A stretch of DNA of 60,226 bases from Clostridia bacterium (GTDB lineage: Bacteria > Bacillota > Clostridia > Christensenellales > Borkfalkiaceae). The notes beneath the pieces were generated by a model that was given only the letters and a program-made list of their open reading frames with translations, had not been told where the DNA came from and made no database searches. Shown here in pieces: positions 1-60,226 of the stretch (position 1 is its first letter; the number at the start of each line of letters is the position of its first letter). A program made the translations under genes and the position numbers. The stretch is from positions 1 to 60,226 of the forward strand of contig JAFWAN010000003.1 of NCBI GenBank assembly GCA_017507585.1. The letters are read 5' to 3'.

Positions 1-1
1 G

Positions 2-3000
2 GAAGCCTATGCGGTTATCGACGTGATGAGCGCAGGGCTTATCGATTATCAGGCGGGGGCAACCTATACCGTTAGCTTTAAGGCTTACGGCGATCCCTTC
101 CACCTGTTTATCGATCACGCTTCTCCCGCGCTTTTGGACGATTGGATTCGTCCGGCAGCAGGCGCTTGGTTGGATTATGAATTGACGTTTACCGTGCCGA
201 ATGGGGTAACGCGTATTTCCTTCCTCTTTAAATCCACCACGGCTGCGTCTGAGCAGAATATTTACATCGACGATTTGTTTGTGGAAGTTGTGAAAGCGCC
301 GGTTACGAAAATGGTAGTGGCAGGCGGTAAGATTGGTACGTTGCCTACGCTTCCCAGCGGTTATTTCTGGACGATCGACGGCGAGCAAATTGCAGAAACG
401 ACCGTATATAATTACGGAATGGATAAGACGGCGATTGCGATGAACGGCGTATATTATACGTTGACGTTTGAAGGCGTTGAAAATAGAGAAATTGAAGAGA
501 ATACCGCAATTGGCACGCTTCCCGCGGTTCCTGAAAAAGCAGGGTATAAAAACGGGAAATGGACGATTGATGGCGTAGAAATTACGGCGGAAACGGTATA
601 TACCTACGGAATGGACAAAACGGCGGTTGCCGTTTACGAAAAAGCGTACACGTTGTCGTTCACTTATCCCGATATGATTGAAAATATGAAATCGGGGGAT
701 TTTGGCGCGGTCTATAACGCTGCGTATGAAATGACGGAAACGGGTGCTTACAGCGGCAAAGCATTGCATTATACGGTTGGTACGGTAGATACGGGCGCCT
801 CGGCTTCGCCTTGGATCTGTCTTTCCTCTTCTACGGTTCCCGCAGGGGAGTATATCGTTACGTTCAAGATGAAGAACAGCAGATACGTAAACGTGCAGTA
901 TCAAATCGGCGGGTATGATTACAACTCGACGACGATGCTGCAGGCAAACGTAAGCACGAAAGATGCTTGGACAAAATACGAATATACCATCAATTTGGCA
1001 AGCGATGCCAGCAGCTTGTATTTATTGGTACAAGCGCACGCAGGCGCAGGCGAGATTTATATCGACGATCTGTATTTTGGCGTAGTCCCTGCAAACAGCG
1101 GTGATAAAACCTTGGCGCTTGGTGAAAAGATCGGCGCGCTTCCTTCCATAGCGGAAAAGGATGGATATAAGCTCGTATGTACGATCGACGGCGAAGAAAT
1201 CACCGAAGATACCGTGTGGAATTATACGGAAAATAAGACGGCGGTATTATCTTACGTACAAACCCGTTTCACGCTCTCCTTTACGTATTCTATCGGTATG
1301 GAAGACGGTGAAATCAACGATAACGGGTATAACCTTGGCGCGAAGGGCGCGATGGAATTTGTAACCGAAGGAGCACTGTATGGCAGCGCAATCAAATATA
1401 CCATCAATGAAACGGGTGTAAACGGCGCTTACGTTGCAAAGGTATTCACGGTAGAAGCTGGTAAGACGTACGCGTTCAGTTATTATATGAACATTACCGA
1501 AGCAAATTCTTTGGAAATGTCCGTTTATGCAGAAGGCAGCGCAATTACGGCAGGCGACAATTTCACAGATGCAGTATCGGGCGTAACCAACGGTTGGGTA
1601 TATAGAGAAAAAACATTTACCCCGAATGCAAGCGGTACGGTAATTATATATTTCCGTGCAGGACACGGCAGCGGCGGTAACGGTACGGTATATATCGATG
1701 AAATTTACATACGTGAAAAATTAGGCGATCCAATTACCGTATATGCGGATCAGGCAATCGGGGCATTGCCCGCAGTTCCCGAGCTGGACGGTTTCACGGA
1801 CGGTAAATGGACGATAGATGGGGATATCATCAATGCGGACACGGTATGGACGTATACGGAAGATAAAGCGGCTACCTTTATTTACACGAAGCTGTACACG
1901 TTGACCTTTGGCGATACGGGTATAACGAAACAGCTCGCTGACGGCGAGGTGCTCGGTGTACTTCCTGCGGTTCCTGCAAAGGAAGGCTACGTAGGCGCTT
2001 GGTATATTAACGGTCGCAAGGTCACGGACAGCACCGTATGGACCTACAGCGAGGATATGACGGCTGAGATCATATACCAAATCAACCTGGGCATAGACGT
2101 TACTTTGACGATGGAAGAAGGCGCATCCGTACGTGTATCGGGCGACAATTCCGGTATTCGTTTTGAAACGCATATCAACAAAGCAAGCTATGACGCGTTG
2201 GTGGCAAAATACGGCGCGGAAAACGTTGAAACGGGTACGTATATTTTGCCTTTTGCATTGCTTGGCAATAACGGTATTTACGCATACGTAACGGATAGCA
2301 GCAAAGTGGCGGGCAAACATTATATTCAGGTTGTCAACGAAGGTTGGTTCAATGAAGCAACTGCAGCGACGGACGGTTACTATCAATGGTACGGTTCGGT
2401 GGTAAAAATCAAACCGCAAAACTATGCGTTAAATTACGTCGGTATCGGTTACGTGAAGGTTACCATCGGCGAAGAAATCGTTTTGATTTTGGCAGGAGAA
2501 GCTACGTTAGAGGACAGCAGAAGTATTTATCAAGTAGCCTATAAGGCGTATATTGACGAGGATAACGGATTGAACTCGAACGGTATGAGCATTTTGGAAG
2601 GCTATCTTGACAGCGTAGCAGGGCTTGAAAGCAATGCAACGAACTCTGCGCCCGTACTTGACGTTACCTTGCAAAGCTTTGGATATACGGCAGGTTATAC
2701 GCTTACGCAATCTCCAGAAACGGGTAACTATATCGTGACGGCGGAGGAAGGCAAGACCATCAATTCGTTGGTGATCGATAATATTGCCTATAAGGTAGCG
2801 CCTGCGCGTGTCATTTATTTCTCTTATTATATGGGTTTGGCAACCGTGCTTGACAGCGATGAAATCAGCGCGATGAACGCTACGATTGTGACGGCAAATC
2901 AGTTGAAAAACGGGGTTCAAGGTGTCTATGACGATGCGGATTGGACTTCTTACACGGTTCGTAACCAAAATATGAGCTTAACCCACGGCTTGAAGGCGGG

Positions 3001-5353
3001 CAATATTAAGGTGACCAATCTGACCAACTCGGCAGGGGCGTCTTATTTGACCGATACGTTAGACGTGTATGCATATAAGAGTGGCTATCAATACGGTCAA
3101 ACGGGTGCGAATACCTACGGCGGTACGCCGACGGGCTCTGCGCGTTTGAACGTTAAAAATCTTGGCTACTACTACTATGAAACGTGCGTAAGAGACATTA
3201 TCTTCAACGATTCGATTCCTTTGTACGCAACCAAAACCTATCACACCTATTCGGATAGACTGTATCAAGAATTTACGGTGGTAGCAAGCGGTACGACCAG
3301 CGGTATATTGGGGATCGGATTCGAAATGAAAATCCCTGTGGCAAACGTTGATAAGTTGATTATTGACGGAACGGAAAATTCTACGGCGACGACTTTCGAA
3401 GAGTACATTGGCTTTGACGTAAAGGGCGTCGGTGTTGTCGGTATTATTGTGGCTGGCTATGACGAGGCGGGCTACACCGTTAGATGTACACTCACGAACG
3501 ACGGAACGTATTATATCGTACGTCAACAAGTGAGGATGCCCAACCAGCTTACGCAGGCGGCTGACAAAACAGCGTTGACCTCGGAAAATCAGTTTAGCAT
3601 TTGGAATAGATTGTACACGGATGAAACGCATGCGTTTGACGGGATTACGGCGGCAAATCAGGAAGAACAAAATCCTTTGACGAATATTACCGTTACGACG
3701 GAGGATGGCGGCGCGTTTACGGGCTACAATTACGCAACGGGCGCGTATACCTTTGCAATCAACGGCGAAGGGTTCAATAATTCCTATGCAAATCCCGATA
3801 AACAGTATACGGAAAGCATCACAATCAACAATGCCCCTGACGATAGAACGATTTATATTCAGGTAAAATCGCCTAAAGCCTTGGAAGGCGCGGCGCTTAT
3901 GGATGAAAATGAAACGCAGCTTCCGATCCCCGTACAGGTTGGTAAGAACTTCCAGACGGAATATGAAGAACCGATCTTCGATCCTACGGACGCGCAATGG
4001 GGTATTACGGTGGCGCCTATCTGTGTAGAAGCAGGCAAGAATCGTACGTTTACCGTCATTAATGCGATGCAAAATTGGGGCGGCTTTGGTTTGAAACAGC
4101 TTTCCTCGATTTCCTATTACATTGGATATTATCACTTATCTACGGGTGTTACGGAAACCAACTGTATTGCTCCGTACTTCTCGTACAGCAATTCCCTCGG
4201 CAGCTTTAACAACGCTTGGATTTTGCCCGACTTCCGTGGCGGTGATACAATGTGGAACGATGAGCCTCAGTATGACTCCGTTGGTATGTTGATGGGTGTT
4301 ACAAACGGTGCAAGTACGGGTATGTACGGGGATTATTACGGTACGGATCTTGGTGTATACGTGGATTCGAAAATCCTTTCCTCGGGGCTTACGCATGCAG
4401 ACGTAGAATACAGCTACGTTTCTGAAAATGGCGATTACGAATATACGTACAGACACGTAGAAATGTCGCAAACGGACGAAGCGAGAACGTATTATACCCT
4501 CAACTTGAAATTCTTGAAAGACACGTCTATTGACAATACGGCGTTTAGTTTATTCAGTTTGAGTGCGAGAAATGTAAAATACGCTTCGTACGAATACCTG
4601 AATACGAGCGGAACGGTTGTAAACGGTAGCAATCCCACGTCGGCTTCGACGGGTGCGTGGTTCTGGGAATCATCCGTACAGGCGATTTATCCTCTTTATA
4701 AGGGCGGTTCGTATTTTGCATTATACGGTGTAAACGATAAGACGCAACAAAACGGTAACTTCGGTTTGATTGTGAAAGATTATGCGATTACCGTAAATGG
4801 TGCAAACTCTAATCTTGGTCTTGCGTTTAAGAACGACTTTATCGGTCAAACGCAAGTGAACCTTGCGGGCTTGACGCTTGAAAGAAGCACCGATTTCAAG
4901 GCTGGCGATACGATTAGCCTGAACGTGATCCTGTTGCCTTACGATAAGAACGTAAGCAACGCAAACAACGTTCGTAAGGTATATCAAGATAGCGTTATCA
5001 ATCCGGTGAAACTGACGGCTGAGACGGGCTCGGTGGTTGCCGATACGTGGATCCCTACGGTGAAAGCAAACGGCAACGTTGCGCAATTTACCGTATCGGG
5101 CGGTGTAGATACGACGAATGCATTGGGTGACGGTAAGTACAGCGTGAACTACGCAATCAAGGTAACAAACTGTACAAAGCTTGGGAAACCTGTCATTGAA
5201 GAATACGTAAACGGCGCATGGCAGACCTATACGATCGCACCTGCCAACGGTTACGATGGGTACAGTGTAGAACGTAACGAGGACGGTACGTTAACGTATT
5301 CGTTTGTGATTACGAAATCGACGGCGGATAGAACTTTCCGCGTACGCTTTTAA
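2..5353 (+). CDS. Giant extracellular protein, 5'-truncated by the window edge: CBM-like modules + InlB-type (Listeria-Bacteroides) B-repeats + ~1,080-aa unassigned C-terminal region
   Basis: The frame is open from nt 2 with no stop before the first GTG/ATG at 23-28; TAA at 5351-5353. Three ~140-aa modules ending in IYIDDL / VYIDEI-type strands alternate with five repeats of the pattern G(A/T)LPxxPxxxGYxxxxWTIDGxxIxxxTVWxYxxDKTA. The rest (from about aa 690) carries no motif I can assign. Confidence 0.85.
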   Translation, partial: EAYAVIDVMSAGLIDYQAGATYTVSFKAYGDPFHLFIDHASPALLDDWIRPAAGAWLDYELTFTVPNGVTRISFLFKSTTAASEQNIYIDDLFVEVVKAPVTKMVVAGGKIGTLPTLPSGYFWTIDGEQIAETTVYNYGMDKTAIAMNGVYYTLTFEGVENREIEENTAIGTLPAVPEKAGYKNGKWTIDGVEITAETVYTYGMDKTAVAVYEKAYTLSFTYPDMIENMKSGDFGAVYNAAYEMTETGAYSGKALHYTVGTVDTGASASPWICLSSSTVPAGEYIVTFKMKNSRYVNVQYQIGGYDYNSTTMLQANVSTKDAWTKYEYTINLASDASSLYLLVQAHAGAGEIYIDDLYFGVVPANSGDKTLALGEKIGALPSIAEKDGYKLVCTIDGEEITEDTVWNYTENKTAVLSYVQTRFTLSFTYSIGMEDGEINDNGYNLGAKGAMEFVTEGALYGSAIKYTINETGVNGAYVAKVFTVEAGKTYAFSYYMNITEANSLEMSVYAEGSAITAGDNFTDAVSGVTNGWVYREKTFTPNASGTVIIYFRAGHGSGGNGTVYIDEIYIREKLGDPITVYADQAIGALPAVPELDGFTDGKWTIDGDIINADTVWTYTEDKAATFIYTKLYTLTFGDTGITKQLADGEVLGVLPAVPAKEGYVGAWYINGRKVTDSTVWTYSEDMTAEIIYQINLGIDVTLTMEEGASVRVSGDNSGIRFETHINKASYDALVAKYGAENVETGTYILPFALLGNNGIYAYVTDSSKVAGKHYIQVVNEGWFNEATAATDGYYQWYGSVVKIKPQNYALNYVGIGYVKVTIGEEIVLILAGEATLEDSRSIYQVAYKAYIDEDNGLNSNGMSILEGYLDSVAGLESNATNSAPVLDVTLQSFGYTAGYTLTQSPETGNYIVTAEEGKTINSLVIDNIAYKVAPARVIYFSYYMGLATVLDSDEISAMNATIVTANQLKNGVQGVYDDADWTSYTVRNQNMSLTHGLKAGNIKVTNLTNSAGASYLTDTLDVYAYKSGYQYGQTGANTYGGTPTGSARLNVKNLGYYYYETCVRDIIFNDSIPLYATKTYHTYSDRLYQEFTVVASGTTSGILGIGFEMKIPVANVDKLIIDGTENSTATTFEEYIGFDVKGVGVVGIIVAGYDEAGYTVRCTLTNDGTYYIVRQQVRMPNQLTQAADKTALTSENQFSIWNRLYTDETHAFDGITAANQEEQNPLTNITVTTEDGGAFTGYNYATGAYTFAINGEGFNNSYANPDKQYTESITINNAPDDRTIYIQVKSPKALEGAALMDENETQLPIPVQVGKNFQTEYEEPIFDPTDAQWGITVAPICVEAGKNRTFTVINAMQNWGGFGLKQLSSISYYIGYYHLSTGVTETNCIAPYFSYSNSLGSFNNAWILPDFRGGDTMWNDEPQYDSVGMLMGVTNGASTGMYGDYYGTDLGVYVDSKILSSGLTHADVEYSYVSENGDYEYTYRHVEMSQTDEARTYYTLNLKFLKDTSIDNTAFSLFSLSARNVKYASYEYLNTSGTVVNGSNPTSASTGAWFWESSVQAIYPLYKGGSYFALYGVNDKTQQNGNFGLIVKDYAITVNGANSNLGLAFKNDFIGQTQVNLAGLTLERSTDFKAGDTISLNVILLPYDKNVSNANNVRKVYQDSVINPVKLTAETGSVVADTWIPTVKANGNVAQFTVSGGVDTTNALGDGKYSVNYAIKVTNCTKLGKPVIEEYVNGAWQTYTIAPANGYDGYSVERNEDGTLTYSFVITKSTADRTFRVRF

Positions 5354-5367
5354 GGAGGTAACGGACT

Positions 5368-5478
5368 ATGCAAAAATATGAAGATATTACATTAGACATC
5401 GTATTGTTGACGGTAGACGTTATCAGAACGAGCAAACCAGGGGACAATTACGACGAGGATGTCGATTGGGAGGTTTAA
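5368..5478 (+). CDS. Small ORF, 36 aa (MQKYEDITLDIVLLTVDVIRTSKPGDNYDEDVDWEV)
   Basis: ATG at 5368 is preceded by AGGAGG (5353-5358, 9-nt spacing) that overlaps the stop of the giant gene. TAA at 5476-5478. The ORF is below the 60-aa cutoff of the ORF track. It has a hydrophobic core and an acidic tail. Confidence 0.4.
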   Translation: MQKYEDITLDIVLLTVDVIRTSKPGDNYDEDVDWEV

Positions 5479-5498
5479 AAGGATATTTTATCGCGCTT

Positions 5499-5526
5499 GC
5501 GGAGGGTAACGAAAGTTATTCTCCGC
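5499..5526 (+). other. Intercistronic stem-loop (12-bp stem including 2 G-U pairs, GAAA tetraloop), no T-tract
   Basis: GCGGAGGGTAAC-GAAA-GTTATTCTCCGC paired by hand. It lies between the small ORF and the next surface-protein gene. Confidence 0.4.
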
Positions 5527-5603
5527 GAAATGCGGTAAAAAGGAATAAGGTTCTCGGAGGGGAACGTTAAAAAAATACTACAAAAATAAAAGGGAAAAAT
5601 GTT

Positions 5604-8600
5604 ATGAAGAAGAATGCAAAAAAAGTATTGCTTGGCGCATTGAGCTTTGCGTTAGGGCTTACCGTATGGGCGGGCGTTGATATGACCGCACAGCAAGCAG
5701 ACGCCGCAGGGGAAACTTATACGTTAAAATTCGTAGACACGGGTTATATTGAAACGTTGAACTCTGTAAACTTAAACGGTAACGGTACGGCTTCGCTTGT
5801 GGAAGACGAGGCGATTTCGGGTAAAGCAGTCAAGGTTGTGGCAAACGACACCTCTGCGTATCCGTATTTCCGTGTTTTTGACAATAATACGGTAACGGCA
5901 GGCGATACCTATCATATTCGTTTCAAGGTAAAGGGCGACGGCACAAAGTTCCACCTTTGGCAAAATCTTGCTAGTTACGAGTTGATAAAGGATTGGATAA
6001 CAACGACGAGCGAATGGGTAGAATATAGCTACGATTATACGGTAAAAAATACTTCCTCGGAAAACGTTATGCTGTTCTATCAAATTGTAAGCGAGGGGGG
6101 CGGCTGTTTCTACATAGAAGACCTTTCGGTGGAAAAGAACGTCAGTGTCACGAATGGCAGCGCGATCGGCGCACTTCCTACCCTTGCGGCGGAACAAGCT
6201 TGGACAATTGACGGCAAAGTGATCAGTGAGGATACGATTTGGGATTATACGGAAGATAAAACAGCGTTTACGCAGTGTGTAGATACGCTGAGCTTTGCAT
6301 ATCCCGACGTAATTGAAAATATTGCAGAGGGGGATTTTGGCGCAGTATATAATGCTACGGCAGAACTCACCGAAACGGGCGCATATGACGGTAAGGCGTT
6401 AAAATTTACGGTAGGCACGGCAAATGTAAGCAATTCTGCTTCACCTTGGATTTGTCTTTCTTCTTCTGCGGTTCCCGCAGGGGAATACGTCGTCAACTTT
6501 AAGATGCTGAACAGCAAATACGTCAATGTGATGTATGAGGTTGGCGGACACACCTATGAAGGGACGACGATGCTGCAGGCAAACGTAAGCAATAAAGCGG
6601 CTTGGACAGAGTATGAATATACCGTCAATTTGGCAAGCGACGCAAGCAGCTTATATCTTTTGCTCAATGCGCATCCCGGCGCAGGTGAAGTATACGTTGA
6701 CGATTTAACGTTCACGTTGAAAGAAAATATGTCCAAACTCGTTTTTGACGGAACCGCTATCGGAACGCTTCCTGTGTTGGGCGAGGATTTGTACTGGGCA
6801 ATTGACGGTAAAAAGATAACCGCAGAAACGGTATGGACGTATGAAGGCAGCAAAACGGCAACGATCGAACAGGTCAAATACCTCAGCTTTGATCCCGTTA
6901 GCGGCGACTTGATTGACGACGTATTCACGGAAACGTGGGTTGGCGGCGCAGTAAACAACGGTATGGCTGCTATTGTAGGCGAAGAAAATAAGCAGGTTGA
7001 GGTTAGCTTGACTGCAGCCGAGGACGCAGCAAGAATTTTCCTCCGTCAAACGGTCCTTACCCCTGACGACGTATATACGTTAAAATTCAAGATGAAAGGC
7101 GACGGTTCGAAGGTGCATTTCTTCTTCATGCCCGGCGATATCTTGCTGAAAGATTGGGTGGCGACTACGACGGAATGGACGGAATATACGTATACGGTAA
7201 CGGTAAAGGTAGCAGACGGCGCGCAGCTTTGGGTAAAAGCAGCTTCCGTGGCATCCGCTGACAGTAAGGTATATCTTGACGATATCAGCCTTGAAAAGCC
7301 GATCGATACGATGGTTGTAGATAAAGACGAAGCAATCGGGGCTTTGCCTGCATTGCCTGAAAAAGAGCATTACGTTGGAGCTTGGACGATTGACGGAGAA
7401 GTGATCAACGCAGACACGGTATGGACGTATGACGTTAGCAAGACGGCAAAGCCTGTCTATACGGCAAAGGAATACACCGTAACGTTTATGAACGGCGAAG
7501 ACGTGGTAGATACGCAGACCTACACCGTAGAAAACACGGAAATCACTGTACCCGAGGTACCTGCAAAAGAATACTACACAGGCGTTTGGGCAGCCTATGC
7601 ATTAAACGGCGGCAACGTCACGGTTAATGCAGTGTATACGGCAAAGGAATACACCGTAACGTTTATGAATGGCGAAGACGTGGTTGACACGCAGATTTAC
7701 ACCGTAGAAAACACGGAAATTAGCGAACCCGAAGTACCTGCAAAAGAATACTACACGGGCGTGTGGGCAGCTTACGAATTAAACGGCGGCGACGTCACGG
7801 TTAACGCGGTTTATACGGCAAACGAATATACCGTAACGTTTATGAACGGCGAAGACGTGATAGACACGCAGACCTATACCGTAGAAAATACGGAAATTAC
7901 CGTACCTGAAGTACCTGCAAAAGAGCATTATACGGGTGCATGGGCTGCATACGAGCTTAACGGCGGCGATAAGATTGTCAGCGCAGTGTATACGGCAATC
8001 GAATACACCGTAACGTTTATGGCGGAAGGCGTAGAGGTTGAAAAGGTAAGCTATACCGTAGAAGATACGGCGATTGTAGAACCTACCGTACCCGCAAAAG
8101 AAGGCTACGGTGGCAAGTGGGAAGCATACACGCTTGATGGCGGTAACGTTACTGTAAACGCAATTTATACCGCAGGTGTTTATACGGTTACCTTTAAGGT
8201 GGACGGAATTACGCTTGTAACGGAAGAATATACGGTTGAAAATACGGAAATCACTGTACCCGAAGTACCTGCAAAAGAATACTATACGGGCGTATGGGAA
8301 AGCTATGAACTCAACAGCGGCGACGTAACGGTCAACGCAATTTACACGGCAATCGAATACACCGTAACGTTTGTGGCGGACGGCGTAGAAGTTGACAAGG
8401 TAGGCTATACCGTAGAAAATACGGAAATTGCCGTACCCGAAGTGCCTGCGAAAGAAGGCTATACGGGCGTATGGGCAGCGTATAAACTTAACGGCGGCGA
8501 TAAGACGGTAGAAGCGGTTTATACGGAGATTCCGCAGGTGCCTGACAATTCTGAAGAACCCGATTCTTCGATAGAAGAAGATTCTAAAGAACCCGAATCT

Positions 8601-8843
8601 TCTGAAAAGCCCGAATCGTCCGAAAAACCTGATTCTTCGGTAGAAGAAGAGCCTAAGGATTCGGAAAATCCTGATTCTTCGACGGATAAAGCGCCTTCCA
8701 TTATGGACAAAATTAAAAACTTGATTCCTGACAGTATTAAGAGCAAGATTCCCGGTTGCTCGGGCATTATTGGCGGCGTTAGCGGCGGCATCGCAGCGCT
8801 TGGCGTTGCCATTGCGGTGCTTTTGAAGAAGAAGGAAGACTAA
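5604..8843 (+). CDS. Surface protein: signal peptide + CBM-like modules/B-repeats + six tandem 59-aa InlB-type B-repeats + acidic Ser/Glu/Pro linker + C-terminal membrane anchor
   Basis: The N-terminus MKKNAKKVLLGALSFALGLTVWAGV...AQQADA is signal-peptide-like. The module order matches the upstream gene. YTVTF...VPEVPAKEYYTGVW repeats are present. The C-terminus is IIGGVSGGIAALGVAIAVLL followed by KKKED. No LPXTG motif. Confidence 0.9.
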   Translation: MKKNAKKVLLGALSFALGLTVWAGVDMTAQQADAAGETYTLKFVDTGYIETLNSVNLNGNGTASLVEDEAISGKAVKVVANDTSAYPYFRVFDNNTVTAGDTYHIRFKVKGDGTKFHLWQNLASYELIKDWITTTSEWVEYSYDYTVKNTSSENVMLFYQIVSEGGGCFYIEDLSVEKNVSVTNGSAIGALPTLAAEQAWTIDGKVISEDTIWDYTEDKTAFTQCVDTLSFAYPDVIENIAEGDFGAVYNATAELTETGAYDGKALKFTVGTANVSNSASPWICLSSSAVPAGEYVVNFKMLNSKYVNVMYEVGGHTYEGTTMLQANVSNKAAWTEYEYTVNLASDASSLYLLLNAHPGAGEVYVDDLTFTLKENMSKLVFDGTAIGTLPVLGEDLYWAIDGKKITAETVWTYEGSKTATIEQVKYLSFDPVSGDLIDDVFTETWVGGAVNNGMAAIVGEENKQVEVSLTAAEDAARIFLRQTVLTPDDVYTLKFKMKGDGSKVHFFFMPGDILLKDWVATTTEWTEYTYTVTVKVADGAQLWVKAASVASADSKVYLDDISLEKPIDTMVVDKDEAIGALPALPEKEHYVGAWTIDGEVINADTVWTYDVSKTAKPVYTAKEYTVTFMNGEDVVDTQTYTVENTEITVPEVPAKEYYTGVWAAYALNGGNVTVNAVYTAKEYTVTFMNGEDVVDTQIYTVENTEISEPEVPAKEYYTGVWAAYELNGGDVTVNAVYTANEYTVTFMNGEDVIDTQTYTVENTEITVPEVPAKEHYTGAWAAYELNGGDKIVSAVYTAIEYTVTFMAEGVEVEKVSYTVEDTAIVEPTVPAKEGYGGKWEAYTLDGGNVTVNAIYTAGVYTVTFKVDGITLVTEEYTVENTEITVPEVPAKEYYTGVWESYELNSGDVTVNAIYTAIEYTVTFVADGVEVDKVGYTVENTEIAVPEVPAKEGYTGVWAAYKLNGGDKTVEAVYTEIPQVPDNSEEPDSSIEEDSKEPESSEKPESSEKPDSSVEEEPKDSENPDSSTDKAPSIMDKIKNLIPDSIKSKIPGCSGIIGGVSGGIAALGVAIAVLLKKKED
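7464..8525 (+). repeat. Six in-frame tandem repeats of 177 nt (59 aa) inside the surface-protein gene
   Basis: Unit starts are at 7464 and 7641 (177-nt offset measured on the sequence). Units 1 and 2 differ at 5 of 59 residues; later units are more diverged. Confidence 0.9.
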
Positions 8844-8855
8844 GCAAATAAGGCC

Positions 8856-8883
8856 CTGCCTCCGTAGCTTTCTACGGGGGCAG
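8856..8883 (+). other. Intercistronic stem-loop (12 bp, one G-U), no T-tract, abutting the next RBS
   Basis: CTGCCTCCGTAG-CTTT-CTACGGGGGCAG. The 3' arm ends at the GAGGAG RBS of the esterase gene. Confidence 0.4.
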
Positions 8884-8893
8884 AGGAGCTAAT

Positions 8894-9955
8894 ATGGAGA
8901 TAGATATGATCAACGGCGATTTGTGTCACGAGCTTTTGATAGAAAAGACAAAACCGCAGCTTTCCTTTGATAAAAAGTCGGATTATGCGGCGTGGAAACG
9001 TCAATTAAAAGAAAAATTTATCGAGCTGTCAGGGTTGGATTTGATTGCAGAAAACGCTTGTGCACCGCAATTTGAGATAGTTTCCAAAGCCACAAAAGAC
9101 GGCTATCAACAGATTCGTTTCGAATTTTACAGCGAAGGCGGGGAAAGGGTGCCTTGTTATTTGCTGATACCTGACGGGGATAAGGAAAAATATCCCGTTG
9201 CAATTACGCAGCAGGGACATTCGTTCGGGTTTCACATTTCGATTGGCGAATTTAAAAACGAGCAAGAAAAAGAGCTGTACGGCGATTCTGATTTTGCGGT
9301 ACAAGCCGTAAGGCGCGGTTTTATTGCGTTGGCGATAGAAAACCGCGGGATGGGCGAAAGAATGGCAACGCGGGTAAGCCGTGAAAGTATGGTCAACTGC
9401 CGTTTTGCCTCGGTGACTGCGCTGTCGTTAGGGCGCACGCTGATTGCCGAACGCGTTTGGGACGTTATGCGCGCCATCGATATGCTGTCGAACTTTCCGC
9501 AGTGTGATTTGGATAAGATTTTGATTACGGGGAATTCGGGCGGCGGTACGCTGTCCTATTATGCGGCGTGCTTGGACGAACGTATCAAGCTGTCCGTACC
9601 GAGTTGTGCGTTCAGCCCGTATAAAACTTCTATTCTCGATATTATACATTGTAATTGCAATTACATTCCGTCAGCGTACAGATATTTCGAAATGCAGGAT
9701 TTGGCGGCGTTAATTGCCCCCAGACGCTTGATTTTGGTCAACGGTGAAAAAGACGACATCTTCCCCGTGGAAGGCGTTAAAGAGGGTTTTAAAACGGTAA
9801 AATCGATTTATGAGGCGTGTGGCGTAGCCGACCGTTGTGAATTGGCTGTTACGCCGCTGGCCCACAAATGGTGTGAGGACATTGTTTGGGATAATATTTT
9901 AGCAGCAGTAAAAGAAATGGGTTGGCTTTCAAAAAACAGCCGATGTGAAAAATAG
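8894..9955 (+). CDS. Alpha/beta-hydrolase fold esterase (acetyl-xylan-esterase / dienelactone-hydrolase-like)
   Basis: GXSXG nucleophile elbow in ITGNSGGGTL. Candidate acid and base residues lie in EKDDIFP and PLAHKW. GAGGAG RBS 6 nt upstream. No signal peptide. Confidence 0.7.
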   Translation: MEIDMINGDLCHELLIEKTKPQLSFDKKSDYAAWKRQLKEKFIELSGLDLIAENACAPQFEIVSKATKDGYQQIRFEFYSEGGERVPCYLLIPDGDKEKYPVAITQQGHSFGFHISIGEFKNEQEKELYGDSDFAVQAVRRGFIALAIENRGMGERMATRVSRESMVNCRFASVTALSLGRTLIAERVWDVMRAIDMLSNFPQCDLDKILITGNSGGGTLSYYAACLDERIKLSVPSCAFSPYKTSILDIIHCNCNYIPSAYRYFEMQDLAALIAPRRLILVNGEKDDIFPVEGVKEGFKTVKSIYEACGVADRCELAVTPLAHKWCEDIVWDNILAAVKEMGWLSKNSRCEK

Positions 9956-9958
9956 GAT

Positions 9959-11611
9959 ATGAAAATTATGAGATTATTTGAAGAAAAGAGAAGAAAGGAA
10001 TATATGCTTCCCGTAAAAATCGTGGAGGTAGAAGGAAACGTATATAAGCCTGAAAATCTTTTAAAAGGCAATTTTATGGAACAAAATATGTTTGATTTTC
10101 CCGACTTTTGCGAATTTAATGGGAAAGGACATATTATTTTCGATTTCGGAAGAGAATATTTCGGCGGGATACGTTTATTTTTTCATTCTAACGGATACCC
10201 CAACTTAAAGCCCTATTTGCGTATTCGCTTTGGCGAATCCTTGGGCGAATGTTGCAGTGAGGTAGGCGAGAAAAATTCGACAAATGACCATTCTACAAGA
10301 GATATGGTTTGTTATATGCCGCCCAATTCTGATATGGAATGGGGTGCAACGGGCTACAGATTCGTTCGCTTGGATTTCTTGGAAGAGGGGATTTTCCGCT
10401 TGAATAGAGTGTACGGTACCTACGTACATTCGGAATCGGATCCTATTGGCAGCTTCGAATGTGACAATCCGCTCGTCAACGATATTTTCAATACGGCGGC
10501 GCATACGTTGCATTTGAATATGCAAAATTGTGTTTGGGACGGGGTAAAAAGAGACCAGCATATTTGGTGCGGCGATTTGTATCCTGAAATTTTGGGTATA
10601 CTCTATCTTTACGGAAATTGCCGTGAATTGGAAAATACCTTCGATTATACGATACAATATCACCCAAAAGAACGTTGGCTCAACAATATACCCTTGTATA
10701 ATATGTGGCTCTTACTGTGTATGAAGGAATATTTCAGTAAGACAGGAAAGGTTAAAAAGGAATATTTAGAATATGCGAAGGAAACCCTTTGCGTATTGAA
10801 AAAATGTATCAATGAAGACGGGTCGTTGACGTTTGAAAAGGGCGGTTTGCACTACAACAATCCTTACTACTTTGATTGGCCCAGCCATAAAACACCCGAC
10901 AGCGTATTTGCTTGTTACGCGACGACGTTATATACGATGCGTCAATTGATTGGTTGTGCATATTTCGGCGAGGAAAATATTGCGCTCGCTTCAGAGATTG
11001 AAAAGGCTCTTTCCAAGAAGACAAAAGAAAACTCTGGTTTCAAAGCCATCTCCGCATTGGGTGTGTTGGTCGATAAAAGCGATCGAGAAAAAGCGCTTAA
11101 TTTGATTAGAAATAACGGCGCAAGCGGCTATTCTATCTTTATGACCTATTTCATTTCCAAAGCGTTGACGGAGAACGGTTACGTACAGGAAGCATTTGAC
11201 AACAACCTGCAATATTACGGCGGAATGCTTCAGATGGGCGCGACGTCTTTCTGGGAAGGATTTGAAGTGGAATGGATGGAAAATGCCTGCAAGATCACGG
11301 AAAGACCGCAAAAGGGGCAACGTGAAGTGCACGGTGATTTTGGTAAGCCTTGCTACGTTGGGTACAGAAACAGTCTTGCGCACGGTTGGAGCTGCGGCGT
11401 GCTTGCGTTTATCATCGAAACAGTCGTAGGCTTCCAGTTTAGCGACAGCGATTGCACCAAGTTTACATTGAAACCCAATCTGTGCGGCTTAAAGCATATT
11501 CACTGCAAAATCCCGACGGTAAAAGGGATTGTGGATATCGAGCTGACCCAGAAAGAAGATGGGGTAGAAACGAAACTTAATGTCCCTGATGGGCTTACGC
11601 AGATCGCGTAA
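9959..11611 (+). CDS. GH78-like (alpha-L-rhamnosidase-related) six-hairpin glycoside hydrolase, paralog A
   Basis: Motifs WDGVKRDQHIWCGDLYPE and GATSFWEGF...SLAHGWSCG match the rhamnosidase six-hairpin domain pattern and are shared with the ORF at 14172-15800. The start is uncertain: an alternative ATG at 10004 has an AAGGAA RBS. Confidence 0.65.
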   Translation: MKIMRLFEEKRRKEYMLPVKIVEVEGNVYKPENLLKGNFMEQNMFDFPDFCEFNGKGHIIFDFGREYFGGIRLFFHSNGYPNLKPYLRIRFGESLGECCSEVGEKNSTNDHSTRDMVCYMPPNSDMEWGATGYRFVRLDFLEEGIFRLNRVYGTYVHSESDPIGSFECDNPLVNDIFNTAAHTLHLNMQNCVWDGVKRDQHIWCGDLYPEILGILYLYGNCRELENTFDYTIQYHPKERWLNNIPLYNMWLLLCMKEYFSKTGKVKKEYLEYAKETLCVLKKCINEDGSLTFEKGGLHYNNPYYFDWPSHKTPDSVFACYATTLYTMRQLIGCAYFGEENIALASEIEKALSKKTKENSGFKAISALGVLVDKSDREKALNLIRNNGASGYSIFMTYFISKALTENGYVQEAFDNNLQYYGGMLQMGATSFWEGFEVEWMENACKITERPQKGQREVHGDFGKPCYVGYRNSLAHGWSCGVLAFIIETVVGFQFSDSDCTKFTLKPNLCGLKHIHCKIPTVKGIVDIELTQKEDGVETKLNVPDGLTQIA

Positions 11612-11647
11612 GTTTATGCGATTATATTTGTGGCAAGGAGCGGTAAA

Positions 11648-12508
11648 ATGAAGATATCTACGGAAATTCAGTCGGCGGCGAAGATTATAGGGGAGGAAAA
11701 AGCGGTAGAACTGATTGCGAAAGCAGGGTTTGACGCTTGGGATTTTTCCCTTTTTTCGATGTGTTCCTATGATTGGAGCACGCGTAGCCTTCGCCCTTCT
11801 CAGCATCCCTTAGCGGGGAAGAACGCCATTGATTTTGCCAAGAAGCTAAAAAAAATAGGGCTGGATAACGGCATTGTGTGCAATCAGTCGCACGCGCCGT
11901 TTCCCTCTTCTTGCGCGGATATTCGTAGCAAGTTTCAACTGGCGATAGAATGCACGGCGGAGGCAGGCGGAAATATTTGCGTCATTCATCCGGATAATAA
12001 TAAGAACGCGCAGGAAAATGCAGAAATGTATTGCGAGCTTTTGCCGTTTGCGAAATCCTGCGGGGTAAAAATTGCCACGGAAAATATGTGGGATTGGGAC
12101 AATACAAAGGATCAGGCTGCGCCTGCCGCTTGTTCTTCGCCGCACAGCTTTTTACAGCATTTAAACGCGGTCGACGACGAGTATTTTGTGGCGTGTTTAG
12201 ACATTGGTCACGCAGAAATGAAGGGATTGAATACCAACGCGGTGGAAATGATTTTGGCTCTTTCGGGAAAGCTGCAAGCATTGCACTTGCACGATAATGA
12301 TTTGTGGCACGATTCTCATCAAATTCCCTTTTCAATGCGGATAGATTTTGAAGGGATTGTAAGGGCGTTAAAGCAAATCGGCTATTGCGGCGATTTTACG
12401 TTGGAGGCAGACGCTTATCTTGGCAGTTACGACAAGGGTACCGTTTTTGAAGGGATCAAAAACTTGGCGGATGCGGCAAAAAAATTGCGGGATTTATATC
12501 TTCAATAA
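11648..12508 (+). CDS. Sugar phosphate isomerase/epimerase (xylose-isomerase-like TIM barrel)
   Basis: Pattern AGFDAWDF ... IATENM ... CLDIGHAE ... LHLHDN is typical of the AP_endonuc_2/TIM-barrel family. I chose the ATG at 11648 because AGGAG sits 9 nt upstream; the GTG at 11630 in the ORF track has no RBS. Confidence 0.7.
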   Translation: MKISTEIQSAAKIIGEEKAVELIAKAGFDAWDFSLFSMCSYDWSTRSLRPSQHPLAGKNAIDFAKKLKKIGLDNGIVCNQSHAPFPSSCADIRSKFQLAIECTAEAGGNICVIHPDNNKNAQENAEMYCELLPFAKSCGVKIATENMWDWDNTKDQAAPAACSSPHSFLQHLNAVDDEYFVACLDIGHAEMKGLNTNAVEMILALSGKLQALHLHDNDLWHDSHQIPFSMRIDFEGIVRALKQIGYCGDFTLEADAYLGSYDKGTVFEGIKNLADAAKKLRDLYLQ

Positions 12509-12541
12509 ACAACGGCTTTATCTAAGATGTAAGGAGAAATT

Positions 12542-14149
12542 ATGGAGAAAAAGTACTTTGGCGCAATGCTCGATATGTCCAGAAACGGCGTTATGAAACC
12601 CGAGCAGGTGAAAAACTTTGCAAAAATTATACGTTCCTTTGGTTATAATATGCTGCAGTTATATACGGAAGACACCTACGAAGTAGACGGGGAACCGTAT
12701 TTTGGCTATATGCGCGGAAGATATACAAAAGAGGAATTGAAGGATATCAACGCATATTGTACTTCTATTGGGATAGAATTGATCCCCTGCATACAGACGT
12801 TGGCGCATTTGAATGCGATTTTCCGTTGGGAGGATTACCGTCCGATCAACGACGTCAACGATATTTTGCTTGTTGGGGAAGAAAGAACGTATCAGCTTAT
12901 TGATAATATGTTCAAAACCTTGCGCGAATGTTTTTCCTCTGAATATATACATATCGGTATGGACGAAGCGCATATGCTGGGGCTTGGAAAATATCTTGAT
13001 AAACACGGGAAAAAGGAAAGCCGTTTTGAAATTTTGAGAAAGCATTTGGATAAAGTGTTGGAAATTGCGAAGGCGTATGGATTTAAACCGATGATGTGGT
13101 CGGATATGTTCTTCCGTTTGGATAACGGTGGAGAATATTACGGTGAAAACCTTGTGCTTTCTGAGGAAGTAAAAGCAAGCGTGCCTAAGGAAGTAGAGTT
13201 GGTCTATTGGGATTATTACCACGATAAAAAGCCTTTTTATCATTCGATGATTCGTTCGCATAAAGAACTGAGCGATAAAATTTGGTTTGCAGGCGGTGCC
13301 TGGTGCTGGATGGGCTTTGCATCGGGAAACGTGTATACGATGAAGACAATGGTGCCGGCTATGCAGGCTTGCCGTGAAGAAGGGGTGCAAAACGTGTTTA
13401 TCACCCTTTGGGGGGACGATGGTAAAGAATGTTCTTATTATTCGTTGTTGCCCTCCTTGTACGCCTTGAAACGTATTTATGATGGTGAAGAAAACATCGA
13501 TAAGATCAAGGCGGAATTTAAAACGCTTACGGGCGAAGATTATGACGATATGTTCGCATTGGATCTTCCTAACCTTGTCGGTGGGAATCAATCGATTATT
13601 CGCAACGTATCCAAAACGATGCTGTATAACGATCTTTTCCTTGGGATGAGTGATTCTGCGGTAAAGTTGGGTATAGCAAAAGAGTATAAAAATCACGCAA
13701 GACGGCTTGCAAAAATTGCAAAAATAAGCAAATACGGCTATATTTTCGATTGTTCTGCAAAGCTTTGCGACGTGCTTTCCGTAAAATATGATTTGGGTTA
13801 TAAATTGCGCAAAGCATATCAGGCAAACGATAAGGAAGGCTTGACCGCTCTTGTAGGAGATATTGTCAAAGTTGAGAGAAAGTTTGAAAAATTTTATCTT
13901 TCGTTCCGCAATCTTTGGCACACGGAAAATAAACCGCACGGGTTTGACGCGATGGATTTCAGACTCGGTGGGGTAAAGATGCGCTTACGCTCGTGTAGGG
14001 AAAGATTAGAGGCGTATTTAAACGGTACAATCGACTGTATTTCTGAATTGGAGGAAGAATTGTTAGACGTATTTGGCTTGGGGAAGGATTTTGCAGATGC
14101 AACGCCGTTTTTGCATAGTTGGAAACTGATTTCACCCAACGTTATTTAA
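12542..14149 (+). CDS. GH20 beta-N-acetylhexosaminidase-like glycoside hydrolase
   Basis: N-terminal MLDMSRNGV...NMLQLYTEDT and the HIGMDEAH motif (the H-x-G-x-D-E catalytic pair of GH20). AAGGAG RBS. No signal peptide. Confidence 0.8.
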   Translation: MEKKYFGAMLDMSRNGVMKPEQVKNFAKIIRSFGYNMLQLYTEDTYEVDGEPYFGYMRGRYTKEELKDINAYCTSIGIELIPCIQTLAHLNAIFRWEDYRPINDVNDILLVGEERTYQLIDNMFKTLRECFSSEYIHIGMDEAHMLGLGKYLDKHGKKESRFEILRKHLDKVLEIAKAYGFKPMMWSDMFFRLDNGGEYYGENLVLSEEVKASVPKEVELVYWDYYHDKKPFYHSMIRSHKELSDKIWFAGGAWCWMGFASGNVYTMKTMVPAMQACREEGVQNVFITLWGDDGKECSYYSLLPSLYALKRIYDGEENIDKIKAEFKTLTGEDYDDMFALDLPNLVGGNQSIIRNVSKTMLYNDLFLGMSDSAVKLGIAKEYKNHARRLAKIAKISKYGYIFDCSAKLCDVLSVKYDLGYKLRKAYQANDKEGLTALVGDIVKVERKFEKFYLSFRNLWHTENKPHGFDAMDFRLGGVKMRLRSCRERLEAYLNGTIDCISELEEELLDVFGLGKDFADATPFLHSWKLISPNVI

Positions 14150-14171
14150 TGGATGACTTTTTAAATGTGCT

Positions 14172-15800
14172 ATGAAGCAAATAAATGTGAACAAGTTAAA
14201 TTTTAAAAATATCATAGCAAAACATAATGCAAGCGGATTGGATATTTTATATGCAAACGGATTGAAAAAATCACATATTTTTTATTGCGATTGCTGCACG
14301 ATTGAAAAGGGCGGATATATTGTTTTGGATTTCGGTCAAGAAATATGCGGCAGAGCACATTTAGTTTTTCAATTTCAGTCCGCGCCGTCAAAAATAAGGG
14401 TTCGCTTGGGCGAATCGGTTTATGAAGCGTGCGCAGAATTGGGCGAGAAAAACGCCGGAAATTATCACTCCTTACGAGATTACACGTTTGATAGTGTTTC
14501 TTGGGCGGATATTTCGACCAGCGAAAGCGGTTTTCGTTTTGTAAGGATAGACGTTCTTACAGGCGAGGCGTTGAAACTCTCTGCCGTATATGCGGAAGAA
14601 ATGCTTAACGGGTTAGAAATAAAAGGTAGTTTTGCTTGTGAGGATTCGCAGCTACAGCAGATATATATGGCGGCGGAAAAGACGTTGGCACTTTGTGTTC
14701 GCCCCGATGATATTTGGGATGGGGTCAAAAGGGATCGCGTTATGTGGATAGGCGATTTTTATCCCGAGTTGGTAGGTGCGGCTGCGATTTATGGGAATAT
14801 TCCGCAGTTTGAGCAAGCTCTTGCGTCTATTACTGATTTTAAAGGCAAGTGGGTCAATCAAATTCCTTCCTATTCAGGATGGTGGATTATATGCTTACAT
14901 AAATATTATCAGCTCTTTGGAGAAGAAGAATTTGTGGCGAGTATGATGCCTTACGTTCAGGAGGTTGTGGACGCTTTTTCTGTCATCATCAAAGAAAAGG
15001 GAGAGGTTTCTTATCAAGAAAATAAGCTTGAATATTATATTGAAAACGAATTTTTTATCGATTGGCCAACAAATTTGACGGCAGATAGCGAAACGGGCTG
15101 GAGATATCTTATCATCATTGCTTTAAAAAAGGCAAAAGAGCTTTTTGAGAAGTTTTCTTATCCGTGCGATACTGTGGAGAGCTTATTGAAAAAATTGTTG
15201 GAATATACCTATAAGCCTTCTGCGTTTAAGCAAGTAACGGCATTGGGCGTTTTGGCGGATATGATTCCTAAAGAAGAAGCGTTGGCACTGCTGAAAAAAG
15301 ACGGCACAGACGGTATGACTTCATTTATGGGCTGTATCGTGATTGAGGCCCTGCAAAAATTGGGCGAAACGGATTTTATTATACAGCTTATAAAAACGTA
15401 CTTTGGCGCTATGGTTTCCTTGGGCGCAACGACTTTTTGGGAAGATTTTGATATGCAATGGTTGAAGGATGATCCTATGCCATTGACGGCAATGCCCGAC
15501 GAAAGTAGAAAGAATATACACGCAGATTATGGAAAATTCTGTTATACGGGGTTGCGCCACAGCTTGTGTCACGGTTGGTCGTCCGGTTTTGTTCAAACGT
15601 TCTACAATTACGTTTTAGGCGTGCAAACGGAGGACGGTTACGCAACCATAAAAATACAACCGCATTTGTGCGGGTTGCAATCGGTGGAGGGTAAAATCCC
15701 GACGAAATACGGGATTATATCGATTAAACACGAAATGATCGATGGAAAAATTTGTACGATTTCAAATATACCCGAACAGATAAAGGTAATCGTTTCATAG
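14172..15800 (+). CDS. GH78-like (alpha-L-rhamnosidase-related) six-hairpin glycoside hydrolase, paralog B
   Basis: Motifs WDGVKRDRVMWIGDFYPE and GATTFWEDF...SLCHGWSSG. Colinear with paralog A. Confidence 0.65.
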   Translation: MKQINVNKLNFKNIIAKHNASGLDILYANGLKKSHIFYCDCCTIEKGGYIVLDFGQEICGRAHLVFQFQSAPSKIRVRLGESVYEACAELGEKNAGNYHSLRDYTFDSVSWADISTSESGFRFVRIDVLTGEALKLSAVYAEEMLNGLEIKGSFACEDSQLQQIYMAAEKTLALCVRPDDIWDGVKRDRVMWIGDFYPELVGAAAIYGNIPQFEQALASITDFKGKWVNQIPSYSGWWIICLHKYYQLFGEEEFVASMMPYVQEVVDAFSVIIKEKGEVSYQENKLEYYIENEFFIDWPTNLTADSETGWRYLIIIALKKAKELFEKFSYPCDTVESLLKKLLEYTYKPSAFKQVTALGVLADMIPKEEALALLKKDGTDGMTSFMGCIVIEALQKLGETDFIIQLIKTYFGAMVSLGATTFWEDFDMQWLKDDPMPLTAMPDESRKNIHADYGKFCYTGLRHSLCHGWSSGFVQTFYNYVLGVQTEDGYATIKIQPHLCGLQSVEGKIPTKYGIISIKHEMIDGKICTISNIPEQIKVIVS

Positions 15801-15943
15801 GCGCATAAAAGGGACCGAGTGTAAAACAAGTGGGCAGGTACGCGTTGAAATAGTTTTATCTGCGGTTAGAGTGTGTGGACACGGTGGGTTATAAAGATTT
15901 TGATGGTGCATCGAACCGCTGAATTGAGGAGTATAAATTCGCG

Positions 15944-16852
15944 ATGAGGAAACAAATATTTATTGATACCGATATGGGGTCGGATTGCGATGACGTTGCC
16001 GCAGTTGCGATTTTAGCGCATTTCCATAGGTTGGGTAAAATAAACATACTTGGCGTATCGCATACGTCGGCAAACCCAAGAACGGTGGAATATTTGGATA
16101 TGGTTTGTCGTTTTTACGGCTGTGAAACGGAGTCGTTGGCAGCTGCAAGCGCAGAATGGGGAATCGGAGAATTTCGCGAAGGATTTTTCGACGACGTTTT
16201 GAAGGGCTTCGCTTTTCGCACGCCGTCGTGCCGTTTAAATGCGGTGCAGCTAATGCGAAAGCAATTATCGGCGGCAAAGGACGCAACGGTTTTGTGCATC
16301 GGGCCGTTGAATAATATGAGTCGATTTTTAGACAGTCAGCCGGATAAAATTTCGTCTTTAAGCGGTAAGGAAATCTTATCGCAAAACGTGAAAGAGGTCG
16401 TTGTCATGGGGGGGATCTTCAATGACAAGCGATACGATTTTTACGGTGAAGTCTTTGACGTGGAATATAACATTAAGCTTGATGCTTCCGCTTCAAAAAA
16501 ATTTATTGAAAATTGTCCAACGGAAATTACATTTGTGGAATTTGAGTTGGGCTACAACGTAAAAACCTTTGCAGATACGGTGGCGGCTGAGAAGGAAACG
16601 CCCATTCGGCGCGCATATCAATTGTTTCGCGTATGCGAGCGCGAAAGCTGGGATATCGTTGCGGCGTTGTATTGCATATTTGGCGAGAATGGGCATTATC
16701 GAGCGTCTGAAGAGGGTAAATGTGTTGTAGAAGAAAACGGGAAAACACATTTTTACAAGCAACAGGGCGGCCTTCATCGATACCTGATAGAAACGGAAAG
16801 CAAAGAAACGATTGTCAGGTATGTTCGGGAGCTTGAACACGAATTGTCATAG
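15944..16852 (+). CDS. Nucleoside hydrolase (IUNH family)-like protein
   Basis: N-terminal aspartate cluster IDTDMGSDCDDVAAV matches the DxDxxxDD signature of inosine-uridine-preferring nucleoside hydrolases. It lies directly upstream of ribokinase. Confidence 0.65.
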   Translation: MRKQIFIDTDMGSDCDDVAAVAILAHFHRLGKINILGVSHTSANPRTVEYLDMVCRFYGCETESLAAASAEWGIGEFREGFFDDVLKGFAFRTPSCRLNAVQLMRKQLSAAKDATVLCIGPLNNMSRFLDSQPDKISSLSGKEILSQNVKEVVVMGGIFNDKRYDFYGEVFDVEYNIKLDASASKKFIENCPTEITFVEFELGYNVKTFADTVAAEKETPIRRAYQLFRVCERESWDIVAALYCIFGENGHYRASEEGKCVVEENGKTHFYKQQGGLHRYLIETESKETIVRYVRELEHELS

Positions 16853-16862
16853 AGGGAAGATT

Positions 16863-17732
16863 ATGCGGAATATTTACGTGGTAGGCAGTGTGAATACGGA
16901 TTTGGTGATAAAAGCGCCTTATATGCCTGTGAGTGGAGAAACGTTGACAGGAGAAGGATTTTTCACAGCGCACGGAGGGAAAGGCGCAAACCAAGCGGTT
17001 GCGGCGGCTCGTTTAGGCGGAAATGTAATTATGTGCGCTTGCGTTGGAGACGACACCTTTGGGAAATCCGCCATCGAAGGGTTTAAGGCTGACGGTATAG
17101 ATACGCAGTATGTTCGTGTGGTGAAAAATATGCCATCCGGTACGGCAATGATCATTGTCGTAGACGGAGATAATCGTATTATCTTAGATAAGGGCGCAAA
17201 CGGCTGTCTTACCGAGCAGGACATCGATCAGGCACTTGAAAATGCGCAAGAGGGCGATATTTATCTGACACAGCTGGAAAATCCCATTGAAATTATTGGC
17301 TACGGCTTAAAAAAAGCCAAAGAGAAGGGAATGTACGTCATCCTCAATCCTGCACCTGCAAACAAAGAAATTAAACCATATTTGGGGTATTGTGATTTGA
17401 TTACGCCAAACGAAACGGAAGTGGATTCGTTGGGTGGCAGGGAAATGCTGCTTGAAAAAGTGGGGACCTTGCTTGTAACACTCGGCGGCGACGGTTTTGA
17501 AATTTTAACGAGAGAGGGCGGTCAGAAATATCCTTGTATCTCCATAAAGCCTGTGGATACAACGGCGGCGGGCGATACGTTCTGCGGCGGGCTGGTTACG
17601 ATGTTGGCAGAGGGAAAAACCTTGGAAGAAGCAGCCAAATTTGGCAGTAAAGCGGCGAGTATTGCTTGCACGAGGCAAGGCGCACAGCCGTCGATCCCGA
17701 CAAGAAAAGAAGTGGAAAGGTATGAGGGGTAA
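16863..17732 (+). CDS. rbsK: Ribokinase
   Basis: Motifs GSVNTDL, GGKGANQAVAAARLGG, PNETE and DTTAAGDTFCGG (PfkB/ribokinase signatures). ATG at 16863 has a GAGGGAAG RBS; I reject the longer ORF-track start at 16812. Confidence 0.85.
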   Translation: MRNIYVVGSVNTDLVIKAPYMPVSGETLTGEGFFTAHGGKGANQAVAAARLGGNVIMCACVGDDTFGKSAIEGFKADGIDTQYVRVVKNMPSGTAMIIVVDGDNRIILDKGANGCLTEQDIDQALENAQEGDIYLTQLENPIEIIGYGLKKAKEKGMYVILNPAPANKEIKPYLGYCDLITPNETEVDSLGGREMLLEKVGTLLVTLGGDGFEILTREGGQKYPCISIKPVDTTAAGDTFCGGLVTMLAEGKTLEEAAKFGSKAASIACTRQGAQPSIPTRKEVERYEG

Positions 17733-17795
17733 AACGGCTGTTGAAAATTGCCCCGAGAATGTGGAATAGGCAGTATTGATTGAATAACGTTAAAT

Positions 17796-17825
17796 AAAAC
17801 AGCGCCTTGTAAGAGGCGCTGTTTT
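17796..17825 (+). terminator. Rho-independent terminator after rbsK
   Basis: AAAACAGCGCCT-loop-AGGCGCTGTTTT hairpin with a 3' T-run. Confidence 0.7.
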
Positions 17826-17853
17826 CATCATAGAAGGGCTTTGCTTGCATAAT

Positions 17854-17884
17854 AAATCCCCGCGTGAAAACGCGGGGAGATTTA
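17854..17884 (-). terminator. Rho-independent terminator ending the minus-strand lipoprotein operon
   Basis: TCCCCGCG-TGAAAA-CGCGGGGA hairpin, followed on the minus strand by TTTATT. Confidence 0.65.
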
Positions 17885-17892
17885 TTATAAGC

Positions 17893-18651
17893 TTAAATTG
17901 AATAGGTAAAGGAGAAGAAATGTTCTCCGTTATCCAATGCGCCTACGGCGATGAGGATTTCATCGCCCGTTTTACAAGCAATCGACGTGGTCGTTCCACC
18001 CAAAGTTGCATCCGATGCAACGTAGCCGTTTTGCATAGAGATATTATTTTGAGGATACTCGCAAGAGATGGTAAACTCGCCGTCCTGGGTTGCAACCCAT
18101 TTATAATACACTGCGTTGTTTTGAGGGAGCTCCACAATCTGTTCGCCGCTGTCGCCTGTCAATTCGAACGGGTTCAATCTGGAACCGAGGGGATATACTG
18201 CTGTCAACGTCGTTTCAATTGCCTCGGTTGCATTATTCTTTACCGAGAAGATGGTAATACTGCCGATTTCAGGGATAATTGCGAAAGAAACGACTCCGTT
18301 TTCAGCGGTATACGTGGTGCCCTTATAAAGGACGGAGACGTTTTCATTTGCAATTTCAAACGTCAGGCTTTCGCTGCCGCGAGAGGCGAAATAGATTTCT
18401 TGACCTGCATCCAATTTTACCTCTGTAACGTCTTCCGCAATCCAGAAAGGGTCGTCCAAAGTACCGGCAGGGGCGTAAACGTATTCTTCGTCCGAGGAAG
18501 AGCTGCTTTCGCTCTCGCTCTCGCTGTCCGAAGCGGTTTCGCTGTTCACGCTCGACGAAAGGGAGGATACTTCATCATCGCCGTTACAAGCAGACAGAGA
18601 AAACGCGAAGGCCATTGCCAATAAAAATGTTAAAAAAGTTTTTATTTTCAT
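17893..18651 (-). CDS. Lipoprotein, 252 aa, with Ser/Glu-rich linker and two beta-sandwich-like modules
   Basis: MKIKTFLTFLLAMAFAFSLSAC has a lipobox. I chose the ATG at 18651 (AAGGAA RBS) over the longer ORF start. The SSLSSSVNSETASDSESESESSSSSDEE linker is followed by modules with EIYFASRGSESLTFEI and YYKWVATQDGEFTISC strands. Confidence 0.75.
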   Translation of the reverse strand: MKIKTFLTFLLAMAFAFSLSACNGDDEVSSLSSSVNSETASDSESESESSSSSDEEYVYAPAGTLDDPFWIAEDVTEVKLDAGQEIYFASRGSESLTFEIANENVSVLYKGTTYTAENGVVSFAIIPEIGSITIFSVKNNATEAIETTLTAVYPLGSRLNPFELTGDSGEQIVELPQNNAVYYKWVATQDGEFTISCEYPQNNISMQNGYVASDATLGGTTTSIACKTGDEILIAVGALDNGEHFFSFTYSI

Positions 18652-18669
18652 AGTGTGTTCCTTATTGTC

Positions 18670-18698
18670 TACCCCATACCTATGCAAGGTATGGGGTA
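18670..18698 (-). other. Intercistronic 11-bp stem-loop between the two lipoprotein genes, no T-tract
   Basis: TACCCCATACC-TATGCAA-GGTATGGGGTA is a perfect inverted repeat. Confidence 0.4.
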
Positions 18699-18714
18699 AG
18701 TATTTAGTTAGTGA

Positions 18715-21700
18715 TTATGCGTTTGCAACGGTCAAAACAACGTCTGCCGTGCCGGTTTCCATACAAACGATGAAGACAAAGGTCGCGCCTGCGTCAAGAG
18801 TTTTGGTGTAGCTTACACCTGCGTCTGCAAGCATATTCCAACCGTCACTGTAGAGTTGCGCTACGTCAGCCGAAATAACGAGCGTTGTTGCTTCCGTTAC
18901 CGTGATGGAAACGACGTAGCCAGGGTAAGCGTTTACCGTACCCATATCGTACTTACCTACGCCCGTCAAGACGTAGGGGTTCGCGGTAGTGCCGTTGCCT
19001 TCCATGGTCGTAACGTCGATGATAACCAATTCTTCAAAGGTTACGTTGATGTTCAAAACAGATGCGGACATATCTGCGGTTGCAACGAAGAGGTAAACCG
19101 TTTGACCTGCTACTACGTCAATGGATACGGTTGTATTTTCAACGTTAAAATCGTAACCGTTGACGGTATCGCTGAAGTTGAAATCGAAATTTGTGGAAGA
19201 GGTCGTTGCTTTCAAGGTACCGTTTGCGGTTGCCGTGTAAGCATAGATGGCACAATCCCATGCGGGTACGCTGTATTCCTTATCGCCAAGCTCCAACACA
19301 AAAGGTGCATTTCTGGTACCATCACGTTCGATTGTACCTGCTTCAAAGGCAACGTTGAAGGAAAGCTCTACCGCTTCCGTTGTTTCCCAAGCTGCAACGC
19401 CGATGTAGTAAGCCATACCGCCTACCACGGACATAATCAAATCGTCGCCCATAACAGGTGCATTTTCATAACCGAATGCCGCGCCGCACATAATGCTTGC
19501 GATGTCGCTACCGTTGGTGATGGTCAAGGTACCGTCTGCTGCAGGGGTATAAACGTACCATACGGCTACGGAATCGCCTGCATAGTTTGCGGTATAATCA
19601 CCCAACGCGGTAATGACGTGGGGATTGCCCTGTGAACCCAAAGGCGCCAACCATTTAATGTTTACAGTGTATTTACCATCCTTGGTTAAAGAAGCAACGT
19701 CAAGTTTTACCGTGTAGGGGGTATAACTGGAAAGGGTAACGTTGTTGGTGCCGATTACGTCGCCGTCAGCATTCATAACGATACAGTCAAAATCTGCCGT
19801 AAATACGTATTCGCCGTCGTTCCAAGGCATAAAGTTGTAGAGGACGTAACCAGTACTGATGTTGTCATCGCTGATATTGAGAGTGTTGTCATCTTCGTAA
19901 AGGTTACCTACGGGGGTAGGTGCTACAACGCCAGCCGATTTAATTTCGAGAGAGTTAGGCTCGTTAGGGCGTACTCCAAATGCGGAAAGCATCGCAAATT
20001 TAATCGTATAAGTGTCCGCGGGAAGCGTGTAGGTATAATCGTCATTTCTTACAATAGTAGCTTCGCTGCTATTGGTAATCGATTGGATGAAAAGGTTGCT
20101 AGCATTAAGCTTGTAAGGATTTTCTTCCGTGATGATCATAGATCTTATTGCCGTATCTGCCTCAATTTCCTCGGGGGAGAAATATAAGGTGTTGGAGCCT
20201 ACCTTCAATACAGTTGCGTAATCGAAATCGCCTTCGTTCTCGTCGTCATCGCCTCCAACGACCTCTTTTGCTTCGAAGGTATAGGAGATGATATGTGTGC
20301 CCTTGGAAGGTGCGCTAAGGTAGAATTCGTACGTGTCGCCTTTTGCAATATCAACCGAGAAACTGCCACCGTTCGGGGTGACGTTGGGATCAACGTAAGG
20401 ATTTTCATTAAATCCGCCGAAATCATGTTCTTCTTTATCAACCGCGCCGTAGCCTGCAGGGATGTTGAAGGTGTACGTACCGGATGCAGGGGCTTCAAAC
20501 GAAACCAACTGACCATCGAAGGTATTGTTGTCGGTGATTTCTACTGAAACAAATTCGCCTACGATGATGGGTGTCTTTACGTTGATGGATACCGACCAAA
20601 TTGTTTCATCAAGGTAGGTAAAGGCAAGAGTATAGCTACCTGGAACAATCTTGGAAACGTCGATGTATTTTTTACCGTCAACGTCGATGAAGATATATGC
20701 ATACGACGAGGAGTCCCCATCGTTGCAGGTCAACGTTGCATTGATCATACCGTTTACTTTGACCAGATCAAACGATTCGGTGGGTACAGCGTCAAACTCG
20801 ATGGAAACGTCTTCCATAGCTTCGTATTCAAGCGTTGCGCCGTTTTCTACCTCAAACGTAAAGCTCTTAGGCATATATACGCTGATGTCTTTTTCGTGTA
20901 CGTACGTTCTTTCGCCAACCGTTTGCGTTACGGCAAAGGTATACGTATCAGGGGAGGCGCCGTCGCGCATCGTGATCGTTTTGTTTGCTTGGTCGTAATC
21001 GTAGTCCACGTCCGCTTCGCCCGCATTGGTGCCTGCATCGTTGGTGTATGCGTCACACTGGATATTTAACGAGGTCAGTTCGAGGTTATCGCTGTAACCG
21101 AAACTTACTGACGTTTCGTAATATCGAACCGAATCGCCTTCGCCTTCTGCCGTATCGGTGTTGATGATTAAGCTGTTAAAAGTAAACGTATAGGTCTTCT
21201 TATCCGCATCGTGTACTACCACGTAATCACTTGCGGAAGATTCTTGGGAAAGGGTATACAGATTGAAGAGTACCGTTTCAGCACCCCAACCGTCTGCCAA
21301 CGTGGATACTGCAAAGTAGTAGCCTGCAAAGTTGTCTTCGTCTGCCGTAACAAATTGAGGGGTCACAACGCCGTCAAGGTGCAATTCTTCAAAGCCTTGA
21401 ATTTCGCCGTTTTCTACGTAGAACCAAGTCTTTGTTAAGGATTCAGCTTGGCCTAACTGCCATACGCCGCCCAAATCGCTCTTGTTGTAAACTTCGCTGT
21501 TGGAAAGGTGCTCTACGTAAGTAGCATTGTTGCCTAAGGTATAATGGATGGTAGCATTCAGATCCGAATATGCATTTTTGCCGTTTCCGTCTGCGATGCT
21601 CTTTGCAACGGAATTAAAGGAATAAACAACTTCACCGCCGTTGATATGGTTGCTTTGTGCAAGCATCGCGTTGATGACCGCTTCAATATTGTTTTTATCG

Positions 21701-22137
21701 ATAGGGGTTACCTGCGTATCGCAGCCGTCGCAGTAGCCTGCATCGTTGACAATGTGTACGTGACCTTCGCAAACGTCGCATACGCCGTCTTCATTGGCGT
21801 CGGTATGTAATTCGTGATTGGATTTTTCATCCGTGTGCGTACAGGTCGCCGCATACCAGTGGTGGGTATCGTCCTTGGACCAAGTTTCCTCAAACGTATG
21901 GGTGTGACCTACTTCGTAGTCGCAAACGTCGCACTTGCCGTCTTCGTTTGCGTCTGCGTGGTTGCCTGCATCCTTCTTTTCTTCGCCGTGTTCACAGGTA
22001 GCGGCGTGCCAATGTTGGTTTGCGTCTACCGTCCAGCTGTCGCCGAAGGTGTGTTCGTGCTGTTTACCAAGGTTACAAGCCGCAAAAGTCGTCGCGCTCA
22101 TCACCAAAGCCAGCAGCATAGGGATTTTCTTTTTCAT
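18715..22137 (-). CDS. Large lipoprotein, 1140 aa: N-terminal His/Cys repeat motifs + unassigned region + multiple beta-sandwich-like modules
   Basis: MKKKIPMLLALVMSATTFAAC has a lipobox. GGAGG RBS at 22146-22150. Two copies of HxHTFx3Wx2Dx3HWxAATCxHx9HxDANEDGxCDVC are present. Repeated strands include VSFEAPASGTYTFNI, VWYVYTPAADGTLTITN and AIYAYTATANGTLKATT. Confidence 0.85.
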   Translation of the reverse strand: MKKKIPMLLALVMSATTFAACNLGKQHEHTFGDSWTVDANQHWHAATCEHGEEKKDAGNHADANEDGKCDVCDYEVGHTHTFEETWSKDDTHHWYAATCTHTDEKSNHELHTDANEDGVCDVCEGHVHIVNDAGYCDGCDTQVTPIDKNNIEAVINAMLAQSNHINGGEVVYSFNSVAKSIADGNGKNAYSDLNATIHYTLGNNATYVEHLSNSEVYNKSDLGGVWQLGQAESLTKTWFYVENGEIQGFEELHLDGVVTPQFVTADEDNFAGYYFAVSTLADGWGAETVLFNLYTLSQESSASDYVVVHDADKKTYTFTFNSLIINTDTAEGEGDSVRYYETSVSFGYSDNLELTSLNIQCDAYTNDAGTNAGEADVDYDYDQANKTITMRDGASPDTYTFAVTQTVGERTYVHEKDISVYMPKSFTFEVENGATLEYEAMEDVSIEFDAVPTESFDLVKVNGMINATLTCNDGDSSSYAYIFIDVDGKKYIDVSKIVPGSYTLAFTYLDETIWSVSINVKTPIIVGEFVSVEITDNNTFDGQLVSFEAPASGTYTFNIPAGYGAVDKEEHDFGGFNENPYVDPNVTPNGGSFSVDIAKGDTYEFYLSAPSKGTHIISYTFEAKEVVGGDDDENEGDFDYATVLKVGSNTLYFSPEEIEADTAIRSMIITEENPYKLNASNLFIQSITNSSEATIVRNDDYTYTLPADTYTIKFAMLSAFGVRPNEPNSLEIKSAGVVAPTPVGNLYEDDNTLNISDDNISTGYVLYNFMPWNDGEYVFTADFDCIVMNADGDVIGTNNVTLSSYTPYTVKLDVASLTKDGKYTVNIKWLAPLGSQGNPHVITALGDYTANYAGDSVAVWYVYTPAADGTLTITNGSDIASIMCGAAFGYENAPVMGDDLIMSVVGGMAYYIGVAAWETTEAVELSFNVAFEAGTIERDGTRNAPFVLELGDKEYSVPAWDCAIYAYTATANGTLKATTSSTNFDFNFSDTVNGYDFNVENTTVSIDVVAGQTVYLFVATADMSASVLNINVTFEELVIIDVTTMEGNGTTANPYVLTGVGKYDMGTVNAYPGYVVSITVTEATTLVISADVAQLYSDGWNMLADAGVSYTKTLDAGATFVFIVCMETGTADVVLTVANA

Positions 22138-22212
22138 AGAAAAGACCTCCTAAAGTTATAATAATTTTTTTATTTTTTTTATTTTTCATACACACAAGCG
22201 TGTGTAATACAT

Positions 22213-22241
22213 ATTGTAGCACAGTTTTCAATTTTTTTCAA
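22213..22241 (-). promoter_or_regulatory. SigA-type promoter (TTGAAA-17 nt-TGcTACAAT, extended -10) for the 1140-aa lipoprotein gene
   Basis: On the minus strand the -35 TTGAAA is at 22236-22241, the spacer is 17 nt, and TACAAT at 22213-22218 is preceded by TGC. Confidence 0.55.
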
Positions 22242-22297
22242 TGATTATCCGTTGGGGGATGATAGAATTTACCGATAGGGATAATCGGTTTTGTGTA

Positions 22298-23827
22298 TTA
22301 AATATAATATCCGCACGCAAACAGCCATTGCGAATCCTCATACGCGTCGATGGCTTTACGGCTGTTGGTTTCCACCCAACCGTCACCGTCCGCAAAATAG
22401 CGTTGCGAAATGGAAAATTTTTGTAAAAATTCGGCAAGCTCTTCCGTAACGGGGCAAACGCCGTCGCTGTTGCAATAAGAATTGTACCCAGGCTTACGCA
22501 TCAATTCGACGGGGCAGGGGGTACAAATCGGCAGACAGTTTTCACAGCCGGGAGGACAAGCTTTATATAGCGTATTGCTCGTCTTATGGCAAGGGCAGTT
22601 ATCCACACAGTAGAACCCAGCGGACGCTACGGCTTGCCAACCCTCAATAAACTGTTTGTAATTTTCCGTACCATTCACGGTCAAAGCTTTGTTACCGCGG
22701 GATTCGATGTCGGTAAACGCTACGTCCAAGAAACGGCAAGGCTTGGTGATATACGCCACCAAAACGGGGCCGTAACCGTTCGTAGTAGGGTACAGCTCGG
22801 GATCGTACAGATGATAGACGCCGTCGCCGCCTGCCGCGATATCCCATACCTTGTAATTGTCCTCGTCGAACATATAGGAATCGGTCGTCCCCGGATACAG
22901 CGTTTCCGCACCTACAATCGTGCGCCCTGCAAGGCTGTTGAAGGTGGGAAAGTCGAATTTGGAAAGATCAGCGGTAGGTACCGCATACGTTTTGTTGTTT
23001 CTGTCTAAATCGAAATCGCCGTTGCGCTTGATGGCAAAGGTAATGGTAACGGGATAGATACCGCTTTTCGGTTCTGCAGAAACGGCAAAGGTAAAGGTTT
23101 GCGAGCCGCCGCCTGACGAACTGATCATTTCCGCCGCAATTTCAATGGTGTGGATAAAATTGCGGGTGTAGCTGCCGCACGCACCGACGTTTTCTACCTT
23201 GTAGGGGGCGTATTTGTAACTGCTGGAGCCGAAATAAGCCGTACAGATCGGGTTGATACCGTCATCGTGGACGTCTACCCAGCTTTCTACGGTATAGGTA
23301 CCGTTGATTTGCGGAGCAAACTCGAAATAGGTCGTATCCCCAGGCTCTGCAATGGTAACCGAATAAATGCCCGTACCGCTTGTATGATAGCAATCGTACA
23401 AGCCGCCGCCTGCGCCCGTTATGGGGTTTAAATCATACATATCAATGGTGACGTTTCTCGCATCGTTGGTCGCTTTGTAGGCGTTGGGGTCGTAGGCATA
23501 GCCATGGGGAACGCTGGAAAGCGTTACCTGATAATCGCCGTCCAAGCCGTCGATACGCGCCACGCCGTTTTCGTCTACGGGTGCAACGTGGATATTGTAC
23601 CCGTCGCGCCAATATACGTTGACGTTGACCATAGGCCGATAGGGCTGACCGTTTAATCGTAAGGTCGCCGTGAAATCGTTGGTGGGGTCGTCGTCCATTT
23701 CCGGTTGTACAACGCCGCCTTCACTGTTTCCGCTGTTGAGGGCAGGGTTGTATTCACCGCAAGAAAAGAGGAAACAGCAAAGGAATATAGATAAAAGCAG
23801 TAAAGCCGCTTTTCTCATAAATTTCAT
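22298..23827 (-). CDS. Lipoprotein, 509 aa, with Ig/carboxypeptidase-regulatory-like N-terminal module and Cys-rich C-terminal module
   Basis: MKFMRKAALLLLSIFLCCFLFSCG has a lipobox. AGGAGG RBS 9 nt upstream. The ATG overlaps the stop of the upstream vWA gene (ATGA). There are 12 Cys in a 52-aa stretch (FYCVDNCPCH...SDGVCPV). Confidence 0.8.
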   Translation of the reverse strand: MKFMRKAALLLLSIFLCCFLFSCGEYNPALNSGNSEGGVVQPEMDDDPTNDFTATLRLNGQPYRPMVNVNVYWRDGYNIHVAPVDENGVARIDGLDGDYQVTLSSVPHGYAYDPNAYKATNDARNVTIDMYDLNPITGAGGGLYDCYHTSGTGIYSVTIAEPGDTTYFEFAPQINGTYTVESWVDVHDDGINPICTAYFGSSSYKYAPYKVENVGACGSYTRNFIHTIEIAAEMISSSGGGSQTFTFAVSAEPKSGIYPVTITFAIKRNGDFDLDRNNKTYAVPTADLSKFDFPTFNSLAGRTIVGAETLYPGTTDSYMFDEDNYKVWDIAAGGDGVYHLYDPELYPTTNGYGPVLVAYITKPCRFLDVAFTDIESRGNKALTVNGTENYKQFIEGWQAVASAGFYCVDNCPCHKTSNTLYKACPPGCENCLPICTPCPVELMRKPGYNSYCNSDGVCPVTEELAEFLQKFSISQRYFADGDGWVETNSRKAIDAYEDSQWLFACGYYI

Positions 23828-26478
23828 ACTTTTTTACCTCCTTTCTTTTTTTGGAACCATCTCTTTATATCCGCCCATCTGGTTTTACGGATGAAGATAT
23901 CTACCAAGACCAGAACCACCGCCGTAATTAGCAAAGGCATACGGAAATTAAGTTCGTAGGTCGAAACGTCGTTTCTGTCGTTGGTCAGATCCAGCTTGCC
24001 GTCGGTGGAAATTTCACCGCTGCCGCGCATAAAATCGTGCAGGTTGGACACGTCGTATACGGCAAACGCATCGTATTCGGGCTGATATGCTACGTTGTAA
24101 TATACCTCGGAAACGAAGCGGTGCGTGCCGTAGGCATAGGTAATTTGGATATGATATCTTCCCGTTTTCGGCGTTTCAAAAGTGGTTAAATACCGATTGA
24201 GATCGAACGCCAGCGTTTCCTTGTATTCGGCACCGCTTGGATCGGTGACGACGACCGTTGCCTTGGCAAGCGGGTTCAGGTACGAGGGTACAATTTCTAA
24301 CGTTGAGTAATTGCCCTCGTAGGTGAAGTTCAAATTATAAGGATAATGAATGCGTTCGGGCGGGGTGTTGCTGGTCAATACGTTGCCGAAAAAATTCGTT
24401 TTCGTGTCCGTATTCCAGCCCTTTAACCAATCGCCTGAAAGGCTGGAGGTAAAGGAGGCGACTCTGCCGTTGCCGTGATCCCGATAGGAATAGAGGGGAA
24501 CCTGCGTGACGGTATCCGCATTCTTCTGATAATCGACCGACAATACCATATTGGCGTCGGGTTTTGCCTTGCTGTTGACGTACCCAAAGACGTTGGGCAA
24601 AGACAAAATTCCGTTGACGGTATCATCGCGGAAGGTGTTGATTGTGACCTTGCTTTCCTTTTCCACGATCGATTCCGTCAGCTCGTTTGCGATCGTTGCG
24701 AAAATCAAATCGGCTACGGCTTCCGCACGTTCGATAAGGTAGTAATTTCCGCCGCCGTTCGACGCGATCGCCGACAGCAATTTTACCGCTTGCGGTTCGT
24801 TGCCTGAAAGAATATTGACCGCGGAAACCGTAATGCCGTCCGCTTTCATATCCGAGGCGATTTTTGCCGCGTCTTCGGGTTCGTAGGTAAAGGTCAAGCC
24901 GTCGCTGATCAGCATAACCTGCTTTTCTGCGTAATCCAAATCCTTGATATGGTCGTACGCCATTTTTAAGGCTTCGCCGATAAAGGTACCCTGCGAAGGA
25001 GTAGCCGTTTGAATTTTCTCATACAGCTCTTCACGGCATTCGCCCAAAGGGGTAGGGATCTGTTCGATCCTTGCTTCTCCTGCAAGGGTAACGTAGGCAA
25101 CACAGTCTTCATCGTTGAGCAAAGAAAGCAATTTCAATGCCGCGTCTTTTGCGATGATGAGCTGTGACGTATCGTTCATACTGCGGGAAATATCAAGGAC
25201 GATGGTGTACAGCTTTGCGTCCTTGTTGGCGTTGCCGAAATTGACGGGCAACAATTCTTCCAAGCGTTCAAAAATTGGATCGTCCTTGTTTTGCATTTGC
25301 AAATCGCCAAGGGTGATTAGGCTCTTGCCGTATTCGGAAACCACTGCGTCTACCGAATCGACAAACGCGTAAATATTGTTGATTTTACGTACGTCTACGT
25401 TGGACAAAATGATTTCATCGTACGCGGAAAGGGCTTCTACCGTGTAAGGCACGTCGCGGTTAAAATTGTTGATGACGTAGGGGTCAAGCTCTGCCGTTTC
25501 TCTGTAAAGAGCTGTCAATTCGTTGACGTCGCTTTGTTTTTCCGTAACCAACAACACGTTGCGTTTGCCTGCAACCGTCTGCGTGAAGGTGTAGGCGTTG
25601 TTTTGCTCCGAGCCATCAGACGTCGCAGAAACGACTGCTTTGTAATCGAATACGCCTTCCGTATCTGTGAGAAGGTCAAACGTCGCTACGTTGATGCCTG
25701 CGTCCAAATGCAATACGGTGGTATTGATTTTTACGTATTCGCCGTCTGCATTTTTCATAAACAAATCCAACATTGCATCGTTGTCCGTGTTGGACTCGAT
25801 TTGGATTTGTACCTGCGTATCGTAGTTTAGATAGGTCGAGTGGGTATATTCCGCGCCGCTGATTTGTACCTCGTGGACGCCGTCTTCAAGATTGCTGTCA
25901 AGATAAACCGCGTCTAAACGGATATTTCTCGCCTTTAAGCGTTCGACTGCGGATACCAAATCTGCGTTGGCCGAAGCGGTATCCATACCGTCGGTCAATA
26001 AGATAATGCGTTTTAATTCGTTTTCACTAAAGAGCGTAGCGGTATAATCCAACGCGCCGACAATGTTGGTGCCGCTGGTATCTACCGTTGCTTCCTTGAC
26101 GCTCTTGATTTCCGTTCCCGACGAAGTCAATATCTTGCTGTCGTTGCCAAAGCATACGATCCCCAAACGGGAGTTGGGTGGCAATTCTTCTGCGATATTG
26201 GCGATATGCGCGTCAATTTCGTCAAGATTGCGGTTGGTAGAGTAGGAAAGGTCTGCCACGATATATACTTTCGTGCGCGTCATGACCGTGGTGTGAACAA
26301 GGCCTGCCGCCGCCAAGGTAACGCATACGGCAATCAAACAATGTATCACGAGGGAAGCAATCCAGCCCTTGTTGCGGTTATCCCTGCTGACGGAAACAAA
26401 ATACGGGATAAACAGAGCCAACAAAAGGGGGATGGCAAGCAGTAACCAATATGGATTATCGAAGCTGATATTTCTCAT
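23824..26478 (-). CDS. Membrane protein with two von Willebrand factor A domains (Bat-like), C-terminal TM helix
   Basis: The N-terminus MRNISFDNPYWLLLAIPLLL is hydrophobic (BatA_N-like). MIDAS-type DxSxS motifs occur in VADLSYS and VLDISRS. The C-terminal LLITAVVLVLVDIFI helix is followed by a basic tail. I chose the start at 26478; the ORF-track start at 26517 would give a longer overlap. Confidence 0.85.
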   Translation of the reverse strand: MRNISFDNPYWLLLAIPLLLALFIPYFVSVSRDNRNKGWIASLVIHCLIAVCVTLAAAGLVHTTVMTRTKVYIVADLSYSTNRNLDEIDAHIANIAEELPPNSRLGIVCFGNDSKILTSSGTEIKSVKEATVDTSGTNIVGALDYTATLFSENELKRIILLTDGMDTASANADLVSAVERLKARNIRLDAVYLDSNLEDGVHEVQISGAEYTHSTYLNYDTQVQIQIESNTDNDAMLDLFMKNADGEYVKINTTVLHLDAGINVATFDLLTDTEGVFDYKAVVSATSDGSEQNNAYTFTQTVAGKRNVLLVTEKQSDVNELTALYRETAELDPYVINNFNRDVPYTVEALSAYDEIILSNVDVRKINNIYAFVDSVDAVVSEYGKSLITLGDLQMQNKDDPIFERLEELLPVNFGNANKDAKLYTIVLDISRSMNDTSQLIIAKDAALKLLSLLNDEDCVAYVTLAGEARIEQIPTPLGECREELYEKIQTATPSQGTFIGEALKMAYDHIKDLDYAEKQVMLISDGLTFTYEPEDAAKIASDMKADGITVSAVNILSGNEPQAVKLLSAIASNGGGNYYLIERAEAVADLIFATIANELTESIVEKESKVTINTFRDDTVNGILSLPNVFGYVNSKAKPDANMVLSVDYQKNADTVTQVPLYSYRDHGNGRVASFTSSLSGDWLKGWNTDTKTNFFGNVLTSNTPPERIHYPYNLNFTYEGNYSTLEIVPSYLNPLAKATVVVTDPSGAEYKETLAFDLNRYLTTFETPKTGRYHIQITYAYGTHRFVSEVYYNVAYQPEYDAFAVYDVSNLHDFMRGSGEISTDGKLDLTNDRNDVSTYELNFRMPLLITAVVLVLVDIFIRKTRWADIKRWFQKKKGGKKV

Positions 26479-28303
26479 AGCAGTATACCATCCAATCCGC
26501 AATAAATAAAAGAGCAAGGCAAATAAACAGGATCAGTAAGGGATCATATTCCCCATCCGTCCGTTCGTATTGCTGCGTTCCGTGCAAGCTAAACGATTCG
26601 CCCTTTAAGGTCGGGTTGCTTTCGTTGTCGGGAGAGGAGGAATAAATGAGATAATTTTTCTCTTCGCCCGATACGCTAAACCGAATCGTGTACGTGCCGA
26701 CGCGCTCTAAATGCAACACGCCGATGTCGGCGGTGTTGTCAACGTAGATTTCCTCTCCGTCAGGGGAAATCGCCTTTACGTTTTTCATATTAGCCGTAAT
26801 ATTGATATTGACATCCTCGCCGCAAACGTAATCGGTGCGGTCGAGTACGTCGGGGCAGGAATAAGCAAGCAAGTTGCATACCAAGGGCTCAAAGTCGGTG
26901 GACATGGGCAGGTCGCTCTTATGCAGATCGAAACCAAACACGACTTCGCGATTGCCTAAGGCATTTACCCCTGCAAAAATCAGGGGATGTGCGTTGTAAG
27001 AAAACAGCGTGGTGAATTTGGTGTACATACCGCTGTATTTTATATATTCGGACAGGTAAATATCCTTCCCATTGATCCCTTGCAACAGTGTGCGCGTCGT
27101 GGTGGAGGTGGAGTCGGACTTCACCAATTCCACGGGATCGTCCGTTTCAATGATACCGCGGATACTAAAACCGGAATTGGCAACGCTCTTGGTTGAATTG
27201 ATCAGCCAAACAGCGCCGTCGGGCAAGGTATCAGGGGTAAACGAATGGAAAATATACAATCCGTAGCCTGCGTTGTTTTGATATGCGTCAGGTTCAATGA
27301 CGTCGATTTTTGAATCAGTATATACGTCCAAAGCCACTTGCAAGAAGAAGGGCGTTTCGCTGACGATCAAGATGCTGTACGCCGCTTCGCTTTGCTGGTT
27401 GTAACTGATGATTTCGTTGTCAAAGGACAGCGAGTCTTCATTTTCAATCACCAAACGGAAACTGTCGTATGCGTCCGTGTTTGCCGTTAAGGTAACGGGG
27501 GTAGCTTCGCCTTTTTTTACCGCAATATCTGCGGTTTTTGCAGGGGTAGTCTTACCGTTTACGTACAAGGAAACCGTCAAGGTTTCGTCCGTGGTATAGG
27601 AAATGACGTTGGCTTGCGCGGTTAAAAGATTTCCCGTCAAAGAGCCGTCGACGTCGCCGATTGCGTAATTGACGTCCGTGTCCGAGCCGAAACGGACAAT
27701 CTCCACGTTGTCGTGGGCATCGTACGTTTTGTCCGTGAATAAGGACACCGCAAAAGAGGGATTTTCGTTGAAATATTTTTGCGCCGCCGCAAGCGAATCG
27801 GTGTATTGCACCGAACCGTTGCTGCAGGTCAAATCGGCAAGCAATTCTTTTGCCAAAGCCTTGTCCGATAAACGTTCGTACGCGGTGGTCGTTTCAGTGG
27901 AAACGTGGATCAGCGTATACGTGCTGCCCAGGCGCGCGTCGGAAATTCTTTCTTCAATGGCTGCCTTTGCTAAGTCAAATCGGGTTTCTCGGTCCGATTG
28001 CATTTGCATACTGCCCGACGCGTCGAGGATGAAACAATATTCGAGCGCAGTGTTTGGCAATACGAAAATCGGGCGCGCAATCGCCAACGAAAGGACGGCG
28101 ATCGTGAGGATTTGCAAAATCAAACTGATGATGCCCGTCAAACCGCTTAAAGGGTTTCTGCGCTTGAAAAACCGTTCGCTCAACTCCCAAAGATAGGTGG
28201 AAGGTACGGTTTGTTCGTTGAATTTATTTCTAAGGATATAGATAATGATGACGATGGGGATGCCGATCAAGCCCAACAGCCCGAGGGGGAACAGAAATCT
28301 CAT
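26456..28303 (-). CDS. BatA-like protein (aerotolerance-regulator N-terminal double-TM domain + vWA domain)
   Basis: N-terminus MRFLFPLGLLGLIGIPIVIIIYILRNK. MIDAS motif ILDASGSM. C-terminal TM helix. ATGA overlap with the upstream DUF58 gene. Confidence 0.85.
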   Translation of the reverse strand: MRFLFPLGLLGLIGIPIVIIIYILRNKFNEQTVPSTYLWELSERFFKRRNPLSGLTGIISLILQILTIAVLSLAIARPIFVLPNTALEYCFILDASGSMQMQSDRETRFDLAKAAIEERISDARLGSTYTLIHVSTETTTAYERLSDKALAKELLADLTCSNGSVQYTDSLAAAQKYFNENPSFAVSLFTDKTYDAHDNVEIVRFGSDTDVNYAIGDVDGSLTGNLLTAQANVISYTTDETLTVSLYVNGKTTPAKTADIAVKKGEATPVTLTANTDAYDSFRLVIENEDSLSFDNEIISYNQQSEAAYSILIVSETPFFLQVALDVYTDSKIDVIEPDAYQNNAGYGLYIFHSFTPDTLPDGAVWLINSTKSVANSGFSIRGIIETDDPVELVKSDSTSTTTRTLLQGINGKDIYLSEYIKYSGMYTKFTTLFSYNAHPLIFAGVNALGNREVVFGFDLHKSDLPMSTDFEPLVCNLLAYSCPDVLDRTDYVCGEDVNINITANMKNVKAISPDGEEIYVDNTADIGVLHLERVGTYTIRFSVSGEEKNYLIYSSSPDNESNPTLKGESFSLHGTQQYERTDGEYDPLLILFICLALLFIADWMVYCYEKYQLR

Positions 28304-29187
28304 TTCAGCACCTCCAAATCGACCATGTTGCCAAATATGACGTCCGCAATCGGGGTGTGCGCGGGGGTGAATAAATAATGCGCGCCGCGCGCTTCACAGT
28401 AATTTTTAATTCTGTCTACCACGAACTTAAAGGCGTCTTTATAGGCGCGTACCACGTCCTGATCGATCTTCTTACGGAAGAATCGGCTGGGGGTTTCTGA
28501 ATCGAACAAATGCATTTTACCGCGCATTTGGGGGTTGATTTCTTCACGGGAGAGGACTTGTATACAGAGCACGTCACGCTTTTGCTCGCATAAGCGGTCG
28601 ATGGCGCGTTCAAAATTCTCGTCGGTGAGAAAATCGGAGATAATGATGGACAAGCCGTCGCCTCTTCCCACGGGAGAAGGGACGATCGCCTCACTGATTT
28701 TGGCGTCGCCATCAAATTCGATTTCATTCAGTTTATTGACGCAGTTGAGGTAAGAATCTTTGCCGACGATTCCGCTGACCACCTCTTCCAATTGTCCGCC
28801 GCGCATCACGTAAATGGATACCTTGTCCATTTCGCATACGGAAAGATAGGCAAAAGCCGCCGCGATCTTAATCGCTTGCTCTGCCTTTTCCGAATCTGCG
28901 CCGTGCGCCATAGAACGGCTTGCGTCGATATAGATTTTGGTATGCATTTGCCGTTCGTCAAAATACAGCTTTTGATACAGCTTATCAAAACGCGCGTAGG
29001 CATTCCAATCTATTTTCGTTATGTCGTCGCCGGGGATGTAATCGCGGTAATCCGCAAACTCGCAGGAAGATCCGAAATTCTTCGTTTGTCGGTTTCCGCC
29101 AAACATACCGGCTACGTTATTTTTGAGGACCGTTTGCAAAGCTTCCAGCTCGCTTAAAAACGCCTCTTCGATAACAAGTTTTTTCAT
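28300..29187 (-). CDS. DUF58 domain protein (vWA-related partner of MoxR)
   Basis: FADYRDYIPGDDITKIDWNAYARFDKLY is the typical DUF58 signature (REYxPGDxxRxIDWKAxAR pattern). Confidence 0.85.
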   Translation of the reverse strand: MKKLVIEEAFLSELEALQTVLKNNVAGMFGGNRQTKNFGSSCEFADYRDYIPGDDITKIDWNAYARFDKLYQKLYFDERQMHTKIYIDASRSMAHGADSEKAEQAIKIAAAFAYLSVCEMDKVSIYVMRGGQLEEVVSGIVGKDSYLNCVNKLNEIEFDGDAKISEAIVPSPVGRGDGLSIIISDFLTDENFERAIDRLCEQKRDVLCIQVLSREEINPQMRGKMHLFDSETPSRFFRKKIDQDVVRAYKDAFKFVVDRIKNYCEARGAHYLFTPAHTPIADVIFGNMVDLEVLK

Positions 29188-29197
29188 AGGGAAGCCC

Positions 29198-30181
29198 TTA
29201 TTTCGTTTCTTTGATAATTTTTGCGATTACGTCGTCTACGCTCAATTTTTCATTGACTGCGGCGTAATTGATTTTAATTCTGTGACGGAGAATAGGGAAG
29301 GCAAGCGCTTCGATATCCTCGTAAGCTACGTTGTAACGTCCGTCCATCAACGCGCGGATTTTTGCCGCGGTGATCAAGCCTTGTGCCGCACGGGGAGAAG
29401 CGCCGTATTTGACGTATTTCTTCGTGGATGCAGGGCAGTTTTCCAATGCAGGGTGCGTGTTGGAAACCAAATTAACGGCGAACATCATAACCTCGTCGCA
29501 TACGGGTACCTTGGAGGCAAGCGTGCGCATTTCAAGGATTTCCGTACCGTTGATGACGGCCTCTGCCGTTTCTGCCATGGTGATCTGCGTCATTTTGACA
29601 ATATCCATCAATTCTTGATTGGTAGGATAATCGACAATCAGCTTGAAGAGGAAACGGTCCATTTGCGCCTCGGGAAGAGGATAGGTACCGTCCTGTTCGA
29701 TGGGGTTCTGCGTTGCCAAAACGAAGAAGGGTTCTTTAATTTTATAGGTCGATTTACCGATCGTTACCTTATGTTCCTGCATGACCTCCAACATTGCCGA
29801 TTGCGTTTTTGGGGTTGCACGGTTGATTTCGTCTGCCAATACGAGGTTGGAGAAAATGGGGCCGGGACGGAATTTCGTTTCCAATTTTCCGTTTTCGTCC
29901 TTTTCAATAACGTTGGTACCCGTTACGTCCGAAGGCATAAGGTCAGGGGTGAACTGAATGCGCGAGAAGGGCAACGACATCGTTTTGCCCAAGGCGCGTA
30001 CAAGACGTGTTTTACCAACGCCGGGTACACCTTCCAACAAGACGTTACCGCCTGCAATGATGGCGATGATGACGTTGTGGATAATATCCTTTTGACCAAC
30101 GACGTCCTTTGCCAATTCCATTTGTACTTTTGAGATTTTTTCACTGAAAATACTTACTTTTTCCATCGTAATTTCTTCCAT
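29198..30181 (-). CDS. moxR: MoxR-family AAA+ ATPase
   Basis: Walker A in LLEGVPGVGKT, Walker B in LLADEINRA, and the ATQNPIEQDGTYPLPEAQMDRF motif characteristic of the MoxR/AAA_3 family. Confidence 0.9.
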   Translation of the reverse strand: MEEITMEKVSIFSEKISKVQMELAKDVVGQKDIIHNVIIAIIAGGNVLLEGVPGVGKTRLVRALGKTMSLPFSRIQFTPDLMPSDVTGTNVIEKDENGKLETKFRPGPIFSNLVLADEINRATPKTQSAMLEVMQEHKVTIGKSTYKIKEPFFVLATQNPIEQDGTYPLPEAQMDRFLFKLIVDYPTNQELMDIVKMTQITMAETAEAVINGTEILEMRTLASKVPVCDEVMMFAVNLVSNTHPALENCPASTKKYVKYGASPRAAQGLITAAKIRALMDGRYNVAYEDIEALAFPILRHRIKINYAAVNEKLSVDDVIAKIIKETK

Positions 30182-30183
30182 TT

Positions 30184-31662
30184 TTATTTACCATCCTCTT
30201 TTTCAATACCGCTGTAAAGCAGGGAAAAATATTTTTTAATCAATTCTTTTTGTTCGTCCGAGTAATTGCCGTTATTTAACCGATCGTTCATCACGGCGTA
30301 ATATTTATTGATCAGGGTTCCATATTCGACGTAATTCCCCGTCAAGGGATCTAAAACCAAATCCTTACTGCCAAAGGTCGCGCCCTCGCCGATGCCGCCG
30401 TCGGACGGCCCTTTGTCGTTGGGTCTGTCTTCGCCTGCGCCCTGATTGTTCTGCTCTGTCAAATCGGGGCGTTCAAAGGGGGGCAGAGGTACAGGGAACA
30501 GCGTTGCCAACTTCGTCATAGTGTATTCGCCTACGTTGGTGTTGATTTTTAATTGTGAAATCACACCGTAGGTGGTTTGTGAGGCGTCGTCTAAAGCTTT
30601 GTCGATGCTTGCCAAGGCCGCTTCATAGGAAGCTGCGTTTTTGGCAATTTCCTGCTGTTGCGTTACAAACTGCGCCACCGTAATATACAAGCTGTCCGTT
30701 TGCGCAATTCTTGACTGTTGCAAGGCTACGTTGATTTTTAACACTGAAAAATCCAATTTTTGGGTCAATATTTCGACAAGCTCCGTTGCGTCGGGGGTAG
30801 GCTCGCCCTCAGCGGGTTGGTATCGAAATAGCTGTTTATATTCGGTCAATTTTTCTGCAAAATCCCCCCAATTCGGTTCTTTCCAGGTGGAGGTGTTTAA
30901 CAGCGTTGCAAAGCCTTTTGCATACGTATCCTCGCTTGCCCAAAGTGCCGTTAATATTTCCGCCGAGGAAGAGGAATCATAGGTGCAGGTGGAGATGTTT
31001 GCCATCGCCTCTGTTAAGGCTACCTGCATTTCCGGTTCGGTGGTTGCCAATTTTAAATCAGCCAACAAACCGCTAAGCGAATCGGATATTTGCGTGCGGT
31101 AGGTTTCTTCCATTGTCGAGCCGTCGACGTAGCGGATCAATTCTTCAATGCCTGCAATCTGCATTTGCGTGATCGCAAAGGGTTTGGGCGGCGGAGTTTG
31201 GTTGCGCTTATTCGGGACAAGCAACCCGCCGACAACCGCCGTTACGCCGATACAAAAAGCGGTCAAATAAATCCACAAACGCTTGATTTTGAATTTCTTG
31301 GTTGAGATTTTAGATAAGGCGTCTTCCGCGCTTTGACGCTGTAAATCCAGCAGCTCGCCTTGCTCCGTTTCGTAGGCGATCATGGTTTGCACTTTTTCCT
31401 GTAAAACAAAGCGTTCGTCTAAGCTTTCCGCCAACTGCTTGTCCGACGTGCGGAGGAAAAGGAAAAATAGGATTGCCGTTACCAAGCCCACGCCGAAGCC
31501 GATCGCCAAGGCAATGATGGGCGGGAAGGGAAGCAGCGCAAGTCTGGACAGCAATAAAGCGATGCCGCCTGTTAAACCTCCGCTTGCAAGCCCCGTCAAT
31601 ACGCTTTTTAGGATACGGGCTTTTTTTACTTTTTGTTTGAATTTTAAAAAGAGTTTACTCAT
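30184..31662 (-). CDS. Membrane protein of unknown family (first gene of the MoxR operon), 492 aa
   Basis: There are two N-terminal hydrophobic helices (LTGLASGGLTGGIALLLSRL and IIALAIGFGVGLVTAILFFLFL) and a third (WIYLTAFCIGVTAVVGGLLV), followed by a large helical soluble region. The stop lies 2 nt before the moxR ATG. Confidence 0.7.
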   Translation of the reverse strand: MSKLFLKFKQKVKKARILKSVLTGLASGGLTGGIALLLSRLALLPFPPIIALAIGFGVGLVTAILFFLFLRTSDKQLAESLDERFVLQEKVQTMIAYETEQGELLDLQRQSAEDALSKISTKKFKIKRLWIYLTAFCIGVTAVVGGLLVPNKRNQTPPPKPFAITQMQIAGIEELIRYVDGSTMEETYRTQISDSLSGLLADLKLATTEPEMQVALTEAMANISTCTYDSSSSAEILTALWASEDTYAKGFATLLNTSTWKEPNWGDFAEKLTEYKQLFRYQPAEGEPTPDATELVEILTQKLDFSVLKINVALQQSRIAQTDSLYITVAQFVTQQQEIAKNAASYEAALASIDKALDDASQTTYGVISQLKINTNVGEYTMTKLATLFPVPLPPFERPDLTEQNNQGAGEDRPNDKGPSDGGIGEGATFGSKDLVLDPLTGNYVEYGTLINKYYAVMNDRLNNGNYSDEQKELIKKYFSLLYSGIEKEDGK

Positions 31663-31733
31663 TTTATTCCTTTTGATTTGATTTCGCCGTTTTCATTGCC
31701 GGCGATTTCGTTTGTGATAGAATAATAAAACAT

Positions 31734-31762
31734 ATTATATCATACATTAGAAAATTGTGCAA
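31734..31762 (-). promoter_or_regulatory. SigA-type promoter (TTGCAC-17 nt-TATAAT) for the MoxR/vWA operon
   Basis: On the minus strand the -35 is at 31757-31762 and the -10 at 31734-31739, with exactly 17 nt between them, about 70 nt upstream of the first ATG. Confidence 0.55.
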
Positions 31763-31906
31763 CGATTTATTTACGCGCGCGCGCAATTTGTTTATAAAAT
31801 TGTGTGTAAATGCATCGACTTGGATCGTTTTGCGACAATTTTAAAAGGGAGTGTGTAAAAAAGTTCAGCGATCGTCCATTAAAAAAAACGATTTTATAAA
31901 AAATAC

Positions 31907-31935
31907 TTGAAAAAAGGGGATTTATATGGTATACT
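31907..31935 (+). promoter_or_regulatory. SigA-type promoter (TTGAAA-17 nt-TGgTATACT) for the acyltransferase gene
   Basis: -35 at 31907-31912 and -10 at 31930-31935. The TTG that the ORF track uses as a start codon is the -35 element. Confidence 0.6.
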
Positions 31936-31966
31936 AATCCTACAAATCTACGTTATGAGGAAATTT

Positions 31967-33208
31967 ATGAAAAAACAACCGAAAAGATTTGATATGTACC
32001 GTCAAGCAAATAAGCCGAAATGGTATTTAAAAATTGTCGAATTTGTCGGCGCGCCCTTTTATATGTGGTTTAACAAAGGGCACGTAAAGACGGAAAAATC
32101 GGTTAAAAAAATGAAAGGTCCCTATTTGATTTTGGCGTCGCACGCATCGTTTATGGACTTTGCCCAGATTGTTTGCGGATTGATGCCACGCACGACGGGT
32201 TGGGTAATGTCGGTAGAAGAAATGCGCCGCGGTAATTGGTTGATGTACGGCATCGGCGGTATGCCGAAACGTAAATTTACACACGATATCGTGACGGCAA
32301 AACACGTTATGCGTTATATCAAAACGTTGAAACATACCTGCACGATTTTTCCCGAGGCAAGATTTTCCTTGGCTGGCGTCAACGAACGTTTGGACGATGC
32401 GCTGGGGAAGCTGTGCAAACATTTGAAGGTCCCCGTGGTACTGTTCAAAGCAAACGGCAACTTTTTAAATTCGCCCCAATGGAAAAAACGCCCGTATAAA
32501 CGTATTCGTCAGGAGGCGGAGATATCCCTGCTGCTTACCGTGGAGGATTTGCAATCGATGACGGCGGACGAAGTGCAGGCGAAGATTGAAAAGGCGTTTG
32601 AACGTGACGAATACCGTTGGCAGGTTGAAAAGGGCTACCATATCAAATGTAAAACCCGCGCGGAGGGCTTGCACCGTATTTTGTACAAATGTCCCGCGTG
32701 CGGTCAAGAATTCAAGATGAAAACCGAGGGGATCAAGCTTTGGTGCGACGACTGCGGCGCAACCTGGGAAATGGATACCCTCAGCCGCTTGAACGGCGTC
32801 AATACGGAGGCTGGTTTCTCTCATGTCCCCGATTGGTACAACTGGGAGCGTGTAGAGGTTCGTAAAGAGGTACAGGCAGGTACGTACCATTTTGAAGACG
32901 ACGTACGTGTAGAAGATTATTACTCGACCGAAATTGGCTTTATTAACGTTGGCGACGCGCACGTGGTACACGATAAAAACGGGTTTACCTTTATGGGGAC
33001 GGTGGACGGTAAGCCGTTTACGCTCAACAAGCCCGTTTCGTCTATGTATTCGGTGCATATCGAGTACGATTTCTTGGGCCGTGGCGACGCGTTTGATATC
33101 GCGACGGAAACAACCAGTTATTTTATGTTCTTAAAGACTGCGGAAAATTATCTAACCAAAATGCATTTTGCGCAGGAAGAGCTTTACGATTATTACGTAA
33201 GAAAATAA
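31967..33208 (+). CDS. PlsC-type (lysophospholipid) acyltransferase with C-terminal extension containing a CxxC...CxxC zinc-ribbon
   Basis: HX4D motif in LILASHASFMDF, and FPEARFS (FPEG-like block). CPACGQEF...WCDDCG zinc ribbon. ATG at 31967 has GAGG 6 nt upstream. Confidence 0.7.
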   Translation: MKKQPKRFDMYRQANKPKWYLKIVEFVGAPFYMWFNKGHVKTEKSVKKMKGPYLILASHASFMDFAQIVCGLMPRTTGWVMSVEEMRRGNWLMYGIGGMPKRKFTHDIVTAKHVMRYIKTLKHTCTIFPEARFSLAGVNERLDDALGKLCKHLKVPVVLFKANGNFLNSPQWKKRPYKRIRQEAEISLLLTVEDLQSMTADEVQAKIEKAFERDEYRWQVEKGYHIKCKTRAEGLHRILYKCPACGQEFKMKTEGIKLWCDDCGATWEMDTLSRLNGVNTEAGFSHVPDWYNWERVEVRKEVQAGTYHFEDDVRVEDYYSTEIGFINVGDAHVVHDKNGFTFMGTVDGKPFTLNKPVSSMYSVHIEYDFLGRGDAFDIATETTSYFMFLKTAENYLTKMHFAQEELYDYYVRK

Positions 33209-33216
33209 AATATAAC

Positions 33217-33246
33217 AGCCCGACGGCCTTGTCGGGCTTTATTTCA
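33217..33246 (+). terminator. Rho-independent terminator
   Basis: AGCCCGAC-GGCCTT-GTCGGGCT followed by TTTATTT. Confidence 0.75.
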
Positions 33247-33274
33247 TTTGGTTTCATTTTTTACCGCACGATTG

Positions 33275-33303
33275 TTGACAAACGTTGTAAATCTTGTTAA
33301 AAT
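33275..33303 (+). promoter_or_regulatory. SigA-type promoter (TTGACA-17 nt-TAAAAT)
   Basis: -35 at 33275-33280 and -10 at 33298-33303. GGAGG RBS and the ATG at 33324 follow downstream. Confidence 0.6.
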
Positions 33304-33323
33304 AGAAAAAACGGAGGACGATT

Positions 33324-34265
33324 ATGTATTATATCGGTTTGGATATCGGTGGCACGAAATGCGCCGTGTCACTTGGTAAAATTACGGGCGATCAAATAGA
33401 AATTGTTGCGCGCAACGAAGTGAAGACCTCACCCTCGGCGGTGGATACGCTGACGGCGTTAAAGCCTTTTATAGAGGAATATAAAGCAAAAACGGGCGCA
33501 ACGCAGGCGGGGATCAGCTGCGGCGGGCCGCTTGACAGTAAAACGGGGCTCATTGTAAACCCGCCCAATTTGGCGTCGGGTTGGTACGATTTTCCGATTG
33601 TTCAATACGTAAAAGAGCATTTTGGTTTGGACGCGCGTTTACAAAACGACGCCAATGCTTGCGGCGTGGCAGAATGGATGTTCGGCGCAGGCCGCGGTAC
33701 GAAAAATATGGTATTCTTCACCTTTGGTACTGGGCTTGGCGCAGGGCTAATTTTGGACGGTAAATTGTATGCAGGCACCAACGACAATGCGGGAGAAGCA
33801 GGACATATCCGTCTTGCAAAAAACGGCCCGATCGGGTTTGGAAAACACGGTTCTTTTGAAGGTTTTTGCAGCGGCGGCGGGATTACCCGTTTGGCAAAAG
33901 AGATGGCGGCTCGTTGCAAAAAAATGCCCGCTTGCATAGAAAAGATGGGGGGCATGTCCGAGATTACGACCAAAAAATTGGCAGAGGCGGCGTTTGCGGG
34001 CGATCCGTTTGCAAAGCGTGTGTTTGCAAAATGCGGACAGATGCTTGGGCGGGGGCTTAGTATTGTCATCGACCTTTTGAACCCTGAAAAAATTGTACTT
34101 GGCGGCGTGTTTATGCGCTCGCATCAACTACTCGTTCCCACGATGAAAAAAGAGATTGAAAAGGAAGCACTTGGGCTCAGCGCGGCGGTGTGTGAAATCG
34201 TACCCGCACAGCTTAGTGAAAATATCGGAGATATCGCAGCGCTTGCGATTGCGAAAGGAGTATAA
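33324..34265 (+). CDS. ROK-family sugar kinase (glucokinase / N-acetylhexosamine-kinase-like)
   Basis: YIGLDIGGTKCAV phosphate-1 motif, plus GTGLGAGLILDGKLYAG and NAGEAGHI. The canonical CxCGxxGC zinc motif is not evident. Confidence 0.7.
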   Translation: MYYIGLDIGGTKCAVSLGKITGDQIEIVARNEVKTSPSAVDTLTALKPFIEEYKAKTGATQAGISCGGPLDSKTGLIVNPPNLASGWYDFPIVQYVKEHFGLDARLQNDANACGVAEWMFGAGRGTKNMVFFTFGTGLGAGLILDGKLYAGTNDNAGEAGHIRLAKNGPIGFGKHGSFEGFCSGGGITRLAKEMAARCKKMPACIEKMGGMSEITTKKLAEAAFAGDPFAKRVFAKCGQMLGRGLSIVIDLLNPEKIVLGGVFMRSHQLLVPTMKKEIEKEALGLSAAVCEIVPAQLSENIGDIAALAIAKGV

Positions 34266-34268
34266 ATT

Positions 34269-34907
34269 ATGAAAATGACGACACAACAAATTTTGACGGA
34301 AACGATGGAAAGACATCCTGCCTTGGTGGGATGCAAAGAAGATATTTTGGCGGTCTATGAAACCTTGCGCGCTTGCTTTGCGGAGGGACATCGCTTGTAC
34401 CTTTGCGGCAACGGCGGCAGCGCGGCGGATTGCGAGCATATCGCAGGGGAATTGTTAAAGAGTTTTAAAAAGTGTCGTCCCATTCAAGGCGAGTATGCAG
34501 AAGCATTAAAAATGCAAGGAGAGCGGGGGCAGGTATTGGTTGAACAGTTAGAAAGGGGCTTACCTGCGGTATCTTTATGCGGACATATTGCCTTTTCTAC
34601 GGCCTTCCAAAACGACCGTGATCCTATGTTCGTGTTTGCGCAGCAGGTAAACGCTTGGGGAGAAGAGGGTGACGTATTATTGACCCTTTCTACTTCGGGA
34701 AACTCGAAAAATTGTTTGTATGCAACCACGGTGGCGAAAGCAAAAAAAATGAAGGTTACGGCGTTGTTGGGCGGTACAGGCGGCTTATTGAAGGAGGCGG
34801 CAGACTGTTCCGTGGTCGTACCTGAAAAAGAAACCTTTAAGGTGCAGGAATTGCATTTACCCGTATATCATTGCCTTTGCGCGATGCTGGAAGAAGAATT
34901 TTTCTAA
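34269..34907 (+). CDS. SIS-domain protein, phosphoheptose-isomerase (GmhA/DiaA)-like
   Basis: LCGNGGSAADCEHIAGEL and LSTSGNSKN motifs. The start lies 3 nt after the ROK stop, with AGGAG inside the ROK 3' end. Confidence 0.75.
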   Translation: MKMTTQQILTETMERHPALVGCKEDILAVYETLRACFAEGHRLYLCGNGGSAADCEHIAGELLKSFKKCRPIQGEYAEALKMQGERGQVLVEQLERGLPAVSLCGHIAFSTAFQNDRDPMFVFAQQVNAWGEEGDVLLTLSTSGNSKNCLYATTVAKAKKMKVTALLGGTGGLLKEAADCSVVVPEKETFKVQELHLPVYHCLCAMLEEEFF

Positions 34908-34924
34908 GCAGTAAAAAACGTTTT

Positions 34925-34959
34925 CCCCGGAAGAAATTTTCTTTCGGGGTTGATTTTTT
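34925..34959 (+). terminator. Rho-independent terminator
   Basis: CCCCGGAAGAA-loop-TTCTTTCGGGG followed by TTGATTTTTT. Confidence 0.7.
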
Positions 34960-34978
34960 ATACGGGATGTGTTATACT
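34950..34978 (+). promoter_or_regulatory. SigA-type promoter (TTGATT-17 nt-TGtTATACT)
   Basis: -35 at 34950-34955 and -10 at 34973-34978 with an upstream TG. It argues for the ATG at 34997 rather than the ORF-track start at 34871. Confidence 0.55.
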
Positions 34979-34996
34979 GTAGATAAGGAGAAGATT

Positions 34997-35863
34997 ATGG
35001 TTGATTGTATCATCGTAGGCAGTGGCGTTGCAGGGATTTCTGCGGCGCTTACTTTACAGGCAAATAGAAAAACTTTTCTGATTTTCGGTTCAAAATCGTT
35101 GAGCGAAAAGATTGAGAAAGCGGAAAAAATTCACAATTATCCTGGGCTTTCCGACGTGTCGGGAAAAGAATTTATCGCGGCGTTGCAAACGCAATTGTCC
35201 GATGCAAAAATCGAGGTGAATGAGGAAAAGGTGGCAGGCGTGTACGCGTTGAAAGAGGGATTTACCCTTTTAACGCAGGGCGGCGAGCAATATCAAAGCC
35301 GCGCGGTAATCCTTGCCTGTGGCGTGGAAAGTGTGAAACAAATCGAGGGCGAGGAGAGCTTTGTGGGGCGTGGGGTCAGTTACTGCGCGACCTGCGACGG
35401 TTTCTTGTATAAGGACAAGACGATTGCGGTTGTTTGTACCACGAAACGTTTAGAACACGAAATCGGGTACCTTGCGGATTTTGCGGAAAAGGTATATTTA
35501 ATTCCTATGTATAAAAACGTGGAAATCGAGCGTGAAAATATCACCGTAATACGAAAAATGCCTGCGAAAATAGAAGGGAATTTGCGTGTAGAGAATTTGG
35601 CGTTTGCCTCGGCTCCTGCGGAAAATATCCCTGAGAAGTTGCCCGTAAACGGCGTATTTATGTTGCGGGAAAGTGTCTCGCCCGCGATTTTAATGGGCGG
35701 CTTACAGACGGAAAACGGACACGTGATTGTGGGCAGGGATATGTCGACCAATATTACGGGTTGCTTTGCGGCTGGGGATTGTACGGGCAGACCGTATCAG
35801 TATGCAAAGGCAGTGGGCGAGGGGAACGTTGCGGCGCATAGCGTCAGTGAATTTTTGAAATAA
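34997..35863 (+). CDS. Low-Mr thioredoxin-reductase-like flavoprotein lacking the NADPH-binding motifs
   Basis: FAD-binding GxGxxG in IIVGSGVAGISAA. Redox CATC in SYCATCDGF. GD motif in CFAAGDCTG. At the position of the second GxGxxA/HRR motifs the sequence reads IAVVCTTKRL ... LIPMYKN. Confidence 0.8.
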   Translation: MVDCIIVGSGVAGISAALTLQANRKTFLIFGSKSLSEKIEKAEKIHNYPGLSDVSGKEFIAALQTQLSDAKIEVNEEKVAGVYALKEGFTLLTQGGEQYQSRAVILACGVESVKQIEGEESFVGRGVSYCATCDGFLYKDKTIAVVCTTKRLEHEIGYLADFAEKVYLIPMYKNVEIERENITVIRKMPAKIEGNLRVENLAFASAPAENIPEKLPVNGVFMLRESVSPAILMGGLQTENGHVIVGRDMSTNITGCFAAGDCTGRPYQYAKAVGEGNVAAHSVSEFLK

Positions 35864-35883
35864 TTTGTCTACGGAGGCGAACT

Positions 35884-37146
35884 ATGGAAGAACGCAAACG
35901 CGTGATTTTACATTCGGATTTGAATAATTTTTTCGCCTCGGTAGAGATTGTGCGCAATCCCGCTTTGGCGGGAAAGCCGTTGATTGTTTGCGGGGATCCC
36001 AAGGAGCGGCACGGGATTGTGCTTGCCAAAAACGAAGAGGCAAAAAAATACGGGATAAAAACGGCAGAGACGGTATATTCCGCTTTAAGGAAATGTCCCG
36101 ACGTGCAAATGGTCGGGGCGCATATGCACGAATATAAAAAATATTCGCGCAAGGTGGTGGAAATTTACGCACGTTATACGGAGAAGATTGAAGAATGCAG
36201 CATTGACGAGTGCGCTTTGGATATGACAGAAAGCACCTTTCTATTTGGCAACGGTTATGAAATTGCCGAACGCATCCGCAAAGAGGTTAAAGAAGAATTG
36301 GGGTTGACTGTATCGATCGGGGTCAGCTTTAACAAGGTGTTTGCAAAACTCGCGTCCGAGATGAAAAAACCAGATGCGGTTACCGAAATCACGGAAGAAA
36401 ATTATCGGGAGATCGTATGGAAATTGCCCGTCGGCGATTTGCTGTTCGTCGGGAAATCTACTGCGGAAACTTTGGGTAAAATCGGGGTGCGTACTATCGG
36501 CGATTTGGCAAGTGTGGACGAGTCAATTTTGAGCCGTTTTTTAGGGAAACGAGGTAGGCAGTTACGCGTTTACGCCCGCGGAGAGGATCAAGAACCTGTC
36601 AAATTTGAGAAGAAAAAAGAGGATCTGAAATCGGTTGGAAATTCGACCACGCTACCTCGTGATATTACTGATCGAGAGGAGGTAAAGCGTTGGTTTTACG
36701 TGTTGGCGGAAAGCGTATCAGGCCGCCTTCGCGCGGCAGACGTCGGACGCGCAAATACCGTGCATATCGTGGTGCGAAACGAACGATTGGAGGATACTAC
36801 TTGTCAAACAAAGGTGCCGCCTACGATGCTTTGCGGAGATATTGCAAAGGCAGCGTACGAGTTGTTTTGTAAACATTTTCCTCTTGGCGCGCGCGTGCGA
36901 ATGTTGGGGATTACGGTGTCGGGGTTTGATTATCACGTGGAACAAATGAGCTTGGATACCTTTTTGTCGGATGATCGGGCAAATTACGATAAGAAGGCTC
37001 GCGCGGAAAGCACGATCGCAAAGCTGCGTGAAAAATACGGCTATGCCAGCGTGCAGCGCGGTGTAATTTTGGAAGATGAGAGCTTAAACGGCTTGGATAT
37101 CCGAGGGAGAAAAGAGGAAACATCTTCCAAGGAGAATGGAGAATAG
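35884..37146 (+). CDS. dinB: DNA polymerase IV (Y-family)
   Basis: ILHSDLNNFFASVE, SIDECALD and GVSFNKVFAKLAS motifs. GGAGG RBS. Confidence 0.9.
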   Translation: MEERKRVILHSDLNNFFASVEIVRNPALAGKPLIVCGDPKERHGIVLAKNEEAKKYGIKTAETVYSALRKCPDVQMVGAHMHEYKKYSRKVVEIYARYTEKIEECSIDECALDMTESTFLFGNGYEIAERIRKEVKEELGLTVSIGVSFNKVFAKLASEMKKPDAVTEITEENYREIVWKLPVGDLLFVGKSTAETLGKIGVRTIGDLASVDESILSRFLGKRGRQLRVYARGEDQEPVKFEKKKEDLKSVGNSTTLPRDITDREEVKRWFYVLAESVSGRLRAADVGRANTVHIVVRNERLEDTTCQTKVPPTMLCGDIAKAAYELFCKHFPLGARVRMLGITVSGFDYHVEQMSLDTFLSDDRANYDKKARAESTIAKLREKYGYASVQRGVILEDESLNGLDIRGRKEETSSKENGE

Positions 37147-37155
37147 AAAAGAATT

Positions 37156-37184
37156 TTCCGCAGATACTGATGGTATCGGCGGAA
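37156..37184 (+). terminator. Terminator hairpin after dinB
   Basis: TTCCGCAGATAC-TGATG-GTATCGGCGGAA (one mismatch), followed by ATCTAAATTTT. Confidence 0.6.
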
Positions 37185-37208
37185 ATCTAAATTTTCGCTT
37201 ATATATAG

Positions 37209-37248
37209 AAAGGGCTATCGAAAAACCGTTGTTTCTCGATAGCCCTTT
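37209..37248 (-). terminator. Terminator hairpin after the SRP RNA gene
   Basis: AAAGGGCTATCGA-loop-TCGATAGCCCTTT is a 13-bp stem. It lies downstream of the T-run that follows the SRP RNA 3' end on the minus strand. Confidence 0.55.
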
Positions 37249-37257
37249 GTGATAACA

Positions 37258-37532
37258 AAAAACTGCGCGATCCTTTTTTGCCGAATTTTACCGAAGCGGA
37301 AACGCCGCAGGTGACTACTGTAAAGCTACCTTATGGCACACGCAAACTTCCGCTTAGTGCTGCTACATTCCTGTCCTGACACGGTTCACGGCATTACGTT
37401 GCATAAGACCTTACGATCAACGTTCCTTACGACGCGCAAACCTTCCATAAAATCCGTCGAGAAAGGCATTCGGCTCTGCTATAGCGGATTGCAGATACAG
37501 GGTGCCGCTAACTCCCCACCTACGCGCAGCCT
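37258..37532 (-). ncRNA. ffs: Signal recognition particle RNA, long (Bacillus/scRNA) type with Alu-like domain
   Basis: The minus strand reads ...GUCAGGACAGGAAUGUAGCAGCACUAAGCGGAAGUUUGCGUGUGCCAUAAGGUAGCU..., matching the conserved domain IV of 4.5S/SRP RNA (GUCAGG, GGAA tetraloop closed by ACA/UGU, AGCAGC, GCGUGUGCC...GUAGCU). The 5' GGCUGCGCG pairs with the 3' CGCGCAGUU. The 5' domain GGGGAGUUAGCGGCACCCUGUA resembles Alu-domain sequences of Firmicutes. End coordinates are +/-5 nt. Confidence 0.8.
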
Positions 37533-37536
37533 AATT

Positions 37537-37565
37537 ATTATACAACATTTTGAAAGGGAAAGCAA
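37537..37565 (-). promoter_or_regulatory. SigA-type promoter (TTGCTT-17 nt-TATAAT) for the SRP RNA
   Basis: On the minus strand the -35 is at 37560-37565 and the -10 at 37537-37542. This places the transcription start near 37531. Confidence 0.55.
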
Positions 37566-37658
37566 CTAATTTTGCCTCCTTTTTCACGTCCTTTAATGAA
37601 AGGTGGGAGAAGATTTTGTCAAAATTGGACGTAATTATATATTTTGAGCGACAATACC

Positions 37659-37687
37659 TTGACAGTTTTTGTGAAAATGGGTATAAT
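37659..37687 (+). promoter_or_regulatory. Consensus SigA promoter (TTGACA-17 nt-TATAAT)
   Basis: Both hexamers are perfect, at 37659-37664 and 37682-37687. AAAGGAG RBS and the ATG at 37714 follow. Confidence 0.7.
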
Positions 37688-37713
37688 AATAAAGATAATA
37701 AAGGAGAAAAATT

Positions 37714-38547
37714 ATGTCTGAGAATTGTACACACGATTGTTCCAGCTGCTCGTCTAATTGCGCTTCACGCAAAAAAGAGAGCTTTTTAAAAGAACCTCAT
37801 AAAAACGCATCGATTAAAAAAGTGATTGCCGTTGTCAGCGGTAAAGGTGGGGTCGGGAAATCTCTCACCACGTCCCTGCTTGCCTCTTTTGCGCAGAAAA
37901 AGGGGATGTCGGTTGGGATTATGGACGCCGATATTACGGGTCCTTCCATCCCCAAAATGTTTGGGGTTACCGATCACGCAACCGGCAGCGAAGAGGGGAT
38001 CGATACCGTGCTCTCTCCCTCGGGGATGCAGCTGATGTCTATGAATTTGCTTTTGGATGACGAAACTTCGCCTGTGATTTGGCGCGGAATGGTGATTTCC
38101 GGCACGGTAATGCAGTTTTGGACCGACGTGGTTTGGAAGGATTTGGATTTGCTGTTTATCGATATGCCCCCCGGAACGGGCGACGTCCCTTTGACTGTTT
38201 TCCAAAGTATTCCCATTGCGGGGATCGTCATTGTAACGACGCCGCAGGATTTGGTGAAAATGGTCGTGGAAAAAGCAGTCAATATGGCGAGAATCATGAA
38301 TATTCCCGTGCTTGGCTTGGTTGAAAATATGAGTTATCTTTCCTGCCCTGATTGCGGCAAGAAAATAGAGGTATTCGGCGCAAGCAAAGCAAAGTCGATT
38401 GCGGCGGAATATGGCATTCCTGCGGTGGCGCGTATGCCTTTGGATCCTGCTATTTCAAGCTTGGCTGACGCGGGTCGGATTGAAGATTATGACGGCAGCG
38501 CGCTTGACGAAGTGTTTGCGCAGATTGAAAAGGCAGAAAGAAAATAA
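37714..38547 (+). CDS. mrp: Mrp/NBP35 (ApbC) family Fe-S cluster carrier ATPase
   Basis: Deviant Walker A in VVSGKGGVGKS, a CPDCG motif, and an N-terminal Cys cluster CTHDCSSCSSNC. Confidence 0.85.
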   Translation: MSENCTHDCSSCSSNCASRKKESFLKEPHKNASIKKVIAVVSGKGGVGKSLTTSLLASFAQKKGMSVGIMDADITGPSIPKMFGVTDHATGSEEGIDTVLSPSGMQLMSMNLLLDDETSPVIWRGMVISGTVMQFWTDVVWKDLDLLFIDMPPGTGDVPLTVFQSIPIAGIVIVTTPQDLVKMVVEKAVNMARIMNIPVLGLVENMSYLSCPDCGKKIEVFGASKAKSIAAEYGIPAVARMPLDPAISSLADAGRIEDYDGSALDEVFAQIEKAERK

Positions 38548-38568
38548 ATAAATTTTTACAAAAGAAGT

Positions 38569-39558
38569 ATGGGTTATCGCGCGGAAAAGAATAAAATTGA
38601 AAAGAAAATACGGATCATACGCATCATCGCGCTGTGCATAGCGTTTTTCGTGGTGGCGGGCTTATGCGTATTTTCGGCTTTCGTTCCGCCGAAGACATGG
38701 AAATATTACGTTGCGAAGCCAAAGCTTGACGAGAGGGGAGACGGCGAACTGCGTATCCATTTTATAGACGTAGGGCAAGGAGATGCAACGCTGATTGAAT
38801 TGCCGGACGGAAAGGTGGCGCTCCTTGACGGTGGCGACACGTATGAGACCACGGCAACCGCCATTTTGCGTTATCTAAACGCCTTGGATATAGACGTGAT
38901 CGATTATCTTTTTGTCAGTCATACCGACAGTGATCATTGCGGTTCTTTGGCGACTGTTTTACAGCATAAAACGATACTCAACGCATACCTGCCTGCCGCA
39001 AATTTGAAATATGTCTCCACTGCATACGCGGAATTTTATGAGACTATGCTTGAAGAAGAATGCCATTATGAATATGCGATGCGGGGGTTGACCCTAAAAG
39101 AAGAAACGGCGGCGTATGCCTTATCTTTTGTGTATCCTTACTCGGTTGACGCAGAAGCAAATATGCGATCGGATGGGACGGATTCTTCGGTTTTATGGTT
39201 AGATTATAAGGGCGTCAACGCTTTATTTATGGCAGACGCCGATATGGACGTAGAGGAAAAATTGATGCGAGACGATCGTTTGGGCGCCTTGCGCGATATT
39301 GATTTAACGGATACGGAAATTTTGAAGGTTGGACATCACGGCAGTAAATATTCGACCTCGTTACCATTTTTACAATATTGTGGAATCGAGTGGGGCGTTA
39401 TCTCTTGTGGGAAGAACAATCCGTACGGACATCCGACTCAAGAGGTTTTATCCGCTTTATCGACGGCGGGGGTACAATATGCGCGCACAGATTTGGATGG
39501 GTCGGTCGTTTTTACGATTGACGCCAATGGCAAAATCCTGCGCTCTTTTGTTGAATAG
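38569..39558 (+). CDS. MBL-fold metallo-hydrolase of the ComEC/Rec2 C-terminal-domain type, with one N-terminal TM helix
   Basis: HFIDVGQGDATLIELPDGK, SHTDSDHCG, KVGHHGS and NPYGHP motifs. TM helix IIRIIALCIAFFVVAGLCVF. Confidence 0.75.
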   Translation: MGYRAEKNKIEKKIRIIRIIALCIAFFVVAGLCVFSAFVPPKTWKYYVAKPKLDERGDGELRIHFIDVGQGDATLIELPDGKVALLDGGDTYETTATAILRYLNALDIDVIDYLFVSHTDSDHCGSLATVLQHKTILNAYLPAANLKYVSTAYAEFYETMLEEECHYEYAMRGLTLKEETAAYALSFVYPYSVDAEANMRSDGTDSSVLWLDYKGVNALFMADADMDVEEKLMRDDRLGALRDIDLTDTEILKVGHHGSKYSTSLPFLQYCGIEWGVISCGKNNPYGHPTQEVLSALSTAGVQYARTDLDGSVVFTIDANGKILRSFVE

Positions 39559-39588
39559 CCATACCAGGTACGAGATGAAGTGTATTTT

Positions 39589-39626
39589 AAGAGGTTTTCT
39601 CGAAAAGAAAACCTCTTTAATTTATT
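39589..39626 (+). terminator. Rho-independent terminator
   Basis: AAGAGGTTTTCT-CGAA-AGAAAACCTCTT followed by TAATTTATT. Confidence 0.7.
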
Positions 39627-39686
39627 GTTTTATAGAAAAGAAAATAACTTTTCTGCGGAATAACACACTTTTTCACCTTATTTTCA

Positions 39687-39715
39687 TTGTAAAATGTAAA
39701 AAAATTTGCTATAAT
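39687..39715 (+). promoter_or_regulatory. SigA-type promoter (TTGTAA-17 nt-TATAAT) upstream of the ECF genes
   Basis: -35 at 39687-39692 and -10 at 39710-39715. The 5' UTR contains a GAAGGAAC-ATA-GTTCCTTC hairpin. Confidence 0.5.
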
Positions 39716-39769
39716 AGTAAAGAAATAACAGTATAGGGGAAGGAACATAGTTCCTTCAATTAGCAAATT

Positions 39770-41677
39770 ATGAAAGCGATCGAGTTTGAAAACGTATATT
39801 TTTCCTATGATATGGAGGAGAATGAAAGCGGCGGAGATATTTTTTCTTCGGACGAAAATTTTGCGCTTCGCGGCGTTAATTTTTCCGTGGAAGAAGGAGA
39901 ATTTGTCGCGGTTTTAGGGCATAACGGCAGCGGGAAATCAACGTTGGCGCGCCTTACCAATGGATTGCTTTCGCCTATATCGGGTAAAATCACCGTGTTC
40001 GGCTTGGATGTGTCTGATGATAAAGCCTTATTCGATATCCGCAAGCAAGTTGGGATTGTCTTTCAAAATCCAGACAATCAAACGATTGCCTCCATTGTAG
40101 AGGACGACATTGCATTTGGACCGGAAAACATCGGCGTGGAGCGTGAGGAAATCGGGCAACGCATTGATTTTGCGTTGAATGCAGTAGGGATGAGGGATTT
40201 TCGCTATGCGACACCCGCACGCCTTTCTGGGGGACAAAAGCAGCGTATTGCGATTGCGGGGGTTTTGGCTTTAAAGCCGCGCGTTATGATTTTGGACGAA
40301 GCGACGGCAATGTTGGACCCTCGTGGCAGGAAAGAAGTTATGGACGTGGTCTTGCGTTTGAATCGCGAAGAAAATATCACGGTGATTTTAATAACGCATT
40401 TTCCCGAAGAGGCGTTGCTTGCTGACCGCGCGGTGGTAATGCAGCACGGACAGATCGTTATGCAGGGCAAGCCTGAAGAGGTGTTTCAAAAGGAAAACGA
40501 TTTAAAAAAATATTCGCTGTTGTTGCCCCATTCGATTGATATCTGCCATCGTTTGTCTTTGGCAGGGCTTCCCGTTATGGACAGTATGGACGCGGAAACG
40601 GTCGCGGAAAATATCGTACAAGCCGTAAAAGGTGTGGACCAATCCGCCTTAAATATCCCCAAAATACAGGGGGCAGGTACGCGTTTATTTAATTCTAATG
40701 TGGATGAAAACACGGACGTTGGACGGGTTTATTGCGAAAACCTTACGTACGTTTACAATGCAAAATCTCCCTTTGCGACGTATGCGTTGCAAGGGGTCGA
40801 TTTAGAAATAAAATCAGGAGAATTTTTTGGAATTATAGGCCATACGGGCAGTGGAAAATCCACCTTCGTGCAGCATCTGAATGCTTTATTAAAGGTGCCT
40901 ACGGCGGAGAAAAAATATAAGGCGAAAAAACCCAAAAAGGGGCAAATCCCAGTGCCCCAAACGCTGCTCTCGGTCAATGGATACGATTTGACGGATAAGA
41001 GAACGAACTTTTTAGAATTGCGCAGCAAGGTTGGGATGGTTTTTCAGTATCCCGAATATCAGCTGTTTGCAGAAACGGTATTTGAGGACGTTGCGTTCGG
41101 TTTGAAAAATTTCCGAAAAGACGTTCAAGACGCCGAGGTAAAACAAGCGGTGCGTGAGGCGTTGGAAACGGTGGGCTTAGATTATGAAGCGCTCAAAGAC
41201 CGTTCGCCATTCGAATTGTCAGGCGGGCAAAAACGTCGTGTGGCGATTGCAGGCGTGATTGTAACGAAGCCTGAAATTTTGGTGTTGGACGAGCCTGCAG
41301 CCGGTTTAGATCCATTGGGGAAGGAAGAGATTATGACGCTGCTGCATAAAATCCACGCGGATTGGTGCAAGACGGTCATTATCGTTTCCCACGATATGGA
41401 TGAGATTGCAGAAAATTGTACCCGCGCGGCAATTTTTTTGGACGGAAAAGTGCTTGCGGTATCACAACCCAAAACGCTGTTTGCGGATAGAAACGCTTTG
41501 GCGGAAAGAGGTTTAGACGTGCCGTTCGTGGCAAAAGTCACCGCTAGGCTGGCAGAGAAAAATATGGTAATTGAAAACGATTTTACCGTCCATGATTTTG
41601 TGCAGAAGCTATTAGAATATGTAAAAACGAAGGGGGCAGGTACGGATTTAACCTTCGAAGGAGGCAAGCATGCGTGA
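39770..41677 (+). CDS. ecfA: Fused energy-coupling-factor transporter ATPase (EcfA1-EcfA2 in one 635-aa polypeptide)
   Basis: There are two complete ABC cassettes. The first has GHNGSGKST / LSGGQKQR / ILDEAT. The second has GHTGSGKST / LSGGQKRR / VLDEPAAGLD. Each is followed by an EcfA-type C-terminal region, and they are joined by a ~45-aa linker. ecfT and truA follow. Confidence 0.85.
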   Translation: MKAIEFENVYFSYDMEENESGGDIFSSDENFALRGVNFSVEEGEFVAVLGHNGSGKSTLARLTNGLLSPISGKITVFGLDVSDDKALFDIRKQVGIVFQNPDNQTIASIVEDDIAFGPENIGVEREEIGQRIDFALNAVGMRDFRYATPARLSGGQKQRIAIAGVLALKPRVMILDEATAMLDPRGRKEVMDVVLRLNREENITVILITHFPEEALLADRAVVMQHGQIVMQGKPEEVFQKENDLKKYSLLLPHSIDICHRLSLAGLPVMDSMDAETVAENIVQAVKGVDQSALNIPKIQGAGTRLFNSNVDENTDVGRVYCENLTYVYNAKSPFATYALQGVDLEIKSGEFFGIIGHTGSGKSTFVQHLNALLKVPTAEKKYKAKKPKKGQIPVPQTLLSVNGYDLTDKRTNFLELRSKVGMVFQYPEYQLFAETVFEDVAFGLKNFRKDVQDAEVKQAVREALETVGLDYEALKDRSPFELSGGQKRRVAIAGVIVTKPEILVLDEPAAGLDPLGKEEIMTLLHKIHADWCKTVIIVSHDMDEIAENCTRAAIFLDGKVLAVSQPKTLFADRNALAERGLDVPFVAKVTARLAEKNMVIENDFTVHDFVQKLLEYVKTKGAGTDLTFEGGKHA

Positions 41678-42482
41678 GGTTTCCTTTGGACAGTATTATC
41701 CCACGAAGTCGTTTGTGCATCGGTGTGATCCCCGTGCGAAAATCTTATTTTTAATCGTATACATCGTCGCGATTTTTTTAAGCAAAAATTTCTATGCGAT
41801 TGGTGCGTGCGCGGCGTTGTTTGCCGTGGTGGCAATTTTTTCGGGTGTACCTTTTTCCTCGCTACTGCGTTCGGTAAAAGCCGTTTTGTTTTTACTGATA
41901 TTTATGACCGTTTTAAATCTTTTCTTCTTCCAAGGAGAAACGGTTTGGTGGCAATGGAGGTTTATCGTCGTTACCAAAGAGGCGGTGTATTATACTATTT
42001 TCCTTGCCGCAAGATTATTTTTGTTGGTATTGAGTTCGTCTTTGTTGACCTTAACAACCACGCCCGTATCGTTGGCTGACGGTATCGAAAGTCTGTTATC
42101 GCCGCTAAAAGTCATTCGTTTCCCCGTACACGAATTGGCATTGATTATGTCGATTGCGTTGCGCTTTATCCCTATTTTAACGGATGAAACGGGACGAATT
42201 ATGAATGCGCAATAGGCGCGCGGCGCCGACTTTGAAACGGGCAGCTTGACAAAGCGTGTAAAGGCGATTATTCCCATTTTAATTCCACTTTTGATCAGCG
42301 CGTTCCGCCGCGCGGACGAGTTAGGGGACGCTATGGAAGCACGTTGTTATTCAGGCAGTAAAGTGCGTACGAAATATAAAAAATTGACCTTTGGTTGGCG
42401 GGACGTGATTGCCTTTTTGGCGGTTGCGTTCTTATTGGCGGGCGTAATCTTATTGCGGATCTACACTGCGGCGTTAATTTAA
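41670..42482 (+). pseudogene. ecfT: ECF transporter T component interrupted by one in-frame TAG (42213-42215)
   Basis: ORFs 41670-42215 and 42246-42482 are in the same frame. Reading through the TAG gives ...[51 protein letters not shown], the conserved EcfT motif block. The summed length of ~270 aa equals a normal EcfT. The ATG overlaps the ecfA stop by 8 nt, and a GAAGGAGG RBS is present. Confidence 0.8.
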
Positions 42483-42502
42483 GGAAACAAGGGGAGGACA
42501 AT

Positions 42503-43255
42503 ATGCGTTACGTGATGAAAATTGCATACGACGGAACTGCGTACGCAGGGTGGCAACGCCAGAAAAACGCTATGTCCGTGCAGGAATCGTTGGAAAACGC
42601 CATTTTACAAGCGTTTGGTATAGATGCGCGCGTGACGGCGAGCGGTCGTACAGATGCGGGTGTACACGCCTTGGGGCAGGTTTGTCATTTTGACAGCGAC
42701 GTCCTTACGATTCCTCCTGAAAAGGTGCCCGACGCCGTCAATCGATTTCTTTCGTCGGACATTCGGATTGTGGAAGGATGGGGCGCGGATGTAAATTTTG
42801 ACAGTAACCGCAGCGCAAAAAGAAAGACCTATTGCTACTCGTTATACGAAGCTGCTCGGGAAATGCCTTTAAAAGAACGCTTTGCCGTGCGCGTGGAAGA
42901 ATTGCCTTCGTTAGAGGATTTACGCAAGGCAGCGAGGTGGTTTGAAGGGGAACACGATTTCAAGGCGTTTTGCGCGTCGGGCTCCTCGGTAAAGACAACC
43001 GTGCGTACCGTGTACGAGGTGAAAGTGACGGAAACGGAGACCTTTGGGTCGCGCGACGTGAAAATTTTCGTCACGGGTAACGGTTTTTTATACAATATGG
43101 TGCGTACGATGACGGGGGAATTGCTTGACCTCGCGGCAGGGAAAAGAACGAAGGAAAGCTTGCAAAAAGCCTTTGAAACGGGGGAACGCGCTTTGCTTGG
43201 CAAAACGATGCCGGCGAAGGGACTACTTCTTGTAGACGTACAATATCAATCGTAA
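42503..43255 (+). CDS. truA: tRNA pseudouridine(38-40) synthase
   Basis: MRYVMKIAYDGTAYAGWQRQ and GRTDAGVHALGQV (catalytic Asp motif). GGGGAGG RBS. The position downstream of ecfT is the classic one. Confidence 0.9.
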   Translation: MRYVMKIAYDGTAYAGWQRQKNAMSVQESLENAILQAFGIDARVTASGRTDAGVHALGQVCHFDSDVLTIPPEKVPDAVNRFLSSDIRIVEGWGADVNFDSNRSAKRKTYCYSLYEAAREMPLKERFAVRVEELPSLEDLRKAARWFEGEHDFKAFCASGSSVKTTVRTVYEVKVTETETFGSRDVKIFVTGNGFLYNMVRTMTGELLDLAAGKRTKESLQKAFETGERALLGKTMPAKGLLLVDVQYQS

Positions 43256-43289
43256 AAAATGATACGGTAAACCGTATAAAGGAAGAAAT

Positions 43290-44159
43290 ATGGAAATTTA
43301 TAATTTTTATCAAGCGGCAATGTTCACTGCAAGTTTGGTGGCGGATAAATACGTAAACGTGTTTATCATTAGCGATGCGATTGCCTTAGCGCTTTGGTCT
43401 GCGTTTTTTATCCTGCAAGGATTTGGCATCTATACAATGGCGAAAAGAGCAGGGTTAAAAAAGAGGGGATTGGCATTTGTACCCTTCGTCAATATTTGGT
43501 ATATCGGTAAGCTTGCGGGGGAGTGTAATTTCTTTGGCCAACGTATGAAGAGGGCGAGCATGTACGCGATGATTGCACAAATCTTGGCAACGCTCTTGTG
43601 TATATTGAGCATTGCGTCCGAGCAATATTTATTTGCGATCCACAAGATGCGCGGACTTGATTTTGCGTTAACAGAACTGGGCTTTTCTTGGAGTGGATCT
43701 TTGGTGGGATTTGATCTTTTCGTATTGAAATTTTATGAAATAAGCGGGTATGTCTTGCCGATTTTCCAACTGTTCTTCGAGATTTTCATCGTGGTTTTGA
43801 TGATGGCTTTGTGCAAGAAGTACGCACCGAAGAATTATATGATTTTGGGTATTCTGGTATTGTTTGTTCCCGTATCCCGTTTTATCATTATTTTTGTACT
43901 TCGCAACCGTCAGCCCATTGATTACGACGCTTATATGCGCGCTCGTCACGAGGCTTATATGCGCGCGCAGCAACAGTATTACAATCAACAAAATCCTTAT
44001 GGAAACGGATACGGAGGACAGTATAATCCTTACGGACAAAATCCTTCTAACGCGCAAAATCCGGAGGATCCGTTTAAAGAATTTTCTTCTGAGGAAAGCT
44101 CGGCGTCGGAAGATCCTTTCTCGGATATGAACGGTGGATCGGATGATATTTTCAGTTAA
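43290..44159 (+). CDS. Polytopic membrane protein of unknown function with Q/N/Y/G-rich and acidic C-terminal tail
   Basis: Several hydrophobic helices are followed by DYDAYMRARHEAYMRAQQQYYNQQNPYGNGYGGQYNPYGQNPSNAQNPEDPF... Confidence 0.7.
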   Translation: MEIYNFYQAAMFTASLVADKYVNVFIISDAIALALWSAFFILQGFGIYTMAKRAGLKKRGLAFVPFVNIWYIGKLAGECNFFGQRMKRASMYAMIAQILATLLCILSIASEQYLFAIHKMRGLDFALTELGFSWSGSLVGFDLFVLKFYEISGYVLPIFQLFFEIFIVVLMMALCKKYAPKNYMILGILVLFVPVSRFIIIFVLRNRQPIDYDAYMRARHEAYMRAQQQYYNQQNPYGNGYGGQYNPYGQNPSNAQNPEDPFKEFSSEESSASEDPFSDMNGGSDDIFS

Positions 44160-44176
44160 CAACCTACGATAAATGT

Positions 44177-44211
44177 AAAAAAGCCCCGCATCGTGATGCG
44201 GGGCTTTTTTT
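44177..44211. terminator. Bidirectional rho-independent terminator between convergent genes
   Basis: AAAAAAGCCCCGCATC-GTG-ATGCGGGGCTTTTTTT has A-run and T-run flanks on both sides. Confidence 0.8.
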
Positions 44212-44221
44212 ATATGCCGTT

Positions 44222-45526
44222 TTAATTCTTTTTCTCTTTGATGTGGTGGAACCAACCTCTCGCTTTCGCGTGCTCGTGGCGAGCGCTGACTGCGCCTTCC
44301 GGGTCGATATCGCCTGCTTTTGTCAATGCAATCTTGGTCAGCAAAGGTCCGATCAACTCGTAGATAAGTACTGCAAACAAAGTAATGTTGCGGATCAGTA
44401 AGCCGCTGCCGCTGGTGAGTGCCATTGCTTTCATTGCCATACCGAGGGCGACGCCTGCTTGAGGCAAAAGGGTAATGCCGAGGTATTTAACGATGTTATC
44501 GTCGCAACCGGACATTTTTGCACTGAGGAACGCACCGGAATATTTCCCTGCCGAACGGCTGAGGATATATACGACGCCAATCAGGACAACCATAAGGTCG
44601 GTAAACAGCGACAATTCTAATTCTGCACCGCTAAGCACGAAGAAGAGTACAAACAAAGGCGCCGTCCAACGATCGACACGATCCATCAATTCTTCCGAGA
44701 AATCGCACACGTTGCAGAATACGGTCCCGAGCATCATACAAACGAGCAAGGACGAGAAACCGATATGCACTTTGCCGATGGAGAATTTTAACATAGAAAG
44801 CGCAATCGTCATAAAGACAAACGCTACCGATACGGACAGACGCTTTGAACGAGAATGGAAGAAACGTTCGCAGAAGTGGAAAAGGAAACCCATAATGGCA
44901 CCGAGTGCCAAAGAGAGGATTACTTCCAGCAAGGGTTCCACCAAAATGGAAAGAACGTCTACCGAGCCTGCGCCAAGCGCTTTTGCAATCCCGAAAGAAA
45001 TGGCGAATAAGACCAAACCCACGGCGTCGTCCAAAGCAACGACGGGCAATAAGATATCGGTTACGGGACCTTTTGCCTTGTACTGTTTTACAACCATCAA
45101 GGTTGCGGCAGGGGCGGTCGCCGCAGCGATTGCGCCAAGGACGATTGCCGCATCCAAGGGGATTAAATCAAAGAGATACATAACGAGTAACGCTGCGTCA
45201 ACCAACAGCGTGGTGACAACCGCTTGGAAAATGCCGACGATTGTGGCTTGCTTTCCGATTTTCTTCAGTTGCGATAAGCGAAATTCGTTCCCGATAGAGA
45301 AGGCGATAAAACCAAGCGCAACTTCACAAAGCAACGAGTATCCCTTTACGTCGTCCATAGAGATAAATCCCAAACCCTTGACCCCGAATGCGCCGAGGCA
45401 GTAGGGTCCGACCAGAATACCTGCAACCAGGTATGCGGTTACGGCGGGAAGTTTCACCAATTTGGCAAGACGTGACAACAGCAAGCCTGCCAATAAAGCG
45501 ATGGAAAGACTGAGTAAGGCTTCCAT
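44222..45526 (-). CDS. Cation:proton antiporter (Na+/H+ exchanger, CPA2-like)
   Basis: N-terminus LLLSRLAKLVKLPAVTAYLVAGILVGP is typical of the Na_H_Exchanger family. About 12 hydrophobic segments. GAAGGAG RBS. Confidence 0.85.
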   Translation of the reverse strand: MEALLSLSIALLAGLLLSRLAKLVKLPAVTAYLVAGILVGPYCLGAFGVKGLGFISMDDVKGYSLLCEVALGFIAFSIGNEFRLSQLKKIGKQATIVGIFQAVVTTLLVDAALLVMYLFDLIPLDAAIVLGAIAAATAPAATLMVVKQYKAKGPVTDILLPVVALDDAVGLVLFAISFGIAKALGAGSVDVLSILVEPLLEVILSLALGAIMGFLFHFCERFFHSRSKRLSVSVAFVFMTIALSMLKFSIGKVHIGFSSLLVCMMLGTVFCNVCDFSEELMDRVDRWTAPLFVLFFVLSGAELELSLFTDLMVVLIGVVYILSRSAGKYSGAFLSAKMSGCDDNIVKYLGITLLPQAGVALGMAMKAMALTSGSGLLIRNITLFAVLIYELIGPLLTKIALTKAGDIDPEGAVSARHEHAKARGWFHHIKEKKN

Positions 45527-45567
45527 AAATTTGCTCCTTCAAAGATAATTTTGTTAAATCGAAAGAC

Positions 45568-45596
45568 ATTATACTACTTCTAAACGGGAAAAGCAA
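45568..45596 (-). promoter_or_regulatory. SigA-type promoter (TTGCTT-17 nt-TATAAT) for the antiporter gene
   Basis: On the minus strand the -35 is at 45591-45596 and the -10 at 45568-45573. Confidence 0.55.
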
Positions 45597-45661
45597 TCGA
45601 AACAATGCAAAAAATGAAATATTTTGTAAAAAAATATATCCATTAATACGGGTTTCAAAGA

Positions 45662-45690
45662 TTGACAATTTTCGCGGAAATATATATAAT
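45662..45690 (+). promoter_or_regulatory. Consensus SigA promoter (TTGACA-17 nt-TATAAT) for nfnAB
   Basis: -35 at 45662-45667 and -10 at 45685-45690. The ORF-track start at 45662 coincides with the -35 element. Confidence 0.65.
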
Positions 45691-45721
45691 GATAAGGAGA
45701 TTGATTGGGAGAATTGAAAAT

Positions 45722-46564
45722 ATGTATCAAATTGTAAAAAAACAATCTTTAAATCCTACGGTCACAAAAATGGAAATAGCCGCTCCGTTCGTGGCGAAAA
45801 AGGCGTTACCCGGGCAGTTTATCATTTTGCGCGTGGATGAAGAGGGAGAGCGTATCCCTCTGACCATTGCCGATTACGATCGTGAAAGGGGCACCGTTAC
45901 CATTATATTCCAAATCGTGGGGGCGGGGACCCAAATGTTGAACGCGAAAAACGAAGGGGATTGTATTCCCGATTTCGTCGGGCCTTTGGGGAAACCTACG
46001 CATACCGAAGGGTTGAAAAAGGTTTGCGTGGTAGGAGGCGGCGTCGGTTGCGCGATCGCGCTGCCCGTTGCTAAGGCCTTGCACGCGCAAGGCGCAGAGG
46101 TCACCTCAATCATCGGCTTCCGCAACCAGGATCTTGTGATTTTGGAAGAAGAATTTAAGGCGTGTTCGACCGATTTTCATATTATGACGGACGACGGTTC
46201 GTACGGGCGTCAAGGCAACGTTTGCGTGCCTTTGAAAGAGTTGTTGGAAAAAGGTGAACGCTTTGACGAAGTTATCACCATCGGACCTTTGATTATGATG
46301 AAATTTGTTTGCGCGACGACCAAAGAATACGGAGTGAAGACGATCGCCAGTATGAACCCGATTATGATCGACGGTACGGGTATGTGCGGCGGTTGCCGTT
46401 TAACGGTAGGCGGTGAAATGAAATTCGCTTGCGTGGACGGACCGGAATTTGATGGGCATTTGATCGATTTTGACGAGGCAATGAGCCGTTCTCGCGCGTA
46501 TGTCGATTTTGAGACGAGAGAAAGAGAAACGAACTGTAACTTGTTTAAAAAGGAGGTTCAATAA
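45722..46564 (+). CDS. nfnA: NfnA / sulfide-dehydrogenase-type FAD, 2Fe-2S ferredoxin-NADP+ reductase subunit
   Basis: MYQIVKKQSLNPTVTKMEIAAP...GQFIILRV...RIPLTIADYD, with the C-terminal Cys motif GMCGGCRLTV...FACVDGPEF. Confidence 0.8.
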   Translation: MYQIVKKQSLNPTVTKMEIAAPFVAKKALPGQFIILRVDEEGERIPLTIADYDRERGTVTIIFQIVGAGTQMLNAKNEGDCIPDFVGPLGKPTHTEGLKKVCVVGGGVGCAIALPVAKALHAQGAEVTSIIGFRNQDLVILEEEFKACSTDFHIMTDDGSYGRQGNVCVPLKELLEKGERFDEVITIGPLIMMKFVCATTKEYGVKTIASMNPIMIDGTGMCGGCRLTVGGEMKFACVDGPEFDGHLIDFDEAMSRSRAYVDFETRERETNCNLFKKEVQ

Positions 46565-46565
46565 G

Positions 46566-47987
46566 ATGGCTAAATTCAATATGAACCCCTTAAAAAATCC
46601 TATGCCTACGCAGGATGCTGAGGTGAGAAACGGCAATTTTGACGAAGTGGCGTTGGGCTATACTGCCGAAATGGCAATCGACGAGGCGAAGCGTTGTATC
46701 GGTTGTAAAAATCGTCCTTGCGTAGCGGCTTGCCCCGTCAATATTAAAATTCCCGAATTCATCGCAAAAGTTGCAGAAGGCGATTTCGAAGCGGCGTATC
46801 AGATTATTGCGGAAGATTCGTCTTTGCCTGCGGTTTGCGGTCGAGTTTGTCCCCAGGAAACCCAATGTGAAGGCAAATGCACCCGCGGCATCAAGGCAGG
46901 GTGTGAAGCGGTCGGTATCGGCCGTTTGGAACGCTTTGTTGCCGATTGGCACAATGCAAATTGCAGCGTTCAACCCGTACCTGCCCCCTCCAATGGACAT
47001 AAAGTAGCGGTTGTAGGCAGTGGCCCCGCTGGCTTGACCTGCGCGGGCGATTTGGCGAAAATGGGCTACGACGTGACGGTGTTTGAGGCGTTGCACGTGG
47101 CGGGTGGCGTACTCGTTTACGGTATCCCCGAATTCCGTTTGCCCAAGGCAATCGTGAAAAAGGAAGTGGACAATTTGAAAGCCCTCGGTGTGAAGGTGGA
47201 AACCAATATGGTTATCGGCCGTGTTATTACCATTGAAGAGCTTAAATCAGAATACGGCTTTGAGGCGGTATTTATCGGTTCGGGCGCAGGATTGCCCAAA
47301 TTTATGAATATCCCCGGGGAAAGCCTTAAAGGGGTATATTCCGCTAACGAATTTTTAACCCGCTCTAATTTAATGAAAGCGTATAGAACGGACAGCCATA
47401 CCCCCATTCAAAGAGGGAAATGCGTGGCGGTTGTAGGCGGCGGCAACGTAGCGATGGACGCAGCCCGTACGGCAAAGCGTTTGGGTGCGGAGGTGCATAT
47501 TATTTACCGCCGAGGCGAAGAGGAATTGCCTGCGCGCCGTGAAGAAATCGAGCACGCGAAAGAGGAAGGCATTATCTTTGACCTGTTGACCAATCCTACG
47601 CAGATTTTGGCGACCCCCGTCAGCGATCCCCGCGATCCGAATTTTGGTTGGGTCAGCGGTATCGAATGTGTGCGAATGGAGCTTGGCGAGCCGGATGAAA
47701 GCGGCAGACGTTCGCCGAAGGTGGTAGAGGGCAGTCAGTTCGTTATCCCCGTAGATTGCGTCATTATGTCGTTGGGGACTTCGCCCAATCCCTTGTTGAA
47801 GGCAACGACCCCCGCTTTGCAGACCTTGCGTCGCGGTGAAATCGCGGTAGATGAAGTGGGCAAAACCTCGATAGAAGGGGTGTATTGCGGCGGAGATGCG
47901 GCAACGGGCGCGGCAACCGTTATCAAAGCGATGGGCGCAGGTAAAGTTGCTGCAAAAGCCATTGACGAATATATTCAAAGCAAATAA
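46566..47987 (+). CDS. nfnB: NfnB / glutamate-synthase-small-subunit-like NADPH-dependent oxidoreductase
   Basis: Two Fe-S Cys clusters (CIGCKNRPCVAACP and CGRVCPQETQCEGKC) and two dinucleotide folds (VAVVGSGPAGLTCA and VAVVGGGNVAMD). AGGAGG RBS. The start lies 2 nt after nfnA. Confidence 0.85.
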   Translation: MAKFNMNPLKNPMPTQDAEVRNGNFDEVALGYTAEMAIDEAKRCIGCKNRPCVAACPVNIKIPEFIAKVAEGDFEAAYQIIAEDSSLPAVCGRVCPQETQCEGKCTRGIKAGCEAVGIGRLERFVADWHNANCSVQPVPAPSNGHKVAVVGSGPAGLTCAGDLAKMGYDVTVFEALHVAGGVLVYGIPEFRLPKAIVKKEVDNLKALGVKVETNMVIGRVITIEELKSEYGFEAVFIGSGAGLPKFMNIPGESLKGVYSANEFLTRSNLMKAYRTDSHTPIQRGKCVAVVGGGNVAMDAARTAKRLGAEVHIIYRRGEEELPARREEIEHAKEEGIIFDLLTNPTQILATPVSDPRDPNFGWVSGIECVRMELGEPDESGRRSPKVVEGSQFVIPVDCVIMSLGTSPNPLLKATTPALQTLRRGEIAVDEVGKTSIEGVYCGGDAATGAATVIKAMGAGKVAAKAIDEYIQSK

Positions 47988-47994
47988 CATGCAG

Positions 47995-48023
47995 ACGGAG
48001 CGTTTTTTACGCTCCGTTTTTTC
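47995..48023 (+). terminator. Rho-independent terminator after nfnB
   Basis: ACGGAGCG-TTTTTTA-CGCTCCGT followed by TTTTTT. Confidence 0.8.
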
Positions 48024-48032
48024 TGTAAATCA

Positions 48033-48061
48033 TTGACTTCGTCAATGAAGTATGATAAAAT
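48033..48061 (+). promoter_or_regulatory. SigA-type promoter (TTGACT-17 nt-TAAAAT) ending 6 nt before the yfhO ATG
   Basis: -35 at 48033-48038 and -10 at 48056-48061. The -35 sits inside the palindrome CATTGAC-TTC-GTCAATG (48031-48047). Confidence 0.55.
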
Positions 48062-48067
48062 AGTTCT

Positions 48068-50851
48068 ATGGAAAAGACAAAACAAACAAAAACAGCAACT
48101 GTTAAACAAAAGATGGGCGCGTTTTTTGAACGGAACTACGCGCTGTTTTTTGCGCCTTTATTGGTGGCGACCTTATATATCGCCGCCTTGATTTTGTATA
48201 GGGTAGAACCGTTTGGCGGCGAGTATACGGCCGCAAGCTACGACTTATCGGCGCAAATTTGTCCGTTTATCGAACACCTCTTTGACGTTTTGCAGGGAAA
48301 ATCCACGTTGACGTATTCGTACGCGATTGTTGGCGGCGCGGACGTGACGGGGACCTTTTTATATTTCTTCGTCAGCCCGTTCAGTTTTCTGTTTTTAATT
48401 TTCGGGGACGGTAAGGTTGCTTATGCAAGCAGTATCGTTATGATTTTTAAATTGGCGGCGATTGCGTTTGCGGGCGCGTGGTTTGCAAAGAAGCAATTTC
48501 AACACATCCCCGATTACGTTTGCATCGGCGTTGGTACGGTGTATGCGTATTGCGGGTATATGTTCGTGGCAAACACGTACATCAACTGGATGGATTTTCT
48601 CATTTATATGCCTTTCTGCGCTGCGGCGTTTCGGCATTTTGTCAAAACCGATAAATTTTTACCCTTCTCCATTTTGGTGGCGTGTTGCATTTATACTTGC
48701 TTTTCAATTGCCTGTTTTTCGCTGTTTACCGTCTTTCCCGCATTGATTGCGTATGCGTTGATTTGTGTGGAAAAGGAACGCAGAAACCATTTCATCGCAT
48801 ACCTGTGCCTGTCCTTTGTGGTGGCACTGCTGATTTCGTTGCCGATATTGTTGCCTGCGCTCGGTGCATTCACGCGAAGCGCGCGCGGCGGCGATTTGTT
48901 TGAAAACGTATGGTACGGATACAGCGTGTCGTCGGAAGGCGTGATTGGGGATTTTAATTCGTCCTCCTTTATAGATACTTACGCGCAATCGGTGTATAGA
49001 AAATGGTCGTACATCGTCGCGGATTCGATTTTCCTTTTATTGACACTCTGGTGGTTTATTCGCACGGGGTTGAAAGATAAGTTTGCCCGTTTTATGTTGG
49101 TGGCGGCGGGTTTGACACTGTTGCCCTTGGTGGTGGACGAGTCGATGAATTTGCTAAATATGGGCTCGTATATGTCCTATGCGTTGCGTTTCGGCTTTTT
49201 AAACGCGCTGTTTTTCCTTGGCGGAGCGTGCTTAGCGCTGGATGGGATTTTTAAAAAGGAATACGCTTACGACGGGACGTCGCTGTACGAGGACCGTTTG
49301 GCTACGATGCCGCTTGAAGGAGATTTAACGGCAGAAGCAGTATATCAAGAAGCGGAAGTCGTTCATATCGTTCAGCGTAACGTACCCGTAAAAAAATTAG
49401 AGAAGCCTCATAAAAACGTAGGTGTAGGTGCGTACGTCTGTATGAGTTTGTTGATTGTTTTGGCTGTGTTCGCGGCGGCGATTATTGCTTTTGTTTCGAT
49501 TAAAGGCGGGGAAAAAGTATTTTGGAGCTGGTTTATTCAGGACGAAGAAACGTTAAAATCGATCAACGGTTTTTCTGCGCGCTTGGCGCATTCGCTCGGC
49601 GGGATCGAGGTCATCGTGATCCCTGCGGTGTTGGTTGCGTTGACGATGATGCTCGGCGGATTTATGTTGGCAAAACGCAAAATCAGCCTGCGCTTTTTAT
49701 CTATAGTGTTGATGGCGGTGGTAGGGATGCAGGTGATATTTTACAACAGCCACCTTGTGGCAGGAAACTCCTCAACCCAACACGTAAACGTGGGGCATTA
49801 TCAGGATATTTGCGCGGTATTGAACGAACGGGACGATTCGTATTTCCGTGTGAAAGACCACGATGATAAACTGACGGCGTGCGTACCGTTTTCAGGTGAT
49901 GCCAATTCGTTCAGTGTCTTTTCCTCGGTCATTGATAAAGACAATTTTGCAACCTATCAGTTGTTTGGGTATCTCGGTAATGGTAAAAACAGCTTCAAGA
50001 GCGGGCATAACAGTAAAAAATACAACCGCAGTGACGAATTTGGCGATGCGTTTTTGGGGTATAAGTACTTTATCAAGTACGTCAATCCCAGCGATAAAAA
50101 CCATACGGTTGAAGAACAGTTGGAAAGCTTTGAGAAGAAGAAAACTTACCTTAAAAGAGTGACGGAAACCAACGAAAAAGGGGAAAAGGTACAGCTTCAC
50201 CGCGGCAATTTCTACGTATATGAAAATAAAATTGTTTTTCCGCTTGGCTATCGTGTCAAAGGCGGCGACGGATACGCTTTTGAGGTGGAGAGTATCTCCA
50301 ACAGCACCAACCGTCGAATCAATCAGGCGGCGTTGTACAAATATTTACGCGGAGAAGATTTGAAATCGTTTACAGGTAGCCAATACGTGACCCCGACCTC
50401 TGCAACCGAGCTTAGCGAATACCTTTGGGATAAGGCGGCGGACGTCGAGGTGGGCGCAGGGCAAATCACGGCGCGCGTTACGGCGGATAAGGGCGAAAAC
50501 TTGATGCTGAGCTTCGTTGCGTCGAAGGGATATACCGTGACGGTAAACGGGAAAAAGGTAACCCCCGTGGACAATGATTTAAAATTGCTGTTGATTCCTT
50601 TGGAGGCAGGGGAAAACGAGGTCGTCTGCACCTATTCTTCGCCGTACGTGAAATATACAGTGGTCGGGTGCGGTGGCGGAATTATGGCGCTGCTCCTCGT
50701 GTGGCTGATTTTGAAAAAGACAAAACTCATATCCGCTTGTTCGGGCGTGATCGCGTGGGCAGGGATATTGCTTGCGGTGGCGGTGGTAGCTTTCTTTATG
50801 CTGTACCCCACTTGCGTGTTCGCGGTAAAATTGTTAGAATTATTATTATAG
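48068..50851 (+). CDS. yfhO: YfhO-family polytopic membrane protein (putative glycosyl-transfer / cell-envelope glycosylation)
   Basis: 927 aa with many TM segments in the N-terminal ~570 aa, a large extracytoplasmic domain and C-terminal TM helices. The N-terminal ...VEPFGGEYTAASYDLSAQICPF... matches the YfhO pattern. Confidence 0.75.
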   Translation: MEKTKQTKTATVKQKMGAFFERNYALFFAPLLVATLYIAALILYRVEPFGGEYTAASYDLSAQICPFIEHLFDVLQGKSTLTYSYAIVGGADVTGTFLYFFVSPFSFLFLIFGDGKVAYASSIVMIFKLAAIAFAGAWFAKKQFQHIPDYVCIGVGTVYAYCGYMFVANTYINWMDFLIYMPFCAAAFRHFVKTDKFLPFSILVACCIYTCFSIACFSLFTVFPALIAYALICVEKERRNHFIAYLCLSFVVALLISLPILLPALGAFTRSARGGDLFENVWYGYSVSSEGVIGDFNSSSFIDTYAQSVYRKWSYIVADSIFLLLTLWWFIRTGLKDKFARFMLVAAGLTLLPLVVDESMNLLNMGSYMSYALRFGFLNALFFLGGACLALDGIFKKEYAYDGTSLYEDRLATMPLEGDLTAEAVYQEAEVVHIVQRNVPVKKLEKPHKNVGVGAYVCMSLLIVLAVFAAAIIAFVSIKGGEKVFWSWFIQDEETLKSINGFSARLAHSLGGIEVIVIPAVLVALTMMLGGFMLAKRKISLRFLSIVLMAVVGMQVIFYNSHLVAGNSSTQHVNVGHYQDICAVLNERDDSYFRVKDHDDKLTACVPFSGDANSFSVFSSVIDKDNFATYQLFGYLGNGKNSFKSGHNSKKYNRSDEFGDAFLGYKYFIKYVNPSDKNHTVEEQLESFEKKKTYLKRVTETNEKGEKVQLHRGNFYVYENKIVFPLGYRVKGGDGYAFEVESISNSTNRRINQAALYKYLRGEDLKSFTGSQYVTPTSATELSEYLWDKAADVEVGAGQITARVTADKGENLMLSFVASKGYTVTVNGKKVTPVDNDLKLLLIPLEAGENEVVCTYSSPYVKYTVVGCGGGIMALLLVWLILKKTKLISACSGVIAWAGILLAVAVVAFFMLYPTCVFAVKLLELLL

Positions 50852-50873
50852 CCGATATAGGGAGATAATGATT

Positions 50874-53093
50874 ATGGATTACGCTGCAAAAGCAAAAGCA
50901 TTGGTAAAGAAAATGACCCTCAACGAAAAGGTTGGGCAATTGGCGCAACGTCCTTGGGGTTTTACCGCCTACACGCGCGATGAAAACGGCGAAATTGTTT
51001 TAACGGAAGAATTTAAGCAATACGTTTTAAAATTCGGTGGCTTGGGTGTTCTTTATGGATATTTCCGCTCTGATCCTTGGAGTCAGCGTTATTATAAGAC
51101 GGGCGGTATCGTGGCTGCTGAACGGGAAAAGGCGTACAATATTTTGCAGAAATTCGTTGTGGAAAATACGCGGTTGGGCATCCCGGTTTTGATGGCAGGC
51201 GACGCGCCCCACGGCAGGCAAGTCTTGGATGGGGTGATTTACCCTGTCAGTTTAAACGTGGGATGTTCGTTTAATCCCGAAGCGTACGCAAAGCAGACGG
51301 AGGAAATCGGCCGAGAATCAAAGCTTGGCGGGGTATACGTACCTTATCTTTCCGTGTTCGATATGGCGATAGACCCGCGCTGGGGGCGGTTTGAAGAATG
51401 TTTCTCTGAGGATCCTTATCTTGCCTCTAAGATGTGTGAAAGCGCGGTCGTCGGTATGCACAAAGCGGATAATATGGTCTGCTGTAAACATTACTTGGCG
51501 CAAGGCAGCGCGGTCGGTGCGCATAACGGCGGTATCAGCAATCTTGGCGAACGAGAGGTGCGCGAAATTCATTTACCGCCAGTACAAGCGGCTGTAAGCG
51601 CAGGGTGTGAATTTATTATGGCAACTTACAGTGAAATCGACGGCGAGCCTTGCCATGCAAGCTCGTATTATCTTAAGACGGTTCTGCGTGACGAGCTTGG
51701 TTTTTCAGGGGTTGTTTGCGCAGACGGTTGCGCGGTGGATCAGTTGATAGATTTTTGTGGAGAAGATATCGTAAAGACGGGTGCCGTTGCTGTGCGCGCA
51801 GGGGTAAACTGCGGTTTATGGGACGAAGGCATGACGCATTTGGAGGAAGCGGTGGAAAAGGGGTACGTCACTGAAGCAGAGATCGACGAAGCGGTGTGCC
51901 TTTTGTTAGAAAAGAAATTTCAATGCGGATTGATGGAAAATCCTTACCTGCCTGAAAACGGGCAATCGGTAAAATATTTGCAATCGGGTCAAGGGCAGTC
52001 GGTTGCCTACGATATGGCGTGCGAAAGCTTGGTGCTTTTGAAAAACCAAGGGGTTTTACCTTTGAAAAAACAACGCGTCTTGTTGATAGGGGGAAATCTT
52101 GACAACATATATTATATGTTGGGGGATTATACGCCTGAGAAAAAAGACGTACGGACAATCAGGGAGATTTTTGAGGAAAACGGCGCGACGTATTTGCAGG
52201 GTTGGACTTTTGAAGATGGCGTGACGGTTTCGGAGGAAGAGCTTGCCCTTGCGGTATCCAAAGCCGACGTGATCGTGTTCGGCGCAGGTGGCAGCAGCGT
52301 GCGCGATTTTGAAAGTATTTATAACGATGCAGGGGCAATTATTCAGGCAAAGGGCAAATATATGGATTGCGGCGAAGGCTGTGACCTTGCAGAATTAAAA
52401 TTAAAATCCTGCCAGCTTGAACTCTTACAAAAATTATCTGCATACAACAAGCCGATCGTCAGCATTGTTTTGGCGGGTCGGGCGTACGTTTTAACAGAGC
52501 TTTCCGCATATTCGGACGCAGTCGTTTGGTGCGGATATCCCGGTCAGGAGGGGGCAAAAGCCGTTTATGACACCTTATTTGGCGCGCGCAACGCCTTTGG
52601 ACGGTTGTCTTTCTCTATGCCTAAAAGTGTTGGGCAGCTGCCGATTTATTACAATTATAAACGCAGTACGTCTTACGTTGAGATGGATGATAAACCGTTG
52701 TATGCGTTTGGATATGGGTTGAGTTACTCTGCCTTTGCGTACAGCGATATCGCCGTGACGGAAAAGAGCTTGGCTGACCTGAAAGCGGGTGAAAAAATAG
52801 AGGTTTCTTTCACTGTGAAAAATGTTTCCGACTGCGCGGGAAAGGCTGTGCCGCAGTTGTACGTATACAGAAGCGGCGGTACGGTTTCGCACCGTTTAAA
52901 AGAGTTAAAGGGATTTGAAAAGGTAACCCTTGCGGCGGGGGAAAGCAAGCGCGTGACCTTCCGTTTGGGTTTTGATGAGCTGAAAGAATGGTCGATTTTG
53001 AAAAAGTACGAAATGTATCCGCATAGATTGAAATTGATGTTGGGAAACGCAAGCAACGACTTTGTTTGGCAGACGACGTTGGAGGTAAAATAA
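50874..53093 (+). CDS. GH3 beta-glucosidase/exo-glycosidase with C-terminal Fn3-like domain
   Basis: KMTLNEKVGQL, GIPVLMAGDAPHG, KHYLAQGS and GFSGVVCADG motifs. I prefer the ATG at 50874 because its GGGAGA RBS spacing of 8 nt is better than for 50868. No signal peptide. Confidence 0.85.
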   Translation: MDYAAKAKALVKKMTLNEKVGQLAQRPWGFTAYTRDENGEIVLTEEFKQYVLKFGGLGVLYGYFRSDPWSQRYYKTGGIVAAEREKAYNILQKFVVENTRLGIPVLMAGDAPHGRQVLDGVIYPVSLNVGCSFNPEAYAKQTEEIGRESKLGGVYVPYLSVFDMAIDPRWGRFEECFSEDPYLASKMCESAVVGMHKADNMVCCKHYLAQGSAVGAHNGGISNLGEREVREIHLPPVQAAVSAGCEFIMATYSEIDGEPCHASSYYLKTVLRDELGFSGVVCADGCAVDQLIDFCGEDIVKTGAVAVRAGVNCGLWDEGMTHLEEAVEKGYVTEAEIDEAVCLLLEKKFQCGLMENPYLPENGQSVKYLQSGQGQSVAYDMACESLVLLKNQGVLPLKKQRVLLIGGNLDNIYYMLGDYTPEKKDVRTIREIFEENGATYLQGWTFEDGVTVSEEELALAVSKADVIVFGAGGSSVRDFESIYNDAGAIIQAKGKYMDCGEGCDLAELKLKSCQLELLQKLSAYNKPIVSIVLAGRAYVLTELSAYSDAVVWCGYPGQEGAKAVYDTLFGARNAFGRLSFSMPKSVGQLPIYYNYKRSTSYVEMDDKPLYAFGYGLSYSAFAYSDIAVTEKSLADLKAGEKIEVSFTVKNVSDCAGKAVPQLYVYRSGGTVSHRLKELKGFEKVTLAAGESKRVTFRLGFDELKEWSILKKYEMYPHRLKLMLGNASNDFVWQTTLEVK

Positions 53094-55345
53094 TGACGAC
53101 GTTTCCTAAAAATTTCATTGCGGCAACCGAGGCCTTTACTACGCAGACGGCGCACGTCAACGCGCCGTATTTCCGAAAAAAATTTGCGTTTACCTCAGGT
53201 AAAAAAGCAACGATCCGCATTTGCGGGTTGGGCTTTTACGAGTTATACATCAATGGCAGCAACGTGACCAAGGGGCGTTTGGCGCCCTATATCAGCAACC
53301 CCGATCAGGCGTTGTATTACGACGATTACGACGTGACGAAATATTTGGTTGACGGTGAGAATACGATCGGCGTATGGCTTGGCAACGGTATGCAAAACAG
53401 CCCCTACGGCGACGTGTGGGATTTTGATAAAGCAAGTTATAGAAGCGCGCCGAAATTTGCTATGGCGTTCTACGAAGACGGACGGTTGTTTTTTGAAAGC
53501 GATACGTCGTTTTTGTGGAAGCCTTCGCCCATTACCTTTGACGATTTAAGGGCGGGGGAGCATTATGATGCGCGTTTGGAAATCGAGGGGTGGAATTTGT
53601 CATCCTTAGACGATGCGGATTGGGAAAAGGCAATCCCTGCCGTGACCCCGAAGGGGGAAGCAAAATTGGTGGAAGCGGAGCCGATTTTGGTACACGACGT
53701 TTTGAAACCGATTGCGGTAACAAAGACCCCCAAGGGATTGTATTTGTACGATTTTGGGGTCAACTTCACGGGGGTTTGTCGATTGAAAATCCGTGGGGAA
53801 CGTGGTCAGCAAATTCGTTTGAAACACGGGGAAATTGTTATCAACGGCGATTTGGATATGCGCAACGTAAGTTTTGAGAGGTTTTCCGACCGCGAAGCGT
53901 ACACACAATGCGATTGGTACACGTTAAAAGGAGAAGGAGAGGAAACGTATACGCCTCGATTCACCTATCACGGCTTTCAGTACGTATCTGTCGAGGGGGT
54001 AACGGACGAGCAAGCGACCTTGGATTTGTTGACCTTTGAGGTAATGCACGCCGCGGTGAAAAAACGTGCGGATTTCGTATGCTCGGACGAGGTTGCCAAC
54101 ATTATTCAAGAAAGCACGCAACGTTCGGATTTGTCTAACTTTTTTTACGTTCCAACCGATTGTCCGCACCGTGAAAAGAACGGTTGGACGGGAGACGTTG
54201 CGCTCTCTGCAGAACAAATGCTGTTGAATTTTTCCGTGGAAAAAACTTTAGAGGATTGGCTGTTCAGCATCCGTAAAGTACAAAACGAGCGCGGTGCAAT
54301 CCCCGGGATTGTTCCTACGGGCGGTTGGGGCTTTGCTTGGGGCGCAGGACCCAATTGGGATGACGCTCTGTTCGAGTGCGTCTATCAGATTTACCGTTAT
54401 TCAGGAAATAGCAAGGTAATCGTCGATAACGTGGACGCAATGGAAAAATACCTTTGGTATATGTCGACGAAAACGAATGAGGACGGACTGTTTTGCTACG
54501 GTTTAGGGGATTGGTGCCAACCAAAGACTCATTTCCAATTTACAACCCCCGAAGAATTGACCGACTCTGTAAAATGTATCGATATTTGCGACAAGACGGC
54601 GAAAATGGCACGGCTCATCGAACGTGAGGATTTGGCGGTTTTGGCGGAAACGATGGCTAAAAAAATACGCTGCGCATTCAAGAAAAAATACATAAAAGAC
54701 GGTCGGGTAACGGTTGCAGAGCAAACGGCGGTTGCTTACGTATTATATTATCACGTTGCGGACGAGGTGCGCGAAGCGTTAGGGCGGCAGCTGTTGGCTT
54801 TGGTGAAAAAAGACGGAGTGTTTACGACGGGCGTTTTGGGCGCAAGGGTATTGTTCAGGGTGCTTTCGGATCTGGACGAGGCGGATTTGGCGTACAGGTT
54901 AATCGTGCAACCGACTTTTCCTTCTTACGGATACCACGTTTTGCGCGGGGCAAGAACGTTGGCGGAAAGTTTCTTTGAAATGGACGGGAACGTTTGGCAG
55001 AAGGACGGAGAAAAATACGATTCGCTCAATCATCATTTCTGGGGGGACGTCAGCGCGTGGTTTATCTCCTACGTGGCGGGGCTTAAGGTAAATCCCACCT
55101 TTGATCAATTCGATTTTGTGGAAATTGCGCCGCAATTTATCTCCGCCTTGACCTTTGCGGAGGCTCGATATCATCATAAAAAAGGGGAGATTGTTTGCCG
55201 TTGGGAAAGGCAAGGGAACGAGGTATCGCTCTACGTGCGCTTGCCGAAAGGGATCCACGCAAAATTGTCTTTGCCGAACGGGTACCGTACGGAAGAAGGG
55301 TTGCTTTGCGCAGGCGAACAGACGCTCCGAATTTATAATGTATAA
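53093..55345 (+). CDS. GH78 alpha-L-rhamnosidase (full-length)
   Basis: YVPTDCPHREKNGWTGD catalytic-domain signature, an N-terminal rhamnosidase-N-like region and a C-terminal beta-sandwich. The ATG overlaps the GH3 TAA by 1 nt. GGAGG lies 7 nt upstream. Confidence 0.85.
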   Translation: MTTFPKNFIAATEAFTTQTAHVNAPYFRKKFAFTSGKKATIRICGLGFYELYINGSNVTKGRLAPYISNPDQALYYDDYDVTKYLVDGENTIGVWLGNGMQNSPYGDVWDFDKASYRSAPKFAMAFYEDGRLFFESDTSFLWKPSPITFDDLRAGEHYDARLEIEGWNLSSLDDADWEKAIPAVTPKGEAKLVEAEPILVHDVLKPIAVTKTPKGLYLYDFGVNFTGVCRLKIRGERGQQIRLKHGEIVINGDLDMRNVSFERFSDREAYTQCDWYTLKGEGEETYTPRFTYHGFQYVSVEGVTDEQATLDLLTFEVMHAAVKKRADFVCSDEVANIIQESTQRSDLSNFFYVPTDCPHREKNGWTGDVALSAEQMLLNFSVEKTLEDWLFSIRKVQNERGAIPGIVPTGGWGFAWGAGPNWDDALFECVYQIYRYSGNSKVIVDNVDAMEKYLWYMSTKTNEDGLFCYGLGDWCQPKTHFQFTTPEELTDSVKCIDICDKTAKMARLIEREDLAVLAETMAKKIRCAFKKKYIKDGRVTVAEQTAVAYVLYYHVADEVREALGRQLLALVKKDGVFTTGVLGARVLFRVLSDLDEADLAYRLIVQPTFPSYGYHVLRGARTLAESFFEMDGNVWQKDGEKYDSLNHHFWGDVSAWFISYVAGLKVNPTFDQFDFVEIAPQFISALTFAEARYHHKKGEIVCRWERQGNEVSLYVRLPKGIHAKLSLPNGYRTEEGLLCAGEQTLRIYNV

Positions 55346-55348
55346 ATA

Positions 55349-55384
55349 AAAAGCCTGAAAAATTTGATGTTTCGGGCTTTTTTG
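55349..55384 (+). terminator. Rho-independent terminator
   Basis: AAAGCCTGAAA-loop-TTTCGGGCTTT followed by TTTT. Confidence 0.65.
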
Positions 55385-55406
55385 CTGTAAAAACGCCACC
55401 GTTTGG

Positions 55407-55436
55407 TTGACAGTGAAAAGTAGAATATGTTATAAT
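55407..55436 (+). promoter_or_regulatory. SigA-type promoter (TTGACA-18 nt-TATAAT)
   Basis: -35 at 55407-55412 and -10 at 55431-55436. Confidence 0.6.
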
Positions 55437-55503
55437 TCATATAATCACAAAAATCGATTAAATAATACTGTTAAATCATAAAAATCAATGAGAGGTGTGA
55501 GGA

Positions 55504-57045
55504 ATGTGGATTGATTATGTGATCTTGGCATTGTATGCGTTGGGGATGGTTGGCATCGCCTTTTATACCCGCCACCGCTCCAATTCTGTCAACGATTTCC
55601 TATTGGCGGGGAAAAAGGGCTTAAACGGTTGGATGAGCGCGTTTGCCTACGGTACGACCTATTTTTCAGCGGTTATCTTTATCGGTTACGCGGGGAAATT
55701 TGGAAGGCAGTACGGATTGGCGTCTATTTGGATTGGGATTGGCAATGCGATACTCGGTTCGTTGATTGCGTGGCTAGTGCTTGCGAAGCGCACCAAAAAT
55801 ATGACCAGACGTCTGTCGGCAAAAACGATGCCCGACTTTTTCCAAAAACGTTACGGCAGTCAGCGTTTGAAGGTGGTGTCTGCGGTAATCATCTTTTTGT
55901 TCTTGATCCCGTATTCGGCATCCGTTTACAACGGACTTAGTTCTTTGTTCGGTATCGTCTTTAATATTCCCGGTTGGGTGATTATGCTTGCGTTGGCGGC
56001 ATTGACGGCGCTGTATTTGTTCTTTGGCGGTTATTTCGCTACCGCTTTGTCCGATTTTATTCAAGGGATTATTATGTTGATCGGCGTGGCGGCGATGGTG
56101 ATTTGTTTTATGAATCACGGCAATATCAATTGGGATTTGAGCAGGCTCACAAGCAGTGACGAATTGGGTTGGTTCACTTTTTCCAGCAGTCATAAAGGCT
56201 TGTACGGCAATACCATGTCCTTGATCTCGCTGATTTTATTGACGTCTATGGGCGTTTGGGCGTTGCCGCAAACGGTACATAAATATTACGCGGTGCGCGA
56301 TAATAAGGCCATTATGCAAGGGACGCTTGTCAGCACAGCGTTTGCCTTGATCATCGGGTTCGGCGCATACTTCACGGGCGCGCTTTCTGCATACTTTCCG
56401 CAGCTTGCTGGGGTTGGCGCGGACAATATTGTTCCGCATATGATGAAGTTGGTTATTCCTACGGGGCTGATCGGTTTGATTGCAGTATTGATCCTTTCCG
56501 CCAGTATGTCAACTCTTTCGTCTGTGTCCTTGGCGTCGGCATCCGTTATTGCAGTGGACCTTTACAAAGGTACGCTCAACCCGAATGCGTCGGATAAAAA
56601 GGTAAATTGGACGATGAAAATTCTTTGTCTGATTTTCATCGCGATTTCGGTGGGGCTTGCTGTATTAAACGAGCAGTTAAAGGTTTCGGCGATTGCTTAT
56701 TTGATGGGGCTGAGCTGGGGTGTTTTGGCAGGTTGTTTTATGGGCCCGTTCGTGCTTGGCTTATTGTGGAAAAAGGTCAGCCGTCCTGCGGTTTGGACAT
56801 CCATCGTCGGTTCGCTTGTCTTGACGGCGGTATTGTTGGTGGTGTTTGGGTACGACCAAAACGCTTGGGCTTGCAGTTTCAGCGTCGCCTTGAAGAGCGG
56901 TATGAACTGTTCGCCGATGATCGGTGTAATTTGTATGATTTATTCTGTCATCGTCACGGTGGCGGTCAGCTTATTTACAAAAGCGCCTGACGAAGAAACG
57001 GTAAATAGGGCGTTTGAAAACAAGGAAGAGGTACAGTCGGTATGA
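55504..57045 (+). CDS. Sodium:solute symporter (SSS) family transporter
   Basis: ~13 hydrophobic segments. The N-terminal pattern ...FYTRHRSNSVNDFLLAGKKGLNGWMSAFAYGTTYFSAV... is typical of SSS (PutP/PanF-like) carriers. Confidence 0.8.
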   Translation: MWIDYVILALYALGMVGIAFYTRHRSNSVNDFLLAGKKGLNGWMSAFAYGTTYFSAVIFIGYAGKFGRQYGLASIWIGIGNAILGSLIAWLVLAKRTKNMTRRLSAKTMPDFFQKRYGSQRLKVVSAVIIFLFLIPYSASVYNGLSSLFGIVFNIPGWVIMLALAALTALYLFFGGYFATALSDFIQGIIMLIGVAAMVICFMNHGNINWDLSRLTSSDELGWFTFSSSHKGLYGNTMSLISLILLTSMGVWALPQTVHKYYAVRDNKAIMQGTLVSTAFALIIGFGAYFTGALSAYFPQLAGVGADNIVPHMMKLVIPTGLIGLIAVLILSASMSTLSSVSLASASVIAVDLYKGTLNPNASDKKVNWTMKILCLIFIAISVGLAVLNEQLKVSAIAYLMGLSWGVLAGCFMGPFVLGLLWKKVSRPAVWTSIVGSLVLTAVLLVVFGYDQNAWACSFSVALKSGMNCSPMIGVICMIYSVIVTVAVSLFTKAPDEETVNRAFENKEEVQSV

Positions 57046-58343
57046 TTTGGTCAAAAGAGGAAACTTTATCCCGTGCGGAGATGGAGGCGTTGCAGTTATC
57101 CCGCTTGCAGGAAACGGTGGCAAGAGTCTATGAAAAAGTGCCCTATTATCGGGCGAAAATGGATGAAAAAGGTGTAAAGCCGCAGGATATAAAGACGCTT
57201 GCGGATTTGGCAAAATTGCCGTTCACCACCAAACAGGATATGCGCGATACCTATCCGTTTGGCTTGTTTGCCGTTCCTAAGGACCAGTTGGTGCGTATCC
57301 ACGCCAGCTCCGGTACGACGGGAAAACCCACGGTGGTAGGATATACCCGCGGGGATTTGGATACGTGGACGGACTGTGTTTCCCGTATCGCTTGTATGGG
57401 GGGAGCAACCTCGAAGGACGTGGCGCAGATTTGTTTTGGTTACGGTATGTTCACGGGGGCGTTGGGTTTGCATTACGGTTTGGAAAACATCGGCGCGGCG
57501 ATCGTGCCTTCGTCGACGGGAAATTCGGAAAAGCAATTGATGTATATGAAGGATTTTAATACCTCTTTGCTTGTGGCGACCCCTTCGTATGCACTCCGTC
57601 TTGCAGAGGTTGCGCGTGAAACGGGCATAGATCCTAAGACCGATTTAGGGGTAAAAATCGCCTTGGTCGGCAGCGAGCTTTTGACGGATGCAATGCGCGA
57701 AGAAATGCACAATGCCTGGGGCAGGGACGTGTTGATTACCTCTAACTATGGTATGAGTGAACTGATGGGACCCGGCGTTTCGGGAGAATGCCTTGAACAT
57801 TGCGGTATGCATATCAACGAGGATTACTTCCTTCCCGAAATCATTGACAGCGTAACGGGCGAGGTGTTGCCCGCGGGTGAAAAAGGGGAATTGGTTATTA
57901 CTTGTATCAAGAAAGAGGGGTTGCCCTTGATCCGCTACCGCACGAAGGACGTTACGCGTCTTTTCTACGAGCCGTGCGCTTGCGGAAGAACGACCTGCCG
58001 TATGGAAAATCTGTCGGGTAGAAGCGACGATATGTTGAAGATCCGCGGGGTCAACGTATTCCCCGGTCAAATTGAAGAGGTTGTCTTGTCCGTACCCGAG
58101 CTTGGCCCTCATTACGAAATCATCGTAGAGAGAGAGGGATATACGGATAAATTGACGGTACGTGTGGAATTGGTCAAAGCAACCGACTCGTTTGCGGAAT
58201 TGCAACGCATCGAGCAAACGACACGGAATAAATTGAAGGTGGTACTCGGCTTGGATGCGAAAATTCGCTTAGAATCTCCCAACACCTTGCAACGTTTTGA
58301 GGGGAAAGCGAAGCGTATCAAGGATTTGCGCAATCAGAAATAA
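57042..58343 (+). CDS. paaK: Phenylacetate-CoA ligase family (aryl-acetate:CoA ligase)
   Basis: MIWSKEETLSR...LQETVARVYEKVPYYR, the AMP-binding motif SSGTTGKPT, and YRTKD. ATGA overlap with the transporter stop. Confidence 0.85.
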   Translation: MIWSKEETLSRAEMEALQLSRLQETVARVYEKVPYYRAKMDEKGVKPQDIKTLADLAKLPFTTKQDMRDTYPFGLFAVPKDQLVRIHASSGTTGKPTVVGYTRGDLDTWTDCVSRIACMGGATSKDVAQICFGYGMFTGALGLHYGLENIGAAIVPSSTGNSEKQLMYMKDFNTSLLVATPSYALRLAEVARETGIDPKTDLGVKIALVGSELLTDAMREEMHNAWGRDVLITSNYGMSELMGPGVSGECLEHCGMHINEDYFLPEIIDSVTGEVLPAGEKGELVITCIKKEGLPLIRYRTKDVTRLFYEPCACGRTTCRMENLSGRSDDMLKIRGVNVFPGQIEEVVLSVPELGPHYEIIVEREGYTDKLTVRVELVKATDSFAELQRIEQTTRNKLKVVLGLDAKIRLESPNTLQRFEGKAKRIKDLRNQK

Positions 58344-58353
58344 GGAGAAAATT

Positions 58354-58764
58354 ATGGCTTCGAAACAAATATCGGTATTTATTGAAAACAGAAAAGGTCG
58401 CTTGGGCGAAGTGTTGGACGTTTTAAAGGAAAACGCGGTAAACATTTTGTCTTTAAGCATTGCAGACACCTCCGAATACGGTTTGCTCCGCATTATTTCC
58501 GACGCTCCTCAAAAAGGGCAGGAAGCCTTATCTAAGGCAGGGTTTTCCGCAATGTTGACGGACGTGGTCATTTTACAGGTGCCCCATACGCCGGGCGCGT
58601 TACAAAACATTTTGCGGGTCATTTCCGATGAGGAACTTGGTATCGAGTATATGTACGGCTTGTCGGTGGCGGGGGAAGAAGCTTCCATCGTCGTCAAACC
58701 CTCCGATTTGGAAAAGGCAAACGCTGTGTTTGAAAAACATCAGGTCGATACGATTGATTTATAA
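58354..58764 (+). CDS. ACT-domain protein (small-molecule-binding regulatory subunit usually paired with PaaK)
   Basis: QISVFIENRKGRLGEVLDVLKENAVNILSLSIADT is a beta-alpha-beta ACT signature, and a second half-domain follows. AAGGAG RBS. Confidence 0.75.
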   Translation: MASKQISVFIENRKGRLGEVLDVLKENAVNILSLSIADTSEYGLLRIISDAPQKGQEALSKAGFSAMLTDVVILQVPHTPGALQNILRVISDEELGIEYMYGLSVAGEEASIVVKPSDLEKANAVFEKHQVDTIDL

Positions 58765-58773
58765 ACGACGTAA

Positions 58774-58806
58774 AAAAACTTGCTCGAAACGGGCAAGTTT
58801 TTTTGT
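58774..58806 (+). terminator. Rho-independent terminator after the ACT gene
   Basis: AAACTTGCTCG-AAA-CGGGCAAGTTT followed by TTTTTG. Confidence 0.7.
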
Positions 58807-58825
58807 TTCTGCACATACTGTCGAT

Positions 58826-60013
58826 ATGTGGGAAATGCAAGGTTTACAGACGGAATTGGTGGAGATCCGCCGTTATTTACACAAGCACGCGGAGGTGGGC
58901 TTTGATTTGGAATCGACCGCCGTGTATATTGAAAAAAAGCTGATTGAATACGGCTATGCCCCCGTTCGACTGGGCGGCGCAATCGTGGCAACGGTTGGGA
59001 AGAAAGGAAAAACGTTTTTACTTCGTGCGGATATGGACGCATTGCCGATTGAAGAACGGACGGAGCTTTCTTACGCTTGTACAAATGGCAATATGCACGC
59101 GTGTGGACACGATATGCACGCGGCGATGCTATTGGGCGCCGCAAAGCTTTTAAAGGCGCGGGAAAAGGAGTTAAACGGCAGGGTAAAGCTCTTATTTCAG
59201 CCGGCAGAAGAATGCTTGGAAGGGGCAAAAGACGCGATTGAGAAAGGGGTTTTGGAAAAGCCAAAGCCGCAGGCGGCGATGATGATCCACGTGATGACGG
59301 GTGTGCCGTTTCCCGCAGGTACGGCGGTGGTGGCAAAAGGCGTCAGCGCGCCTGCTGCTGATTTTTTCTCGATTTCCGTACAAGGCAAAGGCTGTCACGG
59401 CGCTGCGCCGTGGAACGGAGTGGACGCCTTATCGGTTGCTGCGCGGATATTGCTTGGGTTGGAGGAGATTTCCGCACGAGAGGTTTCCACGGTAAAATCC
59501 GTCGTTTTGACGGTGGGAAAATTGGAAACGGAGGGCGCAGACAACGTGATTGCCGATCGCGCGGTTTTAAAGGGCACTTTGCGCTCTTTTGACGAAGAAA
59601 CGAGAAAACGAGTAAAAGAGCGCGTGGAAAATATTGCGCGTCATATTGCGACTGCTTTTCAGGCAAAGGCGCAGGTTTCCTATCACGGCGGTTGTCCGAC
59701 GCTTGTCAATGATGACGCCTTATCTCAGCATACCGAAGAGGTGTTGAGAGAGTATTTTGGAAAAACGCGAGTATATAATTCTGAAAGCTTAGGCCGGGAC
59801 GTGCGCGCGGGACAGGGCGGTTCGGAGGATTTTGCGTACTTTACCCATAAAATTCCTTGCGTTATGATGGCGGTTTCTGCGGGAGAAAGGGAGAAAGGAT
59901 ACGTGTATCCGTTGCATCACCCTAAGGTGGCCTTTGATGAGAAAGTCTTATCCATAGGCGCTACCATGTACGCGATGAATGCATATCAGTGGTTAAAAAA
60001 AGACGGCGGTTAA
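58826..60013 (+). CDS. M20D-family amidohydrolase (N-acyl-amino-acid / hippurate-hydrolase-like)
   Basis: LLRADMDALPIEE, ACGHDMHAAMLLGAAKLL, LLFQPAEE and GSEDFAYF motifs. The start is uncertain (ATG at 58826 or 58835, weak RBS). I reject the ORF-track start at 58628 because it spans the upstream terminator. Confidence 0.8.
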   Translation: MWEMQGLQTELVEIRRYLHKHAEVGFDLESTAVYIEKKLIEYGYAPVRLGGAIVATVGKKGKTFLLRADMDALPIEERTELSYACTNGNMHACGHDMHAAMLLGAAKLLKAREKELNGRVKLLFQPAEECLEGAKDAIEKGVLEKPKPQAAMMIHVMTGVPFPAGTAVVAKGVSAPAADFFSISVQGKGCHGAAPWNGVDALSVAARILLGLEEISAREVSTVKSVVLTVGKLETEGADNVIADRAVLKGTLRSFDEETRKRVKERVENIARHIATAFQAKAQVSYHGGCPTLVNDDALSQHTEEVLREYFGKTRVYNSESLGRDVRAGQGGSEDFAYFTHKIPCVMMAVSAGEREKGYVYPLHHPKVAFDEKVLSIGATMYAMNAYQWLKKDGG

Positions 60014-60026
60014 GCCGTCTTTTTAA
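59995..60026. terminator. Terminator hairpin shared by convergent genes
   Basis: AAAAAAAGACGGC-GGTTAA-GCCGTCTTTTT. The TAA of the amidohydrolase lies in the loop. Confidence 0.65.
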
Positions 60027-60030
60027 GTGT

Positions 60031-60226
60031 TTAATCAAACTGTTTAATTGCCTTTACAACTTGTTCTGCATACGATTTTGCGCCCTCTTCGGTGGGGTGT
60101 ATTTTGTCCTCGCAAAGGTACGTGTATAGATCGGTCATCGCCAAAGCGTGCAGGTCGTTGATAACGATCCCCATTTCCTGTAATTTGGGTACGATGATTT
60201 CGTTGAGGTGTTTAATTTTTTCGTTA
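60031..60226 (-). CDS. SGNH/GDSL-type hydrolase, C-terminal fragment (gene continues beyond window)
   Basis: My hand translation of the minus strand gives ...LNEIIVPKLQEMGIVINDLHALAMTDLYTYLCEDKIHPTEEGAKSYAEQVVKAIKQFD*. The D-x-x-H block (DKIHPTEEG) is the typical C-terminal catalytic motif of GDSL/SGNH hydrolases. This ORF is absent from the ORF track because there is no start codon in the window. Confidence 0.55.
   Translation of the reverse strand, partial: NEKIKHLNEIIVPKLQEMGIVINDLHALAMTDLYTYLCEDKIHPTEEGAKSYAEQVVKAIKQFD

Follow-up and report, generated by a model that had tools for sequence, protein, structure and literature searches.

A candidate lineage-specific surface complex in uncultured gut Clostridia: a Bat-like MoxR-DUF58-vWA cassette extended by a lipoprotein

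MoxR cassettes and their partners

MoxR-DUF58-vWA (Bat-like) cassettes are widespread, and their clients and biochemical role are largely unknown; to our knowledge, no biochemical function has been established for the Bat/MoxR cassettes known so far. The Bat operons, exemplified by BatI of Bacteroides fragilis, bb0170-bb0176 of Borrelia and batABD of Leptospira, group MoxR and DUF58 genes in one tightly packed cluster and include BatA, in which an N-terminal transmembrane (TM) hairpin is followed by a vWA/MIDAS domain facing the extracytoplasmic side (PMC5700661). In Leptospira biflexa, loss of every bat gene was without phenotype (PMC3557215). The MoxR proper (MRP) subfamily of Snider and Houry (2006), according to the summary given in PMC12067865, includes the mycobacterial moxR1-DUF58-vWA operon, for which the proposed client is RipA, a Tat-exported peptidoglycan hydrolase encoded by an upstream gene. 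In bifidobacteria, the PFNA cluster combines the Pkb2 kinase, an FN3 protein, a MoxR-type AAA ATPase, a DUF58 protein and a transglutaminase (PMC8430577, PMC12067865). In the RavA-ViaA pair of Escherichia coli, an AAA+ ATPase of the MoxR family is accompanied by a vWA/MIDAS cofactor.

The locus described here, found in a window of 60,226 nucleotides (the whole stretch of DNA analyzed), shares with the Bat operons the tight packing of MoxR and DUF58 genes and the BatA-like arrangement of hairpin and outward-facing vWA domain. It differs from them in its vWA proteins, which are two to three times larger (615 and 884 aa), one of them with two vWA domains; in its host, predicted to be a monoderm of the Clostridium class; and in its boundaries, since the cluster opens with a three-TM protein (g492) and ends with a coupled 509-aa lipoprotein (lipo509). 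None of the eight proteins of the block matches TPR (BatC/BatE), SH3 or BatD-type models of Pfam and NCBIfam at E <= 0.01. With the mycobacterial operon it has in common an AAA_3-type MoxR followed by DUF58 and a vWA membrane protein, but the mycobacterial operon has a single vWA membrane protein and the cassette here is without a linked enzyme. RavA-ViaA is more distant, as it belongs to another MoxR subfamily, has no DUF58, uses a cytoplasmic ViaA and includes neither ectodomains nor lipoproteins.

In the PFNA cluster, too, a MoxR-DUF58 pair of monoderm gut bacteria has a fixed genetic link to a beta-sandwich protein of the surface. The first-pass annotation knew of no cassette hard-wired to lipoproteins of the present kind; PFNA is a precedent as far as a surface binding protein is concerned. 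However, Pfam detects no Pkinase, fn3 or transglutaminase domain in the eight proteins, vWA proteins are the membrane partners here, and the protein at the surface is a lipoprotein whose family is unnamed and unrelated.

The block is best described, at about an even chance, as a lineage-specific surface complex with an MRP-type MoxR-DUF58-vWA (Bat-like) envelope cassette as its core, extended by lipo509. On this reading, which sequence comparison suggests, lipo509 would be the first concrete candidate partner for Bat-like machinery, and two specific pairs can be offered: lipo509 and the vWA ectodomains, and MoxR-DUF58 and the g492 loop. Two or three sizeable unnamed protein families are also defined in abundant uncultured Clostridia from the guts of ruminants and other animals. 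The value of these results is limited by uncultured hosts and purely comparative evidence, and by the existence of precedents in which a MoxR-DUF58 cluster is linked to proteins of the surface (PFNA, BatD/TPR proteins).

Organization of the gene block

Eight genes, all on the minus strand, make up the block, and the coordinates, spacings, ribosome-binding site and domains first assigned to them were confirmed with the list of open reading frames and Pfam. The gene for g492, a 492-aa membrane protein (30184-31662), is separated by 2 nt from that of a 327-aa MoxR-type AAA+ ATPase with AAA_3 and AAA_lid_2 domains (29198-30181), and 10 nt further lies the gene of a 295-aa DUF58 protein (28300-29187). 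An ATGA overlap of 4 nt joins the latter to the gene of a 615-aa BatA_N+vWA protein (26456-28303), which in turn overlaps by 23 nt the gene of an 884-aa membrane protein with two vWA domains, hereafter 2xvWA (23824-26478). A second ATGA overlap leads to the gene of lipo509 (22298-23827), whose ATG has an AGGAGG 8 nt on its 5′ side, and on this basis lipo509 is predicted to be translationally coupled to 2xvWA. The genes of two further lipoproteins follow, lipo1140 (18715-22137, 1140 aa) and lipo252 (17893-18651, 252 aa, lipobox LSAC). The reading frames of 2xvWA and lipo252 can be extended to TTG codons, giving 897 aa (23824-26517) and 264 aa (17893-18687), respectively; the ATG starts, at 26478 and 18651, give 884 and 252 aa, and for 2xvWA the ATG start agrees with the gene calls of 883-893 aa in relatives. 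Rfam and tRNA scans of the block returned no RNA element. The window as a whole is rich in other large surface proteins and glycosidases.

Both promoters proposed earlier match the consensus, one on the 5′ side of g492 (31734-31761, minus strand, TGCACA-16-TATAAT, TG-extended) and one between lipo509 and lipo1140 (22213-22241, minus strand, TTGAAA-17-TACAAT, TG-extended), the latter conserved in locus L004. However, such sites in the region number 24, against 21.7 in shuffled sequence, and because this is not above chance, both are plausible rather than demonstrated. The first-pass annotation saw no convincing terminator ahead of the internal site, and the sole hairpin there is indeed weak (22271-22289, minus strand, -6.8 kcal/mol, no T-run). 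At the same position, relatives have strong terminator-like hairpins of -20 to -23 kcal/mol directly on the 3′ side of the lipo509 gene, followed in two of three by a clear T-rich stretch. Given these hairpins, the genes of lipo1140 and lipo252 are predicted to be a separate transcription unit with a putative promoter of its own. A 12-bp hairpin with no T-run lies between them (18670-18698, minus strand), and the block is closed by an intrinsic terminator (17857-17878, minus strand) with a 9-bp GC-rich stem of -19 kcal/mol and a T-rich tail.

Conservation of the six-gene module

The order g492, MoxR, DUF58, BatA_N+vWA, 2xvWA, lipo509 is found in all 36 informative loci, that is, those with at least 8.2 kb of DNA upstream of lipo509. 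The link between cassette and lipoprotein proposed in the first-pass annotation thus held up: lipo509 follows 2xvWA in every informative relative (36/36), was not seen apart from the cassette in any of these loci, and is the next gene in 13 of the 14 loci with room downstream when the search starts from 2xvWA. The junction of the two genes is an overlap in 36 of 51 loci, with a median of -4 nt and a distance of at most 30 nt in 47 of 51. The six-gene order persists where lipo509 identity falls to 27-37% (L057, L050, L062). None of the first 39 loci (L001-L039) has a flank in common with the window, so the module is kept as a unit. Median identities are 58% for lipo509, 58-60% for the two vWA membrane proteins and 78% for MoxR, and lipo509 diverges at the same rate as both vWA membrane proteins.

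Since synteny with MoxR-DUF58-vWA is positive, a functional link of the lipoproteins to the cassette is supported at the level of sequence. Its reach is narrower than the co-occurrence in unrelated genomes envisaged earlier: all relatives come from one lineage, the lipo509 family was found solely in uncultured Clostridia of animal guts, and shared ancestry accounts for part of the signal. Moreover, an outgroup cassette (L060) is without lipo509, which marks the lipoprotein as an add-on that the core does not require.

A rather improbable alternative is co-location without a complex, in which the cassette would serve envelope stress or aerotolerance in general, as a Bat-type system, and the lipoproteins would be independent surface proteins, for example adhesins or glycan binders, held near by co-regulation or locus history. 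It accommodates the internal promoter-like site, the strong hairpins by which lipo509 is followed in relatives, the reshuffled downstream array with its admixture of CotH, CBM26 and SpaA proteins, the many other large surface proteins and glycosidases of the window, and the outgroup cassette devoid of lipoproteins. It leaves lipo509 unexplained, however, as the 4-nt overlap with 2xvWA is kept down to 27% identity and the lipoprotein never leaves the cassette in the 36 informative loci and keeps pace with the vWA proteins; the N-terminal family of lipo1140, too, was seen only beside cassettes in four of four samples.

The cassette proteins and their topology

MoxR is assigned to the MRP subfamily on the basis of an AAA_3 domain (PF07726, E 8e-62) with intact Walker A and B motifs, an AAA lid (PF17863, AAA_lid_2, 3.5e-16) and adjacent DUF58 and vWA genes. 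Neither Walker A (GVPGVGKT) nor Walker B (ADEI) varies among 42 sequences. The DUF58 protein (Pfam E 2e-28) carries DxSxS at residue 88, invariant in 50 sequences. The 615-aa protein is of BatA type, with an N-terminal double-TM aerotolerance regulator domain (BatA_N, PF07584, E 5.5e-11) followed by a vWA domain (VWA_2, 5.8e-9), although its score against TIGR02226 is under the family cut-off; it comprises the BatA_N TM hairpin, an ectodomain of about 510 aa (approximately 80-588) with the MIDAS DxSxS at residue 94, and a C-terminal TM segment. In 2xvWA, Pfam finds VWA_3 and VWA_2, that is, two vWA domains, with DxSxS at residues 89 and 442 (897-aa numbering), together with a sub-threshold GATase1_like match. 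This protein has a TM hairpin, an ectodomain (approximately 65-840), a C-terminal TM segment and a basic cytoplasmic tail that is among its best conserved segments. Overall, the four DxSxS motifs (DUF58 and the three vWA domains) and Walker A/B are invariant across 42-52 sequences.

MoxR-vWA conflict or defense systems have reportedly been described by Kaur et al. (2020), and a secondary Pfam match of MoxR to bpMoxR (E 1.4e-16) could recall them. The AAA_3 match is far stronger, the vWA proteins have ectodomains and are anchored in the membrane, Pfam found no beta-propeller, effector or other domain typical of conflict systems in the eight proteins, and PADLOC gave no defense assignment, only weak generic AAA matches. 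With no effector, this role was dropped and its probability is close to nil.

Topology, predicted from hydropathy and the positive-inside rule, places MoxR and DUF58 in the cytoplasm, as neither has a signal peptide or a convincing TM segment. An extracytoplasmic location is predicted for the three vWA domains, each with an intact MIDAS, and for all the lipoproteins, the vWA proteins being anchored by a TM hairpin and a C-terminal TM segment with a basic loop and tail. The same topology as predicted for the 615-aa protein has been mapped experimentally for the BatA-like BB0173 (PMC5700661).

The remaining membrane protein, g492, is found in all 36 loci with enough upstream DNA. Its N-terminus is predicted to be inside, with three TM segments (approximately 20-40, 47-70 and 131-149), a cytoplasmic loop (72-127), which is among its best conserved parts, and an ectodomain (150-492). 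Homology to the first gene in the outgroup L060 extends over residues 2-153 (hhalign, probability 97.8%, E 9e-13), and the TM-loop-TM module is the sole part of g492 common to both. Profile searches of g492 against Pfam, NCBIfam and PDB sequences gave no significant match; hits to LPG_synthase_TM (Pfam, E <= 10) were attributed to TM composition and rejected.

Lipo509 and the question of metal or redox chemistry

The status of lipo509, lipo1140 and lipo252 as lipoproteins is predicted from signal peptide and lipobox. In lipo509 the lipobox is LFSC, and the 38 close and 20 distant homologs all have C23. The invariant acidic residues of lipo509 include E463, D480 and E497. Its family comprises about 600 clusters at 50% identity and matches no family model of Pfam or NCBIfam; the profile search against PDB sequences returned nothing significant. 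The structural model predicts an Ig-like beta-sandwich (about 52-133), a jelly-roll (about 147-268) and, toward the C-terminus, an alpha/beta domain (about 290-509) that is conserved and has an optional Cys-rich insert (407-438). Foldseek against the PDB yielded no whole-chain analog for the lipo509 and lipo1140 models, only beta-sandwich matches to single domains, all at TMq <= 0.15 (C-CPE, BcpA, DUF3823, filamin Ig), plus a weak match to LprG, and no match for the C-terminal domain of lipo509. The search of the lipo509 model against BFVD (viral) gave only generic beta-sandwich and tail-fiber matches. As modeled, both lipoproteins have binding-type folds and no recognizable enzyme. No homology between the two was detected by hhalign; an uncorrected BLAST hint of common jelly-roll modules was considered too weak.

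The Cys/His-rich character of these proteins had led to the proposal that the AAA+/vWA machinery directly matures or metal-loads them, chelatase-like, before or during surface assembly. MoxR and vWA proteins are indeed relatives of Mg- and Co-chelatase AAA+/vWA pairs, weak sub-threshold matches to BchD, CobT and ChlI exist, and the Cys and His residues are real: lipo509 has 12 Cys between residues 364 and 505, seven Cys and one His of this protein are invariant or nearly so in the close clade, and in lipo1140 the His/Cys positions of the repeats do not vary among 42 sequences. Neither element belongs to the core, however. The Cys-rich module of lipo509 is missing in L034, L036, L048, L051 and L057, where the coupled gene is retained, and the His/Cys repeat recurs in a 932-aa protein (P0296) whose context is unrelated to the cassette, so that it looks like a generic structural module; it also has a weak sub-threshold match to a Dockerin_1/TSP3-like Ca-binding loop (Pfam, E <= 10). 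Scores for the Mg/Co chelatase equivalogs are far under cut-off (TIGR02031, 34.6 bits against 499; TIGR02442, 20-30 bits against 779), and with the predicted topology this led to rejection of a chelatase-like role. Direct maturation or metal loading of the lipoproteins by MoxR is unlikely because MoxR and DUF58, which lack export signals, are predicted to lie on the opposite side of the membrane from the exported lipoproteins, and as a full explanation of the block metal loading is very improbable.

Equally doubtful is a redox or oxygen sensor in which the extracytoplasmic Cys-rich modules would be thiol switches reporting oxidation to the Bat-like machinery. The Bat phenotype first described was reduced aerotolerance in Bacteroides fragilis, according to the report cited in PMC5700661; the hosts here are gut anaerobes, and a segment resembling the C-terminus of lipo509 occurs in large proteins beside AhpC/TSA-thioredoxin-like proteins in L038 and L039. 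These matches are weak, though (26% identity, E 8e-7; 41% over 60 residues, E 5e-6), no cassette was detected in either locus, several lineages do without the Cys module, and the aerotolerance role was not reproduced in Leptospira (PMC3557215).

A possible surface complex

In the preferred reading of a lipoprotein-extended surface complex, the six-gene operon provides two predicted cytoplasmic proteins, three membrane proteins and one lipoprotein, and the membrane proteins together are predicted to present three vWA domains with intact MIDAS, and one helical ectodomain, on the outer face of the membrane. Outside the cytoplasm, lipo509 would join the vWA ectodomains as a stoichiometric subunit or as their ligand, and the contacts between them would probably be metal-ion-dependent (MIDAS). 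MoxR and DUF58 would reach the surface complex indirectly, by way of the cytoplasmic loop in g492 and the cytoplasmic loop and tail that the vWA proteins carry, and would assist its assembly or remodeling.

A more speculative version, which we consider unlikely, is an integrin-like 'inside-out' switch in which MoxR/DUF58 uses ATP to toggle the vWA MIDAS sites between binding and releasing lipo509. MoxR and DUF58 would then act on the g492 loop and on the tails of both vWA proteins, and lipo509 would in turn hold a changeable set of surface lipoproteins. If true, a monoderm gut anaerobe would be able to control display or adhesion at its surface with ATP, and lipo509 would be the first endogenous extracytoplasmic ligand to be defined for a Bat-type MoxR/vWA system.

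Downstream lipoproteins

In the complex proposed above, the downstream lipoproteins (the N-terminal family of lipo1140, repeat-module proteins and the 252-aa type) may be a separately promoted, syntenic and reshuffled array of binding type, which would probably dock on, or be organized by, the cassette scaffold. Lipo1140, with lipobox FAAC and a C21 invariant in 42 sequences, matches no Pfam or NCBIfam family. Its model starts with two and a half mini-domains of His/Cys type (29-140) and continues with a long, curved domain of beta-sheet (150-410), a pair of Ig-like domains (420-620) and variable beta-sandwich modules (620-1140). Residues 1-620 correspond to a separate lipoprotein family of 600-700 aa in most relatives, syntenic with the cassette.

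The earlier attachment of lipo1140 to the cassette stands in part. Full-length homologs of its N-terminal 620 aa adjoin the cassette, one or two genes downstream, in four of four independently sampled contexts, in one of which the gene starts 17 nt after the lipo509 homolog as the final gene of the operon, and about three in four loci with sufficient DNA downstream have such a homolog near the cassette. Against this stand the putative promoter and the hairpins in relatives, given which the link of lipo1140 and lipo252 to the cassette could be co-location only. Lipo252 consists of two beta-sandwich-type modules, and its homologs (30-43% identity) are found farther along the lipoprotein array in many relatives, where the downstream genes are reshuffled, fused or split and interspersed with those of the CotH, CBM26 and SpaA proteins.

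Organization of the gene cluster

Eight consecutive genes run on the minus strand from 31662 down to 17893, and the ORF list of the window agrees with every coordinate, length and junction that the first-pass annotation had given for them. GC skew, about 0.15-0.25 elsewhere, drops to about 0.03 over this 18-32 kb block; the remaining long ORFs are nearly all on the plus strand, the exception being a 434-aa minus-strand ORF at 44222-45526. The first six genes form a tightly packed cassette. The gene for a 492-aa protein with three transmembrane (TM) segments (g492) is separated from that of a MoxR ATPase by a 2-nt gap, and the latter from a DUF58 gene by 10 nt. An ATGA overlap joins DUF58 to the gene of a 615-aa BatA_N+vWA protein, which overlaps by 23 nt that of a double-vWA protein (2xvWA) given an ATG start at 26478; from this start the product has 884 residues, the same length as the gene calls in relatives. 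A second ATGA overlap leads to the gene of a 509-aa lipoprotein (lipo509), whose start is preceded at 8 nt by AGGAGG. Genes for 1140- and 252-aa lipoproteins (lipo1140 and lipo252) follow, and a canonical terminator (17878-17857, minus strand, -19 kcal/mol) closes the block.

Two promoters had been proposed for this block. Both sites are intergenic and truly match the consensus, with a TG-extended -10 box in each; promoter-like sites in the region show no excess over shuffled sequence, so that both are plausible only. The cassette promoter adjoins a divergently transcribed 433-aa ORF (31907-33208, plus strand), which is in no Pfam family and lacks a counterpart in L001-L039, the first 39 of the related loci. 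Between the lipo1140 and lipo252 genes, just 5' of the lipo252 ribosome-binding site, lies a perfect 12-bp hairpin without T-run (18670-18698), which may serve in mRNA processing or stability.

Conserved motifs and comparison with known systems

Pfam searches assign AAA_3 (8e-62) and AAA_lid_2 to MoxR, DUF58 (2e-28) to the third protein, BatA_N and VWA_2 to the 615-aa protein, and two vWA domains with a sub-threshold GATase1_like stretch to the 884-aa protein, while g492, lipo509 and lipo1140 have no match in Pfam or NCBIfam. In alignments of 50-52 homologs, the DxSxS motifs of DUF58, the 615-aa protein and the two vWA domains of the 884-aa protein are invariant, save that 3 of 51 sequences of the 615-aa protein have a conservative Ser-to-Thr replacement at one position. 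Walker A and B of MoxR are likewise invariant, as are the remaining MIDAS positions (T, D) in a 10-sequence alignment reaching down to 40% identity. The ATPase and MIDAS motifs are thus intact.

On the features that define these types (AAA_3, with DUF58 and vWA genes adjacent), the ATPase is classed as an MRP-type MoxR and the 615-aa protein as BatA-like. A full Bat operon was rejected because no TPR, SH3 or BatD component was found in the cluster by Pfam. Leptospira biflexa showed no phenotype when all its bat genes were deleted (PMC3557215). A PFNA cluster, a chelatase and a MoxR-vWA-propeller conflict system were each rejected as the identity of this cluster, and a role as a conflict system is improbable. 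Among gut monoderms, the PFNA cluster of bifidobacteria already ties MoxR-DUF58 to a surface beta-sandwich protein (PMC8430577, PMC12067865), and a cassette tied to a surface protein is therefore not new as a general idea. No description of the lipo509 family or of this cassette architecture was found in the libraries and literature searched.

lipo509 as a fixed member of the cassette

Homologs of lipo509 fall into more than 386 clusters at 90% identity, every one unnamed or 'hypothetical' and exclusively from MAGs of uncultured Clostridia, Eubacteriales or Oscillospiraceae, or from gut metagenomes. An exhaustive profile search yielded 605 representatives of 50% clusters, 321 of them at E <= 1e-30, and most of the matches listed cover most of their length. 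Loci were pooled from a species-genome scan, a metagenome scan that started from the 2xvWA protein and direct look-ups. Wherever at least 8.2 kb were available upstream of the lipo509 gene, the six genes occur in identical order (36 of 36 loci). The median distance from the 2xvWA stop to the lipo509 start is -4 nt, the two genes overlapping in 36 of 51 loci and lying within 30 nt in 47, and this close junction extends to lipo509 proteins of 27-37% identity (L057, L050, L062). In the reverse direction, lipo509 comes next after the 2xvWA gene in 13 of the 14 loci that extend far enough downstream. The genes that flank the cassette in the window do not recur in L001-L039, even at 76-89% identity of the cassette, which argues that the module is conserved as a unit. 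Median identities are 58% for lipo509, 58-60% for the vWA proteins and 78% for MoxR.

The AlphaFold model of lipo509 (pLDDT 81) is divided into a flexible linker, an Ig-like sandwich, a jelly-roll and a C-terminal alpha/beta domain. Fold comparison with the PDB placed the jelly-roll nearest to the claudin-binding domain of C. perfringens enterotoxin, pilin CNA-B domains and DUF3823, and detected no analogue of the C-terminal domain. Deep conservation resides in the Ig-like domain and in a C-terminal motif (DG..PVT.E...FLQ ... F.DG.G..E ... E..QWL..C..Y) rather than in the Cys-rich stretch (C-x3-C-x-C-H ... C-x3-C-x2-C-x3-C), which is modeled with low confidence and is missing in five lineages that still keep the coupled gene. 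Redox sensing by the cassette is judged quite unlikely. In L038 (3468-7634) and L039 (8759-12028), where no MoxR cassette was detected, 1388- and 1089-aa proteins carry a segment weakly similar to the lipo509 C-terminal domain, and their genes directly follow those of AhpC/TSA-thioredoxin-like domain proteins of 873-930 aa; from these neighbors, a link of the C-terminal domain to extracytoplasmic thiol chemistry is possible.

The outgroup locus L060 (3782-15827, pika gut assembly) encodes a 732-aa membrane protein, MoxR, DUF58, a 560-aa BatA-like protein and a 1002-aa 2xvWA protein (26% identity to that of the window), followed after about 390 nt by an unrelated HMA-domain P-type metal ATPase. 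This cassette contains no lipoprotein gene, and its first product has only the N-terminal TM-loop-TM module in common with g492 (hhalign probability 97.8%, E 9e-13). The ancestral core thus comprised five genes, to which lipo509 and the present g492 ectodomain were added in this lineage.

Topology and a proposed surface complex

Hydropathy and charge analysis predicts for g492 an internal N-terminus, three TM segments, a cytoplasmic loop (72-127) and a 340-aa ectodomain; conservation in g492 peaks in this loop and in the final ~100 ectodomain residues. For the 615- and 884-aa proteins the prediction is a TM hairpin at the N-terminus, whose cytoplasmic loop is basic, then a large ectodomain and a C-terminal TM followed by a basic tail; in the 884-aa protein this tail is conserved and contains 10 K/R. 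This is the arrangement mapped experimentally for Borrelia BB0173, a BatA-like protein with three TM helices and a periplasmic vWA domain (PMC5700661). Of the eight products, two are predicted to be cytoplasmic and six to be membrane or extracytoplasmic proteins.

Translational coupling, equal evolutionary rates and compatible localization make lipo509 a candidate subunit or ligand of the vWA ectodomains, and the coupling suggests matched stoichiometry. The chances of such a complex are about evenly balanced. Direct maturation or metal loading of the lipoproteins by the AAA+ machinery, as put forward in the first-pass annotation, is very unlikely, since neither MoxR nor DUF58 carries an export signal. 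Any effect of these two on the complex would have to pass through the membrane proteins, whose conserved cytoplasmic loop and tails are candidate contact points. Searches of the lipoproteins revealed neither an enzyme fold nor a catalytic family. The cassette offers concrete candidate partners for a long-unexplained machinery, though in uncultured hosts and on a comparative basis only.

Downstream lipoproteins

Residues 1-620 of lipo1140 define a separate family of more than 352 clusters, most members being stand-alone lipoproteins of 600-700 aa. Four full-length members were sampled for context on the sole criterion of a long contig; all four lie downstream of a lipo509 homolog at a distance of one or two genes, and one of them, 17 nt away, ends the operon. 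In the forward survey, the family was present, by our own count, in roughly three quarters of loci with enough downstream DNA. These loci also encode separate ~1300-aa proteins carrying 620-1140-type modules, and relatives of lipo252; their order varies and fusions occur, and in the window a single 1140-aa protein unites two such units. The functional link of the lipoproteins to the cassette, proposed from the sequence alone, is borne out by synteny, both for lipo509 and for the downstream family.

A TTGAAA/TGnTACAAT promoter-like site is conserved between the window and its closest relative, and hairpins of -20 to -23 kcal/mol lie directly 3' of the lipo509 gene in L005, L001 and L012, followed by a clear T-rich stretch in L005 and L012. 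The downstream lipoproteins are therefore syntenic but belong to a separate transcription unit. At the same site the window has a hairpin of -6.8 kcal/mol only, and read-through from the cassette is plausible in this genome. Mere co-location of the downstream genes, without a complex, is a minor possibility; they would most likely be further partners or cargo of the scaffold. In L001 (19046-20986) and L003 (16722-19058), the downstream array includes proteins with CotH, CBM26 and SpaA domains, which suggests that a variable 'surface protein island' is joined to the conserved module.

The model of lipo1140 residues 1-620 (pLDDT 84) begins with small beta-hairpin His/Cys units, continues with a domain of long curved strands and a helix, with weak LprG/LolA-like matches only, and ends with two filamin-like Ig domains. 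The His/Cys repeat of ~50 aa (21760-22060, residues 27-126), H-x-H-T-F..W..HW.A.C.H ... H.D.N.DG.CD.C, is absent from Pfam, and all its His, Cys and Trp residues are invariant in 42 sequences. Its D-x-N-x-D-G loop gives a sub-threshold dockerin/TSP3-like match, and Ca may be bound in addition to Zn. The repeat is also found at the N-terminus of an unrelated 932-aa protein encoded outside any cassette (L064, 10001-12799), where it was the sole region of similarity, and is therefore a generic module.

Other features of the window

No tRNA gene was found in the window. Its only Rfam match is the Bacterial large SRP RNA (RF01854, 181.8 bits) at 37263-37529 on the minus strand, a large form typical of Bacillota. 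On the plus strand, 23-5353 and 5604-8843 encode 1776- and 1079-aa proteins with CBM_4_9, PKD-like and Listeria-Bacteroides repeat domains, followed by GH20 and rhamnosidase-like genes at 12542-15800; surface and glycan-handling proteins abound in this part of the genome.
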